Below are positions 1 to 64,000 of a DNA stretch of 64,000 bases, one piece after another. A model generated the notes under the pieces. That model did not search any database, was not told where the DNA came from, and saw nothing but the letters and a program-made list of their open reading frames with translations. The stretch covers positions 5,937 to 69,936 of the forward strand of contig JAEEZR010000012.1 of the NCBI GenBank assembly GCA_016292035.1. Direction: 5' to 3'. The position numbers and the translations under genes are program-made. Each line of letters starts with the position of its first letter. The first letter of the stretch is position 1. The stretch comes from Bacillales bacterium (GTDB lineage: Bacteria; Bacillota_I; Bacilli_A; RF39; UBA660).

Positions 1-9015: not shown

Positions 9016-11850
9016 CTATTTTTTTGTACACTGTTTAGTAATTATTGAGTTATATGCGCTTTGTGCTGCATTTGAACAAGCTTGGCCGCAGCTTTCTCCT
9101 TGGCAACTTTGTGAGCAACTTCTTCCTGCATTACCTGATGCTGTGGATGCTTCTTGAATTGCTGCCCTAGAGCAGCAATAGCTAGCTCCACTTACTGTTA
9201 CAGTTTGATAGCATCCTGTTTTTAGAGTAACTGTGCAAGTGCTATTTCCTGTTACATTGCTTGCGGTTAATACACTTGTGCTTTCATTAAGAGAGCATCC
9301 ACTTCCTGATACTGTTGCTCCTGTTATAATATATCCATTACTTTCAGTTATAGTAAATGTTCCTGATGAGCCATGTTCTATTTGTTTATTTGCTGGATTA
9401 GCAGAGCATCCACTGCATGCTACATTAACTGTGTATTTAGCTTTTTGATAGCACTTTGCGCTGTTTCCTGGATAAGCAGTCCATCCCGAAGGACATTGGT
9501 AGAAATTCGTGGATGTTGTACATATTAATTTTCCTTCTTGATTTGATGTTCCACATTGTCCTTGATTATATTGTCTTGTACATTGATATAATTCTTCACG
9601 CCAAGTTACTGTACCATTTGTGTTAGTTCCTGATGTTCCACAGTAAGACCATGAACATGAGGTTTGATTACATGTGCTTACCTTTGTATATTTTTTGTAA
9701 GATGAGCCATCATTTAAGTATTCATAGCATGGACTCGTTCCATTACAGTGTGCTGTATCATAACTGAATTCTAGATAATATCCGACTGATGAACTATTAA
9801 TATAACATCCGTAACTGCTATCCTTTGTAGCACTTGATCCACTTGAAGCGCTTAGCGTTTTTGTTGAATCTCCTGATGGAAGGCAATAGTAGTATGATAA
9901 TGCTTCAAATTGGCATGTGTTGTTTGATGTTAGACATTTTGTTTTTAGGCTAGCATTTGTTACGCATGCTGGCACTCCGCTTACAACTTCTGGTGTTCCT
10001 GTAGCACATGTCCATGATGATTTTGCTGTTACTGTACATGTTCTTGCACTTGTTACAGATGATGCTGTAAGTGTTGATCCACTTAAAGAACATCCTGTTC
10101 CTGATACTGTTGCTCCTGATAGAGTATAACCGTTACTTGCTGTTAAAGTGAATGTTCCTGAACTATTATATTCAATAGCTTTACTTGTAGGACTAGATGA
10201 ACATCCTGAACAACTAACTGATACTGTATAGGTTTGTTTTTTAGCAGTTACTGTACATGTTCTAGGGCTTGTTACGCTAGAAGCTGTTAATGTGCTTCCA
10301 CTTAGGCTGCATCCAGTTCCACTTACTGTAGCACCTGTTAGTGTGTATCCTGTAGATGCTGTTAAAGTAAATGTAGTTGATCCATTATACGCTGCTTCTT
10401 TGCTTGTTGGAGAAGATGTACAATTAGAGCATGATACTGTTACCACTGGTTTCCAATATGCATATATTGTAGTGCTAGCGTTGAACTGTGTATTTGATGC
10501 TGTTATTGAACCACTTGCATTTATTATTTGTGTACCAGATCCATTAGTGCTTGTGTAATATCCTCCAAAAACATAATTTGTTCTTGTAGGTTTTGTTATT
10601 GAAGTTGATGCACTTCCACCTGATGTTAGTGAATACTGATTACCATATTTTTCATATATTGTTGTTGTTCCAGCAGAAGTAGCACTTTGATTATTTAGGG
10701 TTATTGTAAATATATTAGCTGTACATACAGCATATATATCAAGTGTTGTACTTTGAGTTTCCGGTACAGTTATAGTTGAAACAGATGTTGCTCCTGAAGT
10801 CATTGCCCACCCACATGTGTGTCCTGCTTTAGTTACTGTAGGAAGGTTTGTTGATACACTCGTCCATCTTGCTTTAAATGTTACTGTTCCTGATGTACTT
10901 CTTAAGTTTTTAAATGTTGTTGCTTTTGAGCCTGATACAGCTGTAGCTCTTGAATTAGTTGATCCAACTAAATGATCTGTTGAGTCTAGCCCTGTTATAT
11001 CCCAGCCATTAAATGTTTGAGTGTTTGTCGTATTAGCTCCTATAGTAGCACCTGTTCCATTTGCGTTTCCTCTAAATGTTACTGTTTTTGTTGGATTAGG
11101 AATACTAAGTGCTTCATCATATGTTCCTTTACTAGGTTGGCTAGATATTGTTCCGTTTTGTAAATTATAACTTATGTTATAGCTATTTGCTTGCCATCTA
11201 GAATATATTTTCTTTTCTGGCAAATCAGAAATCTTTGTTGATGAAGTAACTTCAAATCCACCAGTTTGAGAACTGAACCATCCTAAAAATGTATATCCTT
11301 CTCTTGTGGGAGTAGGAAGGTTCCCAACTGTTTGGCCACTTATAACTATGCAGTTTTCTTCACCATCTGTTACAAAGCATAAGCTTTCTACTATTCTGTA
11401 TGGATCACTACTAGTTCCACTTCCTGACACGGTTAAATCTTTAATATAAATAGACGCTTTTAATTTTGATGGTTCTTCATCAGTTAATCCTGATTGTGTA
11501 AGTGTTTTAACTTGGCCATTATTTAGTACGTAGTAAGAATTTGGATTATACAAATATGAAGAAGCTCCTCCGATTAAGTTATATTCTGGATAGCTAAATA
11601 GACCAACTTTTTGATATGAGCTAGAAGCACATGAAACTTTATTATTTGTTACTGTGCAGTTGAATTTATTTGTATTAAATAAATCTATATTTAGTGTGTT
11701 ACCGAAAGAAGTAAGTGCTGATGAAACAGCTGTTTTTGTTGTTTTATCATTATAAACAGTTTTACTATATTCCTTACTATTTATTACTATTTTCTTTGTT
11801 CCTGTTAATAGTAGTAACAATAATATTGCTGTGCCTAGTATCCTTTTCAT
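9016..11850 (-). CDS. Large secreted Ser/Thr/Cys-rich surface protein with a Flg_new repeat and three internal roughly 65-aa Cys-containing repeats
   Basis: Signal peptide MKRILGTAILLLLLLTG. REGYTFLGWF...KIYSRWQANSYNISY matches Flg_new. Three copies of V(S/A)CSxCSxxPxxK...GTFT(L/I)T(A/E)SNGY...GATVSG(T/S)GCSL...CTVT(A/L)K. 944 aa. Confidence 0.7.
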   Translation of the reverse strand: MKRILGTAILLLLLLTGTKKIVINSKEYSKTVYNDKTTKTAVSSALTSFGNTLNIDLFNTNKFNCTVTNNKVSCASSSYQKVGLFSYPEYNLIGGASSYLYNPNSYYVLNNGQVKTLTQSGLTDEEPSKLKASIYIKDLTVSGSGTSSDPYRIVESLCFVTDGEENCIVISGQTVGNLPTPTREGYTFLGWFSSQTGGFEVTSSTKISDLPEKKIYSRWQANSYNISYNLQNGTISSQPSKGTYDEALSIPNPTKTVTFRGNANGTGATIGANTTNTQTFNGWDITGLDSTDHLVGSTNSRATAVSGSKATTFKNLRSTSGTVTFKARWTSVSTNLPTVTKAGHTCGWAMTSGATSVSTITVPETQSTTLDIYAVCTANIFTITLNNQSATSAGTTTIYEKYGNQYSLTSGGSASTSITKPTRTNYVFGGYYTSTNGSGTQIINASGSITASNTQFNASTTIYAYWKPVVTVSCSNCTSSPTSKEAAYNGSTTFTLTASTGYTLTGATVSGTGCSLSGSTLTASSVTSPRTCTVTAKKQTYTVSVSCSGCSSSPTSKAIEYNSSGTFTLTASNGYTLSGATVSGTGCSLSGSTLTASSVTSARTCTVTAKSSWTCATGTPEVVSGVPACVTNASLKTKCLTSNNTCQFEALSYYYCLPSGDSTKTLSASSGSSATKDSSYGCYINSSSVGYYLEFSYDTAHCNGTSPCYEYLNDGSSYKKYTKVSTCNQTSCSWSYCGTSGTNTNGTVTWREELYQCTRQYNQGQCGTSNQEGKLICTTSTNFYQCPSGWTAYPGNSAKCYQKAKYTVNVACSGCSANPANKQIEHGSSGTFTITESNGYIITGATVSGSGCSLNESTSVLTASNVTGNSTCTVTLKTGCYQTVTVSGASYCCSRAAIQEASTASGNAGRSCSQSCQGESCGQACSNAAQSAYNSIITKQCTKK
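9180..10450 (-). repeat. Intragenic roughly 200-bp direct repeats encoding the 65-aa Cys-containing modules of the 944-aa surface protein: two tandem copies at about 10020..10440 and a diverged third at about 9190..9400
   Basis: A near-identical stretch recurs (catcctgttcctgatactgttgctcctg at 10091..10118; catccacttcctgatactgttgctcctg at 9296..9323). The spurious plus-strand ORFs 9233, 9917 and 10292 all carry the EHP(V/L)PDTVAP echo. Confidence 0.6.
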
Positions 11851-11902
11851 ATAACCACCTATTTTTCTAATATAATAGTATCATTTCATATAGTATATAT
11901 CA

Positions 11903-11927
11903 AGAAAAAAAGTAGCTTACGCTACTT
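11903..11927. terminator. Rho-independent terminator overlapping the ftsH stop codon (stem agtagc/gctact, loop ttac)
   Basis: Hairpin at 11911..11926. An A-run at 11904..11910 gives the U-tract for the minus-strand transcript. Confidence 0.45.
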
Positions 11928-13863
11928 TCTTTTCTTTTTTAGCTTTTACTACTTTCTTTGTAGTTTTCTTAGGTTTAGTTTCTTTTACTTCTTCTTTTGG
12001 TTTAGAAGCTCTTTTCTTTGGATGATTGTAGTTTTCTACTACTTCTTCAATTTCTTCTTTAGTAATAGTTTCTTTTTCATATAGTGTTTTTGCAAGTACT
12101 TCTACTAATCCTTTATTTTCTGTTAATATTTTCTTTGCATTTTTATAGCATTCATCCATTATTTTTCTAATTTCTTTATCTATTTCTAGAGCTACTGTAT
12201 CAGAATAGTTTCTTTGAGAATTTGTATAATCTCTTCCTAGGAATACTTCACCTGATTTATGTTCTAGTTGTACTGGGCCTAGATCTGACATACCATATTC
12301 AGTTACCATACTTCTAGCAATTTGAGTTGCTCTTTTAAAGTCGTCTGATGCACCAGTTGATATTTCACCGCAGAATAGTTCTTCTGCTACTCTACCACCT
12401 AAATAAGAAGTTATTCTTTGAAGTAGTTCATCTTTAGTTGCTACTAAAGTTCTTTCTTCTTTAGGAAGCATTTGAGTATATCCTCCAGCCATTCCTCTTG
12501 GGATAATAGTAATCTTATGTACTTCTTCACCATTTGGAAGCATTATACCAAGTACTGCGTGTCCACTTTCATGGTATGCTACTATATTCTTTTCATAGTC
12601 AGTTACTTTTCTACTTACTTTAGCAGGTCCCATTAGTACTCTATCTGAAGCTTCATCAAGTTCGTCCATTGTAATTGCATTTTTATTTCTTCTAACTGCT
12701 AGAAGTGCAGCTTCATTTAGTAAGTTTTCTAGATCAGCTCCTGAGTATCCAGGAGTACGTTCAGCTAGAGCTTTTATTTTTACTTCTTCAGCTAATACTT
12801 TATTTTTAGCGTGTACTTTTAGTATTTCTTCTCTTTCTCTTACATCTGGAAGATTAACTGTTACTTGTCTATCAAATCTTCCTGGTCTTAGAAGTGCAGG
12901 GTCTAGTACATCTGGTCTATTTGTTGCAGCAATAATAATGATTCCTTCGTTTGCACCAAATCCGTCCATTTCAGTTAATAATTGGTTTAGAGTTTGTTCT
13001 CTTTCATCATGTCCTCCACCTAAACCAGTTCCTCTTTGACGACCTACTGCATCTATTTCATCAATAAATATTAAGCATGGAGCAGTTTGTTTTGCTTGTT
13101 TAAACATATCTCTTACACGAGAAGCACCTACACCTACAAATAGTTCTACAAAGTCTGAACCGCTTATGTAGTAGAAAGGAACTTTTGCTTCACCTGCTAC
13201 TGCTTTAGCAAGTAGTGTTTTACCTGTTCCTGGAGGCCCTACTAAAAGTACGCCCTTAGGAATTCTTGCTCCTAATTTTTGGAATTTCTTTGGATTCTTT
13301 AAGAAGTCTATTAATTCTTTTACTTCTTCTTTTTCTTCATTAAGTCCTGCAACATCTTTAAAAGTAGTGTTTCCACCTTCTTTGTTTAATTTAGCACGGC
13401 TTCTTCCGAAGTCCATTGTTCCGCCTTTTCCATTTCCAAGCATTGCTTTTACTAGATAAAAGCTTAGTCCACATATAATTAGTATTGGAGCAAATTCTAA
13501 GACAATTGCAAGCCAGCTTATACTTCCTGGATCTTTATTAATCTTTACATTTAAGTTTTGTTCATTAGATGATGTTAATAGTTCTTTTACTACTGAATCA
13601 CTATATGGTACGATTAGCTTAAATGATTCATTTTCCTTATAACTTTTTAACTTACCTGTTAAGTAGTAAACACTTTCACTTGTTTTAGGTGTTATTTCTA
13701 GCTCTTTTATATTTTGAGATGCTAAGTTCTTAGTGAAATCTAAGTAGTTTAGTTCATTAACTTTATATTTACCATTATTAAATAAATATAATATTACTGT
13801 CATTACTACTAATAAAATTAGATATGGAAATATATCTTTCATTAAGTTAGTTCTTTTTTTCAT
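11917..13863 (-). CDS. ftsH: ATP-dependent zinc metalloprotease FtsH
   Basis: Two N-terminal TM helices, AAA+ Walker [12 protein letters not shown], the HEAGH zinc site (HESGHA), and a Lys-rich tail. 648 aa. Confidence 0.95.
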
Positions 13864-13877
13864 ATTTTCTTCCTTTC

Positions 13878-15206
13878 TTATATATACCTTAGTATTATAT
13901 CATAGCTTTTTTCTTTTTGCTCATCATATTTACTTTTTTTAAGTCCTGGTATCCAAACTACATTGTTTTCTGAATCACATACTATTGGCCAGGAGTCTCT
14001 ATCTTTTGTTTTTATTTTACTGTCTATAAATATATCATTAACTTTTTTATGTCCTTCCATACCTTTTACTTCCATTTTGTCTCCATTTCTTCTTGTTCTT
14101 ACGTATAGAGGCATAATTACTTTTTTACTACTTAATCTTATTATATTATTTGAATTGTCATCAATTTCTTCATGCAACACTACTATGTTTTTTCCATTAG
14201 GTAGGTTTACTATATCACTAATTTCTATTTCATATTTATCTTGATTATCTTCTTCAAATGTTAATTCTATCTTGTCATAGGATTTTATTACTTTAACATT
14301 GTTTGGTAGATGTATAAATCCTTGTGCTTTATCACAGTTAATTAAATCAAACATCAATTTAACATGTGCATTAGTTATTATTAATAAGTCATCTCCATAT
14401 ATTTTTTCTAATATATTATAGATTATCTTTGTTTGAATTAATTCATCTAATTCTTTAAATTTATTAATATCTAGTACTCCATCTATTATGACTTTATTAA
14501 ATTTATCTTTTACTTCTTTTTCAATGTATTCATTATACATTAGAAGAGTTTCACTATATTTAAGGAATTTTTCATGTACTAATTTATTTTCACTTTTTAA
14601 GAATGGAAGTACATATTTTCTATATCTATTTCTAGTATGAATGTCTTCTAAGTTAGTTTTATCAATATAATACTTAACTTTATTATCTTCACAGTATTTA
14701 ACTAGTTCATCTTTTGTTACTGTTATTAGAGGCCTTACTAATGTATATTCATCTTTTTCTATTATTTTACTAAATCCACTGTATCCTTTTAGGGTTGATC
14801 CTCTTACTATTCTCATTAAGATAGTTTCTATTAAATCATCACCGTGATGAGCAGTCATTAAATAGTTAGCTTTATATTTTTTACATATTTGATCAAAGAA
14901 GTTATATCTTATTGTTCTTGCTTCATTTTCAAAGTTATCATCACCAATATTTTCTATTTTCATTGATTCAAATATTAAGTCATTATCTTTTGAAAATTTT
15001 CTTACATATTCTTCTTCTTCGTTGCTTTCTTTTCTAACGTTATGATTAACATGCGCTACTACTAGTGTTAGACCAAGTTCTTTTTTAACTTTTATTAGCA
15101 AGTCTAAAAGAGCCATTGAATCTGGCCCACCACTTATTCCAGCACATATAATGCTTTTACTATCTAAGTTTAATTCTTTTAGTAAATAATCATATACATT
15201 TTGCAT
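13878..15206 (-). CDS. tilS: tRNA(Ile)-lysidine synthetase TilS
   Basis: N-terminal PP-loop SGGPDS (AGISGGPDSMAL). 442 aa. Immediately upstream of ftsH as in Firmicutes (tilS-[hpt]-ftsH); hpt is absent here. Confidence 0.85.
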   Translation of the reverse strand: MQNVYDYLLKELNLDSKSIICAGISGGPDSMALLDLLIKVKKELGLTLVVAHVNHNVRKESNEEEEYVRKFSKDNDLIFESMKIENIGDDNFENEARTIRYNFFDQICKKYKANYLMTAHHGDDLIETILMRIVRGSTLKGYSGFSKIIEKDEYTLVRPLITVTKDELVKYCEDNKVKYYIDKTNLEDIHTRNRYRKYVLPFLKSENKLVHEKFLKYSETLLMYNEYIEKEVKDKFNKVIIDGVLDINKFKELDELIQTKIIYNILEKIYGDDLLIITNAHVKLMFDLINCDKAQGFIHLPNNVKVIKSYDKIELTFEEDNQDKYEIEISDIVNLPNGKNIVVLHEEIDDNSNNIIRLSSKKVIMPLYVRTRRNGDKMEVKGMEGHKKVNDIFIDSKIKTKDRDSWPIVCDSENNVVWIPGLKKSKYDEQKEKSYDIILRYI

Positions 15207-15217
15207 TTAAAACCCTC

Positions 15218-15832
15218 TTACTTTTCTACTATATATAGTTTATTTTCTTCTTTTAATAAATAAAAGTCTCCTTTATTTTCGTATCCTAAGTCTACTACAT
15301 ATTCCCAAGTAGCACTTACCTTATATGCAGGTACTTTTGCTCCTTTATATGTATAATTATAATCACTTATTACTTTTATTTCTACACTTTTTACTTCAGG
15401 AAGTGATTGTTCTCTTTTACCATCTAAGTTTGTTTTTACATGATTATACATTGTATCTCCTGCATTTAGTTTAAAGTTTTCTTTTAAATTTGGATGAATA
15501 AATTCTAATCCTCCGAAGTCACTTGAACTTATTTTATTAGTTAATGTATAAAAATCAGTTATAAATAATTTAGTTATACTTTTTGCATACTCTTTTTCAT
15601 CTACTTCTTCTTTATTTAATACTTCTTTTAATTCTGCAAAATAAGTCTTATATATTTCAGTAGCATCATCATTTAGTGTATAACCATATAATTCTAGACT
15701 ATCTAATTGTACTTTTTTCTTTTCTTCTGGTACTTCTTTCTTAATAAATTCATTATATGCCTTGTAGCCCGTGAAAGATATTACGCCTAGTATTATGACT
15801 GTCATTGTTATATAAAATATTTTGTTTTTCAT
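15218..15832 (-). CDS. Hypothetical membrane-anchored protein (single N-terminal TM), probably co-transcribed with the LTA synthase gene
   Basis: 204 aa. N-terminal hydrophobic helix IFYITMTVIILGVISFTGY. No recognisable domain. Confidence 0.4.
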   Translation of the reverse strand: MKNKIFYITMTVIILGVISFTGYKAYNEFIKKEVPEEKKKVQLDSLELYGYTLNDDATEIYKTYFAELKEVLNKEEVDEKEYAKSITKLFITDFYTLTNKISSSDFGGLEFIHPNLKENFKLNAGDTMYNHVKTNLDGKREQSLPEVKSVEIKVISDYNYTYKGAKVPAYKVSATWEYVVDLGYENKGDFYLLKEENKLYIVEK

Positions 15833-17961
15833 TATTTCTCCTTTTCTTCTTTTTCAATTAAGTTATGAACTATTATTGCCTTACTTACATCTAATGTTTG
15901 TTCAGAATATTCTTTTAATTTATTTATGTAATTTGCCATGTATTCGTTGTCTATCTTATCATTAGTTAATACAATATAGTCTTCTTTAGCAGTACTTAGA
16001 TATACTTTATCAGTTATTACATCTCCGTTAGGGAATACTACTATTTTTTCATTTTTACTAAATATATCATGCCCTAGTGGGTATCTGTAGTTTAAATTAA
16101 ACATATTAGCTATTGTTGGATATACGTCCCACATTCCCATAGTGCTTGATATTTCTTTATTTACTTTATCATCTTTAGAATAAATAATCAATGGAGTATT
16201 TTTTAGTAAATCATAGTTATAATCATCTAGATTAACATATGTAGGATCATCTTTTGTCTTCATTTTTCCTGTTTCTAAGTCATAGTTATATAAGTATTCT
16301 AGATTTTTTCTTCCTAATTTTGCTTCGTGATCTCCATAGAGCACTATTACAGTGTTATCAAGTAGATTTTCTTCTTCTAGCATTTCTAGTAGCATTCCAT
16401 ATGCTTCATCTGCATAGTGAGCGCTTTTTAAATAATCACCTATTTCAGTGTTTTCTAAGTATGGATCTTCTACTTCTTCATATATAGGGTTTCCTTCCTC
16501 ATCTAATTCTTTAGTATCTCTTTTTACTGTCACAGAGAAGTCTATGTCCCCATATTTGTCTAAATCTTTAAATGGACTATGGTTACTTAAACTAATAATA
16601 GTACCCATAAATTTTTCATGATTATTTTTTACTTCTTTTAGTATAGGTATTAATTGTTTATAGAAAGATTTATCAGATAAGCCTAGACCTATTATGTCTT
16701 CACTTTCCATATCATCAGGCACTATGTATGAGTCTTTAGCATAAAAATCATCATATCCTAGAGTTTGATACATTGTTTCTCTATTCCAGTATCCTGCTGC
16801 ATTGGCGTGAGCAGCAAATGTATAATATCCTTTACTTCTGAAAGCATTTTGCATTGTTTCATATTTTCTATTATAGAAATTAATAAATACCGTTCCAGAA
16901 GAAGATGGAAGAATTCCTGTACTTAAAGTAAACTCTGTATCAGAACTTGTTCCTATACTTACTTGTGGATAGAATCTAGTAAAGTAAAGACTTTCCTTTG
17001 CTAATTTATTTAGATTAGGTGTTATTTCTATACCATTTACTTCTAGTCCTATTAAGAAGCTTTGTATACTTTCTGCATGTATAAATAATACATTTTTTCC
17101 TTCAAATATATTTGTGTAGTTATTTTTTTGTTTATTATTCTTATTATTGTAGTAATAATTATCAAATGCTACTTTAGCTTCTTCATAGCCAAACATTGGA
17201 CTTATTGTTGGATATATGCTTTGTACGAAGTCATTTATAGTGTACATATATATACCAAATTTATTTACTACATAGTCTCTATTCCATAGTTTTACTATTC
17301 TACTTGCTTCTGTTTTTGTAAGAGTTATAGCTGTCATAAGAAGTAAAGCAAATGAAACTACTACTGTTCTTAGGAACATTTGCTTTCCTTTTTCATATCT
17401 TCCTACATTGAAATAGTAATTCTTTTTGCTAAGAAAGTGATGCACTATTAACATTATTATTGGACTTATTAAATATATAAAGTAAATAGGCTTTAATCTA
17501 GATGTTACTGAATCACTTACTTTTCCAAACATAGATAGTGTACTTATTTGACTAATGCTTATGTATCCTGCATAGAATTTATAATATATACTGTTTATTA
17601 TGCATAGGGCTGTATAGAATATATTAAGTAAAAAGAAATATTTAAATTGATGTTTTGGTTTTATTAAATAGCCAAATGCTCCTACTATTGCTACTATTAT
17701 TAAGTCACATATAAGAGGCTTTATATGATATAAAGATGTACTTGTGGTTAATCTAAGTAAAAAACCGATTATTACTGATGTTATTAGGTATGTTAAAAAT
17801 AAAATATTTGTGCTTAAATACTTTTTAAACTCTTCATATACTTTTTTCCATAGTATATTCATTGTTTCATAAATAGATGTTTTTTCTCCTTTTTTATTCT
17901 TTATAGCCATCTTACATACCTCATTCTTATCAATTATACCAAAAATGTAGTTATTTTTCAA
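15832..17961 (-). CDS. LTA synthase family protein (polytopic N-terminal domain plus extracellular sulfatase-like domain; LtaS-like)
   Basis: Five N-terminal TM helices followed by a sulfatase-type domain (NVLFIHAESIQSF...SIGTSSDTEFTLSTG). 709 aa. Architecture is typical of LtaS/YflE. Confidence 0.75.
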   Translation of the reverse strand: MKNNYIFGIIDKNEVCKMAIKNKKGEKTSIYETMNILWKKVYEEFKKYLSTNILFLTYLITSVIIGFLLRLTTSTSLYHIKPLICDLIIVAIVGAFGYLIKPKHQFKYFFLLNIFYTALCIINSIYYKFYAGYISISQISTLSMFGKVSDSVTSRLKPIYFIYLISPIIMLIVHHFLSKKNYYFNVGRYEKGKQMFLRTVVVSFALLLMTAITLTKTEASRIVKLWNRDYVVNKFGIYMYTINDFVQSIYPTISPMFGYEEAKVAFDNYYYNNKNNKQKNNYTNIFEGKNVLFIHAESIQSFLIGLEVNGIEITPNLNKLAKESLYFTRFYPQVSIGTSSDTEFTLSTGILPSSSGTVFINFYNRKYETMQNAFRSKGYYTFAAHANAAGYWNRETMYQTLGYDDFYAKDSYIVPDDMESEDIIGLGLSDKSFYKQLIPILKEVKNNHEKFMGTIISLSNHSPFKDLDKYGDIDFSVTVKRDTKELDEEGNPIYEEVEDPYLENTEIGDYLKSAHYADEAYGMLLEMLEEENLLDNTVIVLYGDHEAKLGRKNLEYLYNYDLETGKMKTKDDPTYVNLDDYNYDLLKNTPLIIYSKDDKVNKEISSTMGMWDVYPTIANMFNLNYRYPLGHDIFSKNEKIVVFPNGDVITDKVYLSTAKEDYIVLTNDKIDNEYMANYINKLKEYSEQTLDVSKAIIVHNLIEKEEKEK

Positions 17962-17990
17962 TTTACAAAAAAGAAAGACAAATGTCTTTC

Positions 17991-18617
17991 TTAATTTATT
18001 ACTGGTTCTCCTTTTGCTGCTAGAGTTGAGTTAAATTCTTTGTTTTTAAACTCGTTTTGCGCTACTCCTGTTTCTTTAAACATAATTGTTAGTTTATACT
18101 TGTGTGTTATTCCAGTATTTATTGTTCCAGTCCCTATAATAGTGCTCATCTGAGGAACTCTTGTCTCATTTACATTTATTAATTTATTATGAGGAATATC
18201 TTCTTCTATTTCCTTTCCATCTTTATATGTTTTACCTTCTACCTTATAAACAAAACTATTACTTGTTATCTCATTCTTATTAATGTTCCATACAATAGTA
18301 TAATTTCCGTATGTATTATTTGTTTTAGAAGTATTAGTCACTGTGAAAGTAAGAGAATCACTATAACCTGGTAATATTTCTTTTGATATTAAGTCTGTTC
18401 CTTCAAATACTGCATATACCTGTGCACTTTTTACAGTGATACTTCCATTTTCTTCATTACCTACAATCTTAGCCACTATAAAAGAGTAAGCAGTTCCTAT
18501 TGCAACTGCAGTAAATGGAATGATGCATAATATAGCAATTATTACTGATTTAATATTCTTATTTAATCTTTCCTTTTTCTTCATATTTTCCTCTTTTATG
18601 ATTTGTATATTTATCAT
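17991..18617 (-). CDS. Secreted or membrane-anchored protein, paralog of 18684..19370, with a SipW-cognate-like signal region (AIGTAYSF)
   Basis: N-terminal TM/signal IIAILCIIPFTAVAIGTAYSF. C-terminal block KYKLTIMFKETGVAQNEF is shared with the neighbour (TYRVIFKEMGVAQNED). Confidence 0.4.
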   Translation of the reverse strand: MINIQIIKEENMKKKERLNKNIKSVIIAILCIIPFTAVAIGTAYSFIVAKIVGNEENGSITVKSAQVYAVFEGTDLISKEILPGYSDSLTFTVTNTSKTNNTYGNYTIVWNINKNEITSNSFVYKVEGKTYKDGKEIEEDIPHNKLINVNETRVPQMSTIIGTGTINTGITHKYKLTIMFKETGVAQNEFKNKEFNSTLAAKGEPVIN

Positions 18618-18642
18618 ACCACCTTAAAGATGATAAAGACAA

Positions 18643-18680
18643 TAAAAAAAGTTAGATTTCTCTAACTTCTCTTTTTTTTA
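18643..18680. terminator. Rho-independent terminator (stem gttaga/tctaac, loop tttc, A-run 18644..18650, T-run 18672..18679) after the 18684..19370 gene
   Basis: Hairpin at 18651..18666 with flanking homopolymer runs. Confidence 0.45.
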
Positions 18681-18683
18681 ATA

Positions 18684-19370
18684 CTATTCGCCTTCACCGT
18701 TATTTGGTGTAGGAGATGGAACTGGTAATCCATTATATGTTGGATCTGCAGAATACATTGTTCCGTTTCCACCAGTAGCTAGTTCACAAGATACAGTTGT
18801 TTTAATTAACTTACCTTGATCTTCATTTTGAGCTACTCCCATTTCCTTAAAGATAACTCTGTAAGTAACTTCTCTGATTGGTCCTTTTCCTGCTTCAGTA
18901 TCGTTTAGTGTTCCTGTTACAACATCTTGAGTTACTGCTGGGATTGTACCATGAGCAATTTCAACTCCTTCAGCTGTTAATGCTACAGGATTTTCAGTGT
19001 TTTGTGCATCATCACCAGCTACACCTTGAACTTCAATATGCTCTAATAAATCATTTTCATTAGTAGCTTCTCCTGCTAAATATACTTTACAAGAATATTC
19101 AACTGGTTTTTCAGAAGCTGAAGTGAAGTAAACTTTAGTAGTTCCTGTTCCACTCCATCCAGGTAATACAGTTGTGTCAGATGATGGACTTGTTGTTACA
19201 AATCCTACACTACCAACTGTAGCAGTTGTAATAGTTGCGTTTGGATTATTTCCTTCACCTGCTTGCATTGTTGTTGTGAAATATGCAAATGTTGCACCTA
19301 TAATAGCAACTAATAAAGTTGCAATTCCGATTACTGATAAAAATATTGTTTGACCATTGTTTCTTTCCAT
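18684..19370 (-). CDS. Secreted protein with a SipW-cognate-type signal peptide (TasA/camelysin-like signal class), paralog of 17991..18617
   Basis: N-terminus IFLSVIGIATLLVAIIGATFAYFTTT matches the G-x-T-[FY]-A-[YW]-F-[ST]-[DT] pattern of SipW-processed signal peptides. 228 aa. Confidence 0.45.
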   Translation of the reverse strand: MERNNGQTIFLSVIGIATLLVAIIGATFAYFTTTMQAGEGNNPNATITTATVGSVGFVTTSPSSDTTVLPGWSGTGTTKVYFTSASEKPVEYSCKVYLAGEATNENDLLEHIEVQGVAGDDAQNTENPVALTAEGVEIAHGTIPAVTQDVVTGTLNDTEAGKGPIREVTYRVIFKEMGVAQNEDQGKLIKTTVSCELATGGNGTMYSADPTYNGLPVPSPTPNNGEGE

Positions 19371-19475
19371 TTTATGTCCTCCTTATCTTAATTTAATAAT
19401 ACACTCTTTTAGGCTAAAAATCAACTAATTTTTTGTTTTATATAATTATTATTCCCGTTTTTTTGCTATCTATAA

Positions 19476-21479
<2,004 letters not shown>

Positions 21480-21513
21480 TCAAATTTACGAATAAATAGA
21501 TACCTTTAGTTGA

Positions 21514-21542
21514 TTGACTTTTAAATGTATGAGCTTTATAAT
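21514..21542 (+). promoter_or_regulatory. Sigma-A-type promoter for the M14 peptidase gene: TTGACT -N17- TATAAT
   Basis: -35 TTGACT at 21514..21519, a 17-nt spacer, -10 TATAAT at 21537..21542. AAGAAAGAGGG RBS before the ATG at 21568. Confidence 0.55.
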
Positions 21543-21567
21543 AACGAGCTAAGAAAGAGGGTTTAAT

Positions 21568-21891
21568 ATGAAACGTTTTATAACTATTGCAAGTATTTTT
21601 TTAACTTTATTAATTACTATTAGTTTTTCTATAATGGATATTTCTGCTATGAAGATCAAAAGAGAAAAGAGTACTACTGTGAAGGACGCTAATGGCGATA
21701 TTTATGAAAAATTTATTAGTTATTCTGGTGATTTGCTTTCATCAGAAGAGATTAATAAAAAGATTAAGTCATATGGTACTTACAGTGGTAACAGAGGTAT
21801 GTTATTAGAAGAGTTTAAAGAGACCATGGCTAATGAGTGGGTTGATGTAACTTTCTATAAAAAAGTAATAAGCCAGTATCTATTGATTTAA
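21568..21891 (+). CDS. M14 zinc carboxypeptidase, N-terminal fragment (signal peptide plus start of the pro-domain). The reading frame breaks at the A6 run 21859..21864.
   Basis: Signal peptide MKRFITIASIFLTLLITISFS. The downstream ORF's frame is open back to 21861 (KSNKPVSIDLTKQYKYDDLYKIMRSL...). Inserting one A in the A6 tract fuses the two ORFs. Confidence 0.6.
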   Translation: MKRFITIASIFLTLLITISFSIMDISAMKIKREKSTTVKDANGDIYEKFISYSGDLLSSEEINKKIKSYGTYSGNRGMLLEEFKETMANEWVDVTFYKKVISQYLLI

Positions 21892-21926
21892 CAAAGCAAT
21901 ATAAATATGATGATTTATATAAGATA

Positions 21927-22976
21927 ATGCGTAGCTTATCCACTCATGAGGGAGTTTATTTATATTCTATTGGTAAATCGGTAGAAGGAAAGAATATATA
22001 TTCTATTGAAGTAGATATGACTAAAGGTAAAACTAAGAATACTATCCTATTAACTGGACAAGTTCACGCTAGGGAAACAGCTGGGCCTACATTTATTTTA
22101 AAAGAATTAATTGACTTAGTTAAAGCATATGAAAAAGGTGAAAAGAGAGCTAAAGATGTTCTAGGAAATACTAGATTTGTAGCAGTTCCTTGTGTTAATC
22201 CTGATGCACATGATGGAATTGGTTTTGACACCAAAAATTGGACTTACTCAGATGGTACGCTTTGGAAGGCAAATGCAAATGGAGCTGATATAAATAGAAA
22301 CTATGCTGGTCTTTCTTGGATGATGAGAGCTAAAGGAATAGAAAAGACTAAATATTCTTCTAATTCTAATAAACAGATTTATTACGCCGGGGATTCTGCC
22401 GGTAGTGAACCAGAAACCAGAGCAATGATGAAGTTTTATCAATACTGGATAGGTATTAGAAAAGCAAAGATGCTAATTGATTATCATCAACAAGGTAGAA
22501 TATCTTATACAGGTAAAAGCTACGCTACTGAGTCAATGAATAAGAGATGTGAAGAAATGCGCAAAGCATTATATAAAGTTCAAAAGAATGGACTTCTTGG
22601 TAAATCTTATAGTTATCCAGAAAAAGAGGATGAAGACACATATAAATCATATGGAAGAAACGGTGCCGGATCTACTAATACAGATTATGCATGGGCAGTA
22701 GCACTTGGTGCTAAATTCTCTACCAAATATGGCTTTTCTGTTTATACTGATACTAAAGGCAAAGAATATACAATACTTGAAGTGCCTAACAGAGATAAAA
22801 CATCTTATTTATTAAATCCTATTCTTATTCCTACATTTAGAGGTTTCTCTTGGGAAATAGGATATGGAAAAGATTATTTAGGTTATAGCAAAGATACTCT
22901 TAAATTAATTGCCAAAGAGTATGATAATTACAACTTTGGTGAGATGTTATATGCATACTATGATTTGATAAAGTAA
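21927..22976 (+). CDS. M14 family zinc carboxypeptidase (gamma-D-glutamyl-meso-diaminopimelate peptidase-like), C-terminal body of the frameshifted gene
   Basis: YSIGKSVEGKNIY...QVHARE (HxxE zinc ligands) and the overall M14 catalytic-domain pattern. Confidence 0.7.
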   Translation: MRSLSTHEGVYLYSIGKSVEGKNIYSIEVDMTKGKTKNTILLTGQVHARETAGPTFILKELIDLVKAYEKGEKRAKDVLGNTRFVAVPCVNPDAHDGIGFDTKNWTYSDGTLWKANANGADINRNYAGLSWMMRAKGIEKTKYSSNSNKQIYYAGDSAGSEPETRAMMKFYQYWIGIRKAKMLIDYHQQGRISYTGKSYATESMNKRCEEMRKALYKVQKNGLLGKSYSYPEKEDEDTYKSYGRNGAGSTNTDYAWAVALGAKFSTKYGFSVYTDTKGKEYTILEVPNRDKTSYLLNPILIPTFRGFSWEIGYGKDYLGYSKDTLKLIAKEYDNYNFGEMLYAYYDLIK

Positions 22977-23005
22977 AAAAAGATAATGAGTAATCATTAT
23001 CTTTT

Positions 23006-23629
23006 TTAGTTTCTTTTTGGAAATTTCTTAGTATATTTTAGTACTTCTTCATCATCAATATATCCTTGTTTTTGAAGCATATATTCTTCTAATGTCATTT
23101 GATGATATTTATTTATTATAGCCTCTGATGCCTCTTTAAAGAAGAATAGTAATCTATCTTTAGTGTCTTTTCCTTCTTGATCTATTTTACTTCTTCCATC
23201 ATATAATACATTTTTAATAAAGATATCAAATTTATCAAGTATGTCTGCATTTTCTATCTCATTAACAAAATCCATATATACTTTATTATCTTTTTTGTAT
23301 ATTCTTAGATATTTATTATGATCTCTAGTGTCATCAGTTTCTATTATTAAATCACCTTGGCAAAGATGCAATAGTGGTATATAAAGTGGATGTGTTATAT
23401 CAAATTCAAAAGATATTTTCTTTAATCCTTCTATTTCTTCAATGCTTGCTCCATCCATATCTGCATTAAGTCCATAGTCATCCCATTTATTTAAAGAGAA
23501 ACTTTTTTTGATGTTTAAATCTTCATAATAGTATTCACTTATGCTTATACTTGGCATGTAATTGCTTGCATCTATATTGCACGCTAATATTCTATTTTTA
23601 TTAATCTTTATTTTATTAGTTGAAATCAT
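23006..23629 (-). CDS. Hypothetical cytoplasmic protein (no recognisable domain) between pcrA and ligA
   Basis: 207 aa, hydrophilic, no TM. Its start overlaps the pcrA stop, suggesting co-transcription with pcrA. Confidence 0.35.
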   Translation of the reverse strand: MISTNKIKINKNRILACNIDASNYMPSISISEYYYEDLNIKKSFSLNKWDDYGLNADMDGASIEEIEGLKKISFEFDITHPLYIPLLHLCQGDLIIETDDTRDHNKYLRIYKKDNKVYMDFVNEIENADILDKFDIFIKNVLYDGRSKIDQEGKDTKDRLLFFFKEASEAIINKYHQMTLEEYMLQKQGYIDDEEVLKYTKKFPKRN

Positions 23630-23646
23630 TTTAAAACTCCCCTGTC

Positions 23647-25740
23647 TTAATTATTTACTTTATGGATCGATTTATGGTTTTTCATTAATTGTTTAATTCC
23701 TTCTTTAAAACCAAATGCTATAGTAGCAAGCGATCCATCTATCTTTACTACTACTCCTTCTCCATATTTATCATGGATAACTTTATCTCCTACTTCTAGA
23801 TCGTCATTTTTTCCTTCTTCATACATTTTAGAAGTATCAATTCTTTTTGTTTCAATACTTGGTATAGTATACTCTTTTTCTAAAAGACTGTCATCTATTT
23901 CTTCAATAAATCTGCTTGGAAGATTTAGATTAGTGTTTCCATATAGAGTTCTTTTTTTAGCATTCATTAAATATAGTTTCTTTTTAGCTCTTGTTATACC
24001 TACGTACATTAGTCTTCTTTCTTCTTCTAGTTCACTAGAGCTTTCCATGCTTCTTGAATGAGGAAATATTGTTTCTTCTAGCCCTACTAAGAAGACTTCA
24101 TTAAATTCTAGCCCTTTAGCTGAGTGAAGAGTCATTAAGTTTACTCCATTATCTACTTCTTTATATTCATTCATATCACTTACTAGTGCTATGTTTTCTA
24201 GGAATTCTTCTAGTGAGTATATACCTCTTTCTTCAAACGCAAGAGCAACTGATTTAAATTCTTCTAGGTTTTCTAATCTTATTTCACTTTCTAGATTATT
24301 TGTTTCTTCGAGTTCTTTCTTTAATCCTGATTTATCTAATATTATATCTATTAATCCACTTATATTAGTGTTTTTAGATTCTTCTATTAAATTTAATATC
24401 AATTCCTTAAATGATAATTCTTTTCCAGAAGTAATAGCATTAAACATGCTTGTATCTTCTAGAGTAGATACATTTCTTAAGTTTTCTATTGTTTTAGATC
24501 CAATTCCTCTTTTAGGTACATTTATTACTCTTTCTAGTGATACATCATCATTTGGATTATATATTAAATGTAGATATGCGATTAAATCTTTTATTTCTTT
24601 TCTGTTATAGAAGAAATAACTACCTACTACTTTAAAAGGTATATTTTCTTTTAAGAAAGCTTCCTCTAGTACACGGCTTTGTCCATTTGTTCTATAAAGG
24701 ACTGCTATTTCATTTTCTTTTTCGCCGTTTAGTAGTAGTTTTTTAACTTCTTTTACTACGGTAGATGCTTCATCTAGTTCTGTTTCACATCTTATATATT
24801 TTATTAAATCTCCGTCTCCATTATTGCTATATAGATTTTTTTCTTTTCTTTCAGTATTATTTTTTATTACTTCATTAGCTGCTTTTAGAATATTGTTAGT
24901 GCTTCTATAGTTTTCATCTAAGACGATAGTTGTTGCTTCTTTATAGTCTCTTTCAAAGTTAAGTACATTTTTATAGTTAGCAAATCTGAAACTATATATA
25001 GACTGATCCATATCACCTACTACAAATAGGTTTCTATATTTGGAAGCAAGTGTTTTACATAAATCATATTGAACCATGTTGGTATCTTGATATTCATCTA
25101 CTAATATATACTGATAATGTTCTTGATAGTGATCTAGTACTTCATCAGATGTTTTTAATATTTTTAGTGGTAATATTAATAGGTCATCAAAGTCTACACT
25201 GTTACTTCTTTTTAGTGCTTCTTCATATTTTTTGTATACTGCACATGCTGCTTTATCCATGTCTATCTTAGCAAATTGCTCGAAGTTTTCTGGTGATAAT
25301 CCTTCATTTTTAGCAAAGCTAATTTTATTTAATATATATTTAACTGGATATTTATCAGTGTCATAGTTTAATTCTTTTAAGAATCTTTTTACTAATGAAG
25401 TAGTATCATCTCTATCTAGTATAGTTATATTTTTATCATAACCTATTGCTGAGCCACTTTCTCTTAGCACTTTTAAGCCAAAAGAGTGGAAAGTTCCAAT
25501 AAATATAGAATCTGCTGTTTCTCCTAGTGAGGTTCTTACTCTTTCTCTCATTTCTCTAGCTGCTTTGTTAGTAAATGTTATTGCTAGTATGTTTTGTGGT
25601 CTTACTCCATCTTCTATTAATTTTACTATTCTATTTGTAAGTACTCTTGTTTTACCTGAACCTGCTCCTGCAAGTACTAGGCAAGGTCCTTCTTTATGAT
25701 TTACCGCTTCTAATTGTTTGTTGTTTAAATTCATTTGCAT
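23647..25740 (-). CDS. pcrA: ATP-dependent DNA helicase PcrA (UvrD family)
   Basis: Helicase motif I AGAGSGKTRVL and UvrD/Rep-family motifs throughout. 697 aa. The conserved pcrA-ligA neighbourhood is retained. Confidence 0.9.
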   Translation of the reverse strand: MQMNLNNKQLEAVNHKEGPCLVLAGAGSGKTRVLTNRIVKLIEDGVRPQNILAITFTNKAAREMRERVRTSLGETADSIFIGTFHSFGLKVLRESGSAIGYDKNITILDRDDTTSLVKRFLKELNYDTDKYPVKYILNKISFAKNEGLSPENFEQFAKIDMDKAACAVYKKYEEALKRSNSVDFDDLLILPLKILKTSDEVLDHYQEHYQYILVDEYQDTNMVQYDLCKTLASKYRNLFVVGDMDQSIYSFRFANYKNVLNFERDYKEATTIVLDENYRSTNNILKAANEVIKNNTERKEKNLYSNNGDGDLIKYIRCETELDEASTVVKEVKKLLLNGEKENEIAVLYRTNGQSRVLEEAFLKENIPFKVVGSYFFYNRKEIKDLIAYLHLIYNPNDDVSLERVINVPKRGIGSKTIENLRNVSTLEDTSMFNAITSGKELSFKELILNLIEESKNTNISGLIDIILDKSGLKKELEETNNLESEIRLENLEEFKSVALAFEERGIYSLEEFLENIALVSDMNEYKEVDNGVNLMTLHSAKGLEFNEVFLVGLEETIFPHSRSMESSSELEEERRLMYVGITRAKKKLYLMNAKKRTLYGNTNLNLPSRFIEEIDDSLLEKEYTIPSIETKRIDTSKMYEEGKNDDLEVGDKVIHDKYGEGVVVKIDGSLATIAFGFKEGIKQLMKNHKSIHKVNN

Positions 25741-25806
25741 ATCTTTTGCTCCTTACTAAGTTATTGTAAAACAAAAATAAATTAAGAACAAGCGAACATT
25801 CTTAAT

Positions 25807-26097
25807 TTATTCATCAATTCTAATTATTATTTCTCCATCCTTACTATAGAGGTATCTTTCTCTAGCATATCTTGCTACATATTCTTCATCTTGTAGTTTC
25901 ATTATTTCACTTTTTAACATTTCTTCTCTTTCTAATGTTTCTTTATATTTTTCTTCAAGCATTTTTTTATCTCTTTTGTTTCCATATATAATAGATACAT
26001 AACTTATAGTATTAGACATAAATACTACTAATAAAGGAATGAAAATACATAATAATAATATTAATCTTCTTTTATCTTTTTTAGTTATTGTTTTCAT
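25807..26097 (-). CDS. divIC: Septum formation initiator family protein (DivIC/FtsB-like)
   Basis: 96 aa with a single N-terminal TM followed by a coiled coil (LEEKYKETLEREEMLKSEIMKLQDEE). Sits in the yabP-yabQ-divIC neighbourhood. Confidence 0.6.
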   Translation of the reverse strand: MKTITKKDKRRLILLLCIFIPLLVVFMSNTISYVSIIYGNKRDKKMLEEKYKETLEREEMLKSEIMKLQDEEYVARYARERYLYSKDGEIIIRIDE

Positions 26098-26169
26098 ATT
26101 ATTCTCCTAGCTTAAGAATACCATTTTTTTATTATTTTTTCAATAAATGCTTATAAAATATACATTAAC

Positions 26170-26198
26170 TTGAAATAAAAGGCTTTTTTAAGTATAAT
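26170..26198 (+). promoter_or_regulatory. Sigma-A-type promoter TTGAAA -N17- TATAAT upstream of the plus-strand membrane protein gene
   Basis: -35 at 26170..26175 and -10 TATAAT at 26193..26198. GGGAG RBS at 26209..26213 and an ATG at 26219. Confidence 0.5.
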
Positions 26199-26206
26199 TA
26201 TCATGT

Positions 26207-27229
26207 TTGGGAGTAAATATGAAAGCTAAAAATTTTTTTAAAAATATTTTTATTTTTTTATTATTAATTTTTATTACATATTATATGATATTTAGAAAAC
26301 AAAATATGTTTGCTCTTCTAATGATTTTAAAGAGAGCTAAGATAGAATATATATTGCTTGCTATTTTATCTATGATTTTATATTTCTTAATAGAAGGAAT
26401 TAATGTTAGATATCTTCTTAAATCTTTGAAGTGCAATATTTCTGTTTTAAAAAGCTTTAGATACACATTAATTGGCTTTTTCTTTAGTTCTATTACTCCT
26501 GCTGCTACTGGAGGACAACCTGTAGAAATATATTATATGTCTAAAGAAGGTGTTCCTGTTTCTAAAGCTACTACTGCACTTTTGATTAATTTAAGTGCTT
26601 ATCAGATATGTACTATTTCACTTGCTATTATATGTTTTTTATTAAAACCCTATGTACTTCCTAATAATACCGTTTGGTTATTTATATTAGGAATATCTCT
26701 TAATTCTTTAATTCTTATATTCTTAATGATAGTTATTTTCCATAAGAGAGTAGCTGGCAAAATGGTCAAAGGTTTTATTAGATTCTTAGAGAAGTTAAAG
26801 TTTAAAAACGTAGACAAAGCTAAAAATAAAGTTGAAGAAGAAATGACTGTATTTAAAGAAAATGCACAATATATAAAAAAACATAAAAAAGAATTTGCTT
26901 TTTCTGTTTTAAGAATATATCTTCAAACTTGTGTATACTATATAGTTCCTTATTTAATTTATAGATCATTTGGTTTTAACAATTATAGTATATTTGATTT
27001 CTTTATTATACAGGCTGTGCTACACGGGGCTGTTAGCTGTATTCCTCTTCCAGGAGCTGTTGGTATTAGTGAATCTGTATTTCTTAAAATGTATGCACCA
27101 GCATTCTCAATTAAGTATATTAAACCTGCATTACTTCTTAGCAGAGGAGTAAGTTTCTATCTATTTGTTATAGTTAGTATGATTACAGTTTTATATACTT
27201 CTATGAAAAGCGATGTTAAAAATGAATAA
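26207..27229 (+). CDS. Flippase-like / lysylphosphatidylglycerol-synthase TM-region (UPF0104) family membrane protein. The ORF-track TTG start is doubtful; the likely start is the ATG at 26219 (MKAKNFF).
   Basis: About 8 TM helices, a central basic loop (FHKRVAGKMVKGFIRFLEKLKFKNVDKAKNK), and 337 aa size fit the LPG_synthase_TM/flippase-like family. Confidence 0.5.
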   Translation: MGVNMKAKNFFKNIFIFLLLIFITYYMIFRKQNMFALLMILKRAKIEYILLAILSMILYFLIEGINVRYLLKSLKCNISVLKSFRYTLIGFFFSSITPAATGGQPVEIYYMSKEGVPVSKATTALLINLSAYQICTISLAIICFLLKPYVLPNNTVWLFILGISLNSLILIFLMIVIFHKRVAGKMVKGFIRFLEKLKFKNVDKAKNKVEEEMTVFKENAQYIKKHKKEFAFSVLRIYLQTCVYYIVPYLIYRSFGFNNYSIFDFFIIQAVLHGAVSCIPLPGAVGISESVFLKMYAPAFSIKYIKPALLLSRGVSFYLFVIVSMITVLYTSMKSDVKNE

Positions 27230-27238
27230 AGTAATTAT

Positions 27239-27499
27239 TTACTTTATTTTTTTGTCTGAAAAAATAAATCCCATTATTCCTACCAATAAAAATAATAATT
27301 TTATTTGTCCTTGATTAATTATCTTTATTCCTAAAAAATATAATAAAGATAAATTAGTAGTGAATAATATATTTATTAGTACTTTATACATTGTTTTTGT
27401 TTGATATAGGTATTTATAAGATAATCTATATACATAATTATATATAATTCCATATATAAAAGAAAAAAGTATACTTATTATTTGATAAGTTAGGCTCAT
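27239..27499 (-). CDS. yabQ: Spore cortex biosynthesis protein YabQ
   Basis: 86-aa small three-TM membrane protein immediately downstream of, and overlapping, yabP, as in the conserved yabP-yabQ pair. Confidence 0.55.
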   Translation of the reverse strand: MSLTYQIISILFSFIYGIIYNYVYRLSYKYLYQTKTMYKVLINILFTTNLSLLYFLGIKIINQGQIKLLFLLVGIMGFIFSDKKIK

Positions 27500-27786
27500 T
27501 TAAATAACCTTGTAAGTATACTTTCTTTATTGTTTTTATTTTTATCTTCTAGATAATTAATACTATCTATTTTTCCTTTTATAGCTATATCTGAAGATAT
27601 TGTGTCTAGTTTTAGAAGTTCTAAGTTATCTCCCTTTATTAGCATATATCCCATTACTGTGTTTATAAAGAACTCATTTTTATCAAAGCTTTCTATCTTT
27701 TTGATTCCTGTTATATATATACTTTTTCTTTCTTTTATTTCTATGTTATGAAGCATTGTTTTTTCTTCTTTTTCCATTTTTTTCAC
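27496..27786 (-). CDS. yabP: Sporulation protein YabP
   Basis: IEIKERKSIYITGIKKIESFDKNEFFINTVMGYMLIKGDNLELLKLD aligns with B. subtilis YabP (LEISGVKEVESFDNEEFLLETVMGFLSIRGDNLQMKNLD). 96 aa. Confidence 0.8.
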   Translation of the reverse strand: MKKMEKEEKTMLHNIEIKERKSIYITGIKKIESFDKNEFFINTVMGYMLIKGDNLELLKLDTISSDIAIKGKIDSINYLEDKNKNNKESILTRLFK

Positions 27787-27829
27787 CAGTAAATAATATG
27801 CAAAAAAAGAAGTTCTATGACTAGAGCTT

Positions 27830-28105
27830 CTATTCTTCGCTTGCTTCAGTTAAAGATTTTTCATATGCATCAAGAATTTCTTTTTCAAACATTGTACGAA
27901 CTTCTTGATTGATTGGATGAGCAATATCTCTGAATCCACCAGTAGAAGTTTTTCTACTAGGCATTGCAATGAATAATCCTTTTGTTCCTTCAATAATTCT
28001 TATATCATGAACTGCAAATTCATCATCTAAAAGTACTGAAGCAACGGCTCTCATTCTTGAGTCTTCCCTTTCAGCTTTACGAATAGTTACGTTAGTAATT
28101 TTCAT
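27830..28105 (-). CDS. spoVG: Septation/sporulation regulator SpoVG
   Basis: MKITNVTIRKAEREDSRMRAVASVLLDDEFAVHDIRIIEGTKGLFIAMPSRKTSTGGFRDIAHPIN is the canonical SpoVG sequence pattern. 91 aa. Confidence 0.9.
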   Translation of the reverse strand: MKITNVTIRKAEREDSRMRAVASVLLDDEFAVHDIRIIEGTKGLFIAMPSRKTSTGGFRDIAHPINQEVRTMFEKEILDAYEKSLTEASEE

Positions 28106-28176
28106 CTTTCATCCTCCTTGTAACTTTTATATTTTAATTATATCTTTATTTTTTTATGAAATCAAGTTTTTTATTA

Positions 28177-28374
28177 TTATAGCTTCTTTACTATTATGTC
28201 TTTAGTTATTATATCTATGTAAGAAAAACATCTATTATTTACTAAAAATACATTATGATATATGTTTTTTATTATTCCCTCATATATATCTTCTTTATTT
28301 CTTCCTAGGTTAATTTTAATTACTACTCTTTTTCCTAGCAGTTCTTTTATTTCATTTCTTACTTTTTCTATCAT
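28177..28374 (-). CDS. veg: Veg (DUF1021) biofilm-stimulating small protein
   Basis: LGKRVVIKINLGRNKEDIYEGIIKNIYHNVFLV...FSYIDIITKDI aligns with B. subtilis Veg ([33 protein letters not shown]...VSYSYADILTETV). Lies between yabG and spoVG. Confidence 0.75.
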   Translation of the reverse strand: MIEKVRNEIKELLGKRVVIKINLGRNKEDIYEGIIKNIYHNVFLVNNRCFSYIDIITKDIIVKKL

Positions 28375-29129
28375 GATTTTTTGCCCCTTGGATAGCCTGT
28401 ATACATTGTTCCTTTTGTTTTTATACCACCTACACCTTTTTCTTTATACTTTGTTTTGGATATTAATTCTTTAATATTTATTTCATTTTCTTTATCTGAT
28501 AGAGATAAATATGCCGCTATCACTGCTGGATCAAGAGCATGTATGTTTTCTCTTTTTGGGCTTGAAGCAAAGGTTGATCCTGCTTTTATTAGCTCTTCGT
28601 AGTTACTTTGACATGCTCCTGCTACTACGATTAATTTATCTCTTTCTTTTTCTATCTTTCTTACTTCTTTTACTGCTTTTATGAAGTAATTACTATTTTT
28701 ATATTCATTTTTATTTTTATAATATGCATCATGGCCTGTTATTACTACTATATCTGGGTTATATTCTTGTATTAACTCTTTTATTTCTTTATATACATTT
28801 TCTTCTTTTATACATTTAGCTATGTAATTACATTTGTTTTCTTTATAGTAATTTTCACATCTTTGCATATAGTCTGTATCAGAATCTATATGAAGTATTT
28901 TACCTGGTATATAAAAAAATGAACTTCTATCTATGTTAGATATAAAGTTTATCTTTTCTTCTTCATTTCTTTCTTTTTCTTTTATTATTAAATCATTTAT
29001 TGGTGAATCTGCTAGTAATCTAACATCTACACCTTTTAAGATAGCTTGTTTATTTTTAATTTCTATTACTTCAAATAAAATATCTCCATTATAGCTTTTT
29101 CTTACTACATAGTCTCCTGTTTTTATCAT
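28371..29129 (-). CDS. yabG: Sporulation-specific protease YabG
   Basis: MIKTGDYVVRKSYNGDILFEVIEI..., ITGHDAYYK, GACQSNYEELIKAGSTFASSPKRENIHALDP and GVGGIKTKG all align with B. subtilis YabG. Confidence 0.85.
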   Translation of the reverse strand: MIKTGDYVVRKSYNGDILFEVIEIKNKQAILKGVDVRLLADSPINDLIIKEKERNEEEKINFISNIDRSSFFYIPGKILHIDSDTDYMQRCENYYKENKCNYIAKCIKEENVYKEIKELIQEYNPDIVVITGHDAYYKNKNEYKNSNYFIKAVKEVRKIEKERDKLIVVAGACQSNYEELIKAGSTFASSPKRENIHALDPAVIAAYLSLSDKENEINIKELISKTKYKEKGVGGIKTKGTMYTGYPRGKKS

Positions 29130-29178
29130 ATTACCTCCTAGTAAATATATTCACTAGAAAGTAAAAAGATGAATAATA

Positions 29179-30690
29179 CTATTCATCTTCTTCTTTTACG
29201 ATTAAACTTTCTCCAGTCATACAGTCTGGTTTTTTAATTTCATATATATCTATTATGGTAGGCGCAACATCTTTTAATGAACCTTCTTCTTTTAACTTAT
29301 AGTCATCATCACATATTATGAATGGCACTTTACTAGAAGTGTGAGATGTTATTGGCTCGCCTTCTTTAGTTAACATTTTTTCTGCATTTCCATGGTCTGC
29401 TGTTATTAGTAGCTCATAGTAGTGTTCTTTGCTAGCTTCATATATTTTGCCTAGACAGTAATCACATATTTCTATTGCATCTACAGTTGCTTTATAGTTG
29501 CCTGTGTGCCCTACCATGTCTGGGTTAGCAAAGTTTACTAATATAAAATCTGTATCATTATCCATTGCATTTATTACTTCAGTAGTTACTTCTACTGCTG
29601 ACATTTCTGGTTTTTGATCATATGTAGCTACTTTAGGTGATGGCACTAATATCTTATAGCAATTACTACTATTTAATTCATCTAATCCATCAAAGAAATA
29701 TGTTACATGTGCATATTTTTCTGTTTCAGCTATTCTTGCCTGTGTATACTCTAGTTCATCTAAGTATCTTCCTAATGTTGTTTTAGGTTTTTCTACTGTG
29801 TATGCATAGTCTATTCTTTCATCTATGTTAAATAAACTCATTAGTTTTAGATTTTCATATTTTTTTGTTTCAAAGCCAACAGTTTCAGGGCTAGCGAAGC
29901 AGTCTATCATTTCTTTCATTCTTTCTGGCCTGAAGTTTATAAATAATACTGCATCATTTTCTTTAATAGTTTTTCCATTTGTTATTATACTTGGATTTAT
30001 GTATTCATCTGTTATTTCTCTTTTATAGTGCTCTTCAAAACATTCTTCATAGCTTGAGAAATAGTTTCCTTTACCAAATACCATAGCATCATATGCTTTT
30101 TTGATTCTTTCCCAGCGATTATCTCTATCCATACTGTAGTATCTACCACTTATAGTTGAGATACATCCAAGTTCCATTTTTTTGGATTTTTCCATGAATT
30201 GATTTATAAAAGATAATCCACTTTTAGGAAGAGAGTCTCTTCCATCTGTTATAAAGTGAAATGCTACATCATTTAATCCTCTTAATTTAGCAAGCGCTAA
30301 GGCAGCATAATAATGGTTTATGCTAGAATGTACTCCCCCATCAGATAGTAATCCTACAAGATGAAGAGTACTATTATTTTCTTTTACATAATCCATTAAT
30401 TCTAATAGTTTTTCATTTGAAAATATTTCTTTACTTTTTATTTTATCATTTATATAAGTTAAAGCTTGCATGTTAATAGTTCCACTACCGATTGTCATGT
30501 GTCCTACTTCAGAGTTTCCTACTTGTCCTTTTGGTAGTCCAACTTCGGTTCCACTTGCTTCTAGAAGTGAGTGTGGGAACTTTTCCATAAAGCTATCATA
30601 GTTTGGTGTCTTGGCTTCTTTAATTGCATTTCCATATTCAAAAGAATTATAGCCAAAGCCATCTAACACTAGCAAAACTATCTTTTTCAT
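29179..30690 (-). CDS. gpmI: 2,3-bisphosphoglycerate-independent phosphoglycerate mutase
   Basis: LLVLDGFGY, SEVGHMTIGSG and the C-terminal metalloenzyme (alkaline-phosphatase-like) domain. 503 aa. Confidence 0.9.
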   Translation of the reverse strand: MKKIVLLVLDGFGYNSFEYGNAIKEAKTPNYDSFMEKFPHSLLEASGTEVGLPKGQVGNSEVGHMTIGSGTINMQALTYINDKIKSKEIFSNEKLLELMDYVKENNSTLHLVGLLSDGGVHSSINHYYAALALAKLRGLNDVAFHFITDGRDSLPKSGLSFINQFMEKSKKMELGCISTISGRYYSMDRDNRWERIKKAYDAMVFGKGNYFSSYEECFEEHYKREITDEYINPSIITNGKTIKENDAVLFINFRPERMKEMIDCFASPETVGFETKKYENLKLMSLFNIDERIDYAYTVEKPKTTLGRYLDELEYTQARIAETEKYAHVTYFFDGLDELNSSNCYKILVPSPKVATYDQKPEMSAVEVTTEVINAMDNDTDFILVNFANPDMVGHTGNYKATVDAIEICDYCLGKIYEASKEHYYELLITADHGNAEKMLTKEGEPITSHTSSKVPFIICDDDYKLKEEGSLKDVAPTIIDIYEIKKPDCMTGESLIVKEEDE

Positions 30691-30765
30691 TCATTTTTCA
30701 CCTACTATAATTTTAACATATTTAATTATTTTAGTCTACACGAGCAAAAAAGCCGTATGAACGGC

Positions 30766-31053
30766 CTATCTTGGTTTTCTAGTTAATGTATTATCTTTTT
30801 CTTTTAATCTATTATATAGTTTCTTTAATAGACTTTGTCCTACAAAATCTACAATAGCGTATGTTCCGTTTTCTACTGAATAGTCATTGAATCTCATGTA
30901 TACTTCTCCAGTTTCAACGTTTTTGTAGCATTCATATCCGTCTTGTTTTTCTACTAATACTACCTTTTCAGTGCCTTCTAATGCTCTTCTTTCTTTATCA
31001 ATTACTTCAATTCTTTTTACAACAACTTTTTGTGTTTTTCTCTTTTCATTCAT
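30766..31053 (-). CDS. Hypothetical small protein (95 aa) between gpmI and spo0A
   Basis: Basic, cytoplasmic, with no recognisable motif. Confidence 0.35.
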   Translation of the reverse strand: MNEKRKTQKVVVKRIEVIDKERRALEGTEKVVLVEKQDGYECYKNVETGEVYMRFNDYSVENGTYAIVDFVGQSLLKKLYNRLKEKDNTLTRKPR

Positions 31054-31108
31054 TGTATTTTCCCTTTCAACGGTTATATTCTACTATTTGAAGGCAATTT
31101 AGTCAAGT

Positions 31109-31894
31109 TTAACTTATTTTTACTCTTTCTAGCTTTAGTTTATCTGCTAGAGTTACTATGAATTCACTGTTAGTAGGTTTAGCCCTGTCTATATCTACTG
31201 AATGGCCAAATATTTCTTCCATTAAATCCCAATCTGCTCTATTCCAAGATACTTCTATGGCATGCCTTATCGCTCTTTCTACCCTAGTTACTGATACATC
31301 ATATTTTTTACCTATCATTGGATATAGCTGCTTAGTTACTGCACCTATTAAGCTAGAGTCTTTATATACATAGTTAACAGCATCTCTTATATAATGATAC
31401 CCTTTTATATTTGATGGCATTCCTAAATCATGTAATAATTTAGTTATTACCATTTCTTCTTTGTTATCATTAAAATCTATTATTCTTCCTGAATCTATTT
31501 TATCAAATGAAGATAATATTCTATTTTCTAATTCTTCTAGATCAAATGGTTTTAGAATCATATATTTTACATTATATTCACTTACTTTTCTTGTTGTTTC
31601 TTCTTGATTGTAACTAGTTAATACTATAGTGTTTATTAACACTTTATTTTCTTTTAATTTATCTAGTACATATAATCCGTCCTTTTTAGGCATGATTAAG
31701 TCTAATACTATTAAGTCATAACTATCTTTGTTTGATAGTATTTTATTTACCGCTTCTTCTCCATCATGTGCTTCATCTACTATTTGTATTTTTTCATTAT
31801 CACTAAAGTATTCTTTTAGCATATTAACTAACTCTTTATTATCGTCTACTACTAGTATTCTCTTTTTCATCTTTTCTCCTCTTCTAGACTTCAT
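31109..31894 (-). CDS. spo0A: Sporulation master regulator Spo0A (response regulator receiver plus Spo0A_C DNA-binding domain)
   Basis: Receiver domain (RILVVDDN...DLIVLDLIMPKKDG) and C-terminal SRVERAIRHAIEVSWNRAD...KPTNSEFIVTLADKL, matching the signature Spo0A_C helix and 0A-box recognition region. Confidence 0.9.
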   Translation of the reverse strand: MKSRRGEKMKKRILVVDDNKELVNMLKEYFSDNEKIQIVDEAHDGEEAVNKILSNKDSYDLIVLDLIMPKKDGLYVLDKLKENKVLINTIVLTSYNQEETTRKVSEYNVKYMILKPFDLEELENRILSSFDKIDSGRIIDFNDNKEEMVITKLLHDLGMPSNIKGYHYIRDAVNYVYKDSSLIGAVTKQLYPMIGKKYDVSVTRVERAIRHAIEVSWNRADWDLMEEIFGHSVDIDRAKPTNSEFIVTLADKLKLERVKIS

Positions 31895-31988
31895 TATAGT
31901 TTAAAATTATACATTACTAAAGTTCTTAATATGTCTAACTTTGTCTAAATGAGCAGTTTTTTTGCTTTAAAAAATGATTAAACAGTGT

Positions 31989-33119
31989 TTAATCATTCAT
32001 TATTTCAAGTGCTGGCATTTCTTTTCCTTCTAAGAATTCTAGAGCTGCTCCTCCACCTGTTGATAAATAATATGGTTTAAATTTATATTTTTTAGAAGCT
32101 GCTCCTGTATCACCACCACATATTATTGTTTTTATTTTGTTATCTGTTAAATATTTAAATATTTCTTTAGTACCATTTTCATATGGTTTATCTTCATATT
32201 TACCTGGTGTACCATTAAATAATAATGGTAATCTTTTGTCTATATTCTTTTTATATAGTTCTATTGTTTTAGGTCCTATATCAAAGATTGTTTCATCTTT
32301 AATATCATCTATATCTATTATTCCTTTTTCTGTTACTACATCTATTGGTAATATTATTTTATCATTTTTTAGAAGTTTTTTAGCTTCTTTTAGGAAGTCT
32401 TCTTCTACAAATGTGTTTCCTACATTTTTACCTGATGCTTTTAAAAGTGTTGCACACATTGCTCCTCCTACTAGAAGTTTCTTAGATGTTGGTAATAGAT
32501 TTTCAATTAGCTTTATTTTATCACTTACTTTAGATCCTCCTAGAAGAACAGTTTTTTTAGCATCTTTTATCTTAGATAGTTCTTCTACTTCTTCTTCTAC
32601 TAGGAATCCTACAGCATGATCAATAAATTTACTTATACCATAAGTTGATGCATGTGCTCTATGGCTAGAACCAAATGCATCTAGCACAAATACATCTACT
32701 AATAGTGAATAATATTCACTTAGTCTTTCATCACAATTACTTTCTAGTTTATTAGGAACATCTAAGAATCTTATATTTTCTAATAGTAGAATATCTTTTG
32801 GTTTTAGATTACTTATTTTGTTTTCTAAGTTTTCTCCAACTAATTCTTCAGAAAACAATATTTTTTTGCCTAAAAGTGTTTCTAATTCTTTTTTTACTGG
32901 TTTTAATGATTTATCTTTAAAATCATCACTTGTTTTAACTTTACCCAAATGAGAAGCTATAACTATCTTAGCATTTTTACTCATTAAGTATTTAATAGTT
33001 TTAATACTAGCTTTTATTCTATTGTTATCAACAACTTTACCATCTTTAATAGGTACATTTAAATCTAGTCTTAAAAACACTGTTTTGTTTTTTACATCTA
33101 TGTCTTTTATAGTTCTCAT
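31989..33119 (-). CDS. pgk: Phosphoglycerate kinase
   Basis: VFLRLDLNVPIKDGKVVDNNRIKASIKTIKYL N-terminus and the Rossmann C-terminal domain with GGGA. 376 aa. Confidence 0.9.
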   Translation of the reverse strand: MRTIKDIDVKNKTVFLRLDLNVPIKDGKVVDNNRIKASIKTIKYLMSKNAKIVIASHLGKVKTSDDFKDKSLKPVKKELETLLGKKILFSEELVGENLENKISNLKPKDILLLENIRFLDVPNKLESNCDERLSEYYSLLVDVFVLDAFGSSHRAHASTYGISKFIDHAVGFLVEEEVEELSKIKDAKKTVLLGGSKVSDKIKLIENLLPTSKKLLVGGAMCATLLKASGKNVGNTFVEEDFLKEAKKLLKNDKIILPIDVVTEKGIIDIDDIKDETIFDIGPKTIELYKKNIDKRLPLLFNGTPGKYEDKPYENGTKEIFKYLTDNKIKTIICGGDTGAASKKYKFKPYYLSTGGGAALEFLEGKEMPALEIMND

Positions 33120-33167
33120 TATTTACTCCTTTTAATCTATTTTAAATATTTATCTATGATATATTAA

Positions 33168-33995
33168 TTAACCGCAAATAGCACTACCATCCTTAGTAAT
33201 ATCACAATAGTAAATACCATCATCACAAACAGAAAGGCCGTCTAAGTGAGCATAACATGTACCGCCACCAAACGAGCAACTAGAATAATCTATATAAGAT
33301 TTACAATTGTCAGCTGATGTTCCTAAAGCACTTTCCATATTTTCTTTTAATTTGTTTTTAGTTATTTCCCCATCTGTATCCCAATAATTTGGTCCCATAC
33401 AGAAAATCTTATTATTGTAATATAAGCATGTCTCATGACTTTCAACTGAATTTCCTCTCATTTTAGTTCTTATTAACTGATCGGGCTCTGATAAATTAAG
33501 TGAACTATAAGAGCTATAAGCATTTGCTGGTTTTTCCGTGTTTGAGTATTTTGTATCCCAACCGCCTTGCTCTATTGTCCAATATACGTATCCAGAGTCT
33601 TTATCATTTATTATATTATTATTATCATTTGTTGAACTATTTGTAGCTGGTTTATCTTTACCTAAGAAATATACTACTCCTACTGCTATTGCTACTATTA
33701 GTATTATTGCTAATATAGCTTTTAGTGGGCTTTTTTGCTTTTCTGGTTCAGGTGTAGTAGGCTGAGGAGTACTTACTGGTTCACTAGAGATTCCACTAGT
33801 CATTCCTGTTTGATTTCCTATTTGAGTAGCTTGTGCACTTCTAAAATTTTGCACTACATTGCTTTGAGGAATATCTGGCATACTTGGAGTTTGTCCATTA
33901 TTTGTTGGTAATCCTTCATATAATGGGCTTCCACAGAATCTACATTTTTGACTACCGTCATCTGAATAGTTATTACATTTACTACATTTAATCAT
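33168..33995 (-). CDS. Zinc-ribbon (C-x2-C-x9-C-x2-C) single-pass membrane protein whose ectodomain is the Cys-rich module shared with the pilin-like proteins at 328..2181
   Basis: MIKCSKCNNYSDDGSQKCRFCG, a Pro/Thr-rich linker, and TM ILAIILIVAIAVGVVYFL. Then YVYWTIEQGGW...HETCLYYNNKIFC...CSFGGGTCY, colinear with the C-termini of both pilin-like proteins. Confidence 0.65.
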   Translation of the reverse strand: MIKCSKCNNYSDDGSQKCRFCGSPLYEGLPTNNGQTPSMPDIPQSNVVQNFRSAQATQIGNQTGMTSGISSEPVSTPQPTTPEPEKQKSPLKAILAIILIVAIAVGVVYFLGKDKPATNSSTNDNNNIINDKDSGYVYWTIEQGGWDTKYSNTEKPANAYSSYSSLNLSEPDQLIRTKMRGNSVESHETCLYYNNKIFCMGPNYWDTDGEITKNKLKENMESALGTSADNCKSYIDYSSCSFGGGTCYAHLDGLSVCDDGIYYCDITKDGSAICG

Positions 33996-34007
33996 ATTTT
34001 CTCCTTA

Positions 34008-35816
34008 TTATTGGCTTAAGAATTTCTTTGCTGTATAGTATGAATAATATTCTTGTTTATCTTTATTTTTTGTTACTATGTATCCATCTTCTAGAGTTGG
34101 CTCTGTTTCTATTTTTAGAACTTCTTTATTATTTGTGACATCTAGTACAATATATTTATCTTTTAACATTACTGCATATAATACATTGTTAAATATTCTA
34201 TAAGATAGTATATTATCTTTTAGTAATGTTCCATTATTTATATCAAATATTGTTTTAGAGTCATCAGAATTATTTCCAATATATAAATTAGTATCTATTC
34301 TTGTTATTGATTCTTCATTTGTTTTATCTATATATGTTTCTGATTTCTTTTGAGCTTTGTTATTTATTAGGTAATAGTCTTTTCCATTTTCACTTACCTT
34401 TAATAGTCCATCAGCATTATACATACTGTTTCCTAGTGGATCTAGTGATGTGACCGTTCTATAGGCTTTTTTACCTATTTGTTTTCCTTCTTTATCTACT
34501 AGTATTACATCATTTTCATTATATCCCTTACAAGAAGATAGTACATATGCTCCTTCTTTTTGGAATCCTTCAGTAAACTTATTACATTCAAAATGCCCTA
34601 GTACTTTTCCATTTGAATAGATATCTAAACCAGATGTTTTTGATTTTGCTACGTAGTTATTAGCATCCATATATAATACATTTTTTGCTTCTATTGTTTT
34701 GCTTCCCTTACTGTCTAATAAGTAAGTTTTATTTTGTTTGTCTGTTAATATAGCATTGTTTCCTATAAATGTTATAGTATCTTCTTTAGTTACATCTATT
34801 GAAAATACTTCTTTTTCATCTTTTATAAACTTATATACATATCTTGTTGGTGCTACTAGCTTTCCTGTATTATAGTCCATTACTTCACATGTTCTTAATA
34901 GGAATTTATTATCTTTTAATTCATCTATACAATATGAATCTACATCTTTATATGTTTTTATAATAGTAGCATTTTCAATGTTAATAATGTATGTAGTACC
35001 ATCATAAGAAACACTCATATAGTTACCTTCTATGCTTATATTTGGTTCACCATAGTCAATGTTACTTTTGAATGGTATTTTTACTAATTCATCACCTTTA
35101 TAGTTATAGTAGATAAAATTTTTACTATTTCTATTTTCTATTAGTGAGATTTTATTGCTAGCTGAATAAGATAGAATATCCATATTGTCTTTTTTTGCAA
35201 TTTCTTTTCCTGTACTTGAGTAATATATTCTTGAGTTTTCACTTTCAATGCACTCATAAAGTGCTCCTGTTTGGTATAGCGCTTTGCACTTACCAAATTC
35301 TATTAATATTTTACCTTCTTCTGATATTAATCCATATTTTCCTAGTCTATTTGTTGCTAGTGATGAATGATTTGTAAATGTTTCTGATTCTTCAGATGTT
35401 TTTATTAATTTGTATTCAAATTCTGTTAATTTGTTTCCTTGGACATCATAAAAAGCATATAACCCATTTTTATCTTTTAAGTAGAAAGATGTTTTTTCAT
35501 TTGTTTCTTCTTTACTAAATATTTTTACTAATATTATTACTATTAAAGCAATTATTATTAATAAAGATCCTAGTGCGATTATAACTCTTTTTTTATTTAG
35601 TTTTCCTTTTTTCTTAGGTGTTTCTTCTTTAATTTCTTCCTTTATTTCTTCCTTTGGGGCTATATATTCAAATCCGTTTATTATTTCTGTTTTTTCACTT
35701 ACATATGCATAGTTATGAGTTTCTTCTTTAGGTTGATTATAAAGTGAGTTTCCACAGACTCCGCAGAACATTGTTCCATCTTCAGAATAGTTGTTACATT
35801 TACTACATTTGACCAT
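34008..35816 (-). CDS. Zinc-ribbon single-pass membrane protein with a large ectodomain containing WG-like repeats
   Basis: MVKCSKCNNYSEDGTMFCGVCGNSLY, an EEIKEEIKEE acidic/basic linker, and TM VIIALGSLLIIIALIVIILV. Ectodomain segments (GKYGLISEEGKILIEF, NGLYAFYDVQGNKLTEFEY) resemble WG-containing repeats. Confidence 0.55.
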   Translation of the reverse strand: MVKCSKCNNYSEDGTMFCGVCGNSLYNQPKEETHNYAYVSEKTEIINGFEYIAPKEEIKEEIKEETPKKKGKLNKKRVIIALGSLLIIIALIVIILVKIFSKEETNEKTSFYLKDKNGLYAFYDVQGNKLTEFEYKLIKTSEESETFTNHSSLATNRLGKYGLISEEGKILIEFGKCKALYQTGALYECIESENSRIYYSSTGKEIAKKDNMDILSYSASNKISLIENRNSKNFIYYNYKGDELVKIPFKSNIDYGEPNISIEGNYMSVSYDGTTYIINIENATIIKTYKDVDSYCIDELKDNKFLLRTCEVMDYNTGKLVAPTRYVYKFIKDEKEVFSIDVTKEDTITFIGNNAILTDKQNKTYLLDSKGSKTIEAKNVLYMDANNYVAKSKTSGLDIYSNGKVLGHFECNKFTEGFQKEGAYVLSSCKGYNENDVILVDKEGKQIGKKAYRTVTSLDPLGNSMYNADGLLKVSENGKDYYLINNKAQKKSETYIDKTNEESITRIDTNLYIGNNSDDSKTIFDINNGTLLKDNILSYRIFNNVLYAVMLKDKYIVLDVTNNKEVLKIETEPTLEDGYIVTKNKDKQEYYSYYTAKKFLSQ

Positions 35817-36831
35817 TTATGTTTTCTTCCTTTACTTCAAATAATTTAGCTGCAGTTCTTAGCATTTGAGCAGTGTATGCCCATTCATTATCATACCAAG
35901 CTGATACTTTTACCATTGTTTTTCCTTCCATAGGTACTACTTTTGTTAGTGAAGCATCTACTATGGCTGATGTTGTTGTTCCTATTATGTCTGAGCTTAC
36001 TAATGGAACTGTTACAAGTTTTAATACTTCGTTATTTCTGCTTCTAAAAGCTTCATTTACTTCATCTATTGTTACTTCTTTATTTACTAGTACAGATAAA
36101 TCGATTATAGATCCATCTCCTACTGGTACTCTATAAGAAGTTCCATCTAATTTACCGTCTAATTTAGGTATTACTTTTCCAATTGCAGATGCTGCTCCTG
36201 TTGATGTTGGAATTATGTTTAAAAGTGCACTTCTTCCTCTTCTAGATGCTATTCCTTTTTTGTGAGGTATATCAAGTGTTTCTTGATCGTTTGTTACAGC
36301 GTGTACTGTAGACATGAATCCACTTTCTACATCAAATGCATCATCTAATACTTTTAATACTGGCGCTAGGCAGTTTGTAGTACAAGAAGCTGCTGATATA
36401 ATTCTATCTTCTGGTGTTATTCTTTTATCATTTACTCCATATACTATTGTTTTTACTTCGTCTTTAGCTGGAGCGCTTATTATTACTTTTTTTGCTCCTG
36501 CTTCTAAGTGAGCTTTTGCTTTTTCACCTGTTGTGAAAGCACCTGTACATTCTAAAACTACATCAACATCTAGTAGTCCCCAAGGTAATTTTGTTGGGTC
36601 TGGTTCTTTATATACATTTATTTTTAGATCTTTAAATATTATTGAATTTTCATCATATCCAACATTGTCTGCTAGTGTTCTATGTACACTATCATATTTA
36701 TACAAATATGCTAAGTCCATTGCATCTGTTAAGTCATTAATTGCAACTACTTGCATATCACTTCTATTTCTAATTTGTCTTAAGGCACATCTACCTATTC
36801 TTCCAAAACCGTTTATTGCTACTCTTATCAT
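35803..36831 (-). CDS. gap: Glyceraldehyde-3-phosphate dehydrogenase
   Basis: INGFGRIGR NAD-binding motif and the SAASCTTNCLAP active site. 342 aa. Confidence 0.95.
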   Translation of the reverse strand: MIRVAINGFGRIGRCALRQIRNRSDMQVVAINDLTDAMDLAYLYKYDSVHRTLADNVGYDENSIIFKDLKINVYKEPDPTKLPWGLLDVDVVLECTGAFTTGEKAKAHLEAGAKKVIISAPAKDEVKTIVYGVNDKRITPEDRIISAASCTTNCLAPVLKVLDDAFDVESGFMSTVHAVTNDQETLDIPHKKGIASRRGRSALLNIIPTSTGAASAIGKVIPKLDGKLDGTSYRVPVGDGSIIDLSVLVNKEVTIDEVNEAFRSRNNEVLKLVTVPLVSSDIIGTTTSAIVDASLTKVVPMEGKTMVKVSAWYDNEWAYTAQMLRTAAKLFEVKEENINGQM

Positions 36832-36840
36832 TTTTTCCTC

Positions 36841-38481
36841 CTATTCGAAATAGCCATTTCCACCAAATTCTTTTAATACTGAAGTATCTGGTACATAACT
36901 TTCTGGTATATTTAAGAAATTATTTAAGAATTTTATTATTCTTGTTGCTTCACTATAGTAAACACTATTTTCATCTATCTTTAGTAATAGTGGTACTACA
37001 TAAGTTTTTAATACTCCTAGTTCATATATCAAAGCTGTGTTTAAAACAATATCTGCATCGTTTTGATAAGGGAATATGTATTTTTCTTCACTATCTCTTA
37101 CTTGATTCCAGCTTTCTAATGACCCAAGTGCATCTCTTCCTCTTAGTCTAAAGTCTCTTACCATTCTTCTTATCAATCTTACATCCACCGTTGATATGTG
37201 ATTGTGTCTATCTATTCCTAGTGGAGTGAATGGACTTATATATATTTTTAATTTATTTTCTCTTGGAATCTTTTCAGTTACTTTTTCATTTAAAGTATGA
37301 ATTCCTTCAATTATAAGACAGTCTCTATTCTTTAGTGTTACTGGCTTTCTTTTATATTCTTTCTCACCAGTAATAAAGTTATACTCTGGAATAATAACTT
37401 CTTCATTGTTAAGTAGTTTAGATAATTGTTCATTAAATAAATCTAAATCTAATGCTTCTAAGCAGTCAAATAGCAATTCCCCTTTTTCATCTCTAGGAGT
37501 ATCTACCCTATTTTTGAAATAATCATCCATTGATATTATGAATGGGTTAACACCTTTACTTTTTAGCATTAGCGCTAATTTCTTAGCTGATGTTGTTTTT
37601 CCTGATGAAGTAGGGCCTGCTAATAGTATTAGCTTTAATCTATCTATATTATTTGCTATGTGATTTGCTATTTCATTTAAATCTTCGTTTTGCTTAAGTT
37701 CGTTGAGTTCAATGAATTCTTTACTTTTTCCGCTTATTACTATATTGTTAACATCTGATAGGTATCTTACATTTAGTTTGTTTGTCCATTTTTCATAGTC
37801 TTTAAAACATTTTAATACCTGTGGTCTATCAACATATTCTTCTACTTCTCCATTTATTCTAGGTAGCATTAGTACTGCTGAGTGTTCATCTATTAATTTT
37901 ACATCAAAATGTTTTAAACATCCTGTTGAAATAGGCATTACTGTGTAGAAATAATTATAGAATCCTTCTAATTTATAAATAGTAGCTAATTCATTTGTTT
38001 TTAGTCTTAAATTAAGTGCTTTTTCTTTTTCATTTTCTTCATAATAGTTAATTGCTTCTCTTCTTGTTGTTTGTATTTTTTCTATAGGTAAATTACTACT
38101 TACTAGTTCTTGCATTTTAGATATTATTTTAGAAACTTTATATTCATCTAATTCTACACTTGTTTCTGTATATAATCCTTTATCTATAGAGTGCTTTATT
38201 TCTACATCTGTATCTTTTCCAAATAGTTCTTTAATTGCAACTATATATAAGAATTTAAGCCCACTAGCATAGATTAATAGTCCTCTTCTATCTTTATAAG
38301 ATATAAATTTAATTGTAGAATCTTTTTTCACTTTAGTATTTAAATCACATACTTCATTGTTGACTATTGCTGCGACAGAATCGTAGTAATTTGTTTCTCT
38401 AGCAATATCATATAGAGGCAAGTTTCTACTTACTTCCATAGGATTCATATTTTCAACCTTTATTGTTATTCTTTCTTCCAT
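36841..38481 (-). CDS. P-loop kinase of the uridine kinase/phosphoribulokinase family with an N-terminal TGS-like domain (nucleoside kinase-like)
   Basis: Walker A LLAGPTSSGKTTSAKKL in the C-terminal half. The N-terminal roughly 60 aa resemble a TGS/ubiquitin-like fold. 546 aa. Confidence 0.5.
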   Translation of the reverse strand: MEERITIKVENMNPMEVSRNLPLYDIARETNYYDSVAAIVNNEVCDLNTKVKKDSTIKFISYKDRRGLLIYASGLKFLYIVAIKELFGKDTDVEIKHSIDKGLYTETSVELDEYKVSKIISKMQELVSSNLPIEKIQTTRREAINYYEENEKEKALNLRLKTNELATIYKLEGFYNYFYTVMPISTGCLKHFDVKLIDEHSAVLMLPRINGEVEEYVDRPQVLKCFKDYEKWTNKLNVRYLSDVNNIVISGKSKEFIELNELKQNEDLNEIANHIANNIDRLKLILLAGPTSSGKTTSAKKLALMLKSKGVNPFIISMDDYFKNRVDTPRDEKGELLFDCLEALDLDLFNEQLSKLLNNEEVIIPEYNFITGEKEYKRKPVTLKNRDCLIIEGIHTLNEKVTEKIPRENKLKIYISPFTPLGIDRHNHISTVDVRLIRRMVRDFRLRGRDALGSLESWNQVRDSEEKYIFPYQNDADIVLNTALIYELGVLKTYVVPLLLKIDENSVYYSEATRIIKFLNNFLNIPESYVPDTSVLKEFGGNGYFE

Positions 38482-38582
38482 AATTATCTTCCTATTCTAA
38501 TTGTAATTTTATCATATTTTTTGTCATATTTGTATAGAAAAAACTATAATTATACATAATAAAAGCACTAAAAGTGCTTTTA

Positions 38583-39506
38583 TTATTCTCTTACCATTTC
38601 TTTTATTTTTCTAAAGCGGTGGTTAACACCACTTTTTGTTATTTTTTTGTTAGTTTCTATAGACATAATCTGCGCTAATTCTTCCATTGAACTTTCTTTA
38701 TACTTTTCTTTGTATATGCATATTTCTTTAATTTTATCATCTAATAATTCAAAGTCATATTTTTCTTTTAGTTTTCTTATGTTTTCTAATTGTTCATTAG
38801 ATGAAAATACTATTTTATCAATGTTAGCTTGCTCACAGTTATTTAATCTATTTGTCATGTTTTTATGATCTCTATAAATTCTTATATCTTCATAATAGAA
38901 TAGAGAATTATATGCATTTAATAGTTTTATAAAGTCACTTATTTTTTCAGATTCTTTTAAGTATACCATGTATGTTTTTTCTCTTTTTAGTACTTTACTA
39001 TTAAATCCTAATTCATTTAATAGAGAATTTACATAATTCGCAGCTGTTTTATTATCTATTATGAACTCTAAATGGTATCTACTTGTTTTGGGATCATTTA
39101 CACTTCCGCATATTAAGAAGGCTCCTCTTAAATATGCTTTTTTTTCTTCATCTATTTCACATAGATAGCTTTCTGGTTTATGTAGTCTTTTTCCTTCTTC
39201 ATTTACTACATTTAGATCCTTTAAAATATCTTCTACTCTTTCTTCTATTTCAATATTTATTATATGTGATCTTTTAAGTCTGTTTACTTTTTCTTTGGTT
39301 ACTATTATGTCTATTCCATATAAATCTTTTATTAGCTTATAGATTCTTCTAGACAATCCATAGTTTTCTGTTGTTACTATAATTTTATCGTTTGTTATCT
39401 GCGCGTTTATATTAACTATTGCAGATAATTCAGCTATTATTTCTGATTTAGGATAGTCTAAATTACTTATTTCATTTTTTATATTACTAGTGAATGACAT
39501 TACCAA
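38583..39506 (-). CDS. whiA: Sporulation/cell-division regulator WhiA
   Basis: N-terminal LAGLADG-like homing-endonuclease-like domains plus a C-terminal HTH (ELAQIMSIETNKKITKSGVNHRFRKI). 307 aa. Confidence 0.85.
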   Translation of the reverse strand: MVMSFTSNIKNEISNLDYPKSEIIAELSAIVNINAQITNDKIIVTTENYGLSRRIYKLIKDLYGIDIIVTKEKVNRLKRSHIINIEIEERVEDILKDLNVVNEEGKRLHKPESYLCEIDEEKKAYLRGAFLICGSVNDPKTSRYHLEFIIDNKTAANYVNSLLNELGFNSKVLKREKTYMVYLKESEKISDFIKLLNAYNSLFYYEDIRIYRDHKNMTNRLNNCEQANIDKIVFSSNEQLENIRKLKEKYDFELLDDKIKEICIYKEKYKESSMEELAQIMSIETNKKITKSGVNHRFRKIKEMVRE

Positions 39507-40675
39507 CTCCTAGAGTAGAACCAACTTCCTGGGAAATATACTACGTCATTTGGGTCAAATATATAACTCTTATATGATCCTGGATCTGTTAAATGTCCAT
39601 ATGTCATTGAAAGGTGTACATGTGGGCCGGTTGAACAGTTATCATATATTCCGCCCATGTAACCTATTACGTCATTTGCAGTTACTACATCACCAACGTT
39701 AACATTAAAGCTCTTTAAATGCATGTACATTGATGTGTATTCTACTCCTTTTACTACGTGATGGATACCTACTACTCTTCCACCGCATCCCCAGTTTACT
39801 TCGAATGCTACTTTACCTGCTGCGACTGCATAGATTGGTTCTCCTACTGGGTAGCCACTATCTGATACGTCAATTCCAGTGTGTCCTTCATAGTATCCTG
39901 TGATTGGACTTACTCTGAATCCGTAGTCACTTGTAACTACACCTCTATTTAATGGTCTTAAGAATCCTGTTGCTGGTGGAACTCCAGAGCATACTGATAA
40001 TATATCGTCTCTTTCTGTACATCCATTAGCTTCATAGAATGCCATTATTTCTTTTTGGTCTGCTATTCTTTCATCTATATTAGCACCTTCACTATATAAG
40101 TCGTTTATTTTGTTTCCTACTTTTCTTTGTTTTGCTTCTAGTTCTTTTCTTGCTGCTTCTTCTAGTTTTACTTTTTCGTTTAGTTCTTTCTTAAGATTTT
40201 CTTGTTTTTCTATTAATTCATTCATTTCTTTAATAAGTTCTTTATTGTATTTACTTATTTCTTCTACTACTGATACTCTATGAATGAAATCAGTAAAACT
40301 TGTTGCTTTGAATATATATTCTAAGTATGATTTTTCTCCTGAAGATAGTTCAAGGAATACCAATATTTTATTTGTTTCTTCCTTTTTCTTTTCTATTTCA
40401 TCTTCGAGTTCTTTTATTTTGTTAGTAGCTTCTACTATTTGGCTGTTATACTGTGATACCTTTTCTTGTGATTCTAGTATTTCTTTTGCGAGCTTATCAT
40501 ATTCTGCCTGTGATAGAGCTACTTGTTCTTCTTGCACTCGTTTTTCTTCTTCAAGCTTTGCTAGGTTATCTATTAAATCACCATAGGTTTTAGCTCTTGA
40601 AGAGTTAAGTGGTAAAATGAAAAGAAAAGAGATTAATACTGTAAATAACAGTAATATTATCCTTTTTATTTTCAT
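39500..40675 (-). CDS. M23 family peptidase with an N-terminal coiled coil (EnvC-like murein hydrolase activator), co-transcribed with ftsEX
   Basis: Signal/TM, a long coiled coil (KLEEEKRVQEEQVALSQAEYDKLAKEILE...), and a C-terminal M23 LytM domain (HTGIDV...GGRVVGIHH). Sits directly downstream of ftsX, as EnvC/CwlO-type partners do. Confidence 0.8.
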   Translation of the reverse strand: MKIKRIILLLFTVLISFLFILPLNSSRAKTYGDLIDNLAKLEEEKRVQEEQVALSQAEYDKLAKEILESQEKVSQYNSQIVEATNKIKELEDEIEKKKEETNKILVFLELSSGEKSYLEYIFKATSFTDFIHRVSVVEEISKYNKELIKEMNELIEKQENLKKELNEKVKLEEAARKELEAKQRKVGNKINDLYSEGANIDERIADQKEIMAFYEANGCTERDDILSVCSGVPPATGFLRPLNRGVVTSDYGFRVSPITGYYEGHTGIDVSDSGYPVGEPIYAVAAGKVAFEVNWGCGGRVVGIHHVVKGVEYTSMYMHLKSFNVNVGDVVTANDVIGYMGGIYDNCSTGPHVHLSMTYGHLTDPGSYKSYIFDPNDVVYFPGSWFYSRSW

Positions 40676-41574
40676 TATATCTTTAAATACCTCCTTACAG
40701 CATGATATGAAGCAAATGCTCCTACTACTGTTCCTATTATCATTAGTGCAATTGATATCATTAGAAGTACTTTATCTGGATTTACTAATGTTATTACTGA
40801 TGTAAATAATACTCCATCAAGTTTTTCATATAGGAATATATATCCCCAGCAGCTTATAAGAATTGGTAATAAGCTACCTAAGAATCCTAGTATTATTCCT
40901 TCAAAGAAGTAAGGTCTTTTTATATAAGAGTTAGATGCTCCTACTAACCTTTCTATTTCTATTTGTCTTTGTCTATTGTTGATTGTTATTTTAATTGTAT
41001 TTGATATTAAGAATAAAGTTACTACTCCAAGTGCTATAACGATTGTATACATTACTTTTTTTACTATGTTAAATATTTTTACTAGTTGTTCAACCATTCC
41101 TTCTCCATATTTAACTGAGTATACATGTTCTAATTCTTTTATCTTTTTTGCTGTTTTTCCTATTGTTTCTACATCTTTTACTTTTACTTCATATTCATTT
41201 AGTAGTGGATTGGTTTCATTATTATATTGACCTAATATGTTGGCTAGTTCATCACTTTCCTTAGACATACTTTTCTTTATTTCTTCATTTGATATAAATT
41301 TAATAGTATCAATATTTTCGAATTCTTCTATTTGCGCTTTTAAGTTTTGTATTTCTTCTTCTGTTGTTTCTCTTTCAATAGATACTACTATTGTTACATC
41401 TTTTTCAATATCGCTTGTAAACTTTTCTACATTAACAGTAAGTAACATTGCAACTGCTACCAAGGCTAGTGTAATTGATATACAAGATATACTTGCTATA
41501 CTAAGCGAAAAGTTTCTAAATACACTTTTAAATGCATCTTTTATGTTGTTTTTTAATATCCTAAATGGTTTCAT
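40675..41574 (-). CDS. ftsX: Cell division permease FtsX
   Basis: Four TM helices with a large first extracellular loop. 299 aa. Start overlaps the ftsE stop. Confidence 0.85.
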   Translation of the reverse strand: MKPFRILKNNIKDAFKSVFRNFSLSIASISCISITLALVAVAMLLTVNVEKFTSDIEKDVTIVVSIERETTEEEIQNLKAQIEEFENIDTIKFISNEEIKKSMSKESDELANILGQYNNETNPLLNEYEVKVKDVETIGKTAKKIKELEHVYSVKYGEGMVEQLVKIFNIVKKVMYTIVIALGVVTLFLISNTIKITINNRQRQIEIERLVGASNSYIKRPYFFEGIILGFLGSLLPILISCWGYIFLYEKLDGVLFTSVITLVNPDKVLLMISIALMIIGTVVGAFASYHAVRRYLKI

Positions 41575-42260
41575 TATTTAGTGTAACCTCCTTTTGGTGT
41601 ATCTTTTACAAGTATACCTTTTTCTAGAGTTACTACTCTTTTTTGATATTTATTAACAATATCTTTATCATGTGTTGCCATTATTACTGTTGTTCCGTCT
41701 TTGTTAATTTTATCTATTATTTCCATTATTTCTAGTGATGTTTTAGGATCTAGGTTACCAGTTGGTTCATCACAAATTAATATTCTTGGATTATTAACTA
41801 TTGCCCTTGCGATTGATACACGTTGTTGTTCTCCACCAGATAGTTTGTCAGGCATGCTTCTAAATTTATCTTTTAGTCCTACTACTTCTAGAGCCTGCAT
41901 TGTTCTTTCTCTTATTTCACTTCTTTTAAGTCCAAATATTTCTAGAGCAAATGCTACATTTTCAAATACAGTCATGTTTGGAAGAAGTTTGTAGTCTTGA
42001 TAGACTACACCTATTTTTCTTCTTATTTTGTATACTTTAGAGTTTCTTAATTTAGCAACGTTAATGCCACCTACATATACTTCACCTTTAGTTGGTTTTT
42101 CTTGTCTATATAGTAATTTTATTAGTGTACTTTTTCCAGATGCAGTTTGACCAATTATAAATACAAAATCTCCTTTTGCTATTGAAAGGTTAATATCGCT
42201 TAAAGCAGTTATACCATTTTTATATTGCTTATAAACGTTGTTTACTTCTATTAAGTTCAT
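41574..42260 (-). CDS. ftsE: Cell division ATP-binding protein FtsE (ABC ATPase)
   Basis: Walker A GQTASGKST, ABC signature LSGGEQQR, and Walker B ILICDE. 228 aa. Confidence 0.9.
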   Translation of the reverse strand: MNLIEVNNVYKQYKNGITALSDINLSIAKGDFVFIIGQTASGKSTLIKLLYRQEKPTKGEVYVGGINVAKLRNSKVYKIRRKIGVVYQDYKLLPNMTVFENVAFALEIFGLKRSEIRERTMQALEVVGLKDKFRSMPDKLSGGEQQRVSIARAIVNNPRILICDEPTGNLDPKTSLEIMEIIDKINKDGTTVIMATHDKDIVNKYQKRVVTLEKGILVKDTPKGGYTK

Positions 42261-42270
42261 TACTTCCTCC

Positions 42271-43137
42271 TTAGTTTCTTAAATCATGGAATGGTAGTTT
42301 ATATTTGTTAGTACCACCATATACTTCATATGCATCTACTATAGTTATAAATGCATTTTTGTCTATTTTTATTATTTCCTTTTTTAGAAGTAGGTATCTT
42401 TCACTAGGTACTACACACATTAATACTTTATCATTTTTATTAGTATATCCTGCGGTTACTTTTATTTCACTTATACCACTTTCATATTTATTTATTACTA
42501 ATTCTTTTACTTTATCAATTTCTTTAGTATTTATGAATAATACTTTAGAGTCACTTATTCCTATCATAAAGTTATCTATTAAAAGTCCTTCTATAAATCT
42601 TATTATAAGTGCGATTACTAGTGCTTCTAGTCCAAATACTGATGCACCAAATGCTAGTATTATAGAGTTTATACAAAATGAGCCTTTTCCAAAAGCTACT
42701 CCAAACTTTTTATGAAGTATTAGTCCAAGTATATCAACTCCACCAGTAGTGTAGTCTGCTAAATATACTAGAGTGCATCCTACTCCAAACATGCATCCTA
42801 CTGCTACTACGTCTAGGAAAATAGAAGAGAATTCTATCTGTATATATGGATATAAATATTCAAATAAATACATAAATAGTGTATATACTACTGATCCTAT
42901 TATTGATTTATAAATATTCTTGAATCCAAGTGTAGCTATTCCAAGTAGAATAACAAGTATATTACCTATTACTAATACTGTAGATACTTTTACATCAAAT
43001 AAATAATTAAGTATTAAGCCTATAGCACTTACTCCACCAGTAATGTAATTATGTGACATACATATAGCATTAAAAGTAAAAGCTATTAGGGCACAACCCG
43101 CTATCATGAATAATACATTCTTTAATTCTTTTTTCAT
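42271..43137 (-). CDS. YitT family membrane protein (DUF161 TM domain plus C-terminal DUF2179)
   Basis: About 5 TM helices followed by a soluble C-terminal domain. 288 aa, typical of the YitT/YqfU family. Confidence 0.65.
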   Translation of the reverse strand: MKKELKNVLFMIAGCALIAFTFNAICMSHNYITGGVSAIGLILNYLFDVKVSTVLVIGNILVILLGIATLGFKNIYKSIIGSVVYTLFMYLFEYLYPYIQIEFSSIFLDVVAVGCMFGVGCTLVYLADYTTGGVDILGLILHKKFGVAFGKGSFCINSIILAFGASVFGLEALVIALIIRFIEGLLIDNFMIGISDSKVLFINTKEIDKVKELVINKYESGISEIKVTAGYTNKNDKVLMCVVPSERYLLLKKEIIKIDKNAFITIVDAYEVYGGTNKYKLPFHDLRN

Positions 43138-43222
43138 ATTTCCTACTTTCTCTTATAATTTTACTATCTTTCTTTAGAAAAGTCTATTTTTTAATAAAAT
43201 AAAAAAGGCTTTTTAAGCCTTT

Positions 43223-43804
43223 TTATTCGATAACGTTTCTACAAGATTTACATTTTCCTGTTTTTTCAGTCAATTGATTTATAGCTCCACAGTTAGGGCA
43301 TTTAACAACACGAAAGTTTTCTGCTTTTATTTGTTGTTCTTTTAATCTCATATCATTTTCCTGAACTCTTTGTTCTTCATTTTCTAAATGAGTTGTTATT
43401 GTTTCTTTAGCATCTCGTTTTATTGATTCAATTTTACTTGTTACCTTTTCAAATAATCTACGAACAATATATCCAACTATTATTAGTATTATTCCTACTG
43501 TTATCAGTCTTTTCCCATATGGAATTAGTCCTTTATATATATCGGAATCTAATACATTTTTTAATAATGGAATATCATTTATTTTTAGTTGTTTAGTAAC
43601 AAAGTCTATCATTATTGGTACAAATAATATAAGTCCAGTAGCTATTATCCACATCATTGATTTAGAATAACTGTCTAATCTTCTATATCCTTTTTGAAGA
43701 AAGAATTTAGCTATTAATAGACATACTCCTAAAAATGGTAGGAAGTATAATACTACTAATATTACAGGTATACTAAATAAAAATTTTAATATTTTTTCTG
43801 TCAT
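43223..43804 (-). CDS. Membrane protein (2-3 N-terminal TM helices, coiled coil) with a C-terminal C-x2-C-x12-C-x2-C zinc ribbon; third gene of the YdjGHI-like module
   Basis: TM helices IPVILVVLYFLPFLGVCLLIA and WIIATGLILFVPIMI. C-terminal VKCPNCGAINQLTEKTGKCKSCRNVIE. Start overlaps the upstream gene's stop. Confidence 0.5.
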   Translation of the reverse strand: MTEKILKFLFSIPVILVVLYFLPFLGVCLLIAKFFLQKGYRRLDSYSKSMMWIIATGLILFVPIMIDFVTKQLKINDIPLLKNVLDSDIYKGLIPYGKRLITVGIILIIVGYIVRRLFEKVTSKIESIKRDAKETITTHLENEEQRVQENDMRLKEQQIKAENFRVVKCPNCGAINQLTEKTGKCKSCRNVIE

Positions 43805-45669
43805 TATTTATCATCCTTTTTAAATTCATTTACTATTTTACCAGTTACAGTACTGTTAAATGAGGAACTTATATTATCTTTTATTCCTTCTTTAGATAAG
43901 TTACTAAATATCTGGCTAGTACTTGATTGTCCAGCTACACTTCTATTGTTAGCTCCTGAAATAGTACTACTTGATAGGCCTGTTCTATGGTTTATGTACT
44001 GATCTACTTTTTGTATGTTGGACATGCTATTTTTTGTTTCTTTTTCATATGTATGTCTAGCACCTTTATTTCTATATTTTGAATATATAACGAGGAAGTA
44101 TATTACACCTGCTGCTAGAAAAACATAATCATATTCATAATCAACAAACATCATTGCAATTAATGCAATTAACTCTATTAGAGCAGATATACCAAAAAGT
44201 TTAGGCATATGAATAGGAACACTACCCATTGTTTCTTTTGTTCTAGCATTTACTGCTACATAGTGAAGTAATTGTTTATCACCTTTCTTTTCCATATAGC
44301 TATAAAGCCATACTGGAAGATAAGCTGATGCCCATTGTTGTCCTTTGACAGTTAATTCTTCTCTTTCCCATCTAACTCCTCTATCGTACTCTTCAATAGT
44401 ATCATTAGTTGAGTATCTTGCTATGTCTTTTGATTGAATCTCTACTACTGGTTTTAAGTCTTCAATATTAACATCTCTTTTTTCTGATGTATATCCTCTT
44501 AAGTAGTTAGAGTTATATTTAACACAGTTTTCTGTATCAAATGGCATTATTGCATTTATTATATTAGTTGTCTTTTCTTTGTTAGTGCTATCTAATTTAT
44601 CTTTAGAAGATTCCACTGATAAACCTTTTATAGCAATGTCAAAGTCTCTTTCAACATGATATACATCGGCATCATATCTAGTTTCACTATGATCTCCATT
44701 TTTAACTGTATATCTTCTTGTTTCTATTTCTCCTTCGCCTTTTAAATTAGCGTGTGCATTTATATCTACTAGCATATAAGGGAAATATACACCCATTATA
44801 TTTTGAGTAGTAAATTCTTCTTTAAACCTAGGGTTAGCAAAGAATTTTCTTTTGCCAACAAACTCTTCAATGCTTTTTTGAGCGTCTTCTTTAGCAACAC
44901 TAAATGGAAGAAGAGTATCAGGTACAGCTCCGTTTGGAATTGTATTATTTATAGATAATATGTTTCTGCACCAGTGACATTTGGCTTGGTTAGCACTTGC
45001 AGTATCTATTACTACTTGTGCTCCACAGCTTGTACATTTAAGTGTAATAACATCATTTGCATCAGCACTTATGTTTTGAGCACCTGATCCTATTATTTCA
45101 CCTTCCAATTTATTAACATCTTGTTCAAATACATCTAGTTTTTCTTGTTCAAATTCGCTTCTACAGTATCTACATTTTAATTTACCTGTTTTGACATTAA
45201 GTGATATGTCAGTAGCACCACAGAAAGGACATTTTACCTGTCCATCTTTAGCGCCTTCATCAGTTTTTACTACTTTTGTCTCTTCATTTGTTTTATTTTC
45301 TGCTTCTTCTGTAGAATTGACTTCTGATACAAGTGGTTTTGAGATTTTATCATAATCAATGTCTAAATTCATAGAATCTATTTTATAACTACTTATTTTT
45401 CCATTAATTATGTTCTTTAATTCCTCTTCATTAAAACTATCTTTAATATTTTCTAATGTTATCCCATCAGGATTTTTTGCCAAGAAGTCTGAAACATATT
45501 CATTTATAGAACTCCATATATCTGAAGAAATTATGTCATCAGATGGAATTTCTTTTCCTTCCTGTGGATTAATCTTTATATTTCCCTTAATAATAAATCC
45601 CATTAGGGCTTGATAGAAACTATCATTATAAGTTAAAGAAGAAGGAGATTCAAAATACATATCTTTCAT
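43804..45669 (-). CDS. Double zinc-ribbon protein with a C-terminal TM hairpin and a Ser-rich tail (YdjG-like)
   Basis: Two C-x2-C-x14-C-x2-C ribbons (VKCPFCGATDISLNVKTGKLKCRYC and LKCTSCGAQVVIDTASANQAKCHWC). TM hairpin LFGISALIELIALIAMMFV...FLAAGVIYFLVIY near residues 500-540. 621 aa. Confidence 0.5.
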   Translation of the reverse strand: MKDMYFESPSSLTYNDSFYQALMGFIIKGNIKINPQEGKEIPSDDIISSDIWSSINEYVSDFLAKNPDGITLENIKDSFNEEELKNIINGKISSYKIDSMNLDIDYDKISKPLVSEVNSTEEAENKTNEETKVVKTDEGAKDGQVKCPFCGATDISLNVKTGKLKCRYCRSEFEQEKLDVFEQDVNKLEGEIIGSGAQNISADANDVITLKCTSCGAQVVIDTASANQAKCHWCRNILSINNTIPNGAVPDTLLPFSVAKEDAQKSIEEFVGKRKFFANPRFKEEFTTQNIMGVYFPYMLVDINAHANLKGEGEIETRRYTVKNGDHSETRYDADVYHVERDFDIAIKGLSVESSKDKLDSTNKEKTTNIINAIMPFDTENCVKYNSNYLRGYTSEKRDVNIEDLKPVVEIQSKDIARYSTNDTIEEYDRGVRWEREELTVKGQQWASAYLPVWLYSYMEKKGDKQLLHYVAVNARTKETMGSVPIHMPKLFGISALIELIALIAMMFVDYEYDYVFLAAGVIYFLVIYSKYRNKGARHTYEKETKNSMSNIQKVDQYINHRTGLSSSTISGANNRSVAGQSSTSQIFSNLSKEGIKDNISSSFNSTVTGKIVNEFKKDDK

Positions 45670-45696
45670 ATTTTAATTTCCTTCTTTCTTTTGTTA

Positions 45697-46974
45697 TTAA
45701 TTATTTTCTAAGTATTGTTTTTTAGCTGCATCAAATTCTTCTTGTGATAGAACTCCTGCATCTAATAATTTTTTCATTTCAATTAATTTATCTGTAGCAC
45801 TTGCTGATGCTGCTACTGCACCTGCTTGCATTTGTTGACTTTGAGCTGCAGTTTGTTGAGCATTATTTGCATAAGCTCCTCCAGCCATTCCAGCCATGTT
45901 CATTCCCATGAAGCCCATCATAGCGCCATTTTCATTACCAGCTGCTGCTTTAAGAGCTTCTCCTTGGTATACTTGAGCCAATGATGGATTTTCTCTAAAT
46001 GCTGCACCCATTTCAGTAACTCTACCAATTTCAATTTTGTTAGATTGAACTTTCTTGTATTGTTCTTTAGTCTCTTCAGTGTAGTCAATACTACCTGCTG
46101 AAGCTTCAACTAAGATAATACCATATGTTGATAACCATCTACCATCGTTTTCGATAGCTGATGACATTGAAGCAGCAAACTTTTCTGGATGAGCTTTTAC
46201 ATATATTTTAGTGTCTGTTCCATGAATATTTGGATTGATTTCTCTTTGTTTAGCTAATTCAACTTCAGCTTCTGATGATAATAAAGCAATACCAGTTTCA
46301 AGATTCTTATTGAATGTATTCATTAATTCTCTTACTTTTGGTTCTTCATCATCATTCATATCAAATGGTTTAGCATTTGGACTTAAGTATTCATATGAAA
46401 CGAAATTTCTTATGAATAGTAATGGGTTAACGATTTGAACACCGAATGTACCATTAACTGTTGCGTCAGCTTGGATTCCCATATATGTATCCCACCAAGA
46501 TGTTGGTGATTGTGTTCCGAATGTAATACCAGTTATAGGTTTTAAATTAACATAGAATGCTAATTGTGTAGTTGCAGGAATTCCTCCAAATTTAAATTGT
46601 TCTTTTACTGCATCCCATCCACCAGCTATACCTTTTCCTAGTCCTTCACCTAAGAAGCTTGCTGAATTTGGATCATCTGTTCTAAATTCATAGTTTCCTG
46701 GTTCTGCAACACATCCAGTGATTTTTCCATCTTGGATAGTTACTAATGCATAGTTTTCTGGAACCATAATTTTACTTCCATTAGAAATTACATTATCGTT
46801 ACCATTAACGTTATGGTCTCCTCTTTCACCATTTCTTGTAACTTTTGTAGCTGGAGCTAATGCAATGTATGTTCCCATGTCTTCTCTAGGAACAAAGTAC
46901 TCCAACCATTCATTACCAAGTACTCCACCAGCAGCATCGCCGATTGTACCTACTAAATTCTTAATAAATCCCAT
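45697..46974 (-). CDS. SPFH/Band-7-family protein (Band_7_1-like, annotated in databases as virion-core-protein-like) with a C-terminal SHOCT domain (YdjI-like)
   Basis: 425 aa. The Gly/Ala/Met/Gln-rich segment and terminal DKLIEMKKLLDAGVLSQEEFDAAKKQYL match the SHOCT consensus. The N-terminal body resembles the Band_7_1 class found with PspA in B. subtilis (ydjI). Confidence 0.6.
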   Translation of the reverse strand: MGFIKNLVGTIGDAAGGVLGNEWLEYFVPREDMGTYIALAPATKVTRNGERGDHNVNGNDNVISNGSKIMVPENYALVTIQDGKITGCVAEPGNYEFRTDDPNSASFLGEGLGKGIAGGWDAVKEQFKFGGIPATTQLAFYVNLKPITGITFGTQSPTSWWDTYMGIQADATVNGTFGVQIVNPLLFIRNFVSYEYLSPNAKPFDMNDDEEPKVRELMNTFNKNLETGIALLSSEAEVELAKQREINPNIHGTDTKIYVKAHPEKFAASMSSAIENDGRWLSTYGIILVEASAGSIDYTEETKEQYKKVQSNKIEIGRVTEMGAAFRENPSLAQVYQGEALKAAAGNENGAMMGFMGMNMAGMAGGAYANNAQQTAAQSQQMQAGAVAASASATDKLIEMKKLLDAGVLSQEEFDAAKKQYLENN

Positions 46975-47067
46975 ATCTTTACCTCCTCGTATACTGAATT
47001 TATTATAGTACTTTTTTACTATTAACTTAATTTTATCATATTTTTTCTATTAACAATAGTTTTTTGT

Positions 47068-47104
47068 TAAAAATAGACATATCATTCGTCAATGATATGT
47101 CTAT
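47068..47104 (-). terminator. Strong rho-independent terminator: perfect 14-bp stem (atagacatatcatt/aatgatatgtctat), 4-nt loop, then TTTTT on the minus strand, directly after the stop of the 47109..48767 gene
   Basis: Inverted repeat at 47073..47086 and 47091..47104, loop cgtc. The A5 run at 47068..47072 gives the U-tract for the minus-strand transcript. It separates the zinc-ribbon island from the SPFH module. Confidence 0.7.
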
Positions 47105-47108
47105 TCTA

Positions 47109-48767
47109 TTATTTATTCTTTTGCCCAGTATAAATTAATTCACATTCGTCATTATAATATAAGTATGTATCTTTAGTTTCTATTCTTACATATCTTTCGT
47201 AATAATTAGCACCCCAGAATACCATATCTTTTGGAAACTTTTCTTGCTTACCTGTTACTAGATTGTAGAAATACTCTTCGTCTGTATCATTATCTGCATA
47301 CGCAATAAAATCACTTTCTGTCTTTTGAGATAAGTAATCAGTGTTAATCTCACGTTCAGATTTACCTGTTTTTGTATTAATAAGATAGCTCTTTTCATCT
47401 TTTCTACCTATTACATATGGTTTTCCTTTTGATTCAAGGTATTTATATACATATAAATCTATATATTCAATTTCATTCCATTCATACGGTACTACCACTG
47501 CTTCACCTTTGACAATTCCAATTTTTCCGTTATTATTTTGCCTTTTCATTTTTGTATATTCTTCCCACTTATCTATTTTTTCTTCTTTTTTTATGGTGCT
47601 ATAATTTACGAACTTTTTAGAATTGACATCAAGGTATTTATAATTATAATTCTTTGAATCATAGATTGATATATATCCTTTTGCATATATATCAATTCTT
47701 CCGTTTTCATCGGTAGTTTCATATGCTATTTGATCATTAGCTGCATATATTCTCTTAACGAAATCATAGTTTGAATCATGGATTTCAAATATATTATTAT
47801 CTTCATCTTCTATTCTTGAGTCTGTGAAGTCATATACTACTTTTCCTGTGTCACAACTGACTATAGCTCTTTTATCTTCTACGCGTACAATACAGTAGCG
47901 TTCTGTTAAATAACTACTTCTCACATCTGATTGTGTATAATCAAAGTAATCTCCATCTTGTAAGTCAGCTGTATATGTTATCTTTCCATCTTTAGTCATT
48001 ATACCAGCCTTTTTACCATCAGCTGATTCCCATTTTAAGTAATGTTGTTTTATTAATAATGATGATTTCTTTGAAACTTTTATCCCCTCTTGTGTTAGTG
48101 GTTTTAAAGACTTATCATACAGTCTTCCATCAATAATCCAGTTACCTGTTTCACTTTCTATTTCAATTTCATTTTCATACTTTCTGACTACATTTCCTTT
48201 TGTATCTATTATTTCTTTATTATCAAGTATTGCAGCGTAGTTGCCATTAAAATCGCTTGCGTATTCGTACTTTGGCTCTACTATTACTTTACCTTCTAGA
48301 TTTATATATCCAAATTTTCCATTGTTTAACACTCTTATAATCTTATCACTTGAAAAATTTGATAGTTCTTCTTTTTGAGAAAAAGGTTTTTTTATAACTA
48401 TATATGCAATAGCAGCTATTAATACTAGCACTATTACAATTGGCACTATAGGTTTCTTTTTTTGATTCTGATTATTGTTTACTCTTTGTTCATCTTGATT
48501 ACCATAAGCCGGTTGTGGATTAGCAGGTGCTGGGTTTTGTACTTGATTTGAATAAGTATTAGTTACCTCTGAGGCTGCCTGTTCACCATTAACTTGTGGT
48601 TCAGGTGTGGCAGCTATTGGTGCTGACACTCCCATATTATTTGCATTTTGATTGCTTAAAAAATTTGCTTGCGGAGTTTCAACTTGTCCTTCTTGTTTTT
48701 TTCCACAGAAAGGACAAAACTCTGCTTCGTCATTTATAAAATTATTACAATTATTACATTTTTTCAT
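47109..48767 (-). CDS. Zinc-ribbon single-pass membrane protein with a WG-repeat ectodomain
   Basis: MKKCNNCNNFINDEAEFCPFCG, a Pro/Gln/Asn-rich linker, and TM IVPIVIVLVLIAAIAYIVI. GKFGYINLEGKVIVEPKYEYASDFNGNYAAI fits the WG-containing repeat consensus (GkwGyId..Gk.vI.p.yd.a..F..G.A.v). 552 aa. Confidence 0.6.
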   Translation of the reverse strand: MKKCNNCNNFINDEAEFCPFCGKKQEGQVETPQANFLSNQNANNMGVSAPIAATPEPQVNGEQAASEVTNTYSNQVQNPAPANPQPAYGNQDEQRVNNNQNQKKKPIVPIVIVLVLIAAIAYIVIKKPFSQKEELSNFSSDKIIRVLNNGKFGYINLEGKVIVEPKYEYASDFNGNYAAILDNKEIIDTKGNVVRKYENEIEIESETGNWIIDGRLYDKSLKPLTQEGIKVSKKSSLLIKQHYLKWESADGKKAGIMTKDGKITYTADLQDGDYFDYTQSDVRSSYLTERYCIVRVEDKRAIVSCDTGKVVYDFTDSRIEDEDNNIFEIHDSNYDFVKRIYAANDQIAYETTDENGRIDIYAKGYISIYDSKNYNYKYLDVNSKKFVNYSTIKKEEKIDKWEEYTKMKRQNNNGKIGIVKGEAVVVPYEWNEIEYIDLYVYKYLESKGKPYVIGRKDEKSYLINTKTGKSEREINTDYLSQKTESDFIAYADNDTDEEYFYNLVTGKQEKFPKDMVFWGANYYERYVRIETKDTYLYYNDECELIYTGQKNK

Positions 48768-48776
48768 TTTTCCTCC

Positions 48777-51404
48777 TTATAAGCCCAAATTCTTTAAATC
48801 TTTTTCTAGCGATTCGCTCATTCTTATTACGCTTCCAGTCTCCGTATAGTAATCATTTGCTTCGGTAGCACATGAGCTTTTTTTAGTATTACATACCATG
48901 GTTAAATATCTTTTTGCTCCTGGGTGATTGCTGTCATATACAGCAATGAAATATTTATTATTATCATTGATATCTTGTATCATACTGATAGCATTTACTG
49001 CATGGTTTTCGCCCGAATAATTCCCACCTATTACAACTGGATCTTTTGCTCTTAGTCTATTTATTAGTGCACCTGTAAAATATATTCCGTTTTTCATTGT
49101 AACATCATTTATGTTTAATATGTCCCTCTTAACAACTTCAAACGAATTTCCTGATGACAGTACTTCTTTATACTTGTTCATTTGTTGAGAATGCATATGG
49201 TATATGCTTTTAAACAACTCTTTCTCATCTTGTGTTATTTGATTTGTTTCCGAAAGCTTACTTTCTAATAGTTTATAAACCTCATATTCATCATAATTAG
49301 GTCTGGAAGAAATACTTTTTGTTTCTATCTTATATATTCCTGAGTTTATCATTGTGTCTCTGTAGTCATTTGAAAGTTGTAAAACTCTATCAACTGGTTT
49401 TGGATCCCATCTATTTTGCTCTTCTTCTCCAAAAGCTGCTGATCCTACTGCATATTTTAAAATATTTGATGTTAGTTTATAATCATATAGATTCTTATAT
49501 GATGTTAAATGACTATTTGTTAATTTGTACTCTGGGGCTGTTGTACCATACGGATTGTCCTTGTTAACAAATCTTGTTGCTGCAGAAGTCTCGATTTCTC
49601 TGCTTGCTAAACTCATTGGTAATTTCTTCACATAATATAATTCTGCGAATAGAGCCATTCCATGGCAGTGGCCCCCCGAAACATCCGTAGTATAGTTATG
49701 AAACGAAAATCCATCTCTGCTTGCAGTAAATCCACTGTCTGCCACTAGCAAGCCTTCATATATTCCATCTCCATCTATGTCTACCAGCCCATCATTAACT
49801 GCTGTTTCTACCTTTTGAAGTGTTTCATCAAGTCCACTGACATCTGAAGAAGAATAGAATTCGCATCCAGTCTCTTCTGAAATTTCTTTTAGGTCTTCGT
49901 TCTTTGAGCCTTCACCAAATCCTACTGCACAGACTTTAGCTCTGTTTAGAGTAGCTTTATTAATTAGACTCTTTTTATCATATTTAAGGCTACTGTCTTC
50001 TCCGTCTGTGAGTAAGATTACAATTTTGTTATCTGTATCTGAATTAAATTCTTTTATTGATTTTTCAATTGCTTCACTTATATCAGTTCCTGCACTTCTA
50101 GTTATGAATGTTCCGTTCATTGCTGATACTTTATCTGATATTGTTTTATAATCTTGTCCAATGCCCACCAAAGATGCATAATCCGCTCTGAATTCAGATA
50201 CTCCAACACTGTATCCTTTATCTATAAACTTCTTTGATAATTCTTTAGTTAAATCAAATCTTCTTCCTTCAGTGTCTGAAGCTGATAATGGAGTAGCTGT
50301 TCCACCAAATAAAGTATCCCACCAACTTCCTGTATATTCTTCTCCAGTTATTTCTTTATATTGAGCATTAGAATACATGCTCCATGAATTATCTAAAACA
50401 AATAGCACTTCTGTTGTATTACTTTCTTTTACTTCGTCTTTATCTCCAACTACATACATTGAAAAGTGTTCTAAGTTCGCTGTTACTCTTTTACTATTCT
50501 TGTCTACTTTTGACTCAACTGGCTCATATGTGCCTTTTTCTACATTATAGTAATAAATAGTTAGATTCTCTTCTTTAATATTATACTTTGTTAACTCTTC
50601 ATCAGTATAGCTAATTGTCATCTCTATCTTATCTAGCTTTGCGTTTGAGTGTATAGAGTACAACTTATTTATTAGACCATTTTTCTTTGATATTGCTGTA
50701 TCATCTATGATGTTTGCACTTAATCCAGCTAAATTTCCTTTACCTGTTAAATTGATTTCCAAATTTTCATTCTTATAGTTATATGTTAAAGTTCTTTGTG
50801 AGTCATTAACGCCATCACCTTTTGAATCTGTTTTTAACGGATCTAGTTCTAACAGTACTTCATCATAATCACTTACTGTGTCCCCATCAGTGTCCTTCTT
50901 TAGCGGATCTGTCTTACTAACATTTAATTCGTAATAATCTGGGAGACCATCTAAATCTGTGTCTGACAATTCCGGATTAGTGCCTTTTTCTTTTTCTTCT
51001 TTATTAGTAAGGCCATCATTATCAGTGTCATCATTATCACTTAAAACAATTTCATATCCCGAACCTAGATCAGCAGTAAAATCTTTAATTACTTCTAATT
51101 TGATTTTTATTCTATCTTTTTTATATGTTGCTGTAATAGTACACGTTTTTCCTTTTTCTTTTGTTAAATCCCAAACTACTTCTAATTCGTTTTGAGTTAT
51201 TTCACCACATGTAGAATTAAACTTTACTTTTGTAGGGTCTTCGCCCTCTATAAGTGATACTTTTAGTTTTACTTTTACCGGTGTGACTATTCCGTCTTCT
51301 ATATCGGAGTAAGTTTTATCCCAGCTTATTGCTTTTGGACCAAAAAAGTAAAAATATGCGAAAATACCAGAAGCTATTAGTACTATTGCTAACAATATTA
51401 TCAC
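48777..51404 (-). CDS. Single-pass membrane protein with thrombospondin-type-3-like Ca-binding D-x-D-x-D-G repeats, a VWA domain with a MIDAS motif, and a C-terminal Cys/His-containing domain. The N-terminal zinc ribbon is detached by a frameshift (see 51407..51502).
   Basis: (V)IILLAIVLIASGIFAYFYFF TM. DTDNDGLTNKEE, DTDLDGLPDYYE and DTDGDTVSDYDE repeats. VLFVLDNSWSM (D-x-S-x-S MIDAS) and ILLTDGED. GGHCHGMA near the C-terminus. The ORF-track start is GTG. Confidence 0.6.
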   Translation of the reverse strand: MIILLAIVLIASGIFAYFYFFGPKAISWDKTYSDIEDGIVTPVKVKLKVSLIEGEDPTKVKFNSTCGEITQNELEVVWDLTKEKGKTCTITATYKKDRIKIKLEVIKDFTADLGSGYEIVLSDNDDTDNDGLTNKEEKEKGTNPELSDTDLDGLPDYYELNVSKTDPLKKDTDGDTVSDYDEVLLELDPLKTDSKGDGVNDSQRTLTYNYKNENLEINLTGKGNLAGLSANIIDDTAISKKNGLINKLYSIHSNAKLDKIEMTISYTDEELTKYNIKEENLTIYYYNVEKGTYEPVESKVDKNSKRVTANLEHFSMYVVGDKDEVKESNTTEVLFVLDNSWSMYSNAQYKEITGEEYTGSWWDTLFGGTATPLSASDTEGRRFDLTKELSKKFIDKGYSVGVSEFRADYASLVGIGQDYKTISDKVSAMNGTFITRSAGTDISEAIEKSIKEFNSDTDNKIVILLTDGEDSSLKYDKKSLINKATLNRAKVCAVGFGEGSKNEDLKEISEETGCEFYSSSDVSGLDETLQKVETAVNDGLVDIDGDGIYEGLLVADSGFTASRDGFSFHNYTTDVSGGHCHGMALFAELYYVKKLPMSLASREIETSAATRFVNKDNPYGTTAPEYKLTNSHLTSYKNLYDYKLTSNILKYAVGSAAFGEEEQNRWDPKPVDRVLQLSNDYRDTMINSGIYKIETKSISSRPNYDEYEVYKLLESKLSETNQITQDEKELFKSIYHMHSQQMNKYKEVLSSGNSFEVVKRDILNINDVTMKNGIYFTGALINRLRAKDPVVIGGNYSGENHAVNAISMIQDINDNNKYFIAVYDSNHPGAKRYLTMVCNTKKSSCATEANDYYTETGSVIRMSESLEKDLKNLGL

Positions 51405-51406
51405 TA

Positions 51407-51502
51407 TTAATTTTTATTTATTGGTTTTCTTTTTTTAGCGCCACATCCCGGACAGAATGCCGCTTCCTCTGGAATTGCTATTCCACATTTTTTACAGTTC
51501 AT
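51407..51502 (-). CDS. Stand-alone 31-aa zinc-ribbon mini-ORF (MNCKKCGIAIPEEAAFCPGCGAKKRKPINKN), the detached N-terminal anchor of the downstream VWA protein. Followed by TAA-TAG-TGA in its own frame.
   Basis: Same C-x2-C-x10-C-x2-C-G plus basic linker as the other island paralogs. It is one A short of being in frame with 48777..51404 at the A5 run 51411..51415. Confidence 0.5.
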   Translation of the reverse strand: MNCKKCGIAIPEEAAFCPGCGAKKRKPINKN

Positions 51503-51520
51503 ATTCTACTCCTTTTTATA

Positions 51521-53893
51521 TTAAACACTTTTTGCATTGTCCACAATTACTTGTGGGATTTCCACATCTCCAGCTTTATCATAATTTGAAAATTCTATTG
51601 TTGCTGTAAACAGTTCCATAGTATCTATCATATCAGAAAAATCATATTCTAGTTTTGTGATATAACCATTTTCTGTGTAGACATCTACATATACATCACC
51701 TTTTATTGCTGATGTATCTGCTTTTGCATCGTTCATTAAACCTTCAATATCTTTCTTACTCATTTTTACTTTATAATGGTTTTTTGATACTGTTTGGACA
51801 TCTTTCATGGTTGTTAACTGATTTAGTATTTTTTTTAAGTCTACCAGTTGCGATGTTCCTTTTTCTTTCCACCATGTATCTCCTCCGAAAGGTTGAGTCA
51901 TATAAGTTATCCCTGAATTGAAGTCATAATATAGCTTACTTGATAGTGTCATACCTAGAGTTGTATTATCGGAATCTAAGTATTCTTTTTGATGGAGTTC
52001 ATCAACTGTACCTTTTGAATGTGATTCAACTTCTATTCCAATTACTTTAGTGTGCATTGTTACTTCTATATTATAGTTTTTAAATGAAGTATTGTATTCA
52101 CTATTTTTTACTACCTTGCTGTTTTTTACGTCGATAGTATAACTATATGTAGTAGTTATGTCACCATTTGTTACTACTAGGTAAATGTTATCATAAGTTA
52201 CATACAAGGCAGTATCAACCTCTAGTTCACTTGATGTCTTTTTTAATTCCTTATAGTAACCATTTTTCTCTCCATAAAGAATTATAGTTAAGTATTCATT
52301 ATTATTTACTGATACTTTTAATTCAGTCTTTTCTCCTAATTTGAAGTAGTCAATAGAACCTTCTCCAATTACGATGTTATATGTTTTTTGTTCGTTAATT
52401 TCTTGCTTATCACTAATTCCCATGTTAGATATTAGTGACTTATTATCATAATTTTGGCTTAGTGTGTAGTATGCCAAATCATTTATTGTGTTAATTAATT
52501 CCTCTTTAGAAGCATTATTTCTTATGTATTTAAATGGTTTTTCTTGATAGTGGGCATTCATTAATATTTCAGCCCAGTTGCTTACATTCTGAGAGAATGA
52601 ATAATAATATGGGAAAATTCCATACCCAAGATAGCCTGATTTATTAGCAACATTTGCAAGGTTATTACTAGTTGCCTTCGTATATATTCCGGCCCAATTA
52701 TTTAGATAATTGTTAGTAGAGTTTACATTGCTAACTTTTACACTTGCAAAGTTTGCCATTCCTTCAGTTATTAATTCTGGTGAAGTACATCTATCTTTAG
52801 TATTAGCTTTGCAATATAGGTATTGCATGTGATGAAACAATTCATGATTAGCTAACTGAACTAAGCTATCTAAACCATCAGAAAAGCCTCTCTTGTTTAT
52901 AACAATATAAGGATAGTTTATTATGCCATCTTCATCTAGAATATCAAGAAACAATGATCTGTTAATCCATTTTTTTGCATCAACTTCGTCTTCATAAGAG
53001 GCTAGTGTGCTATCACTTCCAGTGTCATAAACATACACACTCATGGCAGTTTTTAATATGTCTTTAGGCATATTATTTTGTTCAAGTACTGTCTTTGCTT
53101 TTTTCCAATCCTCATTAAATACTTTGTTATCAACGTATGGACTATAAATGTATTCAATACCAAATTCCTGTTCATACATATTAACACTATTTTCTAATGT
53201 GTCAGATATTAGTTTTAACTGCTCCTGTGTAATTGCATCTTCTCCATCACTTGCATACCATATTAGGAAGTTATTTTTAGATGATAAATATACATTATTT
53301 AGTCTATGATTATATGTATTACTTTTATCTTCCTCGTTACTTAAGAATTGCACTTTATAGCTACTTTTAGAACTATTTGATTGTTGAACATTAGATTTTT
53401 CTTCACCAAGTGATACATTAATCAATAATTTATTCTCCAAATAAAACTTAACTATGTTTTCGTCTAGTTCATCGTAATGATTTTCTAGTAACTCTGTTGT
53501 TTCAAATTCACATCCTGAAGTGTGATAGTTATAGTCTGATTGATATTTGGAATTTAATTTTTCTGTTGAAAACTCTAAGTACACTAACTCAGTGAAATAA
53601 TCCTTTGTACTTAAATTTCCATTTTCATAATCTTTTTTTATTTTTTCTAGCGAGTTTAATTTTTCGGATTCAACTATAGTTTGGTTGTTACTATTGTTGT
53701 CCTTATTCTCATTATTATTTTCCGTTTTTTGAAGTATGAAGTACGCTAGCACTCCCGCAGCTATTATAACTAAAAGAACTAGCAAAATAATAATCTTGCT
53801 AGAGAATGATTTTTTTCTTTCAATTTTATTTCCGCAGTTTGGACAGAATTCTACATTATTATCTACCTGTGTGCTGCAATTACTACACTTCAT
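51521..53893 (-). CDS. Zinc-ribbon single-pass membrane protein with a large ectodomain containing an HExxH (zincin-like) motif
   Basis: MKCSNCSTQVDNNVEFCPNCG, a basic linker, and TM IIILLVLLVIIAAGVLAYFIL. NHELFHHMQY is encoded at 52826..52846 (HExxH at 52832..52846). 790 aa. Confidence 0.55.
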   Translation of the reverse strand: MKCSNCSTQVDNNVEFCPNCGNKIERKKSFSSKIIILLVLLVIIAAGVLAYFILQKTENNNENKDNNSNNQTIVESEKLNSLEKIKKDYENGNLSTKDYFTELVYLEFSTEKLNSKYQSDYNYHTSGCEFETTELLENHYDELDENIVKFYLENKLLINVSLGEEKSNVQQSNSSKSSYKVQFLSNEEDKSNTYNHRLNNVYLSSKNNFLIWYASDGEDAITQEQLKLISDTLENSVNMYEQEFGIEYIYSPYVDNKVFNEDWKKAKTVLEQNNMPKDILKTAMSVYVYDTGSDSTLASYEDEVDAKKWINRSLFLDILDEDGIINYPYIVINKRGFSDGLDSLVQLANHELFHHMQYLYCKANTKDRCTSPELITEGMANFASVKVSNVNSTNNYLNNWAGIYTKATSNNLANVANKSGYLGYGIFPYYYSFSQNVSNWAEILMNAHYQEKPFKYIRNNASKEELINTINDLAYYTLSQNYDNKSLISNMGISDKQEINEQKTYNIVIGEGSIDYFKLGEKTELKVSVNNNEYLTIILYGEKNGYYKELKKTSSELEVDTALYVTYDNIYLVVTNGDITTTYSYTIDVKNSKVVKNSEYNTSFKNYNIEVTMHTKVIGIEVESHSKGTVDELHQKEYLDSDNTTLGMTLSSKLYYDFNSGITYMTQPFGGDTWWKEKGTSQLVDLKKILNQLTTMKDVQTVSKNHYKVKMSKKDIEGLMNDAKADTSAIKGDVYVDVYTENGYITKLEYDFSDMIDTMELFTATIEFSNYDKAGDVEIPQVIVDNAKSV

Positions 53894-53915
53894 TCTTTTT
53901 CCCTACCTTTAGTTG

Positions 53916-54953
53916 TTAGTTAAACATGTTCATTATTCCGTTTAGTCCATCTGTTATAGAACTAGTAACAGCTGATGTAATTAGGTGCATTCCTAAATAA
54001 TATCCTGCTATTGCTAGAATTGCAAAGCATATAGAATTGAATAGTATTTTACTATCATTATTTTCAAATTCAAATTGTTCATTTACTAATGTAATAAATA
54101 TTGCTAAAGAGTACACTGCTGATGCAATTGTTAGTATCATTGATAGTGGTGCCCATATATATCCTAAAATTGTAGATACAAATAGTGAAACTGCTGCTGC
54201 TGGAAGTACTGCTACTGATGATATTGCTAGTAGTCTAGTAAACTTAGCTTGTTTTTTGAATATTAATCCAGCAACATAGAATACTATTGCAAGTGATAGT
54301 ATTATTCCTGCTCCCATTAATATACTTGTGAATATTAATTTTAGATATTCTACATTCTTAAGATTTTCGAATGATACAATTAGTGATTTAGTGCAGAATA
54401 AAGTAGAGCATTTAACAAATACTGCTGTTATTAATCCTCTTAATATATTTAATACTGCTATTACACCTGCTGTTATTCCAGCGAAAGTAAATAAAGTCTT
54501 TTTATCATCAAAGCTTTCTTCAGCTTCTTTATATTTGCTATTTGGTTTGATTACTGCATAAAGCATAAACATAAAGTAATCTTTTATAGCTGCAAATTTA
54601 GAAGTTGATACTGTTTGAGTAGCACTAGATACATTTACTTGTGGAGCAGATGGTGCTACATATTCTTTAGTTGGTTCAACCGCAGGAGCAGGATTAACCA
54701 CTTCTTCTACTGGTGTAGATGGTTTAATATTACTGTATTCATTTCTTACTTGTTCAGTTAAATCACTCATTATTTCTGTACGTGATTCTGGTTCAACTGG
54801 CGCTACTTGTTCTGCTACAGTTTGCACTTCAACAGTGTTTACTGTTTGTGCTGTTAAAGGGCTTCCACACTTTATGCAAAAGCTATTTCCTGGTGTGTTT
54901 TCATATCCACAATTATTACATTTCATTTTAATACCTCTTTCTTCAATAGCCAT
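53916..54953 (-). CDS. Zinc-ribbon protein fused to a Yip1-like multi-pass membrane domain. The likely true start is the internal MKCNNCG at 54926, which has an AGAGGT RBS.
   Basis: MKCNNCGYENTPGNSFCIKCG, a Pro/Val/Glu-rich linker, then five TM helices in a Yip1/DUF1282-like arrangement. Confidence 0.55.
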   Translation of the reverse strand: MAIEERGIKMKCNNCGYENTPGNSFCIKCGSPLTAQTVNTVEVQTVAEQVAPVEPESRTEIMSDLTEQVRNEYSNIKPSTPVEEVVNPAPAVEPTKEYVAPSAPQVNVSSATQTVSTSKFAAIKDYFMFMLYAVIKPNSKYKEAEESFDDKKTLFTFAGITAGVIAVLNILRGLITAVFVKCSTLFCTKSLIVSFENLKNVEYLKLIFTSILMGAGIILSLAIVFYVAGLIFKKQAKFTRLLAISSVAVLPAAAVSLFVSTILGYIWAPLSMILTIASAVYSLAIFITLVNEQFEFENNDSKILFNSICFAILAIAGYYLGMHLITSAVTSSITDGLNGIMNMFN

Positions 54954-54972
54954 GCTATGCTATTATGATTTA

Positions 54973-55002
54973 ATTATATTATATAGCAATATAGCTTGTA
55001 AA
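54973..55002 (-). promoter_or_regulatory. Candidate sigma-A promoter (TTTACA -N18- TATAAT on the minus strand) in the 64-bp gap between rlmH and the first zinc-ribbon gene
   Basis: -35 at 55002..54997 and -10 at 54978..54973, read on the minus strand. AT-rich background makes chance matches likely. Confidence 0.3.
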
Positions 55003-55017
55003 CAAAAAACATACCAT

Positions 55018-55455
55018 TTACTTATGATATGTTTCATTATTCATTATTTTAAATGCTCTATATATTTGTTCTAGAAGTATTATTCTAAATAATCCATGTG
55101 GAAATGTTAATCTTGAAAAAGATATTAATTTATTTGATAGGGCTTTTATTTAACTATGTATACCATCAGAACCACCTATTATAAATGTTATATTTGAGTT
55201 TCCATTTATTAGATTATTATTTATTAAATCTTTAAATTCTATAGTATTTAATGTTTCTCCTTCGATTGCTAATGATATTATATAATCTTTATTACTTAGG
55301 TGCTTCTTTATTTCTTCTTTTTCTTCATTTATATTGGAGTCTTTTAGTTCGATTATCTCTATCTTGTGATATTTAGTTAATCTTTTTAGATAATCATTTA
55401 CTGCATCTTTTAGATAATCTTCTTTTAATTTTCCTACTACTATTATTTTTATCAC
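55018..55455 (-). pseudogene. rlmH: 23S rRNA (pseudouridine1915-N3)-methyltransferase RlmH interrupted by an in-frame TAA at 55150..55152. N-terminal 101 codons at 55153..55455; the C-terminal 43 codons continue in the same frame to the TAA at 55018..55020.
   Basis: The N-part MIKIIVVGKLKEDYLKDAVNDYLKRL...ITFIIGGSDGIHS is followed in frame, after TAA, by [43 protein letters not shown]. This aligns residue for residue with the SPOUT C-terminus of RlmH ([35 protein letters not shown]). Start overlaps the upstream MBL gene (ATGA). Confidence 0.7.
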
Positions 55456-56207
55456 TTTGATACCTCCAAGATGCTAGTTTCTGAAGCACATTCTTTTACT
55501 TTGAAGTTTACTTCATTTTCCTTTAGTATTCTATTTACTGTTTTAAGTGCTATGTCTGGAGTGTTATTAGTTTCTGAAAGGTGCGCGAGTATTACTTTTT
55601 TTGTGTTTGGGCCTATTATTCTAGATAGATATCCTGCTGCTAATTCGTTTGATAAGTGGCCTTTATCGCTCACTATTCTTTGCTTTAGTATTTCTGGATA
55701 TGGTCCTTTCTTTAACATTTCAGGATCATGATTGCTTTCAAATATGTAGTATGTTTTATCAGTAATTAATTTAAAGTATTTATGATTAATGTATCCAGTA
55801 TCTGTTATATAAACTAGACTTTCACTATCTTTTTCTATCAAGTATCCATTTGATGTAATTGCATCATGGCTTGTAGGTATTATTTTTATAGTAGCTCCTT
55901 TTATAAATATTTCATCTTCCAGATATATACTATCTTCATATTTTCCTAGTAATTCTTTTTCTATTTCTTTGCTTATATAAAGCATTGGTTTTACTTTATT
56001 AAGCAAGACTTTAAGACCACTCGTATGGTCTGAGTGGTCATGTGTTATTAGAACTAGTTCTATATCTTTTATATCGACATCTATTTCGTTTAGTCTTTCT
56101 CTTATCTTATTGTAAGAAATTCCTGCATCTATAAGAACTTTAACACTTCCTAAGTCCACATATGTGCAGTTTCCCTTTGAGCCACTAGCTAGTACTACTA
56201 CTCTCAT
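55452..56207 (-). CDS. MBL-fold metallo-hydrolase (YycJ/WalJ-like)
   Basis: HxHxDH motif (ITHDHSDHTSG). 251 aa. Conserved position upstream of rlmH, as in the Firmicute walJ-rlmH neighbourhood. Confidence 0.8.
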   Translation of the reverse strand: MRVVVLASGSKGNCTYVDLGSVKVLIDAGISYNKIRERLNEIDVDIKDIELVLITHDHSDHTSGLKVLLNKVKPMLYISKEIEKELLGKYEDSIYLEDEIFIKGATIKIIPTSHDAITSNGYLIEKDSESLVYITDTGYINHKYFKLITDKTYYIFESNHDPEMLKKGPYPEILKQRIVSDKGHLSNELAAGYLSRIIGPNTKKVILAHLSETNNTPDIALKTVNRILKENEVNFKVKECASETSILEVSK

Positions 56208-57706
56208 TAGTTATAAGCTAGTTTAAATGGATCCATGTGTTGTCCATAGTATTCAACTTGGAAGTGTAAGTGAGCACCAAAAGAGTATCCTGTGTTACCC
56301 ATGTATCCAATTACTTGTCCTTTACCAACTATAGTATTTACTGATATTCCACTTGCAAATCCACTCAAGTGCATGTATTTTGTAACATATTCTTCGTTGT
56401 GTCTTAAGTGAATATAGTTTCCTTCAGTACTATTGTATCCTACTGATATGATAGTTCCTGTTTGAGCAGCATATATTGGTGAACCATAACCAGTTCCTGA
56501 TATGTCTATTCCTTTGTGGAAACCGTTTATACCTAGCTCTAGGTCTACTCTGTATCCGTAGTCACTTGTAATTACGTATGGTTTGTTTGTTGGCCAGTAC
56601 CATCCACCTGTGTCTCCTAGATAGTGTAGTGGAAGTCCACCTTTTACTACTACCTCATTTATTACTGGTGTTTTTACTAGTGTTTCAAGAGGCACTACCT
56701 GAGTCATTTGACCGTTTATAGTTTCAATATAGTATGATACTACACTTTCTCCATCAGATCCTTTTTGCTCAGTATAAGTTGTACCTGCTAAAAGTTTATC
56801 ATTATATCTAACTTCTTTTGAGTGTTGTACTTTTTTCTTTTCTATAAGATTCTTTTCTACAACTATTCCTATTATTGGATTTACTAGTCCAACATTTACT
56901 TCTTGTCCACTATATAAAAGTGCATTTGGACTTGTTATGCTAGGATTAACTATTAAGAATTCAGTTACATTAAGTTGATAATTATTAGCTATTTCTTTTA
57001 TAGTTTCACCTGTTCTTACTGTATGTACTCCTGGTTTTTCAGTTGTTCCAAATAGTAAGTATTTAGATAGTTCATTAGCATCCTTGAATATTTGCTCTTT
57101 TACAGAAATATATTTTTCTTTAGTTGTTATTTCCTCTTTTATTTTTATATTTTCTATTCTGCTTAATGGTTCGTCACCAACACTTGCTGATACTTTTATT
57201 ACTTCTTGTGTCCCATCTATGTATGAAGTATATTCTTTGTCTCCTACAAAAGCTTTTATTGTATTCTCTACGGCTTTATCGAAGTCTTCTAGATGTATTA
57301 CATTTATTGTTTCATAATCATCTTCACTTCTCTTAATAGAGATTTCATATCCTTTTATTGTGAAACTTTCTGTTTCTTTAACTTTTTTATATACATCTTT
57401 TACATCATCTACCTCTCCTTCATAAGTAACTACTTTACTTATTTCTAGATCGTTAGGCGCATAGACTTTATCTACATTATATTCTTTTTTTATCTTTTCT
57501 TGTTCTTTATCTATTAATTTGTATAATTCATCTTTATCTTCTATTATACCGATTTTATTTCCAGATAAATATACTTGATAAACCGTAATGGGTCCGTTAT
57601 TTAGAGTTTTTCTATCAATGCCCATTATAAATATAAGTGCGGTTAATATTACTAAAAAAACCCCCAGCTTATAAATAGTTTTTTTATTCATTATTAATTT
57701 CATCAC
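56207..57706 (-). CDS. M23 family peptidoglycan DD-metalloendopeptidase with a LysM domain
   Basis: N-terminal TM, LysM (HTVRTGETIKEIANNYQLNVTEFLIVNP), and C-terminal M23 (FHKGIDISG...GAHLHFQV). 499 aa. Confidence 0.8.
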   Translation of the reverse strand: MMKLIMNKKTIYKLGVFLVILTALIFIMGIDRKTLNNGPITVYQVYLSGNKIGIIEDKDELYKLIDKEQEKIKKEYNVDKVYAPNDLEISKVVTYEGEVDDVKDVYKKVKETESFTIKGYEISIKRSEDDYETINVIHLEDFDKAVENTIKAFVGDKEYTSYIDGTQEVIKVSASVGDEPLSRIENIKIKEEITTKEKYISVKEQIFKDANELSKYLLFGTTEKPGVHTVRTGETIKEIANNYQLNVTEFLIVNPSITSPNALLYSGQEVNVGLVNPIIGIVVEKNLIEKKKVQHSKEVRYNDKLLAGTTYTEQKGSDGESVVSYYIETINGQMTQVVPLETLVKTPVINEVVVKGGLPLHYLGDTGGWYWPTNKPYVITSDYGYRVDLELGINGFHKGIDISGTGYGSPIYAAQTGTIISVGYNSTEGNYIHLRHNEEYVTKYMHLSGFASGISVNTIVGKGQVIGYMGNTGYSFGAHLHFQVEYYGQHMDPFKLAYN

Positions 57707-59042
57707 CTTTAGCTACATTTTTGAAATTAGTATATGTTCTTTCAAATAGTAGATTAACTGTTCCTGTTGAACCGCTTCTGTGTTTTGAGATTATTAATTC
57801 TGTTGGAGAAAGATTTGGTCTTTCTGTTGATTTGAATTTATAGTAATCATCGCAGTATAGGAACATAACTATGTCAGCATCTTGCTCGATTGAACCAGAT
57901 TCTTTTAGGTCTGACATGATTGGTCTTTTATCTTCTCTTGCTTCAACACTACGAGAAAGTTGCGCTAAAGCTATTACTGGAACTTCTAGTTCCATTGCTA
58001 GTTTCTTTAAATCTCTTGATACTTCAGATACTTCACTTACTCTGTTTCCTTGGTATTTAGAAGAAGAGCTTATTAATTGAAGATAGTCTATTATTATTAC
58101 ATCAAGACCTGATGGACTATTTTTTAGTCTTCTACATTTACTTCTAATTTCTGATACTGTAATACCTGGTGTATCATCAATATATAATTTAGTTTCAGCT
58201 AGTAGACTATATGCTTCGTTAAATTTCTTCCAGTCAGTAGTATCCATTCTACCTGTTCTTAATTTAATAGAGTCAATTTGTCCTACTGAAGATATCATTC
58301 TGTTGTTTATTTGAACTGCTCCCATTTCTAGGTTAAATAATGCTACTGTTTTTTTAGCATTGATAGCCATATTAGTAGCCATGTTAATAGCGATAGCACT
58401 TTTACCCATTCCTGGACGGCCTGCTATTATTATTAGTTCATTTTCATGAAGACCTGTTGTTTTAGCATCTAAATCATAAAATCCTGTAGGAATACCTGTT
58501 ACTTCTCCACCATTTTTAGCTAAGAATTCTAGTTGTTCTTGGCTTTTAACAAGTATTTCTTGAATTGGTTTTATATCTTTTACCATTCTATCTGCATTTA
58601 CTGCAAGAATGCTCTTTTCTGCATTTTCAACAATACTTACTACATCGCCTTGTTCTTCATAGCATTCTTCTATTATGTTTGATGATTTGTTTATAAGTGT
58701 TCTTAAAATATACTTTTCATAAATAATATTTATATAGTGTTCAATATTTGCTGGGGTTGCTACTGATTCAAGTATTTCAGTTAAGTAGTCAATTCCTCCT
58801 GCATTATTTAATTTATCTTCATTTTCAAGTTCATTTGTTAGTGTTGTTAAATCTACAGGAATATCTTTATTTCTTAATACAAATAATGCATCATATATTG
58901 CTTTATGTTTATTTTCGTAGAACATATCACTAGTTAATTCTTCACATACTTTATCTAGAGCTTCCTTGCTTAGAAAAGCACATCCTAGTGCATTTATTTC
59001 AGCATCTATGTTTTGTGGTTCTTTTCTTGGCATATTACTCAC
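57684..59042 (-). CDS. dnaB: Replicative DNA helicase DnaB (DnaC in B. subtilis nomenclature)
   Basis: N-terminal DnaB domain and RecA-like C-terminal domain with Walker A GRPGMGKSA. 452 aa. Directly downstream of rplI. Confidence 0.95.
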   Translation of the reverse strand: MSNMPRKEPQNIDAEINALGCAFLSKEALDKVCEELTSDMFYENKHKAIYDALFVLRNKDIPVDLTTLTNELENEDKLNNAGGIDYLTEILESVATPANIEHYINIIYEKYILRTLINKSSNIIEECYEEQGDVVSIVENAEKSILAVNADRMVKDIKPIQEILVKSQEQLEFLAKNGGEVTGIPTGFYDLDAKTTGLHENELIIIAGRPGMGKSAIAINMATNMAINAKKTVALFNLEMGAVQINNRMISSVGQIDSIKLRTGRMDTTDWKKFNEAYSLLAETKLYIDDTPGITVSEIRSKCRRLKNSPSGLDVIIIDYLQLISSSSKYQGNRVSEVSEVSRDLKKLAMELEVPVIALAQLSRSVEAREDKRPIMSDLKESGSIEQDADIVMFLYCDDYYKFKSTERPNLSPTELIISKHRSGSTGTVNLLFERTYTNFKNVAKGDEINNE

Positions 59043-59475
59043 CTCTTTTTAGAGTAACTTTTAGTTTAGCTACTACTTTCTTATGTAAATCTATTTCAAC
59101 TAAGTGAGTTCCAAGTGTATTTAATTCTTTTGCATTAATTATCTTTTTATCAATATCAAAATTTTTCTTTGATAATTCTTCACTTACTTGTTTAGAACTT
59201 ATGCACCCAAAAACTTTACCGTCTTTTCCTGTTTTAACGGTAAATACTATTTCTAGTTTTTCTAATTTTTCTTTTATTTCTTTGCACTCTAAAAGATGAG
59301 CCGCTTCATTTTCTTCTCTAGTCTTTATTTGGCCTTGTAATACCTCGTTGCTTTTTCCAGAATATAGAACAGCTTTTTTGTTTTTTATTAAGAATGTTCC
59401 AAACCCATCCTTTACTTCTTTAATTTCATCCTTTTTTCCTGTACCTTTTACATTTTCAATTAGAATTACTTTCAT
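59035..59475 (-). CDS. rplI: 50S ribosomal protein L9
   Basis: MKVILIENVKGTGKKDEIKEVKDGF canonical L9 N-terminus. 146 aa. Confidence 0.9.
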   Translation of the reverse strand: MKVILIENVKGTGKKDEIKEVKDGFGTFLIKNKKAVLYSGKSNEVLQGQIKTREENEAAHLLECKEIKEKLEKLEIVFTVKTGKDGKVFGCISSKQVSEELSKKNFDIDKKIINAKELNTLGTHLVEIDLHKKVVAKLKVTLKRGE

Positions 59476-59544
59476 AAGTCCTCCGCCCTACATTATACCA
59501 AGAAATATTGATAAATACTAGACGTGCAACATTATGTACCCATA

Positions 59545-60774
59545 TTATTTCCTTATTTTTCTTATCTTTAGTCTTTTATGTTTTATTTTACAATAAATAT
59601 ATAAGTATATTATTATTAACGCTATGAATCCTACTGTGATCATTATTATGTTATCTTTAACAAAACAAATAAGGCTGAATGATAGCTCTTCTTCTATTAT
59701 TACTGGTATTTCTTTTATAGTTTCACCTTTAAATCTAATATAGACTGTTCCTATATTAGTGCCTAATTCTTCGTTATACTTTACTTTATTAATACCACTA
59801 TATTCTACTTTTAAATCTCTTTCTAAATTTACTTCTCCTTCAATAAATTTGTATAAGTCTTCCTTTATTTTTACATCTATAGTTTTTTCTTTTGCATATT
59901 TTGTTTCGATTTGATAAAGTGTCTCATCTTTTGAGTATAATTTAGTTTTAGTAAAATTGTCTTTAACAGATGTATAAATACTATCTAAATCTTTTAAGTG
60001 ATTTGTTTTATTAGTATCTACAGGTGCGTCCAATGAAATAGTTATTAATTCTTCATCATTAATTTTAGATAATGTTATTAGACAAAGTCCTGCTTCATCT
60101 GTATATCCCGTTTTACTTCCTAGTACATAGTTAAAGCTTTTGTTTAGTCTTTTTCCATAACTACTTAGAGTTGATTGAAATTCTAAGTTATTTGTAGTTT
60201 TGTAATAAGATGATTCAAATGCTTCTTTAAATGTATTATTTTTTAGAGCATATTTTATTAATAATAATAAATCTTTAGTATTTGATTTATTTCCTTCATA
60301 ATAGCCTACTGGATCTACATATTTAGTATTACTCATTTCTAATTCTTTAGCTTTTTCATTCATTTTATCAACAAACTTTTCTTCGCTTTCATATAAATCT
60401 ATTGCTAAAGAGTAGGCAGCATCTGCTCCTGAAGGAAGCATTAGGGCATAGATCAAGTCTTTATATGAAACTGTGTCATACGCATTTAAATGCGCAGTTG
60501 CGGCATCCCATGGAACTTCATCTAACATTTCATAGGTGATTTCTATTTTTTTGTTAACGTCTTCTATCTTTTCTAGAGATATTATTGCTGTCATTATTTT
60601 CGTTAGTGACGCTATTGAAGAAGAGTTTGAACTATTTTTTTCATATATCGTTTTGTCTTCATCCACGTCATAAACAAGCACATTAGATGAATATAAATTA
60701 TCTATTTGTAGTGCTTTTATTGATATAGGGCATAATAATACAATTAATAATAATATTTTTATATACTTTTTCAT
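59545..60774 (-). CDS. D-alanyl-D-alanine carboxypeptidase (peptidase S11, DacB/DacF-like) with a C-terminal membrane anchor
   Basis: Signal peptide, the SxxK active site (SIASLTKIMT), a PBP5-like C-terminal domain, and a terminal TM helix. 409 aa. Confidence 0.8.
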   Translation of the reverse strand: MKKYIKILLLIVLLCPISIKALQIDNLYSSNVLVYDVDEDKTIYEKNSSNSSSIASLTKIMTAIISLEKIEDVNKKIEITYEMLDEVPWDAATAHLNAYDTVSYKDLIYALMLPSGADAAYSLAIDLYESEEKFVDKMNEKAKELEMSNTKYVDPVGYYEGNKSNTKDLLLLIKYALKNNTFKEAFESSYYKTTNNLEFQSTLSSYGKRLNKSFNYVLGSKTGYTDEAGLCLITLSKINDEELITISLDAPVDTNKTNHLKDLDSIYTSVKDNFTKTKLYSKDETLYQIETKYAKEKTIDVKIKEDLYKFIEGEVNLERDLKVEYSGINKVKYNEELGTNIGTVYIRFKGETIKEIPVIIEEELSFSLICFVKDNIIMITVGFIALIIIYLYIYCKIKHKRLKIRKIRK

Positions 60775-60829
60775 AATATCATTATATCAAATAATGGCTT
60801 ATTTATTTTTATTATTCTCTAACTTTACA

Positions 60830-61099
60830 TTATACTTTATATGTTATTTTTTCATCAAACTCAATGTAGTCTAAGTATATCATTAGCAGAAGGTAAGTAC
60901 CTTTTTCATCTTCTAGTAAGATATGATCTCTTCCTGCAGCTCTTACTGTGCCAGTAAATACTTTGTGATTATCTTTAGAAAAGCTCATATATATTTTAGC
61001 TTTTCTTCCTTTATTTAACCTTAATATATTTTCAATGTAGCTTTGTTCAATAGGTAATTCTTTTAAATATAAATCCTCTGTATTCATTTTTTCACCCAT
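60830..61099 (-). CDS. Hypothetical small protein (89 aa), possibly sporulation-associated
   Basis: No confident family assignment. Hydrophilic. Confidence 0.3.
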   Translation of the reverse strand: MGEKMNTEDLYLKELPIEQSYIENILRLNKGRKAKIYMSFSKDNHKVFTGTVRAAGRDHILLEDEKGTYLLLMIYLDYIEFDEKITYKV

Positions 61100-61164
61100 T
61101 TAAATTTATGCATTGTTATTTAAAATAATACTTAATTATGATAAAATTGTGTTGAGGAAATGAT

Positions 61165-61743
61165 ATGAAAGTTAAAGTTGGAATTAGTAATAGACATGTT
61201 CATTTGTCTAAAGAGGATTTTGATAAATTATTTTTTGATCAAGAGTTTTATAGCGTAAAAGATTTATCACAAACAGGTGAATTTATGTCTAATTTAAAGG
61301 TTGATATTATTGGGCCTAAAGGCAAAATAAAAGGGGTTAGGGTAGTAGGGCCTGTTAGAAGCAAAACTCAAGTTGAAATAAGCAAAACTGACTCTTTTAA
61401 GTTAGGGGTAGATGCTCCTGTTAGATTGAGCGGTGATTTAGAAGATGCTGCTGATATGACTATTAGTTTTATGGATAGGGTAGTAAACGCTAGTAGCTCT
61501 TGTATAATTGCTAAGAGACACTTACATATTAATACTAATGATTTAGATAAATACAATCTTCGTAATAACGATGTTATTAGCATTAGAATACCTGGAGAAA
61601 GAGGTGGGGTTCTTAATAACGTAGTTGTTAGAAGTAAAGATACATTTACTTTAGAAATACACCTTGATACTGATGAAGCTAACGCTCTTGGAGTTAAAAA
61701 TGGCGATGAAGTAGAAATAGTGAGGGATAACTATGGAGAATAA
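61165..61743 (+). CDS. pduL: Phosphate propanoyltransferase/phosphotransacetylase of the PduL (PTAC) family
   Basis: KVGISNRHVHLS and a second half-site AKRHLHIN, the duplicated PduL signature. 192 aa. Confidence 0.75.
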   Translation: MKVKVGISNRHVHLSKEDFDKLFFDQEFYSVKDLSQTGEFMSNLKVDIIGPKGKIKGVRVVGPVRSKTQVEISKTDSFKLGVDAPVRLSGDLEDAADMTISFMDRVVNASSSCIIAKRHLHINTNDLDKYNLRNNDVISIRIPGERGGVLNNVVVRSKDTFTLEIHLDTDEANALGVKNGDEVEIVRDNYGE

Positions 61744-62810
61744 TACACTTGATTTATTTATTAAAGATTCTCTTTCTCTTATAGAAGAATATAGGAGGTC
61801 ACTTTGACTACGATAGTAAGAAACTAAAACTTAAATCGTTAGAAGATAAGCGTGATAGTGAAAATTTTTGGAATAGCCCTGATAGTAAAGAAATACTTTC
61901 TGAGATTTCTAGTATTAATAGAGAATTATCACTTATCGATAAAGTCAATGATGATATAAAACTATTAAGTGAGTTCTCCGATATTTTTGATGAAGAAATA
62001 GCTGAGGATATTAACAATTTAAAAGATGATATTTCAAAAAACTTAAACGAACTAAGAGTAAGTATTTTATTAAATGGAGAATTTGATCATAATAACGCTT
62101 ATATTGAAATACATAGTGGGGCAGGGGGAACAGAGAGTAATGACTGGGCCGATATGCTTAAGAGAATGTATTTAAGATATTTTGAAAGAAAGAACTATAA
62201 AGTAGAAATAATAGGGGAACAAAAGGGAGAAGAAGTAGGCATTAAAGGTATTACTATGCATGTAGTAGGCGAGAATGCTTTTGGACTTTTAAAAGGAGAA
62301 ACTGGTGTTCATAGACTAGTAAGGATCAGCCCATTTGACTCTAATAAGAGAAGACACACTTCCTTTGCTTCTGTTCTAGTTACTCCTGAAATCAATACTA
62401 AGATTGAAATTAATATTAAAGAAGAAGACTTAAAAATTGATGTCTATAGAAGTAGTGGGGCAGGGGGACAAAGTGTTAATACTACTGATTCTGCTGTTAG
62501 AATTACTCATCTTCCTACAAAAATAGTTGTTACTTGTCAAAATGAAAGAAGTCAAATTAAAAACAAAGAAAAAGCCCTTGAAATATTAAAGGGCAAGTTA
62601 TATATTCTTGAAAAAGAAACTGTAGATGCTAAATTAAATGAACTTAAGGGTGCTGTTATGGATGTTAACTTTGGTTCTCAAATTAGAAACTATTTTCTTG
62701 AGCCTTATAGACTTGTTAAAGACTTAAGAACAAATTATGAAGAATCAGATGCATTTAAGGTTCTTGATGGTGATTTAGATGATTTTATAGAAAGCTATTT
62801 AAAGAATTAG
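61733..62810 (+). CDS. prfB: Peptide chain release factor 2 with the canonical programmed +1 ribosomal frameshift. Frame 0 runs 61733..61804 (MENNTLDLFIKDSLSLIEEYRRSL); the T at 61805 is skipped; frame +1 runs 61806..62810.
   Basis: The AGGAGG SD-like element followed by TCA CTT TGA C (CUU UGA C shift site) at 61793..61808. Downstream, EIHSGAGGTESNDWADMLKRMY, the SPF motif (ISPFDS) and GGQ (SGAGGQSVN). The ATG overlaps the pduL stop. Confidence 0.9.
61793..61808 (+). other. prfB autoregulatory +1 frameshift element: internal Shine-Dalgarno AGGAGG, 3-nt spacer, then slippery CTT followed by an in-frame TGA C
   Basis: Sequence aggaggtcactttgac. Identical in logic to the E. coli and B. subtilis prfB recoding site. 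Confidence 0.85.
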
Positions 62811-63491
62811 CTTTCTTTTTATTTTATCAAATATATAGTAATATGCTTCTTTTGTTGGAAATGAATTATCTATGTTTGGTAAGAATAGATATTTTTGTTT
62901 TGAAAATTCCTCATTTATTTCTATATAATTTACTTCATATTTGCTTTCTAATAATTTAAACTGACTATCTATATACTCATATATATCTTTTATTGCTTCT
63001 TCGTTTTCTTTTTTTATTTCAAGCGGATTATAATATCCAATTATAAATATTTCTTTTTTATTTAGTTTTCTTATTTGATATAGTAAGTCATTATAGTTAT
63101 TAAACATTTTATCAATATAATTATATATTTCTTTTGTTTTTATTATTTCATTACTGCTTTTTAGTTTACTAAATAATTCTTCGCTACCTATAGAAATTGT
63201 TATTAAATTTGCCTCTTTTAATAGGGGGTTTATGTTATCATTTAATAAATCTTTTATTCGCAAGTCTTCATATATAAAAGTTTTATTAACAATTACTTTC
63301 TTTTTTCTTTCTTTTAAATAATTTTCTAAATAATCTACAAAAGATAATGTTTTATCATTTTTATAGTCTATTCCAATTGAAAGGGCATCACCAATTGGTA
63401 GATAGTAATAGTCTTCTTTTCTTAATTTTTTATATATAAAAATAATTAATATTAGAGAAAAGAAAAATACTACGAGTAGTTTTTTCTTCAT
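62799..63491 (-). CDS. Hypothetical secreted/membrane-anchored protein, possibly SGNH/GDSL-hydrolase-like with a degenerate GDSL motif (GDALSIG)
   Basis: N-terminal signal/TM LLVVFFFSLILIIFIY, then LPIGDALSIGIDY in the GDSL block position but with Ala in place of the nucleophilic Ser. 230 aa. Confidence 0.3.
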   Translation of the reverse strand: MKKKLLVVFFFSLILIIFIYKKLRKEDYYYLPIGDALSIGIDYKNDKTLSFVDYLENYLKERKKKVIVNKTFIYEDLRIKDLLNDNINPLLKEANLITISIGSEELFSKLKSSNEIIKTKEIYNYIDKMFNNYNDLLYQIRKLNKKEIFIIGYYNPLEIKKENEEAIKDIYEYIDSQFKLLESKYEVNYIEINEEFSKQKYLFLPNIDNSFPTKEAYYYIFDKIKRKLIL

Positions 63492-63512
63492 TTTATCATC
63501 CTCGTAATATTT

Positions 63513-64000
63513 TTATTCAATTATTTCTATTTTAGCACCTACATTAGATAACTTTTCTACTATGTCTTCATATCCTCTTAAAATAAGTGGAATGTTGTCA
63601 AGAATTGTATCTCCTTTTGCTATTAAGGCACCTAGTACAAGTGCAGCTCCACCTCTTAAATCAGGTACTGTTAAGTTAGCACCTCTTAATTTAGTTGGGC
63701 CATTTATAGTTAATACATTTTTATTTGCATATGTGTCTGCTCCCATTTTATTTAAAAGCATTGCACTTTCAAATCTAAGTTCATATATATTTTCAGATAT
63801 ATGTGATTTACCTTTAGCTTGCGTTAGTAAAACTGTGAATACTTGTTGTACATCTGTAGGAAAACCTGGGAATACCTGAGTATGAACATCTGTTGGCATT
63901 ATTTTTTTACATTTAGATATTACAACTTCATCATTAGTTGCTTTAAATTCACATCCTACGTCTTTAAGCTTAATCAGTGTTGCATTTATGTGATCTTTTA
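63513..64000 (-). CDS. murA: UDP-N-acetylglucosamine 1-carboxyvinyltransferase MurA, C-terminal part (the 5' end lies beyond the window end)
   Basis: The frame is open to the window edge (…KDHINATLIKLKDVGCEFKATNDEVVISKCKKIMPTDVHTQVFPGFPTDVQQVF...VPDLRGGAALVLGALIAKG), matching the MurA C-terminal domain. Confidence 0.85.
   Translation of the reverse strand, partial: KDHINATLIKLKDVGCEFKATNDEVVISKCKKIMPTDVHTQVFPGFPTDVQQVFTVLLTQAKGKSHISENIYELRFESAMLLNKMGADTYANKNVLTINGPTKLRGANLTVPDLRGGAALVLGALIAKGDTILDNIPLILRGYEDIVEKLSNVGAKIEIIE

Follow-up and report, generated by a model that had tools for sequence, protein, structure and literature searches.

Organization of the Operon

Three open reading frames, A (45697..46974), B (43804..45669) and C (43223..43804), lie on the minus strand of the window, the whole 64-kb stretch of DNA analyzed here, where an earlier note on this sequence had also placed them, and form a single operon with a hairpin at either end. 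Gene A encodes a soluble SPFH (Band_7_1) protein of 425 aa, gene B a YdjG-like, membrane-anchored double zinc-ribbon protein of 621 aa, and gene C a lineage-restricted accessory protein of 193 aa; all features of these genes given below are on the same strand. A GAGGAGG Shine-Dalgarno sequence is found ahead of A, the gap of 27 nt between A and B holds a GAAGGA ribosome-binding site, and the stop codon of B overlaps the start codon of C (TAATG).

Regarding transcription signals, the region 5′ of A (46975..47030, minus strand) contains, in addition to the Shine-Dalgarno sequence, a promoter-like TTAAGT-17-TATAAT with the -10 at 47007-47002, recognized by reading the sequence only; it is missing from the consensus scan list because its -35 hexamer matches at just 3 of 6 positions. 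A 15-bp palindromic hairpin between the operon and the upstream gene (47072..47105) was detected by the terminator scan and by sequence reading, its minus-strand T-run being short, and the scan also detected a canonical intrinsic terminator directly 3′ of C (43202..43224, minus strand), consisting of AAAAAGGCTT-AAA-AAGCCTTTTT and a T-run. The sigma-W promoter motif TGAAAC-N15-18-CGTA, a point of difference from the Bacillus subtilis pspA-ydjG-ydjH-ydjI operon, had no match in the 64-kb window, which carries little weight because the sigma-W feature is species-specific.

The gene upstream of A encodes a 552-aa protein, and Pfam scans found the NfeD family neither in the neighbors of A (this protein and B) nor in C. 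Rfam and tRNA scans gave no matches. Genes encoding FtsE/FtsX and an M23 peptidase are located 1-4 kb downstream of the operon.

The SPFH Protein Encoded by Gene A

Gene A had been described as a Band-7/SPFH-like body with a terminal SHOCT motif, and a check against Pfam bears this out, as the protein passes the cut-offs of both families. The match to Band_7_1 (PF13421; 29.3 bits, cut-off 24) is partial, covering residues 139-195 only, and most homologs of A carry PF13421; the match to SHOCT (PF09851; residues 395-422, 45709..45792) falls on the motif cited in the earlier note, reaches 27.6 bits at a cut-off of 27, a narrow margin, and covers the full profile (1-28/28). The SHOCT motif is conserved in 45 homologs, across which K401, L404, D405, G407, K418, and L422 are invariant. 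The entire Band_7_1/SPFH region comprises residues 56-306 (46057..46809), as delimited by an hhalign alignment to YdjI residues 24-224 and by AF2 strands and helices at 68-298.

Comparison of the A-family profile with YdjI spanned the whole SPFH domain (hhalign probability 97.1%, E 5e-11), and in both proteins a Met/Gly/Gln-rich linker follows the SPFH part; on this evidence A is a distant homolog of YdjI and belongs to the same Band_7_1 family. The tails of the two proteins differ, since YdjI ends in a zinc ribbon (Zn_ribbon_3, residues 302-322) whereas A has no C-terminal Cys pairs and carries the SHOCT domain in that place. A has exactly the Band_7_1 + SHOCT architecture of Eberhardt et al. 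(2013, PMC3581485), who found Band_7_1 to be the commonest context of SHOCT and reported one SHOCT oligomerization test, which was negative; a YdjG-like neighbor of such proteins is not described in that study.

The model of A shows the SPFH alpha/beta fold followed by long helices and is nearest to the cage-forming proteins HflC, HflK, and QmcA, and hydropathy analysis found no hydrophobic or TM segment. A is an SPFH core with long helices as in ring- or cage-forming SPFH proteins, and has no membrane anchor of its own. The protein of the window is unusually divergent, with 36-41% identity to other A proteins, which share 50-62% among themselves.

The YdjG-Like Protein Encoded by Gene B

B aligned with B. 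subtilis YdjG by BLASTP (E 2e-25) across YdjG residues 6-333 of 341, and the two share eight invariant Cys and about 35 other invariant positions; judged by this alignment, B is a true full-length homolog of YdjG. More than 6500 relatives with 55-71% identity were found, some of them annotated as ‘TFIIB-type zinc ribbon-containing protein’, and identity amounted to 57-66% among five compared genomes and 54-71% against the 80 loci surveyed below.

Two zinc ribbons and a TM hairpin had been attributed to B, and both were confirmed; the ribbon spacing is C-x2-C-x15-C-x2-C and not, as given earlier, x14. Ribbon 1 (C147, C150, C166, C169; 45163..45231), which has a weak match to Zn_Ribbon_TF (18.3 bits), and ribbon 2 (C212, C215, C231, C234; 44968..45036) have Cys that are invariant in 65 homologs and YdjG. 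They are followed by a conserved cytoplasmic alpha/beta core domain (residues 250-482, 44224..44922) that has dense invariant positions and aligns to YdjG, for which the AF2 model of B (pLDDT 75.5) has high pLDDT except in a low-confidence loop at 367-395. No solved structural relative of this domain was found; the B/YdjG core domain has been described as related to YpeB and NTF2-like (Ravi et al., 2024, PMC11237479).

The membrane hairpin comprises residues 488-532 (44074..44208), with a strong TM segment at 491-509 (hydropathy peak 2.5) and then a shorter hydrophobic helix at 513-532; AF2 helices span 488-508 and 520-532, plus 514-518. After the hairpin, B continues with the conserved cytoplasmic motif YRNxGARHxYExETK, in which Y532, R533, N534, A537, R538, H539, E542, and T545 are invariant in the alignment of B homologs, and a beta-hairpin at 546-565 (AF2 strands, block pLDDT 85-97). 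The ribbons and the conserved domain face the cytoplasm and the C-terminal hairpin holds B in the membrane.

An additional N-terminal SPFH-fold domain (residues 1-106, 45352..45669), absent from the earlier description, is restricted to a minority of ‘long’ B proteins. Comparison of this extension with the single YdjI sequence was not significant (hhalign E 0.1), and comparison with the A-family profile was better. Because most B homologs are without it, the domain is not a general tethering mechanism.

The Third Gene, C

The TM helices and the C-terminal ribbon earlier given for C were recovered: the protein has hydrophobic segments at 14-32, 51-69, and 96-118, taken as three TM segments, a helical stretch rich in charge, and a Cys4 ribbon at its C-terminus (CPNC-x12-CKSC, 43241-43300). 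C had no Pfam or NCBIfam match above cut-off, and its family amounts to just 24 proteins among 5.8 billion. Where relatives of C were found they lie 3′ of B (L011 and L090-L093) or are the fourth gene (L085). Assignment of C to YdjH by homology was rejected, as C lacks a TPM domain and shows no resemblance to YdjH, which itself matches TPM_phosphatase with 82.6 bits.

Comparison With the B. subtilis Operon and Other SPFH Systems

Like B. subtilis pspA-ydjG-ydjH-ydjI (Scholz et al., 2021, PMC8581546; Ravi et al., 2024, PMC11237479), the operon combines a soluble SPFH protein of the Band_7_1 family, whose linker is rich in Met, Gly, and Gln, with a partner that carries two Cys4 ribbons and a conserved domain in the cytoplasm and is anchored to the membrane at its C-terminus; identity of A to YdjI and of B to YdjG is about 23% only. 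The operon differs in that the SPFH gene comes first, pspA and the TPM-domain YdjH are missing, and the third gene is unrelated, encoding 3 TM segments and a C-terminal ribbon. B itself differs from YdjG in its two-helix hairpin, the conserved post-membrane motif and, in this genome, the extra SPFH-fold domain. The earlier statement that the operon encodes exactly the YdjG/YdjH/YdjI set thus holds for B as a YdjG homolog and for A as a member of the YdjI family, but not for YdjH, no TPM protein being encoded, nor for the tail of A.

Likewise in agreement with the earlier note, no PspA was detected in the 64-kb window, the best E being 2.1 in a phmmer --max search of all stop-to-stop ORFs with a single B. 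subtilis-type PspA sequence (from locus L004); with a single TPM sequence as query, the lowest E in such a search was 0.5.

An SPFH gene followed by a YdjG-like gene without adjacent pspA was also found, among annotated genomes only, in Enterococcus gallinarum (a triad of SPFH, YdjG-like, and TPM proteins) and Comamonas (a pair of SPFH + HTH and TFIIB-ribbon proteins), with no pspA within ±5 kb of either. The B-like proteins of these genomes are about 25% identical to that of the window, and a variable tail domain on the SPFH protein is common to all three; unlike the window, Enterococcus gallinarum keeps the TPM protein and has a zinc-ribbon tail on its SPFH protein, while the tail in Comamonas is an HTH_17 domain and a third gene is absent.

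Regarding the cage-forming SPFH complexes (HflK/HflC-FtsH, QmcA-YbbJ (SPFH-NfeD), flotillin, prohibitin, and stomatin), the likeness lies in a membrane-protein operon partner, and the second SPFH-fold domain on B recalls the hetero-oligomers HflK/C and PHB1/2. In contrast to A, however, the cage-forming proteins bear their own membrane anchor, and their partners are NfeD or a protease where here the partner is a YdjG-like zinc-ribbon protein.

Conservation and Genomic Context of the A-B Pair

A survey of 80 related species-level loci with flanks of ±7 kb revealed A directly upstream of B in 75, usually with a gap of 1–4 nt (4 nt or less in 51), and the same order is present in L001, L085, L088, and L090. 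The SPFH-first order, which had been regarded as an inversion particular to this operon, is therefore the usual one. A true ortholog of C follows B in only 1 of the 80 loci, the third gene being otherwise variable or on the opposite strand, so that a strict three-gene module can be dismissed and the conserved unit is the two-gene A-B pair. One natural fusion protein (P0330) joins a full Band_7_1 domain (45 bits) to a B-like protein. Neither a PspA gene (by single-sequence phmmer) nor a TPM gene was detected within ±7 kb at any of the 80 loci. The SPFH–YdjG-like pair is widespread and strongly conserved as a unit among gut Bacillota, with no pspA or TPM gene nearby; no literature on such a pair outside B. 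subtilis was found.

The real homology to YdjG and YdjI, the requirement for these proteins in the formation of PspA foci in B. subtilis (PMC8581546), and a view of this genome spanning only 64 kb fit a split pspA-ydjGHI system, in which the module would bring to the membrane a PspA/IM30 whose gene lies elsewhere in the genome. The lack of a nearby pspA across all surveyed loci, and an Enterococcus version that keeps TPM yet has no adjacent pspA, make this reading rather doubtful.

No gene is a consistent neighbor of A-B among the 80 loci, the commonest families being NarL-type response regulators (11), histidine kinases (8), and DUF4428 proteins (8). This bears on the suggestion that a further membrane machine, for example a protease or one of cell-wall synthesis or hydrolysis, is enclosed or controlled by the SPFH assembly, in the manner of HflK/C-FtsH or QmcA-NfeD and not of general membrane repair. 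The closeness of the A model to HflC, HflK, and QmcA would suit such a role, as would the mislocalization of peptidoglycan synthesis under alkaline shock upon deletion of ydjG or ydjH in B. subtilis (PMC8581546) and the FtsE/FtsX and M23 peptidase genes downstream in the window, with ftsX and M23 genes near the pair in L082 as well. We consider it unlikely, as genes for a protease, NfeD or the cell wall do not recur consistently next to the pair, no family occurring at more than 11 of 80 loci, and FtsEX proximity is confined to 2 loci.

The flanks of A-B differ between lineages and contain housekeeping genes in the loci inspected, and in GC content the A-B genes follow their local flanks, which range from 25 to 52% GC in 11 diverse loci. 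Relatives are also scattered across taxa, among them a single Streptococcus species and MAGs labeled Treponema, Saccharibacteria, and Coriobacteriia, at a flat 55-58% identity. Such a patchy spread could be explained if the pair were an anti-phage defense system or mobile-element cargo, and one paper reportedly ties PspA to CBASS regulation. Both the housekeeping flanks and the matching GC content speak against this, and PADLOC 2.0 gave no match for A or C and two weak partial ones for B (E 1e-4 and 1e-3), none of them meaningful, so a defense system was rejected. PHROG matches were confined to SHOCT and zinc-ribbon pieces, no relatives were present in 2.9 million viral contigs, and matches in 9 of 72,556 plasmids (mostly chromids) and 8 of 50,697 phage records were weak and distant, none covering 80% of the query; phage or plasmid cargo was likewise discarded, leaving this explanation highly improbable.

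Regarding the neighboring zinc-ribbon island, the earlier proposal of a partnership with its surface proteins survives as a hint. Homologs of the island gene 53916..54953 (ZnR + Yip1) lie directly after B in two other genomes, and in one operon the gene for a ZnR-TM protein separates B from a C homolog; the enrichment of terminal-ribbon proteins by A-B is weak (9 of 282 near vs. 5 of 332 far), and a link of the A-B module to these proteins is weakly supported.

Proposed Function

The reading we favor, with a probability of roughly 55%, is that the operon specifies a form of the SPFH/YdjG membrane-scaffold system that does without PspA. Most likely, the A-B pair acts as an SPFH scaffold tethered to the membrane through B as the anchor of A. 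By analogy to B. subtilis, where the soluble YdjI depends on YdjG and YdjH for its membrane localization (PMC8581546), B would recruit A to the inner face of the membrane, and A and B together would form an oligomeric scaffold that organizes or stabilizes a patch of membrane under envelope stress. In B. subtilis two-hybrid assays YdjI contacts YdjH and PspA directly and YdjG contacts YdjH (PMC8581546), which counts against this picture, as does the unusual divergence of the A protein of the window; we infer a direct contact of A with B from gene linkage and the one fusion protein. In this genome, the A oligomer may also take up the SPFH-fold domain at the N-terminus of B, in the way of hetero-oligomers such as HflK/HflC. 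C would be a lineage-specific accessory membrane subunit, probably made together with B because the B stop and C start codons overlap.

A more far-reaching and quite doubtful extension of this PspA-independent scaffold is that the SPFH-then-YdjG-like pair is an autonomous, ancient membrane-scaffold machine of which the Bacillus pspA-ydjGHI operon is a derived elaboration. B would then be a dedicated tethering subunit co-assembling with a soluble SPFH ring, here via its own SPFH-fold domain and elsewhere fully fused, and membrane proteins with cytoplasmic zinc ribbons would be interchangeable clients or adaptors docked on the scaffold, candidates being C, the ZnR-Yip1 protein, DUF4428 proteins, and possibly the neighboring surface proteins.

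In the sole experimental model, YdjG and YdjI assist in the delivery of PspA to the membrane. Across thousands of proteins of gut Bacillota, the SPFH/YdjG-like pair is retained with tight linkage and under strong constraint, with neither PspA nor TPM nearby, which suggests that the pair serves a function in its own right and that the recruitment of PspA may have been added in a particular lineage. The SPFH-fold domain of B and the natural SPFH-B fusion offer a concrete idea of how a soluble SPFH protein may be attached to the membrane. In practical terms the impact is modest, and concerns an uncharacterized but very common membrane module of gut anaerobes.

Operon Structure and Domain Composition

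Analysis of the window confirmed the three ORFs described in the earlier note, all on the minus strand, which are referred to here as gene A (45697..46974, 425 aa), gene B (43804..45669, 621 aa) and gene C (43223..43804, 193 aa). On sequence features they are read as a single operon: a TATAAT box and the Shine-Dalgarno sequence GAGGAGG precede A on the minus strand, A and B are separated by 27 nt with a ribosome-binding site inside the gap, the stop codon of B overlaps the start of C (TAATG), and a canonical terminator lies directly after C (43224-43202, minus strand). A 15-bp palindromic hairpin (47072-47105) is located between A and the upstream gene. The GC content of the operon (~27-31%) equals that of its surroundings. 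Nearly all long ORFs of the window (1..64000) are on the minus strand, and neither tRNA genes nor Rfam families at gathering score were detected in these 64 kb.

The proposed SPFH and SHOCT content of A was borne out, with Pfam matches to Band_7_1 (29.3 bits, cut-off 24, over a partial stretch) and SHOCT (27.6 bits, cut-off 27); Band_7_1 had already been reported as the commonest SHOCT partner (Eberhardt et al., 2013; PMC3581485). No hydrophobic segment was found in A. Structural comparison of its model (pLDDT 77.9) gave matches to HflC, flotillin, prohibitin, stomatin, HflK and QmcA that extend into the helices following the SPFH core. A is a soluble SPFH protein with cage-type helices. The best non-self matches of A have 42% identity. 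The A protein of the window shares 36-41% identity with other A proteins, whereas these share 50-62% among themselves; the B protein of the window does not show this unusual divergence.

No Pfam family was detected above cut-off in B, only weak TFIIB-type ribbon matches. Both Cys4 ribbons anticipated for B are present and invariant across 65 homologues, with the spacing C-x2-C-x15-C-x2-C rather than the x14 given previously. Further along, a strong TM segment (491-509) precedes a second, shorter hydrophobic helix. No solved structural relative of the B core was found. The AF2 model of B (pLDDT 75.5) contains a confident N-terminal domain (residues 1-106). The N-terminal extension of the window's own B has no direct Pfam match; in three other "long" B proteins the corresponding region scores above the Band_7_1 cut-off (profile positions 74-205), and a profile of the B extensions matches the SPFH core of A (86.9%, E 4e-6). 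This SPFH-fold extension is restricted to a minority of B proteins. Long extensions of unexplained nature also occur in further B representatives, at the N-terminus of proteins P0269 and P0271 and at the C-terminus of P0273, P0276 and P0297. Gene C encodes a protein that combines three TM segments and a charged helix with a Cys4 ribbon at the C-terminus, and for which nothing in Pfam or NCBIfam scored above cut-off; its family has 24 members in 5.8 billion proteins.

Comparison With the B. subtilis YdjGHI Proteins

The operon had been proposed to encode equivalents of YdjG, YdjH and YdjI. The reference used was a B. subtilis-type pspA-ydjGHI locus from a metagenome (locus L004), obtained via the primer sequences in Scholz et al. 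(2021; PMC8581546), whose proteins gave the expected Pfam matches: PspA_IM30 for PspA, Zn_Ribbon_TF for YdjG, the TPM domain for YdjH (82.6 bits), and Band_7_1 (147 bits) with a C-terminal zinc ribbon for YdjI. YdjG has been described as carrying two ribbons, an NTF2-like domain related to YpeB, and a TM segment, and the TPM protein YdjH has been named the conserved partner of PspA (Ravi et al., 2024; PMC11237479).

Essentially the entire YdjG aligned with B (E 2e-25, 23% identity). The single-sequence comparison of A with YdjI was weak (E 0.002), and a profile of 45 A homologues aligned with YdjI over the full SPFH domain (hhalign probability 97.1%, E 5e-11). No similarity between C and YdjH was detected. 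Of the three proposed equivalences, those of B with YdjG and of A with YdjI are therefore real homologies, and that of C with YdjH is not.

Conservation of the SPFH/YdjG-Like Gene Pair

More than 6500 relatives of B were found, the best at 55-71% identity and some named "TFIIB-type zinc ribbon-containing protein". A scan with one genome per species gave 188 B relatives, of which the best 80, all at 54-71% identity, were used as related loci. These best 80 of 188 come from uncultured Bacilli and Clostridia, Peptostreptococcaceae, Anaerococcus, Eubacterium brachy, E. infirmum and Streptococcus zalophi, with a few from MAGs labelled Treponema, Saccharibacteria, Coriobacteriia or Muribaculaceae. 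In 75 of the 80 loci gene A immediately precedes B in the same orientation, with a gap of at most 4 nt in 51 of those 75. A full-library HMMER search of representatives at 50% identity returned 3414 relatives of B, including protein P0330 (682 aa), in which a complete Band_7_1 domain (residues 42-263, 45 bits) is fused to a B-like part (269-668). The A and B genes are tightly coupled, and fused in at least one protein.

The third gene varies among the 80 loci, being an unrelated membrane protein, a DUF4428 zinc-ribbon protein or a gene on the opposite strand. L011 is the one locus of the 80 where a true C orthologue comes after B, so that the suggested three-gene module is not conserved as such. 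Homologues of C, where found, always come after A and B (loci L090-L093, and as fourth gene in L085).

The reported absence of pspA holds for the 64-kb window, which contains neither a PspA nor a TPM gene, and extends to the related loci, none of which (0/80) has either gene within ±7 kb. The main alternative, in which a PspA encoded elsewhere in the genome would still be the effector of a system whose A and B proteins are homologous to YdjI and YdjG, is considered rather unlikely. Enterococcus gallinarum has an SPFH protein (Band_7_1 and double ribbon) followed by a YdjG-like protein and a TPM protein, with pspA absent within ±5 kb, whereas Comamonas has just two genes, for a Band_7_1+HTH_17 protein and, after it, a TFIIB-type ribbon protein. 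The SPFH-first order and the lack of an adjacent pspA are therefore common, and the "inverted" order is not a peculiarity of this genome. The SPFH tail domain is interchangeable, being a zinc ribbon, SHOCT or HTH. The E. gallinarum triad (L094; NZ_CP116511.1, "plasmid" pK205-4a-A, 484 kb) adjoins rplL, rplJ, rplA, dnaX, recR and tmk, and this record looks like a chromid or chromosome fragment and not an ordinary plasmid.

The GC content of the A-B genes tracks that of their local flanks over a range of 25 to 52%, which speaks against recent transfer and for long residence under strong constraint at the protein level. B homologues with 55-62% identity come from one Streptococcus species, S. zalophi, and from MAGs that bear the labels Saccharibacteria, Treponema, Coriobacteriia, Muribaculaceae and Prevotellaceae (L060, L072, L075, L066, L005, L043); their GC content matches the local flanks, and they represent either old transfers or mis-binned contigs.

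Regarding other possible roles, no defence-system profile matched, leaving a defence function weakened or excluded. The same applies to phage or plasmid cargo: phage family matches were limited to the SHOCT and ribbon pieces, viral contigs contained no relatives, and plasmid and phage matches were few, distant and partial.

Genomic Neighborhood

No consistent neighbor family of A-B was found in the 80 loci. Response regulators of the NarL/GerE type (11 loci) and membrane histidine kinases (8 loci) are the most frequent neighbors and lie mostly upstream, as at L001 2836..4637 and about 10 others, which could reflect envelope-stress regulation or just shared ancestry of the loci. FtsE, FtsX and an M23 peptidase that begins with a coiled-coil region are encoded 1-4 kb downstream of the operon (39500..42260, minus strand), and ftsX and an M23 peptidase gene also lie a few kb from A-B in L082 (349..2442); this proximity may be coincidence.

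The earlier note also suggested a partnership with the upstream zinc-ribbon island. Three of its genes (47109..53893, minus strand) encode large predicted surface proteins of 552 aa (zinc ribbon, TM segment, WG repeats), 875 aa (TSP3 repeats, VWA domain) and 790 aa (zinc ribbon, TM segment, large ectodomain; N-terminal 120 residues matching phrog_14275, E 6e-12), and a further gene (53916..54953, minus strand) encodes a 345-aa protein with an N-terminal Zn_Ribbon_1 (30.1 bits) and a Yip1-like multi-TM region just below cut-off (26.6 bits). Three findings point towards a link. Homologues of this last protein directly follow B in L022 (E 1e-23) and L072 (E 1e-13), and in L085 a zinc-ribbon TM protein, whose insertion leaves stop and start codons overlapping, lies between B and a C homologue. 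A DUF4428 protein of ~285 aa that has a zinc ribbon at its N-terminus but lacks a TM segment is also found repeatedly beside A-B (8 loci), either next downstream or upstream by one or two genes (including L001 9461..10324, L018, L019, L025, L032, L033, and L060). However, terminal-ribbon proteins are only weakly enriched near A-B (9/282 vs. 5/332 far from it), and no relatives of the three surface-protein genes occur near A-B in the 80 loci. A functional link between A-B and the island is no more than possible.

Proposed Function

Gene B encodes a YdjG homologue that is a membrane-anchored, cytoplasm-facing partner of A. In B. subtilis, YdjG/YdjH are required for tethering YdjI to the membrane (PMC8581546), and by analogy B would tether A to the inner membrane face, where an A-B oligomer may organise or protect a membrane patch. 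In the source genome of the window the SPFH-fold domain of B itself may join the A oligomer, and C would be a co-translated, lineage-specific accessory subunit. This mechanism as a whole, a membrane scaffold formed by a B-tethered A oligomer with C as accessory, is given a probability of roughly 55%.

The original observation is confirmed and its interpretation partly supported: the A-B-C operon is a PspA-free and TPM-free variant of the YdjG/YdjI system, the conserved core of which is not three genes but a two-gene SPFH/YdjG-like pair, often encountered in gut Bacillota and under strong constraint there.

Follow-up and report, generated by a model that had tools for sequence, protein, structure and literature searches.

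The region at positions 43223-54953 of the window (the whole 64-kb stretch of DNA analyzed here) is a rearranged version of a cassette that is conserved in many gut and rumen Bacilli, varies in content, lacks pspA and centers on an SPFH membrane-scaffold protein. It consists of an island of four minus-strand genes, here termed g1-g4, and a downstream set of three, n1-n3. Each island gene, as well as two further genes located between gap and pgk (g5 and g6), begins with an N-terminal zinc ribbon and membrane anchor of one common type, and the extracytoplasmic domains that follow are unrelated to one another. The first-pass annotation had counted seven copies of this module in the window, five of them in the island; we find six ribbon-first genes: g5 and g6, plus four in the island, where a frameshift in one gene accounts for the five open reading frames. 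Taken as a unit, the cassette seems to be undescribed; the ribbon handle itself was already known. As an explanation of the entire locus, we propose an N-in ribbon-protein operon embedded in an SPFH cassette, with the ribbons acting as docking handles, and we give this proposal an even chance of being right.

The motif C-x2-C-x10-C-x2-C is exact in g1-g6 and is placed inside the first 13 residues of all six. Residue shuffles of the 47 window ORFs of at least 150 aa predict 0.0005 such N-terminal motifs per window by chance, against five observed plus the one in split g3. All six ribbons match Zn_Ribbon_1 (PF13240); g1 (30.1 bits), g3 (27.5 bits, on its 5' fragment) and g2 (25.2 bits) exceed the gathering score of 25 bits, and g4 (16.8), g5 (16.5) and g6 (16.8) fall below it on a 23-residue model of low power. 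Three further C4 ribbons are present in the window, two internal in the product of 43804-45669 and one C-terminal in that of 43223-43804. As the first-pass annotation had noted for TcaA/YvbJ-like proteins, a CX2CX10CX2C membrane anchor covered by PF13240 has been described before.

By hydropathy, a strongly hydrophobic segment follows every ribbon in the six genes (peaks of 2.0-3.5), with a cluster of K/R on its N-terminal side (3-8 in the preceding 15 residues). The shared architecture had been described as a short KKRK-like linker and a single TM helix. A TM segment does follow the ribbon in all six, but g1 is polytopic (about 5 TM), and the short basic linker is restricted to g2 and g3; in g1, g4, g5 and g6 the linker is instead a 55-130 aa low-complexity stretch rich in P/Q/N/E with a basic patch at its end. 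The N-in/C-out topology suggested for these proteins, which would place the large domains of g1-g6 outside the cytoplasm, is plausible because it agrees with the positive-inside rule, because the Cys4 site has no preceding signal peptide, and because TSP3 and VWA/MIDAS domains are typically extracytoplasmic.

The ectodomain assignments made at first pass (Yip1, HExxH zincin-like, TSP3 plus VWA, WG repeats, and the Cys-rich module associated with pilins) all held. The first island gene, g1 (53916-54953, minus strand), joins its ribbon through an acidic/Pro-rich linker of about 120 aa to a Yip1-like polytopic domain. Its true start is likely the ATG at 54926, since translation from there gives MKCNNCG as in the orthologues and an AGAGG Shine-Dalgarno sequence lies upstream. 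Against Yip1 (PF04893) g1 scores 26.6 bits, just under the gathering score of 28.6; its orthologues match the same family at E <= 1e-5, and those in L007, L012, L016, L019, L022, L029 and other loci are 25-39% identical to it.

The second gene, g2 (51521-53893, minus strand), encodes a ribbon, a KKS linker, one TM segment (a helix at residues 32-56 in the predicted model), a gluzincin-type domain, a beta-sandwich and a LolA/LprG-like domain. The hallmarks of clan MA are present: HELFH at residues 350-354 supplies the HExxH motif and Glu377 the downstream glutamate, both are conserved in the family, and the fold is thermolysin-like. Homology searches returned 53 matches, nearly all 31-62% identical, and a sequence search of the PDB found nothing. 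Compared with M30 peptidases (hyicolysin and lugdulysin) and other gluzincins, g2 is only 11% identical and Pfam shows no such match; the M30 enzymes are secreted with a propeptide, whereas g2 is anchored by its ribbon and TM and carries the beta-sandwich and LolA/LprG-like domains in addition.

The third gene, g3, is divided by a -1 frameshift at an A5 run (51411-51415, minus strand) into a 5' fragment (51407-51502) with the ribbon and basic linker, and a main ORF (48777-51404) with a TM segment, an Ig-like domain, TSP3 Ca-binding repeats, a beta-sandwich, VWA and a C-terminal domain. As read from the sequence, one extra A at this run would join the two ORFs and restore MNCKKCGIAIPEEAAFCPGCGAKKRKPINKKLIVIILL..., and full-length orthologues have the same ribbon fused to the remaining protein. 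The break may be an assembly error, a true pseudogene or phase variation, as may the rlmH TAA at 55150-55152. The NCBI-derived product (P0001) is the truncated form of 875 aa. Pfam matches cover TSP3_bac and VWA; the latter (PF00092) includes the DxSxS...T...D metal site with an intact MIDAS (DNSWS). The C-terminal domain has invariant Cys580, His801 and Asn804. Searches yielded 491 matches at E <= 0.001, the best 120 of which are 39-47% identical and mostly carry PF13240; a profile search of the PDB found VWA domains only. Relative to VWA proteins of the BatA-BatB or adhesin type, g3 possesses an extra ribbon anchor, TSP3 repeats and the C-terminal Cys/His domain.

The last island gene, g4 (47109-48767, minus strand), places a WG-repeat ectodomain (WG_beta_rep, PF14903; 38.0 bits, cutoff 25.6) behind a ribbon, an N/Q/P-rich linker of about 80 aa and one TM segment. 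Of the remaining two ribbon-first genes, which sit 8 kb away from the cassette, g6 (34008-35816, minus strand) has the same order of ribbon, linker and TM before a WG-type ectodomain; it has no match in Pfam, and BLAST aligns it to WG proteins of the cassette at E values as low as 2e-41. Its neighbor g5 (33168-33995, minus strand) ends in a Cys-rich module found elsewhere on prepilin-type proteins and 45% identical to that of two N_methyl-bearing proteins (P0175 and P0177). Only this C-terminal module is common to them, as g5 is ribbon-first and has neither an N_methyl (PF07963) N-terminus nor a G-F-T-L-x-E motif.

The first-pass annotation read these genes as surface-protein paralogues that had expanded within one lineage and could have a docking or sorting element in common. 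In favor of this, six of the 47 long ORFs here are ribbon-first, compared with roughly 1-3% in related loci; the slot that follows rlmH varies in content; WG domains occur in both g4 and g6; and the adjacent g5 and g6 have ribbons 59% identical at the 17 non-Cys positions compared. However, g1-g4 each have full-length orthologues (about 30-62% identical) with ribbons of their own in many genomes, each gene belonging to a widespread family, so the paralogue reading fails, and the same families recur together as a cassette in many other genomes. Apart from the g5/g6 pair, ribbons within the window are just 12-35% identical at compared non-Cys positions; g4 and g6 are distant paralogues at about 22% identity, so their duplication is old; and neither a compositional shift nor flanking repeats mark a mobile island. 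Expansion is thus largely refuted already for g1-g4 and improbable for the set as a whole.

Rather, the ribbon is an old, family-specific part of the g1-g4 families. It is carried by 23 of 23 Yip1 orthologues, 6 of 6 HExxH orthologues, 30 of 45 VWA orthologues and 43 of the 100 best WG representatives (E < 1e-30), at the start of the protein in the latter. The ribbon of g1 shares 40% identity with ribbons of the Yip1 family, compared with 22% for VWA-family and HExxH-family ribbons. Because 15 of the 45 VWA orthologues and 57 of the 100 WG homologues lack it, the ribbon is dispensable in many lineages. Only the ribbons of g5 and g6 look recently copied. We also considered a gain of the WG ribbon within the source lineage, given that a single one of 16 cassette-linked WG proteins has one; this was overturned by its presence in 43 of the 100 best homologues.

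The four island genes are separated by 9-22 nt, in agreement with the tight packing noted at first pass, and are bounded by a promoter-like site on one side and a strong hairpin on the other. The former (54973-55002, minus strand; TTTACA-18-TATAAT, 11/12) is a consensus match only, located in the rlmH-g1 spacer, and the count of such sites across the region is no higher than expected from shuffles. The latter (47070-47107, minus strand) is terminator-like, with a 17-bp stem followed by UUUUAAC and a folding energy of -19.9 kcal/mol (z = -8.5); because it separates the two halves of the cassette, these are probably two transcripts. The slot downstream of rlmH had been called variable, and two loci bear this out: L001 and L003 keep dnaB-M23-yycJ-rlmH on one side and yitT-ftsEX-whiA-gap on the other, with different genes in between. 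These synteny relatives came from a GTDB scan with a YycJ neighbor and are only about 50% identical, which makes them unsuited to close comparison. NCBIfam provided no family-level names.

Downstream of the hairpin, also on the minus strand, n2 (45697-46974) encodes a soluble, YdjI-like SPFH protein with a C-terminal SHOCT domain; it matches Band_7_1 (PF13421) at 29.3 bits (cutoff 24), contains no hydrophobic segment, and drew nothing from a sequence search of the PDB. Next, n1 (43804-45669) combines its two internal C4 ribbons with a middle domain of about 250 aa, which matched no Pfam family, and one or more C-terminal TM segments. By domain description (two ribbons plus TM) it may be likened to YdjG of B. 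subtilis, and we refer to it as YdjG-like. It is the most conserved member of the cassette, at 49-63% identity. Finally, n3 (43223-43804) is a small polytopic membrane protein of 193 aa with a C-terminal C4 ribbon and no TPM match in Pfam; a terminator-like hairpin (43202-43224, minus strand) follows it.

In other genomes the cassette runs SPFH - n1 - Yip1 - WG - VWA - n3 on a single strand. All six genes are present in L016 and L029; L048 lacks n3, L038 and L054 lack WG, and L019 lacks both. Orthologues of n2 (32-40% identical) head the cassette in L016, L019, L029, L033, L038, L048, L054 and L060, and adjoin a VWA or HExxH gene in L031 and L062; in L066 the head gene is Band_7_1 plus SHOCT, identified by Pfam only. 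Orthologues of n3 (36-42% identical) directly follow the VWA gene in L007, L016, L017, L021, L029 and L038. The Yip1-WG-VWA triad occurs in L007, L012-14, L022, L026 and L042-45, and the HExxH protein takes the place of VWA in L060 and L066 and adjoins SPFH-n1 in L062. Where 3 kb or more of upstream sequence was available (24 non-redundant VWA loci), a ribbon-Yip1 gene lies within 5 kb upstream on the same strand in 12 cases; SPFH/n1 is present in 4 of the 17 loci whose upstream sequence reaches at least 7 kb. Many VWA orthologues stand alone, in L008, L015, L024, L034, L037, L041 and L056, so the linkage is frequent but not obligate. There is no pspA among the ORFs of 43223-54953, all of which are accounted for, and no PspA in the recorded Pfam matches of called genes from L007, L012, L060, L062 and L066.

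The variable genomic slot could also suit an island for anti-phage defence or one that assists a secretion system, and two loci hint at the latter: the g2 orthologue of L058 follows T7SS genes (EssC-like, WXG100 and DUF4176), and in L007 the cassette is preceded by DUF4176. T7SS genes are absent from most cassette loci, PADLOC gave no meaningful match for any of the nine proteins, and the composition is native, leaving this explanation a slight chance at best.

From the anatomy, family memberships, conserved linkage and ribbon age described above, we infer docking of the ribbons to the SPFH scaffold and a physiological role of the following kind. The linkage to an SPFH/YdjG-like module lends the docking idea indirect support. 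Membrane partners that bear ribbons would keep the SPFH protein at the cytoplasmic side of the membrane, in the way that YdjG and YdjH keep YdjI there. Zinc-stabilised ribbons on juxtamembrane tails of varied length would provide protein-protein handles and could collect the Yip1, WG, VWA and peptidase proteins into one sub-membrane assembly; binding and hydrolytic domains would thereby be clustered outside the cell and coupled to an envelope-maintenance scaffold. In a stricter version, to which we attach little confidence, the ribbon is an address tag, and n1 and n3 are adaptors that recruit its carriers to a PspA-free assembly of the YdjI type. If true, gut and rumen Bacilli may swap ribbon-tagged ectoproteins, with VWA or WG binding domains or peptidases, within one scaffold-organised cassette.

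A simpler account, possible rather than probable in our judgment, is that no complex forms: the ribbon caps the N-terminus, fixes the N-in orientation and stabilises type II proteins, and clustering reflects co-regulation. The authors of the L. lactis study favour such a structural, stabilising Zn module (PMC4628341), and many unrelated ectodomains bear the ribbon (73 YARHG proteins, TcaA, and 11 of 397 non-cassette ORFs of related loci); furthermore, many orthologues have lost it, and g5 and g6 lie outside the cassette. Yet five to six families recur on a single strand with gaps of a few bases while their orthologues are 30-45% identical, which exceeds what co-regulation usually preserves, and the core proteins n1 and n3 are themselves ribbon-bearing. 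It is very unlikely that the carriers are instead membrane-tethered regulators, whose nucleic-acid-binding ribbon is freed by regulated proteolysis when the ectodomain senses a ligand, as hypothesised for ribbon-YARHG proteins (PMC3355149). TFIIB/TFIIS-type zinc ribbons do bind nucleic acids and the cassette has peptidase-like domains, but the ribbon is a stretch of about 22 residues that is not flanked by an HTH or any other DNA-binding domain, low-complexity sequence makes up the linkers, the carriers include a polytopic Yip1 protein and enzymes, and the cassette has neither a site-2 protease nor a sigma factor.

The docking-handle proposal bears on very many Firmicute membrane proteins that are headed by an N-terminal zinc ribbon and annotated merely as "zinc ribbon domain-containing protein," and one ribbon-first protein, TcaA, is clinically relevant. 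The repeated position of several such proteins beside an SPFH scaffold and ribbon adaptors makes the handle a testable hypothesis, extends the YdjI/YdjG SPFH module past its PspA context, and comes with probable activities (predicted gluzincin peptidase and MIDAS binding) for two large unannotated families. Since these Bacilli come from gut and rumen and are uncultured, the near-term impact will be on annotation and hypotheses more than on mechanism.

Several studied systems share parts of this arrangement. [quoted passage not shown] These proteins have the identical motif, with the same 10-residue spacing and extreme N-terminal position as g1-g6, and the same succession of cytoplasmic ribbon, TM and large outside domain. 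They differ in their ectodomains, and the L. lactis operon holds two ribbon genes where four are packed and SPFH-linked here. Ribbon-TM-YARHG proteins, confined to Gram-positives, also combine PF13240/PF12773 ribbons with one TM and an extracytoplasmic domain (PMC3355149), but that domain is a different one, and reports on them describe neither a cassette nor a link to SPFH.

The closest studied counterpart of the cassette is, by analogy, the YdjI/YdjG SPFH module of B. subtilis. There, the SPFH protein YdjI reaches the membrane only with YdjG and YdjH (PMC8581546), and YdjG comprises two ZnRs, an NTF2-like domain and a TM segment (PMC11237479). In both pspA-ydjGHI and the window, a soluble Band_7_1 SPFH gene adjoins the gene for a two-ribbon TM protein, the SPFH protein lacks an intrinsic membrane anchor, and a third small membrane protein is encoded. 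The analogy is partial because the cassette lacks pspA and a TPM-domain YdjH, n3 being polytopic with a C-terminal ribbon; in addition, n2 ends in SHOCT rather than the zinc ribbon of YdjI, and n1 is about 280 aa longer than YdjG. Beyond this shared core, the window cassette also encodes Yip1, WG, VWA and peptidase proteins, all of them ribbon-anchored.

Between rlmH and a YitT-family gene, itself followed by ftsE and ftsX, the window (29% G+C) carries seven minus-strand genes. Four of these, g1 (53916-54953), g2 (51521-53893), g3 (two ORFs, 51407-51502 and 48777-51404) and g4 (47109-48767), place a C-x2-C-x10-C-x2-C zinc ribbon at residues 3-13, and a six-frame regular-expression scan finds the same motif in two further minus-strand genes between gap and pgk, g6 (34008-35816) and g5 (33168-33995). 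The shared ribbon-first module reported by the first-pass annotation is therefore real, with six copies in the window rather than seven and four consecutive island genes rather than five, since g3 is two ORFs of one gene. Chance origin is excluded: when residues are shuffled within the 47 ORFs that reach 150 aa, 0.0005 N-terminal motifs are expected per window. All six ribbons match Pfam Zn_Ribbon_1 (PF13240), those of g1, g2 and g3 above the 25-bit gathering score (30.1, 25.2 and 27.5 bits) and those of g4, g5 and g6 under it (16.5-16.8 bits). The likelier start of g1 is the ATG at 54926, which is preceded by an AGAGG Shine-Dalgarno sequence and makes the protein begin MKCNNCG..., as every orthologue does. 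Over their initial codons (48747-48778 and 54909-54940), g4 and g1 have 15 identical bases in common (AAATGTAATAATTGT, encoding KCNNC), probably reflecting codon bias in an AT-rich genome and not recent exchange.

A K/R cluster and then a strongly hydrophobic segment follow each ribbon, an arrangement that fits a predicted N-in topology for all six proteins. The single TM helix first described after the ribbon needs amendment for g1, which is polytopic, and the short KKRK-like linker is confined to g2 and g3; in g1, g4, g5 and g6 the linker is P/Q/N/E-rich and 55-130 residues long. The g5-g6 pair (33168-35816, minus strand) sits in the middle of a glycolytic gene cluster, with a 14-nt overlap between the start of g6 and the stop of gap.

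Beyond the anchor, the proteins diverge. The Yip1 match of g1 scores 26.6 bits, slightly under the gathering score, and is clear in orthologues; g4 carries WG repeats (38 bits), and g6 is its distant WG paralogue. The Cys-rich module of g5 was correctly described as pilin-associated: it is 45% identical to that of protein P0175, which, like P0177, starts with a prepilin N_methyl motif and has other pilin-like genes as neighbours. By this comparison, g5 is a case of anchor swapping. The C-terminal domain of the VWA protein g3 (residues ~540-875, ~330 residues; 48777-49790, minus strand) has no Pfam or PDB sequence match. It features an invariant GHCxGMA, whose Cys begins a helix, and a strand that bears the invariant His801/Asn804; this pattern resembles a papain-type catalytic set and suggests a putative papain-like peptidase.

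The two ORFs of g3 lie in different frames. The 5' ORF ends ...AAT AAA AAT TAA with the main ORF in the -1 frame, and one more A in the run 51411-51415 would give an unbroken ribbon-KKRKPINKK-TM protein. Since PF13240 is fused at the N-terminus in the majority of the top 120 full-length orthologues (39-47% identity), the window copy is, on this comparison, an ancestrally intact gene that has acquired a frameshift. Public annotation of the source genome begins the protein at an internal GTG (P0001, 875 aa). Given the TAA-ta-GTG arrangement of upstream stop and downstream GTG at the A5 run (51402-51415, minus strand), termination-reinitiation could still produce a ribbon-less, TM-anchored protein; the ribbon is missing in 15 of 45 VWA orthologues anyway. 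Nearby, rlmH (55009-55455, minus strand) contains an in-frame TAA at 55150-55152 and, read through it, matches the SPOUT methyltransferase profile (SPOUT_MTase) end to end (E=1e-47), making it either a pseudogene or an assembly error. Either lesion may be a sequencing error or real decay.

The analysis adds a conserved cassette rich in ribbons, whose core is a YdjI/YdjG-like SPFH module without pspA. No description of it was found in the open-access literature searched, including comparative papers on PSP, which is no proof of novelty. Loci with g3 orthologues, gathered by exact-protein look-ups and a metagenome scan, were compared with every protein of the window. One set of families recurs in them on a single strand, spaced by a few bases and in the following order: an SPFH+SHOCT protein (n2 in the window, 45697-46974); a protein that carries two ribbons internally and a TM at its C-terminus (n1, 43804-45669), the most conserved member at 49-63% identity; ribbon-Yip1 (g1); a WG protein (g4/g6); at least one variable gene; ribbon-VWA (g3); and a small polytopic protein whose ribbon is C-terminal (n3, 43223-43804). 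All six conserved families are present in L016 and L029, two loci from other genomes; L048 is without n3, L038 and L054 without WG, and L019 without both. The Yip1-WG-VWA triad occurs in L007, L012-14, L022, L026 and L042-45. Among 24 non-redundant VWA loci whose upstream sequence spans 3 kb or more, 12 have ribbon-Yip1 on the same strand no more than 5 kb upstream, and 8 have WG.

Of the 53 homologues of the HExxH protein g2, almost all show 31-62% identity. The g2 orthologue lies inside the cassette in three of five independent contexts, taking the VWA place in L060 and L066 and adjoining SPFH-n1 in L062. Both of the alternative large ectoproteins are therefore present in the window, where the gene order is rearranged: Yip1-HExxH-VWA-WG followed by SPFH-n1-n3. 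Another recurrent member, seen in at least 10 loci, is a membrane-anchored protein of ~300 aa with EF-Tu domain 2/3-like barrels, encoded directly after the VWA, HExxH or n3 gene (L007 13440-14351; L016 13198-14154; L054 12576-13463; L060 12512-13360; L062 12329-13090; L066 12364-13245). Two of the copies inspected, in L016 and L054, start with a ribbon; the protein was sought in the window and is absent. In L058 (1-9897), genes for type VII secretion (FtsK_SpoIIIE/EssC-like, WXG100, DUF4176) precede a g2 orthologue; L007 has a DUF4176 gene (5893-6270) immediately upstream of its cassette, and CotE genes adjoin the cassette in L007 and L062.

The island genes had been read as a paralogous, lineage-specific expansion. 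The recurrence of the cassette in other genomes contradicts this, as does the age of its family-specific ribbons. The exact motif heads 23/23 Yip1, 6/6 HExxH and 30/45 VWA orthologues; when 1.84 billion representatives were searched exhaustively, it also stood at the front of 43 of the top 100 WG homologues. Over the 17 non-Cys positions compared, the g1 ribbon is 40% identical to Yip1-family ribbons versus 22% to those of the VWA and HExxH families; within the window, ribbon-to-ribbon identity at the non-Cys positions compared is 12-35%, except for g5/g6 (59%). Motif frequency and family resemblance thus indicate that the ribbon is an old part of each family, lost now and then, with no recent spread within the source genome.

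Two related loci, L001 and L003, retain dnaB-M23-yycJ-rlmH and, farther on, yitT-ftsE-ftsX-M23, with whiA, clpP, udk and gap additionally kept in L003. Between the kept blocks both hold unrelated genes, so the slot downstream of rlmH is variable, as first proposed. Compositional shift and flanking repeats were looked for at the island and none were found. Spacers of 22, 18 and 9 nt separate g1-g2, g2-g3 and g3-g4, with AGGAG-type ribosome-binding sites before g3 and g4, a promoter-like site at 55002-54973 (minus strand; 11/12 consensus match) and a 17-bp hairpin followed by UUUU at 47107-47070 (minus strand; -19.9 kcal/mol, z = -8.5). The n2, n1 and n3 genes make up another compact unit, with a hairpin (43224-43202) at its end. 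Cell-wall hydrolase machinery flanks the cassette on both sides (39500-42260 and 56207-57706, minus strand): FtsE, FtsX and a PcsB-like coiled-coil M23 peptidase on one, a LysM-G5-M23 peptidase on the other. Because the window encodes Spo0A (31109-31894, minus strand; receiver domain and Spo0A_C, E=6e-38), its gene content shows the source organism to be of an endospore-forming lineage. YycJ-like MBL-fold genes 40% identical to the window copy occur in L004 and L005, high-GC contigs labelled Methanomicrobiales MAGs, and are unconnected with the cassette.

Anatomy, family memberships, conserved linkage and ribbon age are observed; published work shows that the motif binds zinc (PMC4628341) and that ribbon-bearing partners hold YdjI-type SPFH proteins at the membrane (PMC8581546, PMC11237479). 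The ribbons are proposed to be protein-protein handles that would bring the Yip1, WG and VWA proteins and the peptidase together with n1 and n3 beneath an SPFH lattice. The main rival, a plausible one, makes the ribbon no more than a generic stabilising cap and draws on its dispensability in many orthologues, on a cassette linkage that is not obligate and on g5 and g6, which carry it away from the cassette. If the ribbons are handles, gathering under the lattice would cluster binding and hydrolytic domains outside the cell and couple them to an envelope-maintenance scaffold.

Finally, the idea of a shared anchor was right, and the N-terminal ribbon anchor is already known. Llmg_0524 and Llmg_0526 of L. 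lactis, encoded in one operon, bind zinc and carry the same N-terminal CX2CX10CX2C as the window ribbons; Llmg_0524 affects cell-wall integrity, and Llmg_0526 is similar to S. aureus TcaA (PMC4628341), which is modelled with an intracellular zinc finger and its bulk extracellular (PMC10328498). Ribbon-TM-YARHG proteins were catalogued in 2012 (PMC3355149). The SPFH half of the cassette resembles B. subtilis pspA-ydjGHI, in which YdjI is a soluble Band_7_1 protein whose arrival at the membrane depends on the membrane proteins YdjG and YdjH (PMC8581546), YdjG comprising two ZnRs, an NTF2-like domain and a TM (PMC11237479). Relative to that system, the cassette lacks pspA and the TPM-domain YdjH, its SPFH protein has SHOCT where YdjI has a C-terminal ribbon, and ribbon-first ectoproteins are added.

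What the first reader, a model, noticed from the sequence alone, without database searches (positions are those of the whole stretch)
51400..51510. Zinc-ribbon anchor of the VWA surface protein is detached by a 1-nt deficit in an A5 run
A 31-codon ORF (51502..51407: MNCKKCGIAIPEEAAFCPGCGAKKRKPINKN) encodes only the family's zinc ribbon and basic linker, and ends in TAA-TAG-TGA. The 875-aa VWA protein then starts at a GTG (51404) directly with the TM helix (IILLAIVLIASGIFAYFYFF).

Reading ...AAT AAA AAT TAA TAG TGA TAA with one extra A in the A5 tract (plus strand ttttt at 51411..51415) gives ...PINKKLIVIILLAIV... This exactly recreates the ribbon-linker-TM architecture of the neighbouring paralog (CPNCGNKIERKKSFSSKIIILLVLLVII).

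So this is a frameshifted fusion gene. Either it is a real inactivating or phase-variable indel, or a ribosomal -1 slip on A AAA AAT, or a homopolymer sequencing error. The M14 gene at 21859..21864 shows the identical one-A-short pattern, which favours systematic homopolymer undercalling but does not exclude biology.
Basis: seen in the sequence. Interest (0 to 1): 0.6.

Follow-up and report, generated by a model that had tools for sequence, protein, structure and literature searches.

The report
Surface-protein gene split by one-base deletion
One gene for a large membrane-anchored bacterial surface protein has lost a single A in a short A-run, which cuts off its small zinc-binding head; this looks like an ordinary, probably real and recent gene-breaking mutation, not a special mechanism.

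Summary
On the minus strand, a 31-codon zinc-ribbon ORF (51502..51407) has a strong ribosome-binding site. It ends two bases before an 875-codon ORF (51404..48777) that has no ribosome-binding site and begins inside a transmembrane helix. Adding one A to the A5 run (51415..51411) gives a 908-aa protein that aligns end to end with its family. 110 of 120 homologues carry the ribbon fused in frame.

I favour a genuine one-base deletion over homopolymer undercalling, for five reasons:
- The same A5 allele is on a separately assembled contig that differs at two other bases.
- The M14 lesion (A6, 21859..21864) is identical in contigs from two other assemblies.
- 510 runs of 5 nt or more, 50 of them 7 nt or more, lie inside ORFs that stay in frame.
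- 35 further ORFs were checked and none is cut short.
- rlmH carries a substitution-type nonsense codon, which homopolymer error cannot explain.

Nothing supports programmed frameshifting: the heptamer is poor, there is no stimulator and no downstream structure, and the split is absent from about 30 other family loci. The A5 tract is too short for classical phase variation. The large ORF is undecayed, so the break is recent or the ORF is still weakly translated by re-initiation at the GTG. No raw reads or close relatives were available. Interest is low.

The parts
51509..51514 (-). Shine-Dalgarno AAGGAG, 6 nt upstream of the ATG of the ribbon ORF. This is the translation start of the ancestral whole gene.
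   Evidence: Read directly; Shine-Dalgarno survey of all ORFs.
51407..51502 (-). 31-codon ORF encoding the N-terminal zinc ribbon (CxxC-x10-CxxC) and the basic linker KKRKPINK; ends at TAA 51409..51407.
   Evidence: Pfam Zn_Ribbon_1 E 6e-5 on the fused protein. PF13240 is recorded for the identical 31-aa gene on L001. The cysteines align with family columns that are at least 90% conserved.
51411..51415 (-). A5 run (T5 on the plus strand), the site of the inferred 1-nt deletion (ancestral A6 = AAA AAA, Lys-Lys). The two frames are both open only over 51413..51410.
   Evidence: The repair gives a 908-aa uninterrupted ORF. Family members read ...NKKLIII... at this position (P0014).
51398..51409 (-). 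Four consecutive stop codons in the ribbon frame (TAA TAG TGA TAA). They are a by-product of the ATA/TTA-rich transmembrane codons read out of frame.
48777..51404 (-). 875-codon ORF, GTG start 2 nt after the ribbon ORF's stop, no Shine-Dalgarno. It is the body of the gene: TM helix, beta domain, TSP3 calcium-binding repeats, beta-sandwich, VWA and C-terminal domain.
   Evidence: Identical to database protein P0001. AlphaFold model of the fused protein: pLDDT 85, pTM 0.77.
51342..51410 (-). Transmembrane helix (fused residues about 32-54). The model's helix spans residues 30-54 and so runs across the frameshift junction.
   Evidence: Helix 30-54 in the model. The repaired N-terminus aligns with the ribbon-linker-TM module of the 790-aa neighbour.
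50799..51038 (-). Bacterial thrombospondin type-3 (TSP3) Asp-rich calcium-binding repeats (fused residues about 156-235).
   Evidence: Pfam TSP3_bac E 7e-8. Many invariant Asp columns.
49794..50414 (-). von Willebrand factor A domain with an intact MIDAS motif (D371-x-S373-x-S375, T473, D500 in fused numbering).
   Evidence: Pfam VWA E 2e-13. Invariant columns. Foldseek hits to BatB and VWF A1. PDB sequence hits.
48780..49790 (-). C-terminal domain of about 337 aa with invariant H612-C613, H834, N837 and D857. Probably a distant papain-like (clan CA) cysteine-peptidase fold.
   Evidence: Invariant columns. Domain model pLDDT 89, pTM 0.89. Foldseek PDB hits are weak but are mostly cysteine peptidases (diacylglycerol kinases also recur at lower probability): TDE_0362 E 2.6e-3, IdeS, Pd_dinase, interpain A, staphopain.
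21859..21864 (+). Comparator lesion: an A6 run in the M14 carboxypeptidase gene, which is split into 21568..21891 and 21927..22976. One added A restores a 469-aa protein.
   Evidence: Intact 467-aa relative P0125, 88.7% identical. The identical lesion is in L002 and L003.
55150..55152 (-). Comparator lesion: an in-frame TAA inside rlmH (gene frame 55455..55018). This is a substitution-type nonsense codon, not a homopolymer indel.
   Evidence: The Pfam SPOUT_MTase match stops at profile position 110 of 154. Translation continues in frame after the stop with the conserved C-terminus ...[18 protein letters not shown]...YHK.

Best explanation
This is one gene, not two. Its ancestor encoded a type-II membrane protein with a cytoplasmic N-terminal zinc ribbon, a short Lys-rich linker and a single transmembrane helix. 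The large extracellular part carries TSP3 calcium-binding repeats, a VWA domain and a papain-like C-terminal domain.

In this lineage one A was lost from the linker's AAA-AAA (A6 to A5). This is most probably a real replication-slippage deletion in the DNA.

Inferred consequences:
- Ribosomes that start at the strong Shine-Dalgarno/ATG (51502) now terminate at TAA 51409 and release a 31-aa ribbon peptide.
- The 875-codon body has no ribosome-binding site of its own. It is either silent or made at a low level by termination-reinitiation at the GTG 2 nt downstream.
- That product would lack the ribbon. It would also lack every basic residue that normally lies on the cytoplasmic side of the helix.

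The body still has all family-invariant residues and no further lesions. The event is therefore recent, or the body is still under selection.

Shown here: the split, its unique repair, the family architecture and the reproducibility of the allele. Inferred: that the deletion is in the DNA and not an artefact, and how far the body is expressed.
For: Single-gene origin:
- The fused 908-aa protein covers 96-100% of homologues.
- 110 of 120 homologues have the ribbon in frame.
- C3, C6, C17 and C20 are at least 90% conserved in the family.
- Only the ribbon ORF has a Shine-Dalgarno sequence.

Real rather than artefact:
- Contig L001, from NCBI metagenome assembly GCA_016295205.1, carries the same A5 and differs from the window at two other bases.
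- The M14 A6 lesion is identical in contigs from GCA_016295205.1 and GCA_016295295.1.
- 510 runs of 5 nt or more lie inside in-frame ORFs, 50 of them 7 nt or more. The only frame breaks are in an A5 and an A6, not in the longest runs.
- The other ORFs screened against Pfam that match a family show full-length domain matches.
- rlmH is broken by a nonsense substitution. Genuine gene-inactivating mutations therefore exist in this window.

Recent or still functional:
- The MIDAS residues and the His-Cys/His/Asp columns are all retained. There are 875 codons without a stop in a 29% GC genome.
Against: - No raw reads are available and the sequencing platform is unknown.
- L001-L003 probably come from the same study, and possibly from the same assembly as the window. 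A platform-specific systematic error would recur in them.
- Both indels are single-A losses in A runs, which is the classic signature of homopolymer undercalling.
- Residual errors at about 2 per 64 kb are compatible with a polished long-read assembly.
- No relative above about 46% identity was found for this protein. An intact allele in sister strains could not be shown.
- Re-initiation at the GTG is untested.
Confidence: 0.65

Rival explanations
1. Sequencing or assembly artefact. The genome really has A6 (and A7 in M14), the consensus undercalled both homopolymers, and the gene is intact.
For: - Both frame breaks are one-A deficits in A runs.
- The downstream ORF is perfectly preserved.
- The supporting contigs L001-L003 carry accession prefixes (JAEEGJ, JAEEGK) that look like a single project, so they may share a platform bias.
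Against: - The same allele is found in separately assembled contigs, one of them with two other differences.
- Those assemblies contain more than 10 million very short contigs (510-970 bp here). I infer short-read data, where A5/A6 consensus indels are rare.
- 50 runs of 7 nt or more and 460 runs of 5-6 nt in ORFs are in frame. Undercalling should hit the longest runs first.
- A non-homopolymer nonsense mutation in rlmH shows that real lesions occur here.
Confidence: 0.2
2. Reversible phase variation. The linker A-tract acts as a contingency switch that turns the surface protein, or its ribbon tether, on and off.
For: - Two other family members also have a poly-A frameshift in the same ribbon-to-TM linker.
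- In L007 a 44-aa ribbon ORF overlaps an 878-aa body at an A9 run, which is one A too many.
- In L011 an A6 run is one A short.
- The protein is a surface protein, the class that is typically phase-varied.
Against: - A5/A6 is below the tract length (about 7-8 or more) at which slippage rates become switch-like. This is established knowledge of contingency loci.
- Both available observations of this locus are A5.
- In a sample of family loci found by motifs outside the linker, none of about 30 with a complete 5' end is split.
- The three cases were ascertained in a way that favours N-terminal breaks. L011's lesion lies within about 35 nt of a contig end.
Confidence: 0.06
3. Recoding. A programmed -1 ribosomal frameshift on A-AAA-AAT next to the stop codon, or transcriptional slippage on the A run, makes the fused protein from A5 DNA.
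For: - The shift needed is -1.
- The 0-frame stop lies immediately after AAA AAT, so a paused ribosome could slip.
- The body is undecayed.
Against: - The heptamer is T AAA AAT, not X XXY YYZ. P-site tRNA-Lys would re-pair on UAA.
- There is no Shine-Dalgarno-like element upstream.
- The downstream 87 nt fold no better than shuffled sequence (-12.3 kcal/mol, z = 0.37).
- A 5-nt run is too short for appreciable RNA-polymerase slippage (established knowledge: about 8-9 nt or more).
- The split is not conserved in any homologue of comparable sequence.
- The genuine programmed site in this window, prfB, has the full signal AGGAGG-n3-CTT TGA C.
Confidence: 0.04
4. An evolved two-gene arrangement. 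A free 31-aa zinc-ribbon peptide and a ribbon-less, GTG-initiated VWA protein are both functional and selected.
For: - Some family members naturally lack the ribbon and have their own Shine-Dalgarno sequence and start codon (L008, L009, L010, L024/L028, L031, L033, L042, L048).
- Others have a degenerate ribbon (P0033, P0090, P0110). The ribbon is therefore dispensable in some lineages.
- The stop and the GTG are only 2 nt apart, a spacing compatible with translational coupling.
Against: - Every natural ribbon-less member shown keeps a cytoplasmic tail with Lys/Arg directly before the helix. The GTG product would start inside the helix with none.
- There is no Shine-Dalgarno sequence.
- The arrangement differs from the fused form by exactly one base in a homopolymer. 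This is what a fresh mutation looks like, not an adapted operon.
Confidence: 0.05

Closest known systems
Homopolymer-slippage frameshift pseudogenes or split genes in bacterial genomes
   Same: A single-base loss in a short A:T run. The upstream fragment keeps the Shine-Dalgarno sequence and start codon. The downstream fragment is long, intact and has no ribosome-binding site. Sister lesions lie in the same window (M14 indel, rlmH nonsense).
   Different: Nothing essential differs. The only particular point is that the break falls exactly at a domain boundary, so it removes a discrete module (the ribbon) and leaves an otherwise complete protein.
Uncharacterised Firmicute family of 880-1100 aa proteins: Zn ribbon-TM-TSP3-VWA-C-terminal Cys/His domain (P0002-P0120, no curated name)
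   Same: 43-46% identity over 96-100% of the repaired protein. All invariant residues are kept. A Yip1-domain membrane protein is encoded directly upstream of the gene at one other locus (L012), and a ribbon-Yip1 gene lies two genes upstream in the window.
   Different: The reading frame is interrupted between ribbon and TM. The protein is also the most divergent member seen (46% identity or less to every other member).
BatA/BatB-type membrane-anchored VWA proteins (Bacteroides aerotolerance operon; PDB 3ibs, 4jdu)
   Same: A VWA fold with MIDAS on a membrane-tethered bacterial protein. These are the best structural hits to the model and there are weak NCBIfam hits.
   Different: The NCBIfam scores are far below the family cut-offs (36 vs 380 bits). 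Bat proteins lack the zinc ribbon, the TSP3 repeats and the C-terminal peptidase-like domain. This protein is not a member.
prfB (RF2) programmed +1 frameshift
   Same: Two ORFs of one gene in different frames, with a stop codon at the shift site. An example lies in this same window at 61733..62810.
   Different: prfB has a conserved Shine-Dalgarno-like stimulator and a CTT TGA C shift site, and it is universal among homologues. The VWA site has none of these and needs a -1 shift, not a +1 shift.
dnaX-type -1 programmed frameshift (A AAA AAG plus Shine-Dalgarno plus stem-loop)
   Same: A Lys-codon A-rich slippery region and a -1 direction.
   Different: The first heptamer position is T, the A-site codon is AAT and not AAG, there is no Shine-Dalgarno-like element and there is no stem-loop.
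Phase-variable homopolymeric tracts (contingency loci) in surface-protein genes
   Same: A mononucleotide tract near the 5' end of a surface-protein gene, where a change of tract length switches the frame.
   Different: The tract is only 5-6 nt. No length polymorphism was observed.

Membership tests
Zn ribbon-TM-TSP3-VWA family (uncharacterised, Firmicutes) | N-terminal CxxC-x(5-25)-CxxC zinc ribbon | tested here: met
   Present, but only in the detached 31-aa ORF. The cysteines align with columns that are at least 90% conserved. 110 of 120 homologues have it.
Zn ribbon-TM-TSP3-VWA family (uncharacterised, Firmicutes) | Single TM helix followed by the conserved W-[DN]-x-x-Y motif | tested here: met
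   IILLAIV...FYFFGPKAISWDKTY; W61 is invariant. Helix 30-54 in the model.
Zn ribbon-TM-TSP3-VWA family (uncharacterised, Firmicutes) | TSP3 repeats, a VWA domain with MIDAS, and a C-terminal domain with invariant His-Cys, His, Asn and Asp | tested here: met
   Pfam TSP3_bac 7e-8 and VWA 2e-13. D371/S373/S375/T473/D500 and H612/C613/H834/N837/D857 are invariant columns.
Zn ribbon-TM-TSP3-VWA family (uncharacterised, Firmicutes) | All modules encoded in one continuous reading frame | tested here: not met
   The frame is broken at 51411..51415. This is therefore a disrupted member of the family.
Programmed -1 ribosomal frameshift site | Slippery heptamer X XXY YYZ in the 0 frame | tested here: not met
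   The sequence is T AAA AAT.
Programmed -1 ribosomal frameshift site | Stimulatory element: an upstream Shine-Dalgarno-like sequence or a downstream stem-loop or pseudoknot | tested here: not met
   No Shine-Dalgarno-like sequence in the 20 nt upstream of the GTG start, which include the slip site, nor further upstream on reading. The downstream 87 nt give MFE -12.3 kcal/mol, z = 0.37; 117 of 200 shuffles fold as well.
Programmed -1 ribosomal frameshift site | The shift is conserved among homologues | tested here: not met
   Homologues are fused in frame. 0 of about 30 independently found loci are split at the linker.
Phase-variable homopolymeric tract (contingency locus) | Tract long enough for high-frequency slippage (about 7-8 nt or more) | tested here: not met
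   A5, with an inferred ancestral A6.
Phase-variable homopolymeric tract (contingency locus) | Tract-length polymorphism within or between populations | tested here: inconclusive
   Only two observations exist (the window and L001) and both are A5. A pattern scan of metagenome contigs allowing A4-A7 found nothing further. No reads are available.
Transcriptional slippage site | A/T run of about 8-9 nt or more on the template | tested here: not met
   The run at the only position where both frames are open is 5 nt. The A7 at 51436..51430 cannot rescue the frame, because TAA at 51416-14 blocks it.
Homopolymer sequencing artefact | Errors concentrated in the longest runs and not reproducible between assemblies | tested here: not met
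   The 50 runs of 7 nt or more inside ORFs are in frame. The lesions are reproduced in L001, L002 and L003. Direct inspection of reads is not possible with these tools.
BatA/BatB VWA proteins | Score above the NCBIfam family cut-off | tested here: not met
   36.1 bits against a cut-off of 380, and 28.5 against 350.

The most novel reading that the evidence does not exclude
The Lys-rich, poly-A-encoded linker between the cytoplasmic zinc ribbon and the membrane helix may be a recurrent, selectable breakpoint in this protein family. Single-A gains or losses there were seen in three unrelated members: the window (A5), L007 (A9) and L011 (A6). Such changes, or RNA-polymerase slippage on the longer tracts, would let cells toggle between a ribbon-tethered form, a ribbon-less form and a silent state. 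This would be a contingency switch acting on a domain boundary, not on the whole gene.
Probability: 0.07. Interest if true: 0.55.

Novelty: new member of a known kind. Interest (0 to 1): 0.2.

Why it matters
Mostly this is an annotation matter. The 31-aa 'gene' and the GTG-started 875-aa 'gene', both already in public protein collections as P0121 and P0001, are two halves of one disrupted gene and should be annotated as such.

Taken with the M14 indel and the rlmH nonsense codon, about 3 of 55 genes in this window are disrupted. That hints that this uncultured, spore-forming, 29% GC Firmicute lineage is accumulating inactivating mutations.

The wider family is large, uncharacterised and common in gut and rumen metagenomes (ribbon-TM-TSP3-VWA-papain-like domain). 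The natural ribbon-less and split members show that the cytoplasmic ribbon is not essential. That is a small clue to the unknown role of N-terminal zinc ribbons on Firmicute membrane proteins.

Tried and rejected
- **Close relatives with an intact allele.**
  - The full-length search gave nothing above 46% identity other than the window's own protein.
  - Two N-terminal-fragment searches gave nothing useful. Neither returned even the self-hit, so that tool is insensitive for this query.
  - The genome-contig scan found neither the source genome nor a sister species.
  - An exact-pattern scan of metagenome contigs allowing A4-A7 found nothing.
- **Exact look-ups.** The 875-aa product and the truncated RlmH are not on record.
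- **Source study.** Paper searches for the accession prefixes JAEEGI, JAEEGJ, JAEEGK and JAEEGL and for the GCA numbers gave 0 papers. Sample type and sequencing platform remain unknown.
- **Programmed frameshift.** Rejected: poor heptamer, no stimulator, no downstream structure.
- **Rescue by the upstream A7 run (51436..51430).** Rejected, because TAA at 51416-14 closes the large frame.
- **Alternative genetic code (TGA as a sense codon).** Rejected. prfB is present with a CTT TGA C site, 3 ORFs end in TGA, and the first stop after the ribbon is TAA.
- **Family-wide ribbon detachment.** Rejected. None of about 30 unbiased loci is split. L046 is a mid-gene duplication or assembly artefact, not a linker split.
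- **'Neighbouring paralog'.** True only for the first 52 residues.
Full report
**1. What is in the sequence**

- On the minus strand an AAGGAG Shine-Dalgarno (51514..51509) precedes ATG 51502.
- This ATG opens a 31-codon ORF, MNCKKCGIAIPEEAAFCPGCGAKKRKPINKN.
- The ORF stops at TAA 51409..51407, and TAG, TGA and TAA follow.
- Two bases after that stop, GTG 51404 opens an 875-codon ORF that runs to 48777. Its first residues, IILLAIVLIASGIFAYFYFF, are a membrane helix.
- The 20 nt before the GTG (ccaataaataaaaattaata) contain no Shine-Dalgarno-like sequence. By my motif check about 60% of the 55 ORFs listed in the window have one.
- The large frame is closed upstream by TAA at 51416..51414 and the ribbon frame is closed by TAA at 51409. 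The two frames are both open only over 51413..51410, inside the A5 run (51415..51411).
- Adding one A gives a 908-aa uninterrupted ORF reading ...KKRKPINKKLIVIILLAIV....

**2. It is one gene**

- The repaired protein finds 491 homologues. The best 120 are proteins of roughly 750-1100 aa that align over 83-100% of the query, at up to E 2e-224 and 39-47% identity.
- 110 of the 120 have CxxC-x(5-25)-CxxC at the N-terminus, fused in frame to a linker, a TM helix and a conserved W-[DN]-x-x-Y motif.
- In a 38-sequence alignment the four cysteines of the 31-aa ORF fall on columns that are at least 90% conserved: C3, C6, C17, C20.
- Pfam finds Zn_Ribbon_1 (residues 3-23), TSP3_bac and VWA in the repaired protein.
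- An AlphaFold model has pLDDT 85 and pTM 0.77, with a continuous helix over residues 30-54 that spans the junction.
- The exact 875-aa and 31-aa products are already in public collections as separate proteins, P0001 and P0121.

**3. Real deletion or homopolymer undercalling?**

I could not see reads. Five indirect lines favour a real lesion.

- (a) *The allele recurs.* The identical 31-aa ORF sits on a 510-bp contig of NCBI metagenome assembly GCA_016295205.1 (L001). That contig matches the window at 508 of 510 positions and has the same A5. Its two differences (window 51878 and 51837) show it is a separate assembly product.
- (b) *The M14 lesion recurs.*
  - One added A in A6 (21859..21864) turns the 107-aa and 349-aa fragments into a 469-aa protein.
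  - That protein is 88.7% identical end to end to the intact 467-aa P0125.
  - The same frameshifted 107-aa fragment is encoded on L002 (GCA_016295205.1) and L003 (GCA_016295295.1).
  - Both contigs are identical to the window apart from anomalous contig ends.
- (c) *Other runs are intact.* The window has 510 homopolymer runs of 5 nt or more lying wholly inside ORFs: 347 of 5 nt, 113 of 6, 48 of 7 and 2 of 8. Only one A5 and one A6 break a frame. Platform undercalling should hit the longest runs first.
- (d) *Other genes are intact.* Coding density is 94%. Every other ORF that matches a Pfam family shows complete domain coverage.
- (e) *A different kind of lesion exists.* rlmH has an in-frame TAA at 55152..55150, and its conserved C-terminus continues in the same frame. 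This is a substitution that homopolymer error cannot explain.

Caveats:
- L001-L003 probably belong to the same project, and perhaps to the same assembly, as the window. The platform is unknown.
- My inference of short reads rests only on the very large number of very short contigs.
- Two residual single-A deletions in 64 kb would be compatible with a polished long-read assembly.

I put 'real' at about 0.65-0.7 and 'artefact' at about 0.2.

**4. Recoding and phase variation**

- The shift required is -1.
- The 0-frame context is T AAA AAT TAA, which is not an X XXY YYZ heptamer.
- There is no Shine-Dalgarno-like stimulator upstream.
- The 87 nt downstream fold no better than shuffled sequence (-12.3 kcal/mol against a mean of -13.4, z = 0.37).
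- The same window contains a textbook programmed site for comparison. prfB runs from ATG 61733 through AGGAGG (61793..61798) and CTT TGA C (61802..61808), then continues in the +1 frame to 62810.
- The A7 run 15 nt upstream cannot rescue the frame, because of the TAA at 51416.
- A 5-nt run is too short for RNA-polymerase slippage or for switch-like DNA slippage. This rests on established knowledge of those processes.
- Both observations of the locus are A5.

**5. The family as a whole**

Three ribbon-less hits from the protein search turned out to be frameshift cases or candidates.
- L007 (P0066) has a 44-aa ribbon ORF (197..331) overlapping an 878-aa body (288..2924) at an A9 run, which is one A too many.
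- L011 (P0080) has an A6 that is one A short, in the Lys-rich linker. It lies within about 35 nt of a contig end.
- With the window, that makes three independent poly-A frameshifts in the same linker.

Two points weaken any claim that this is programmed.
- The protein list favours N-terminal breaks, because mid-gene breaks score lower and drop off the list.
- A sample of 43 loci was found through motifs in the VWA and C-terminal domains. It shows no linker split among the roughly 30 loci with a complete 5' end. It contains only one mid-gene duplication or assembly artefact, L046.

Several members naturally lack the ribbon.
- Ribbon-less members are L008, L009, L010, L024/L028, L031, L033, L042 and L048. 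Those whose upstream DNA was read (L008, L009, L012) have their own Shine-Dalgarno sequence and start codon.
- P0033, P0090 and P0110 have a degenerate ribbon.
- All of them keep Lys/Arg immediately before the helix.
- The window's GTG product would have none. That argues against an adapted two-gene arrangement.

**6. Likely consequence (inferred)**

- Translation from the strong start yields the free 31-aa ribbon peptide.
- The body is silent, or is made at a low level by termination-reinitiation at the GTG 2 nt after the stop.
- Such a product would lack the positive-inside determinant and so would be poorly or wrongly inserted.
- All invariant residues and 875 stop-free codons persist in a 29% GC genome. 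The lesion is therefore young, or the body retains some function.

**7. What the protein is**

- It is a type-II membrane protein: cytoplasmic ribbon, TM helix, a beta domain, TSP3 calcium-binding repeats, a beta-sandwich, then a VWA domain with an intact MIDAS.
- The best structural matches for the VWA domain are BatB and VWF A1.
- NCBIfam Bat scores are far below cut-off, so it is not a Bat protein.
- The C-terminal domain of about 337 aa has invariant His-Cys, His, Asn and Asp.
  - The domain modelled alone has pLDDT 89 and pTM 0.89.
  - Its only Foldseek PDB matches are weak (E 2.6e-3 or worse).
  - Most of them are clan-CA cysteine peptidases, with diacylglycerol kinases also recurring at lower probability (TDE_0362, IdeS, Pd_dinase, interpain A, staphopain).
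  - A distant papain-like fold is therefore likely but not proven.
- The gene lies in a run of genes that each start with a zinc ribbon.
  - 345 aa: ribbon plus Yip1.
  - 790 aa: ribbon-TM plus an HExxH motif.
  - This gene.
  - 552 aa: ribbon plus WG repeats.
  - These are followed by an SPFH/SHOCT protein.
- The 790-aa neighbour shares only its first 52 residues with this protein.

**8. Verdict**

The 'frameshifted fusion gene' reading is supported. The suggestion of systematic undercalling is not supported, though it is not excluded. Recoding and phase variation are unlikely. This is an ordinary kind of lesion, a homopolymer-slippage split gene, in a previously uncharacterised protein family. 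Interest is low. The only mildly novel thread is the recurrence of poly-A frameshifts at the ribbon-TM linker in three family members.

Noticed in passing
window 55018..55455 (- strand); stop at 55150..55152: rlmH (SPOUT methyltransferase) carries an in-frame TAA. The conserved C-terminus (...[18 protein letters not shown]...YHK) continues in the same frame after it. This is a nonsense substitution, and the third disrupted gene in the window.
   Followed up: partly
window 21568..22976 (+ strand); A6 at 21859..21864: The M14 carboxypeptidase gene is split by a one-A deficit. The repair gives 469 aa, 88.7% identical to the intact 467-aa P0125 from ENA. The identical lesion is on contigs from two other NCBI metagenome assemblies.
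   Followed up: yes
window 61733..62810 (+ strand): prfB (RF2) with its canonical programmed +1 frameshift: AGGAGG at 61793..61798 and CTT TGA C at 61802..61808. It shows that TGA is a stop codon here and serves as an in-window positive control.
   Followed up: partly
L007 197..331 and 288..2924 (Logan SRR27728184): Another family member has its zinc ribbon detached. A 44-aa ribbon ORF overlaps the 878-aa body at an A9 run, and removing one A fuses them. A9 is long enough for DNA or RNA-polymerase slippage.
   Followed up: partly
L011 about 25..36 (Logan SRR17418357): A third family member has a one-A deficit (A6, TCTAAAAAAGTC) in the Lys-rich linker upstream of the TM helix. It is close to the contig end, so it may be an end artefact.
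   Followed up: partly
L001 position 53 = window 51837 (- strand), in the 790-aa neighbour gene: In the sibling contig, TTA is replaced by TAA next to an A8 run. This truncates the 790-aa ribbon-TM protein in that assembly. It is either a strain polymorphism or a contig-end error.
   Followed up: no
window 48780..49790 (- strand): The C-terminal domain of about 337 aa has invariant His-Cys, His, Asn and Asp and matches no Pfam family. The model is confident (pLDDT 89). Its Foldseek hits are weak, the best of them to clan-CA cysteine peptidases such as TDE_0362, IdeS and Pd_dinase. It may be a new papain-like family fused to VWA.
   Followed up: partly
window 43804..54953 (- strand): A run of genes each begins with an N-terminal zinc ribbon: 345 aa (ribbon plus Yip1), 790 aa (contains HELFHH, an HExxH zincin motif), the VWA gene, and 552 aa (WG repeats). 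A 621-aa protein with weak internal zinc-ribbon matches and an SPFH/Band-7-SHOCT protein lie beside them. This recalls the ribbon/Band-7 membrane-stress neighbourhoods described for ydjFGHL in PMC11237479.
   Followed up: no
L046 2900..3900: A family locus with a roughly 70-codon stretch repeated in a different frame in mid-gene. It is a tandem duplication or an assembly artefact.
   Followed up: no
window 1..64000: This looks like an origin-proximal chromosomal region of a spore-forming, 29% GC Firmicute. It contains parA/parB, ychF, ftsH, tilS, ligA, pcrA, spo0A, spoVG, yabP, yabG, whiA, ftsEX, dnaB and rplI. The source genome was not found among the GTDB species representatives.
   Followed up: partly
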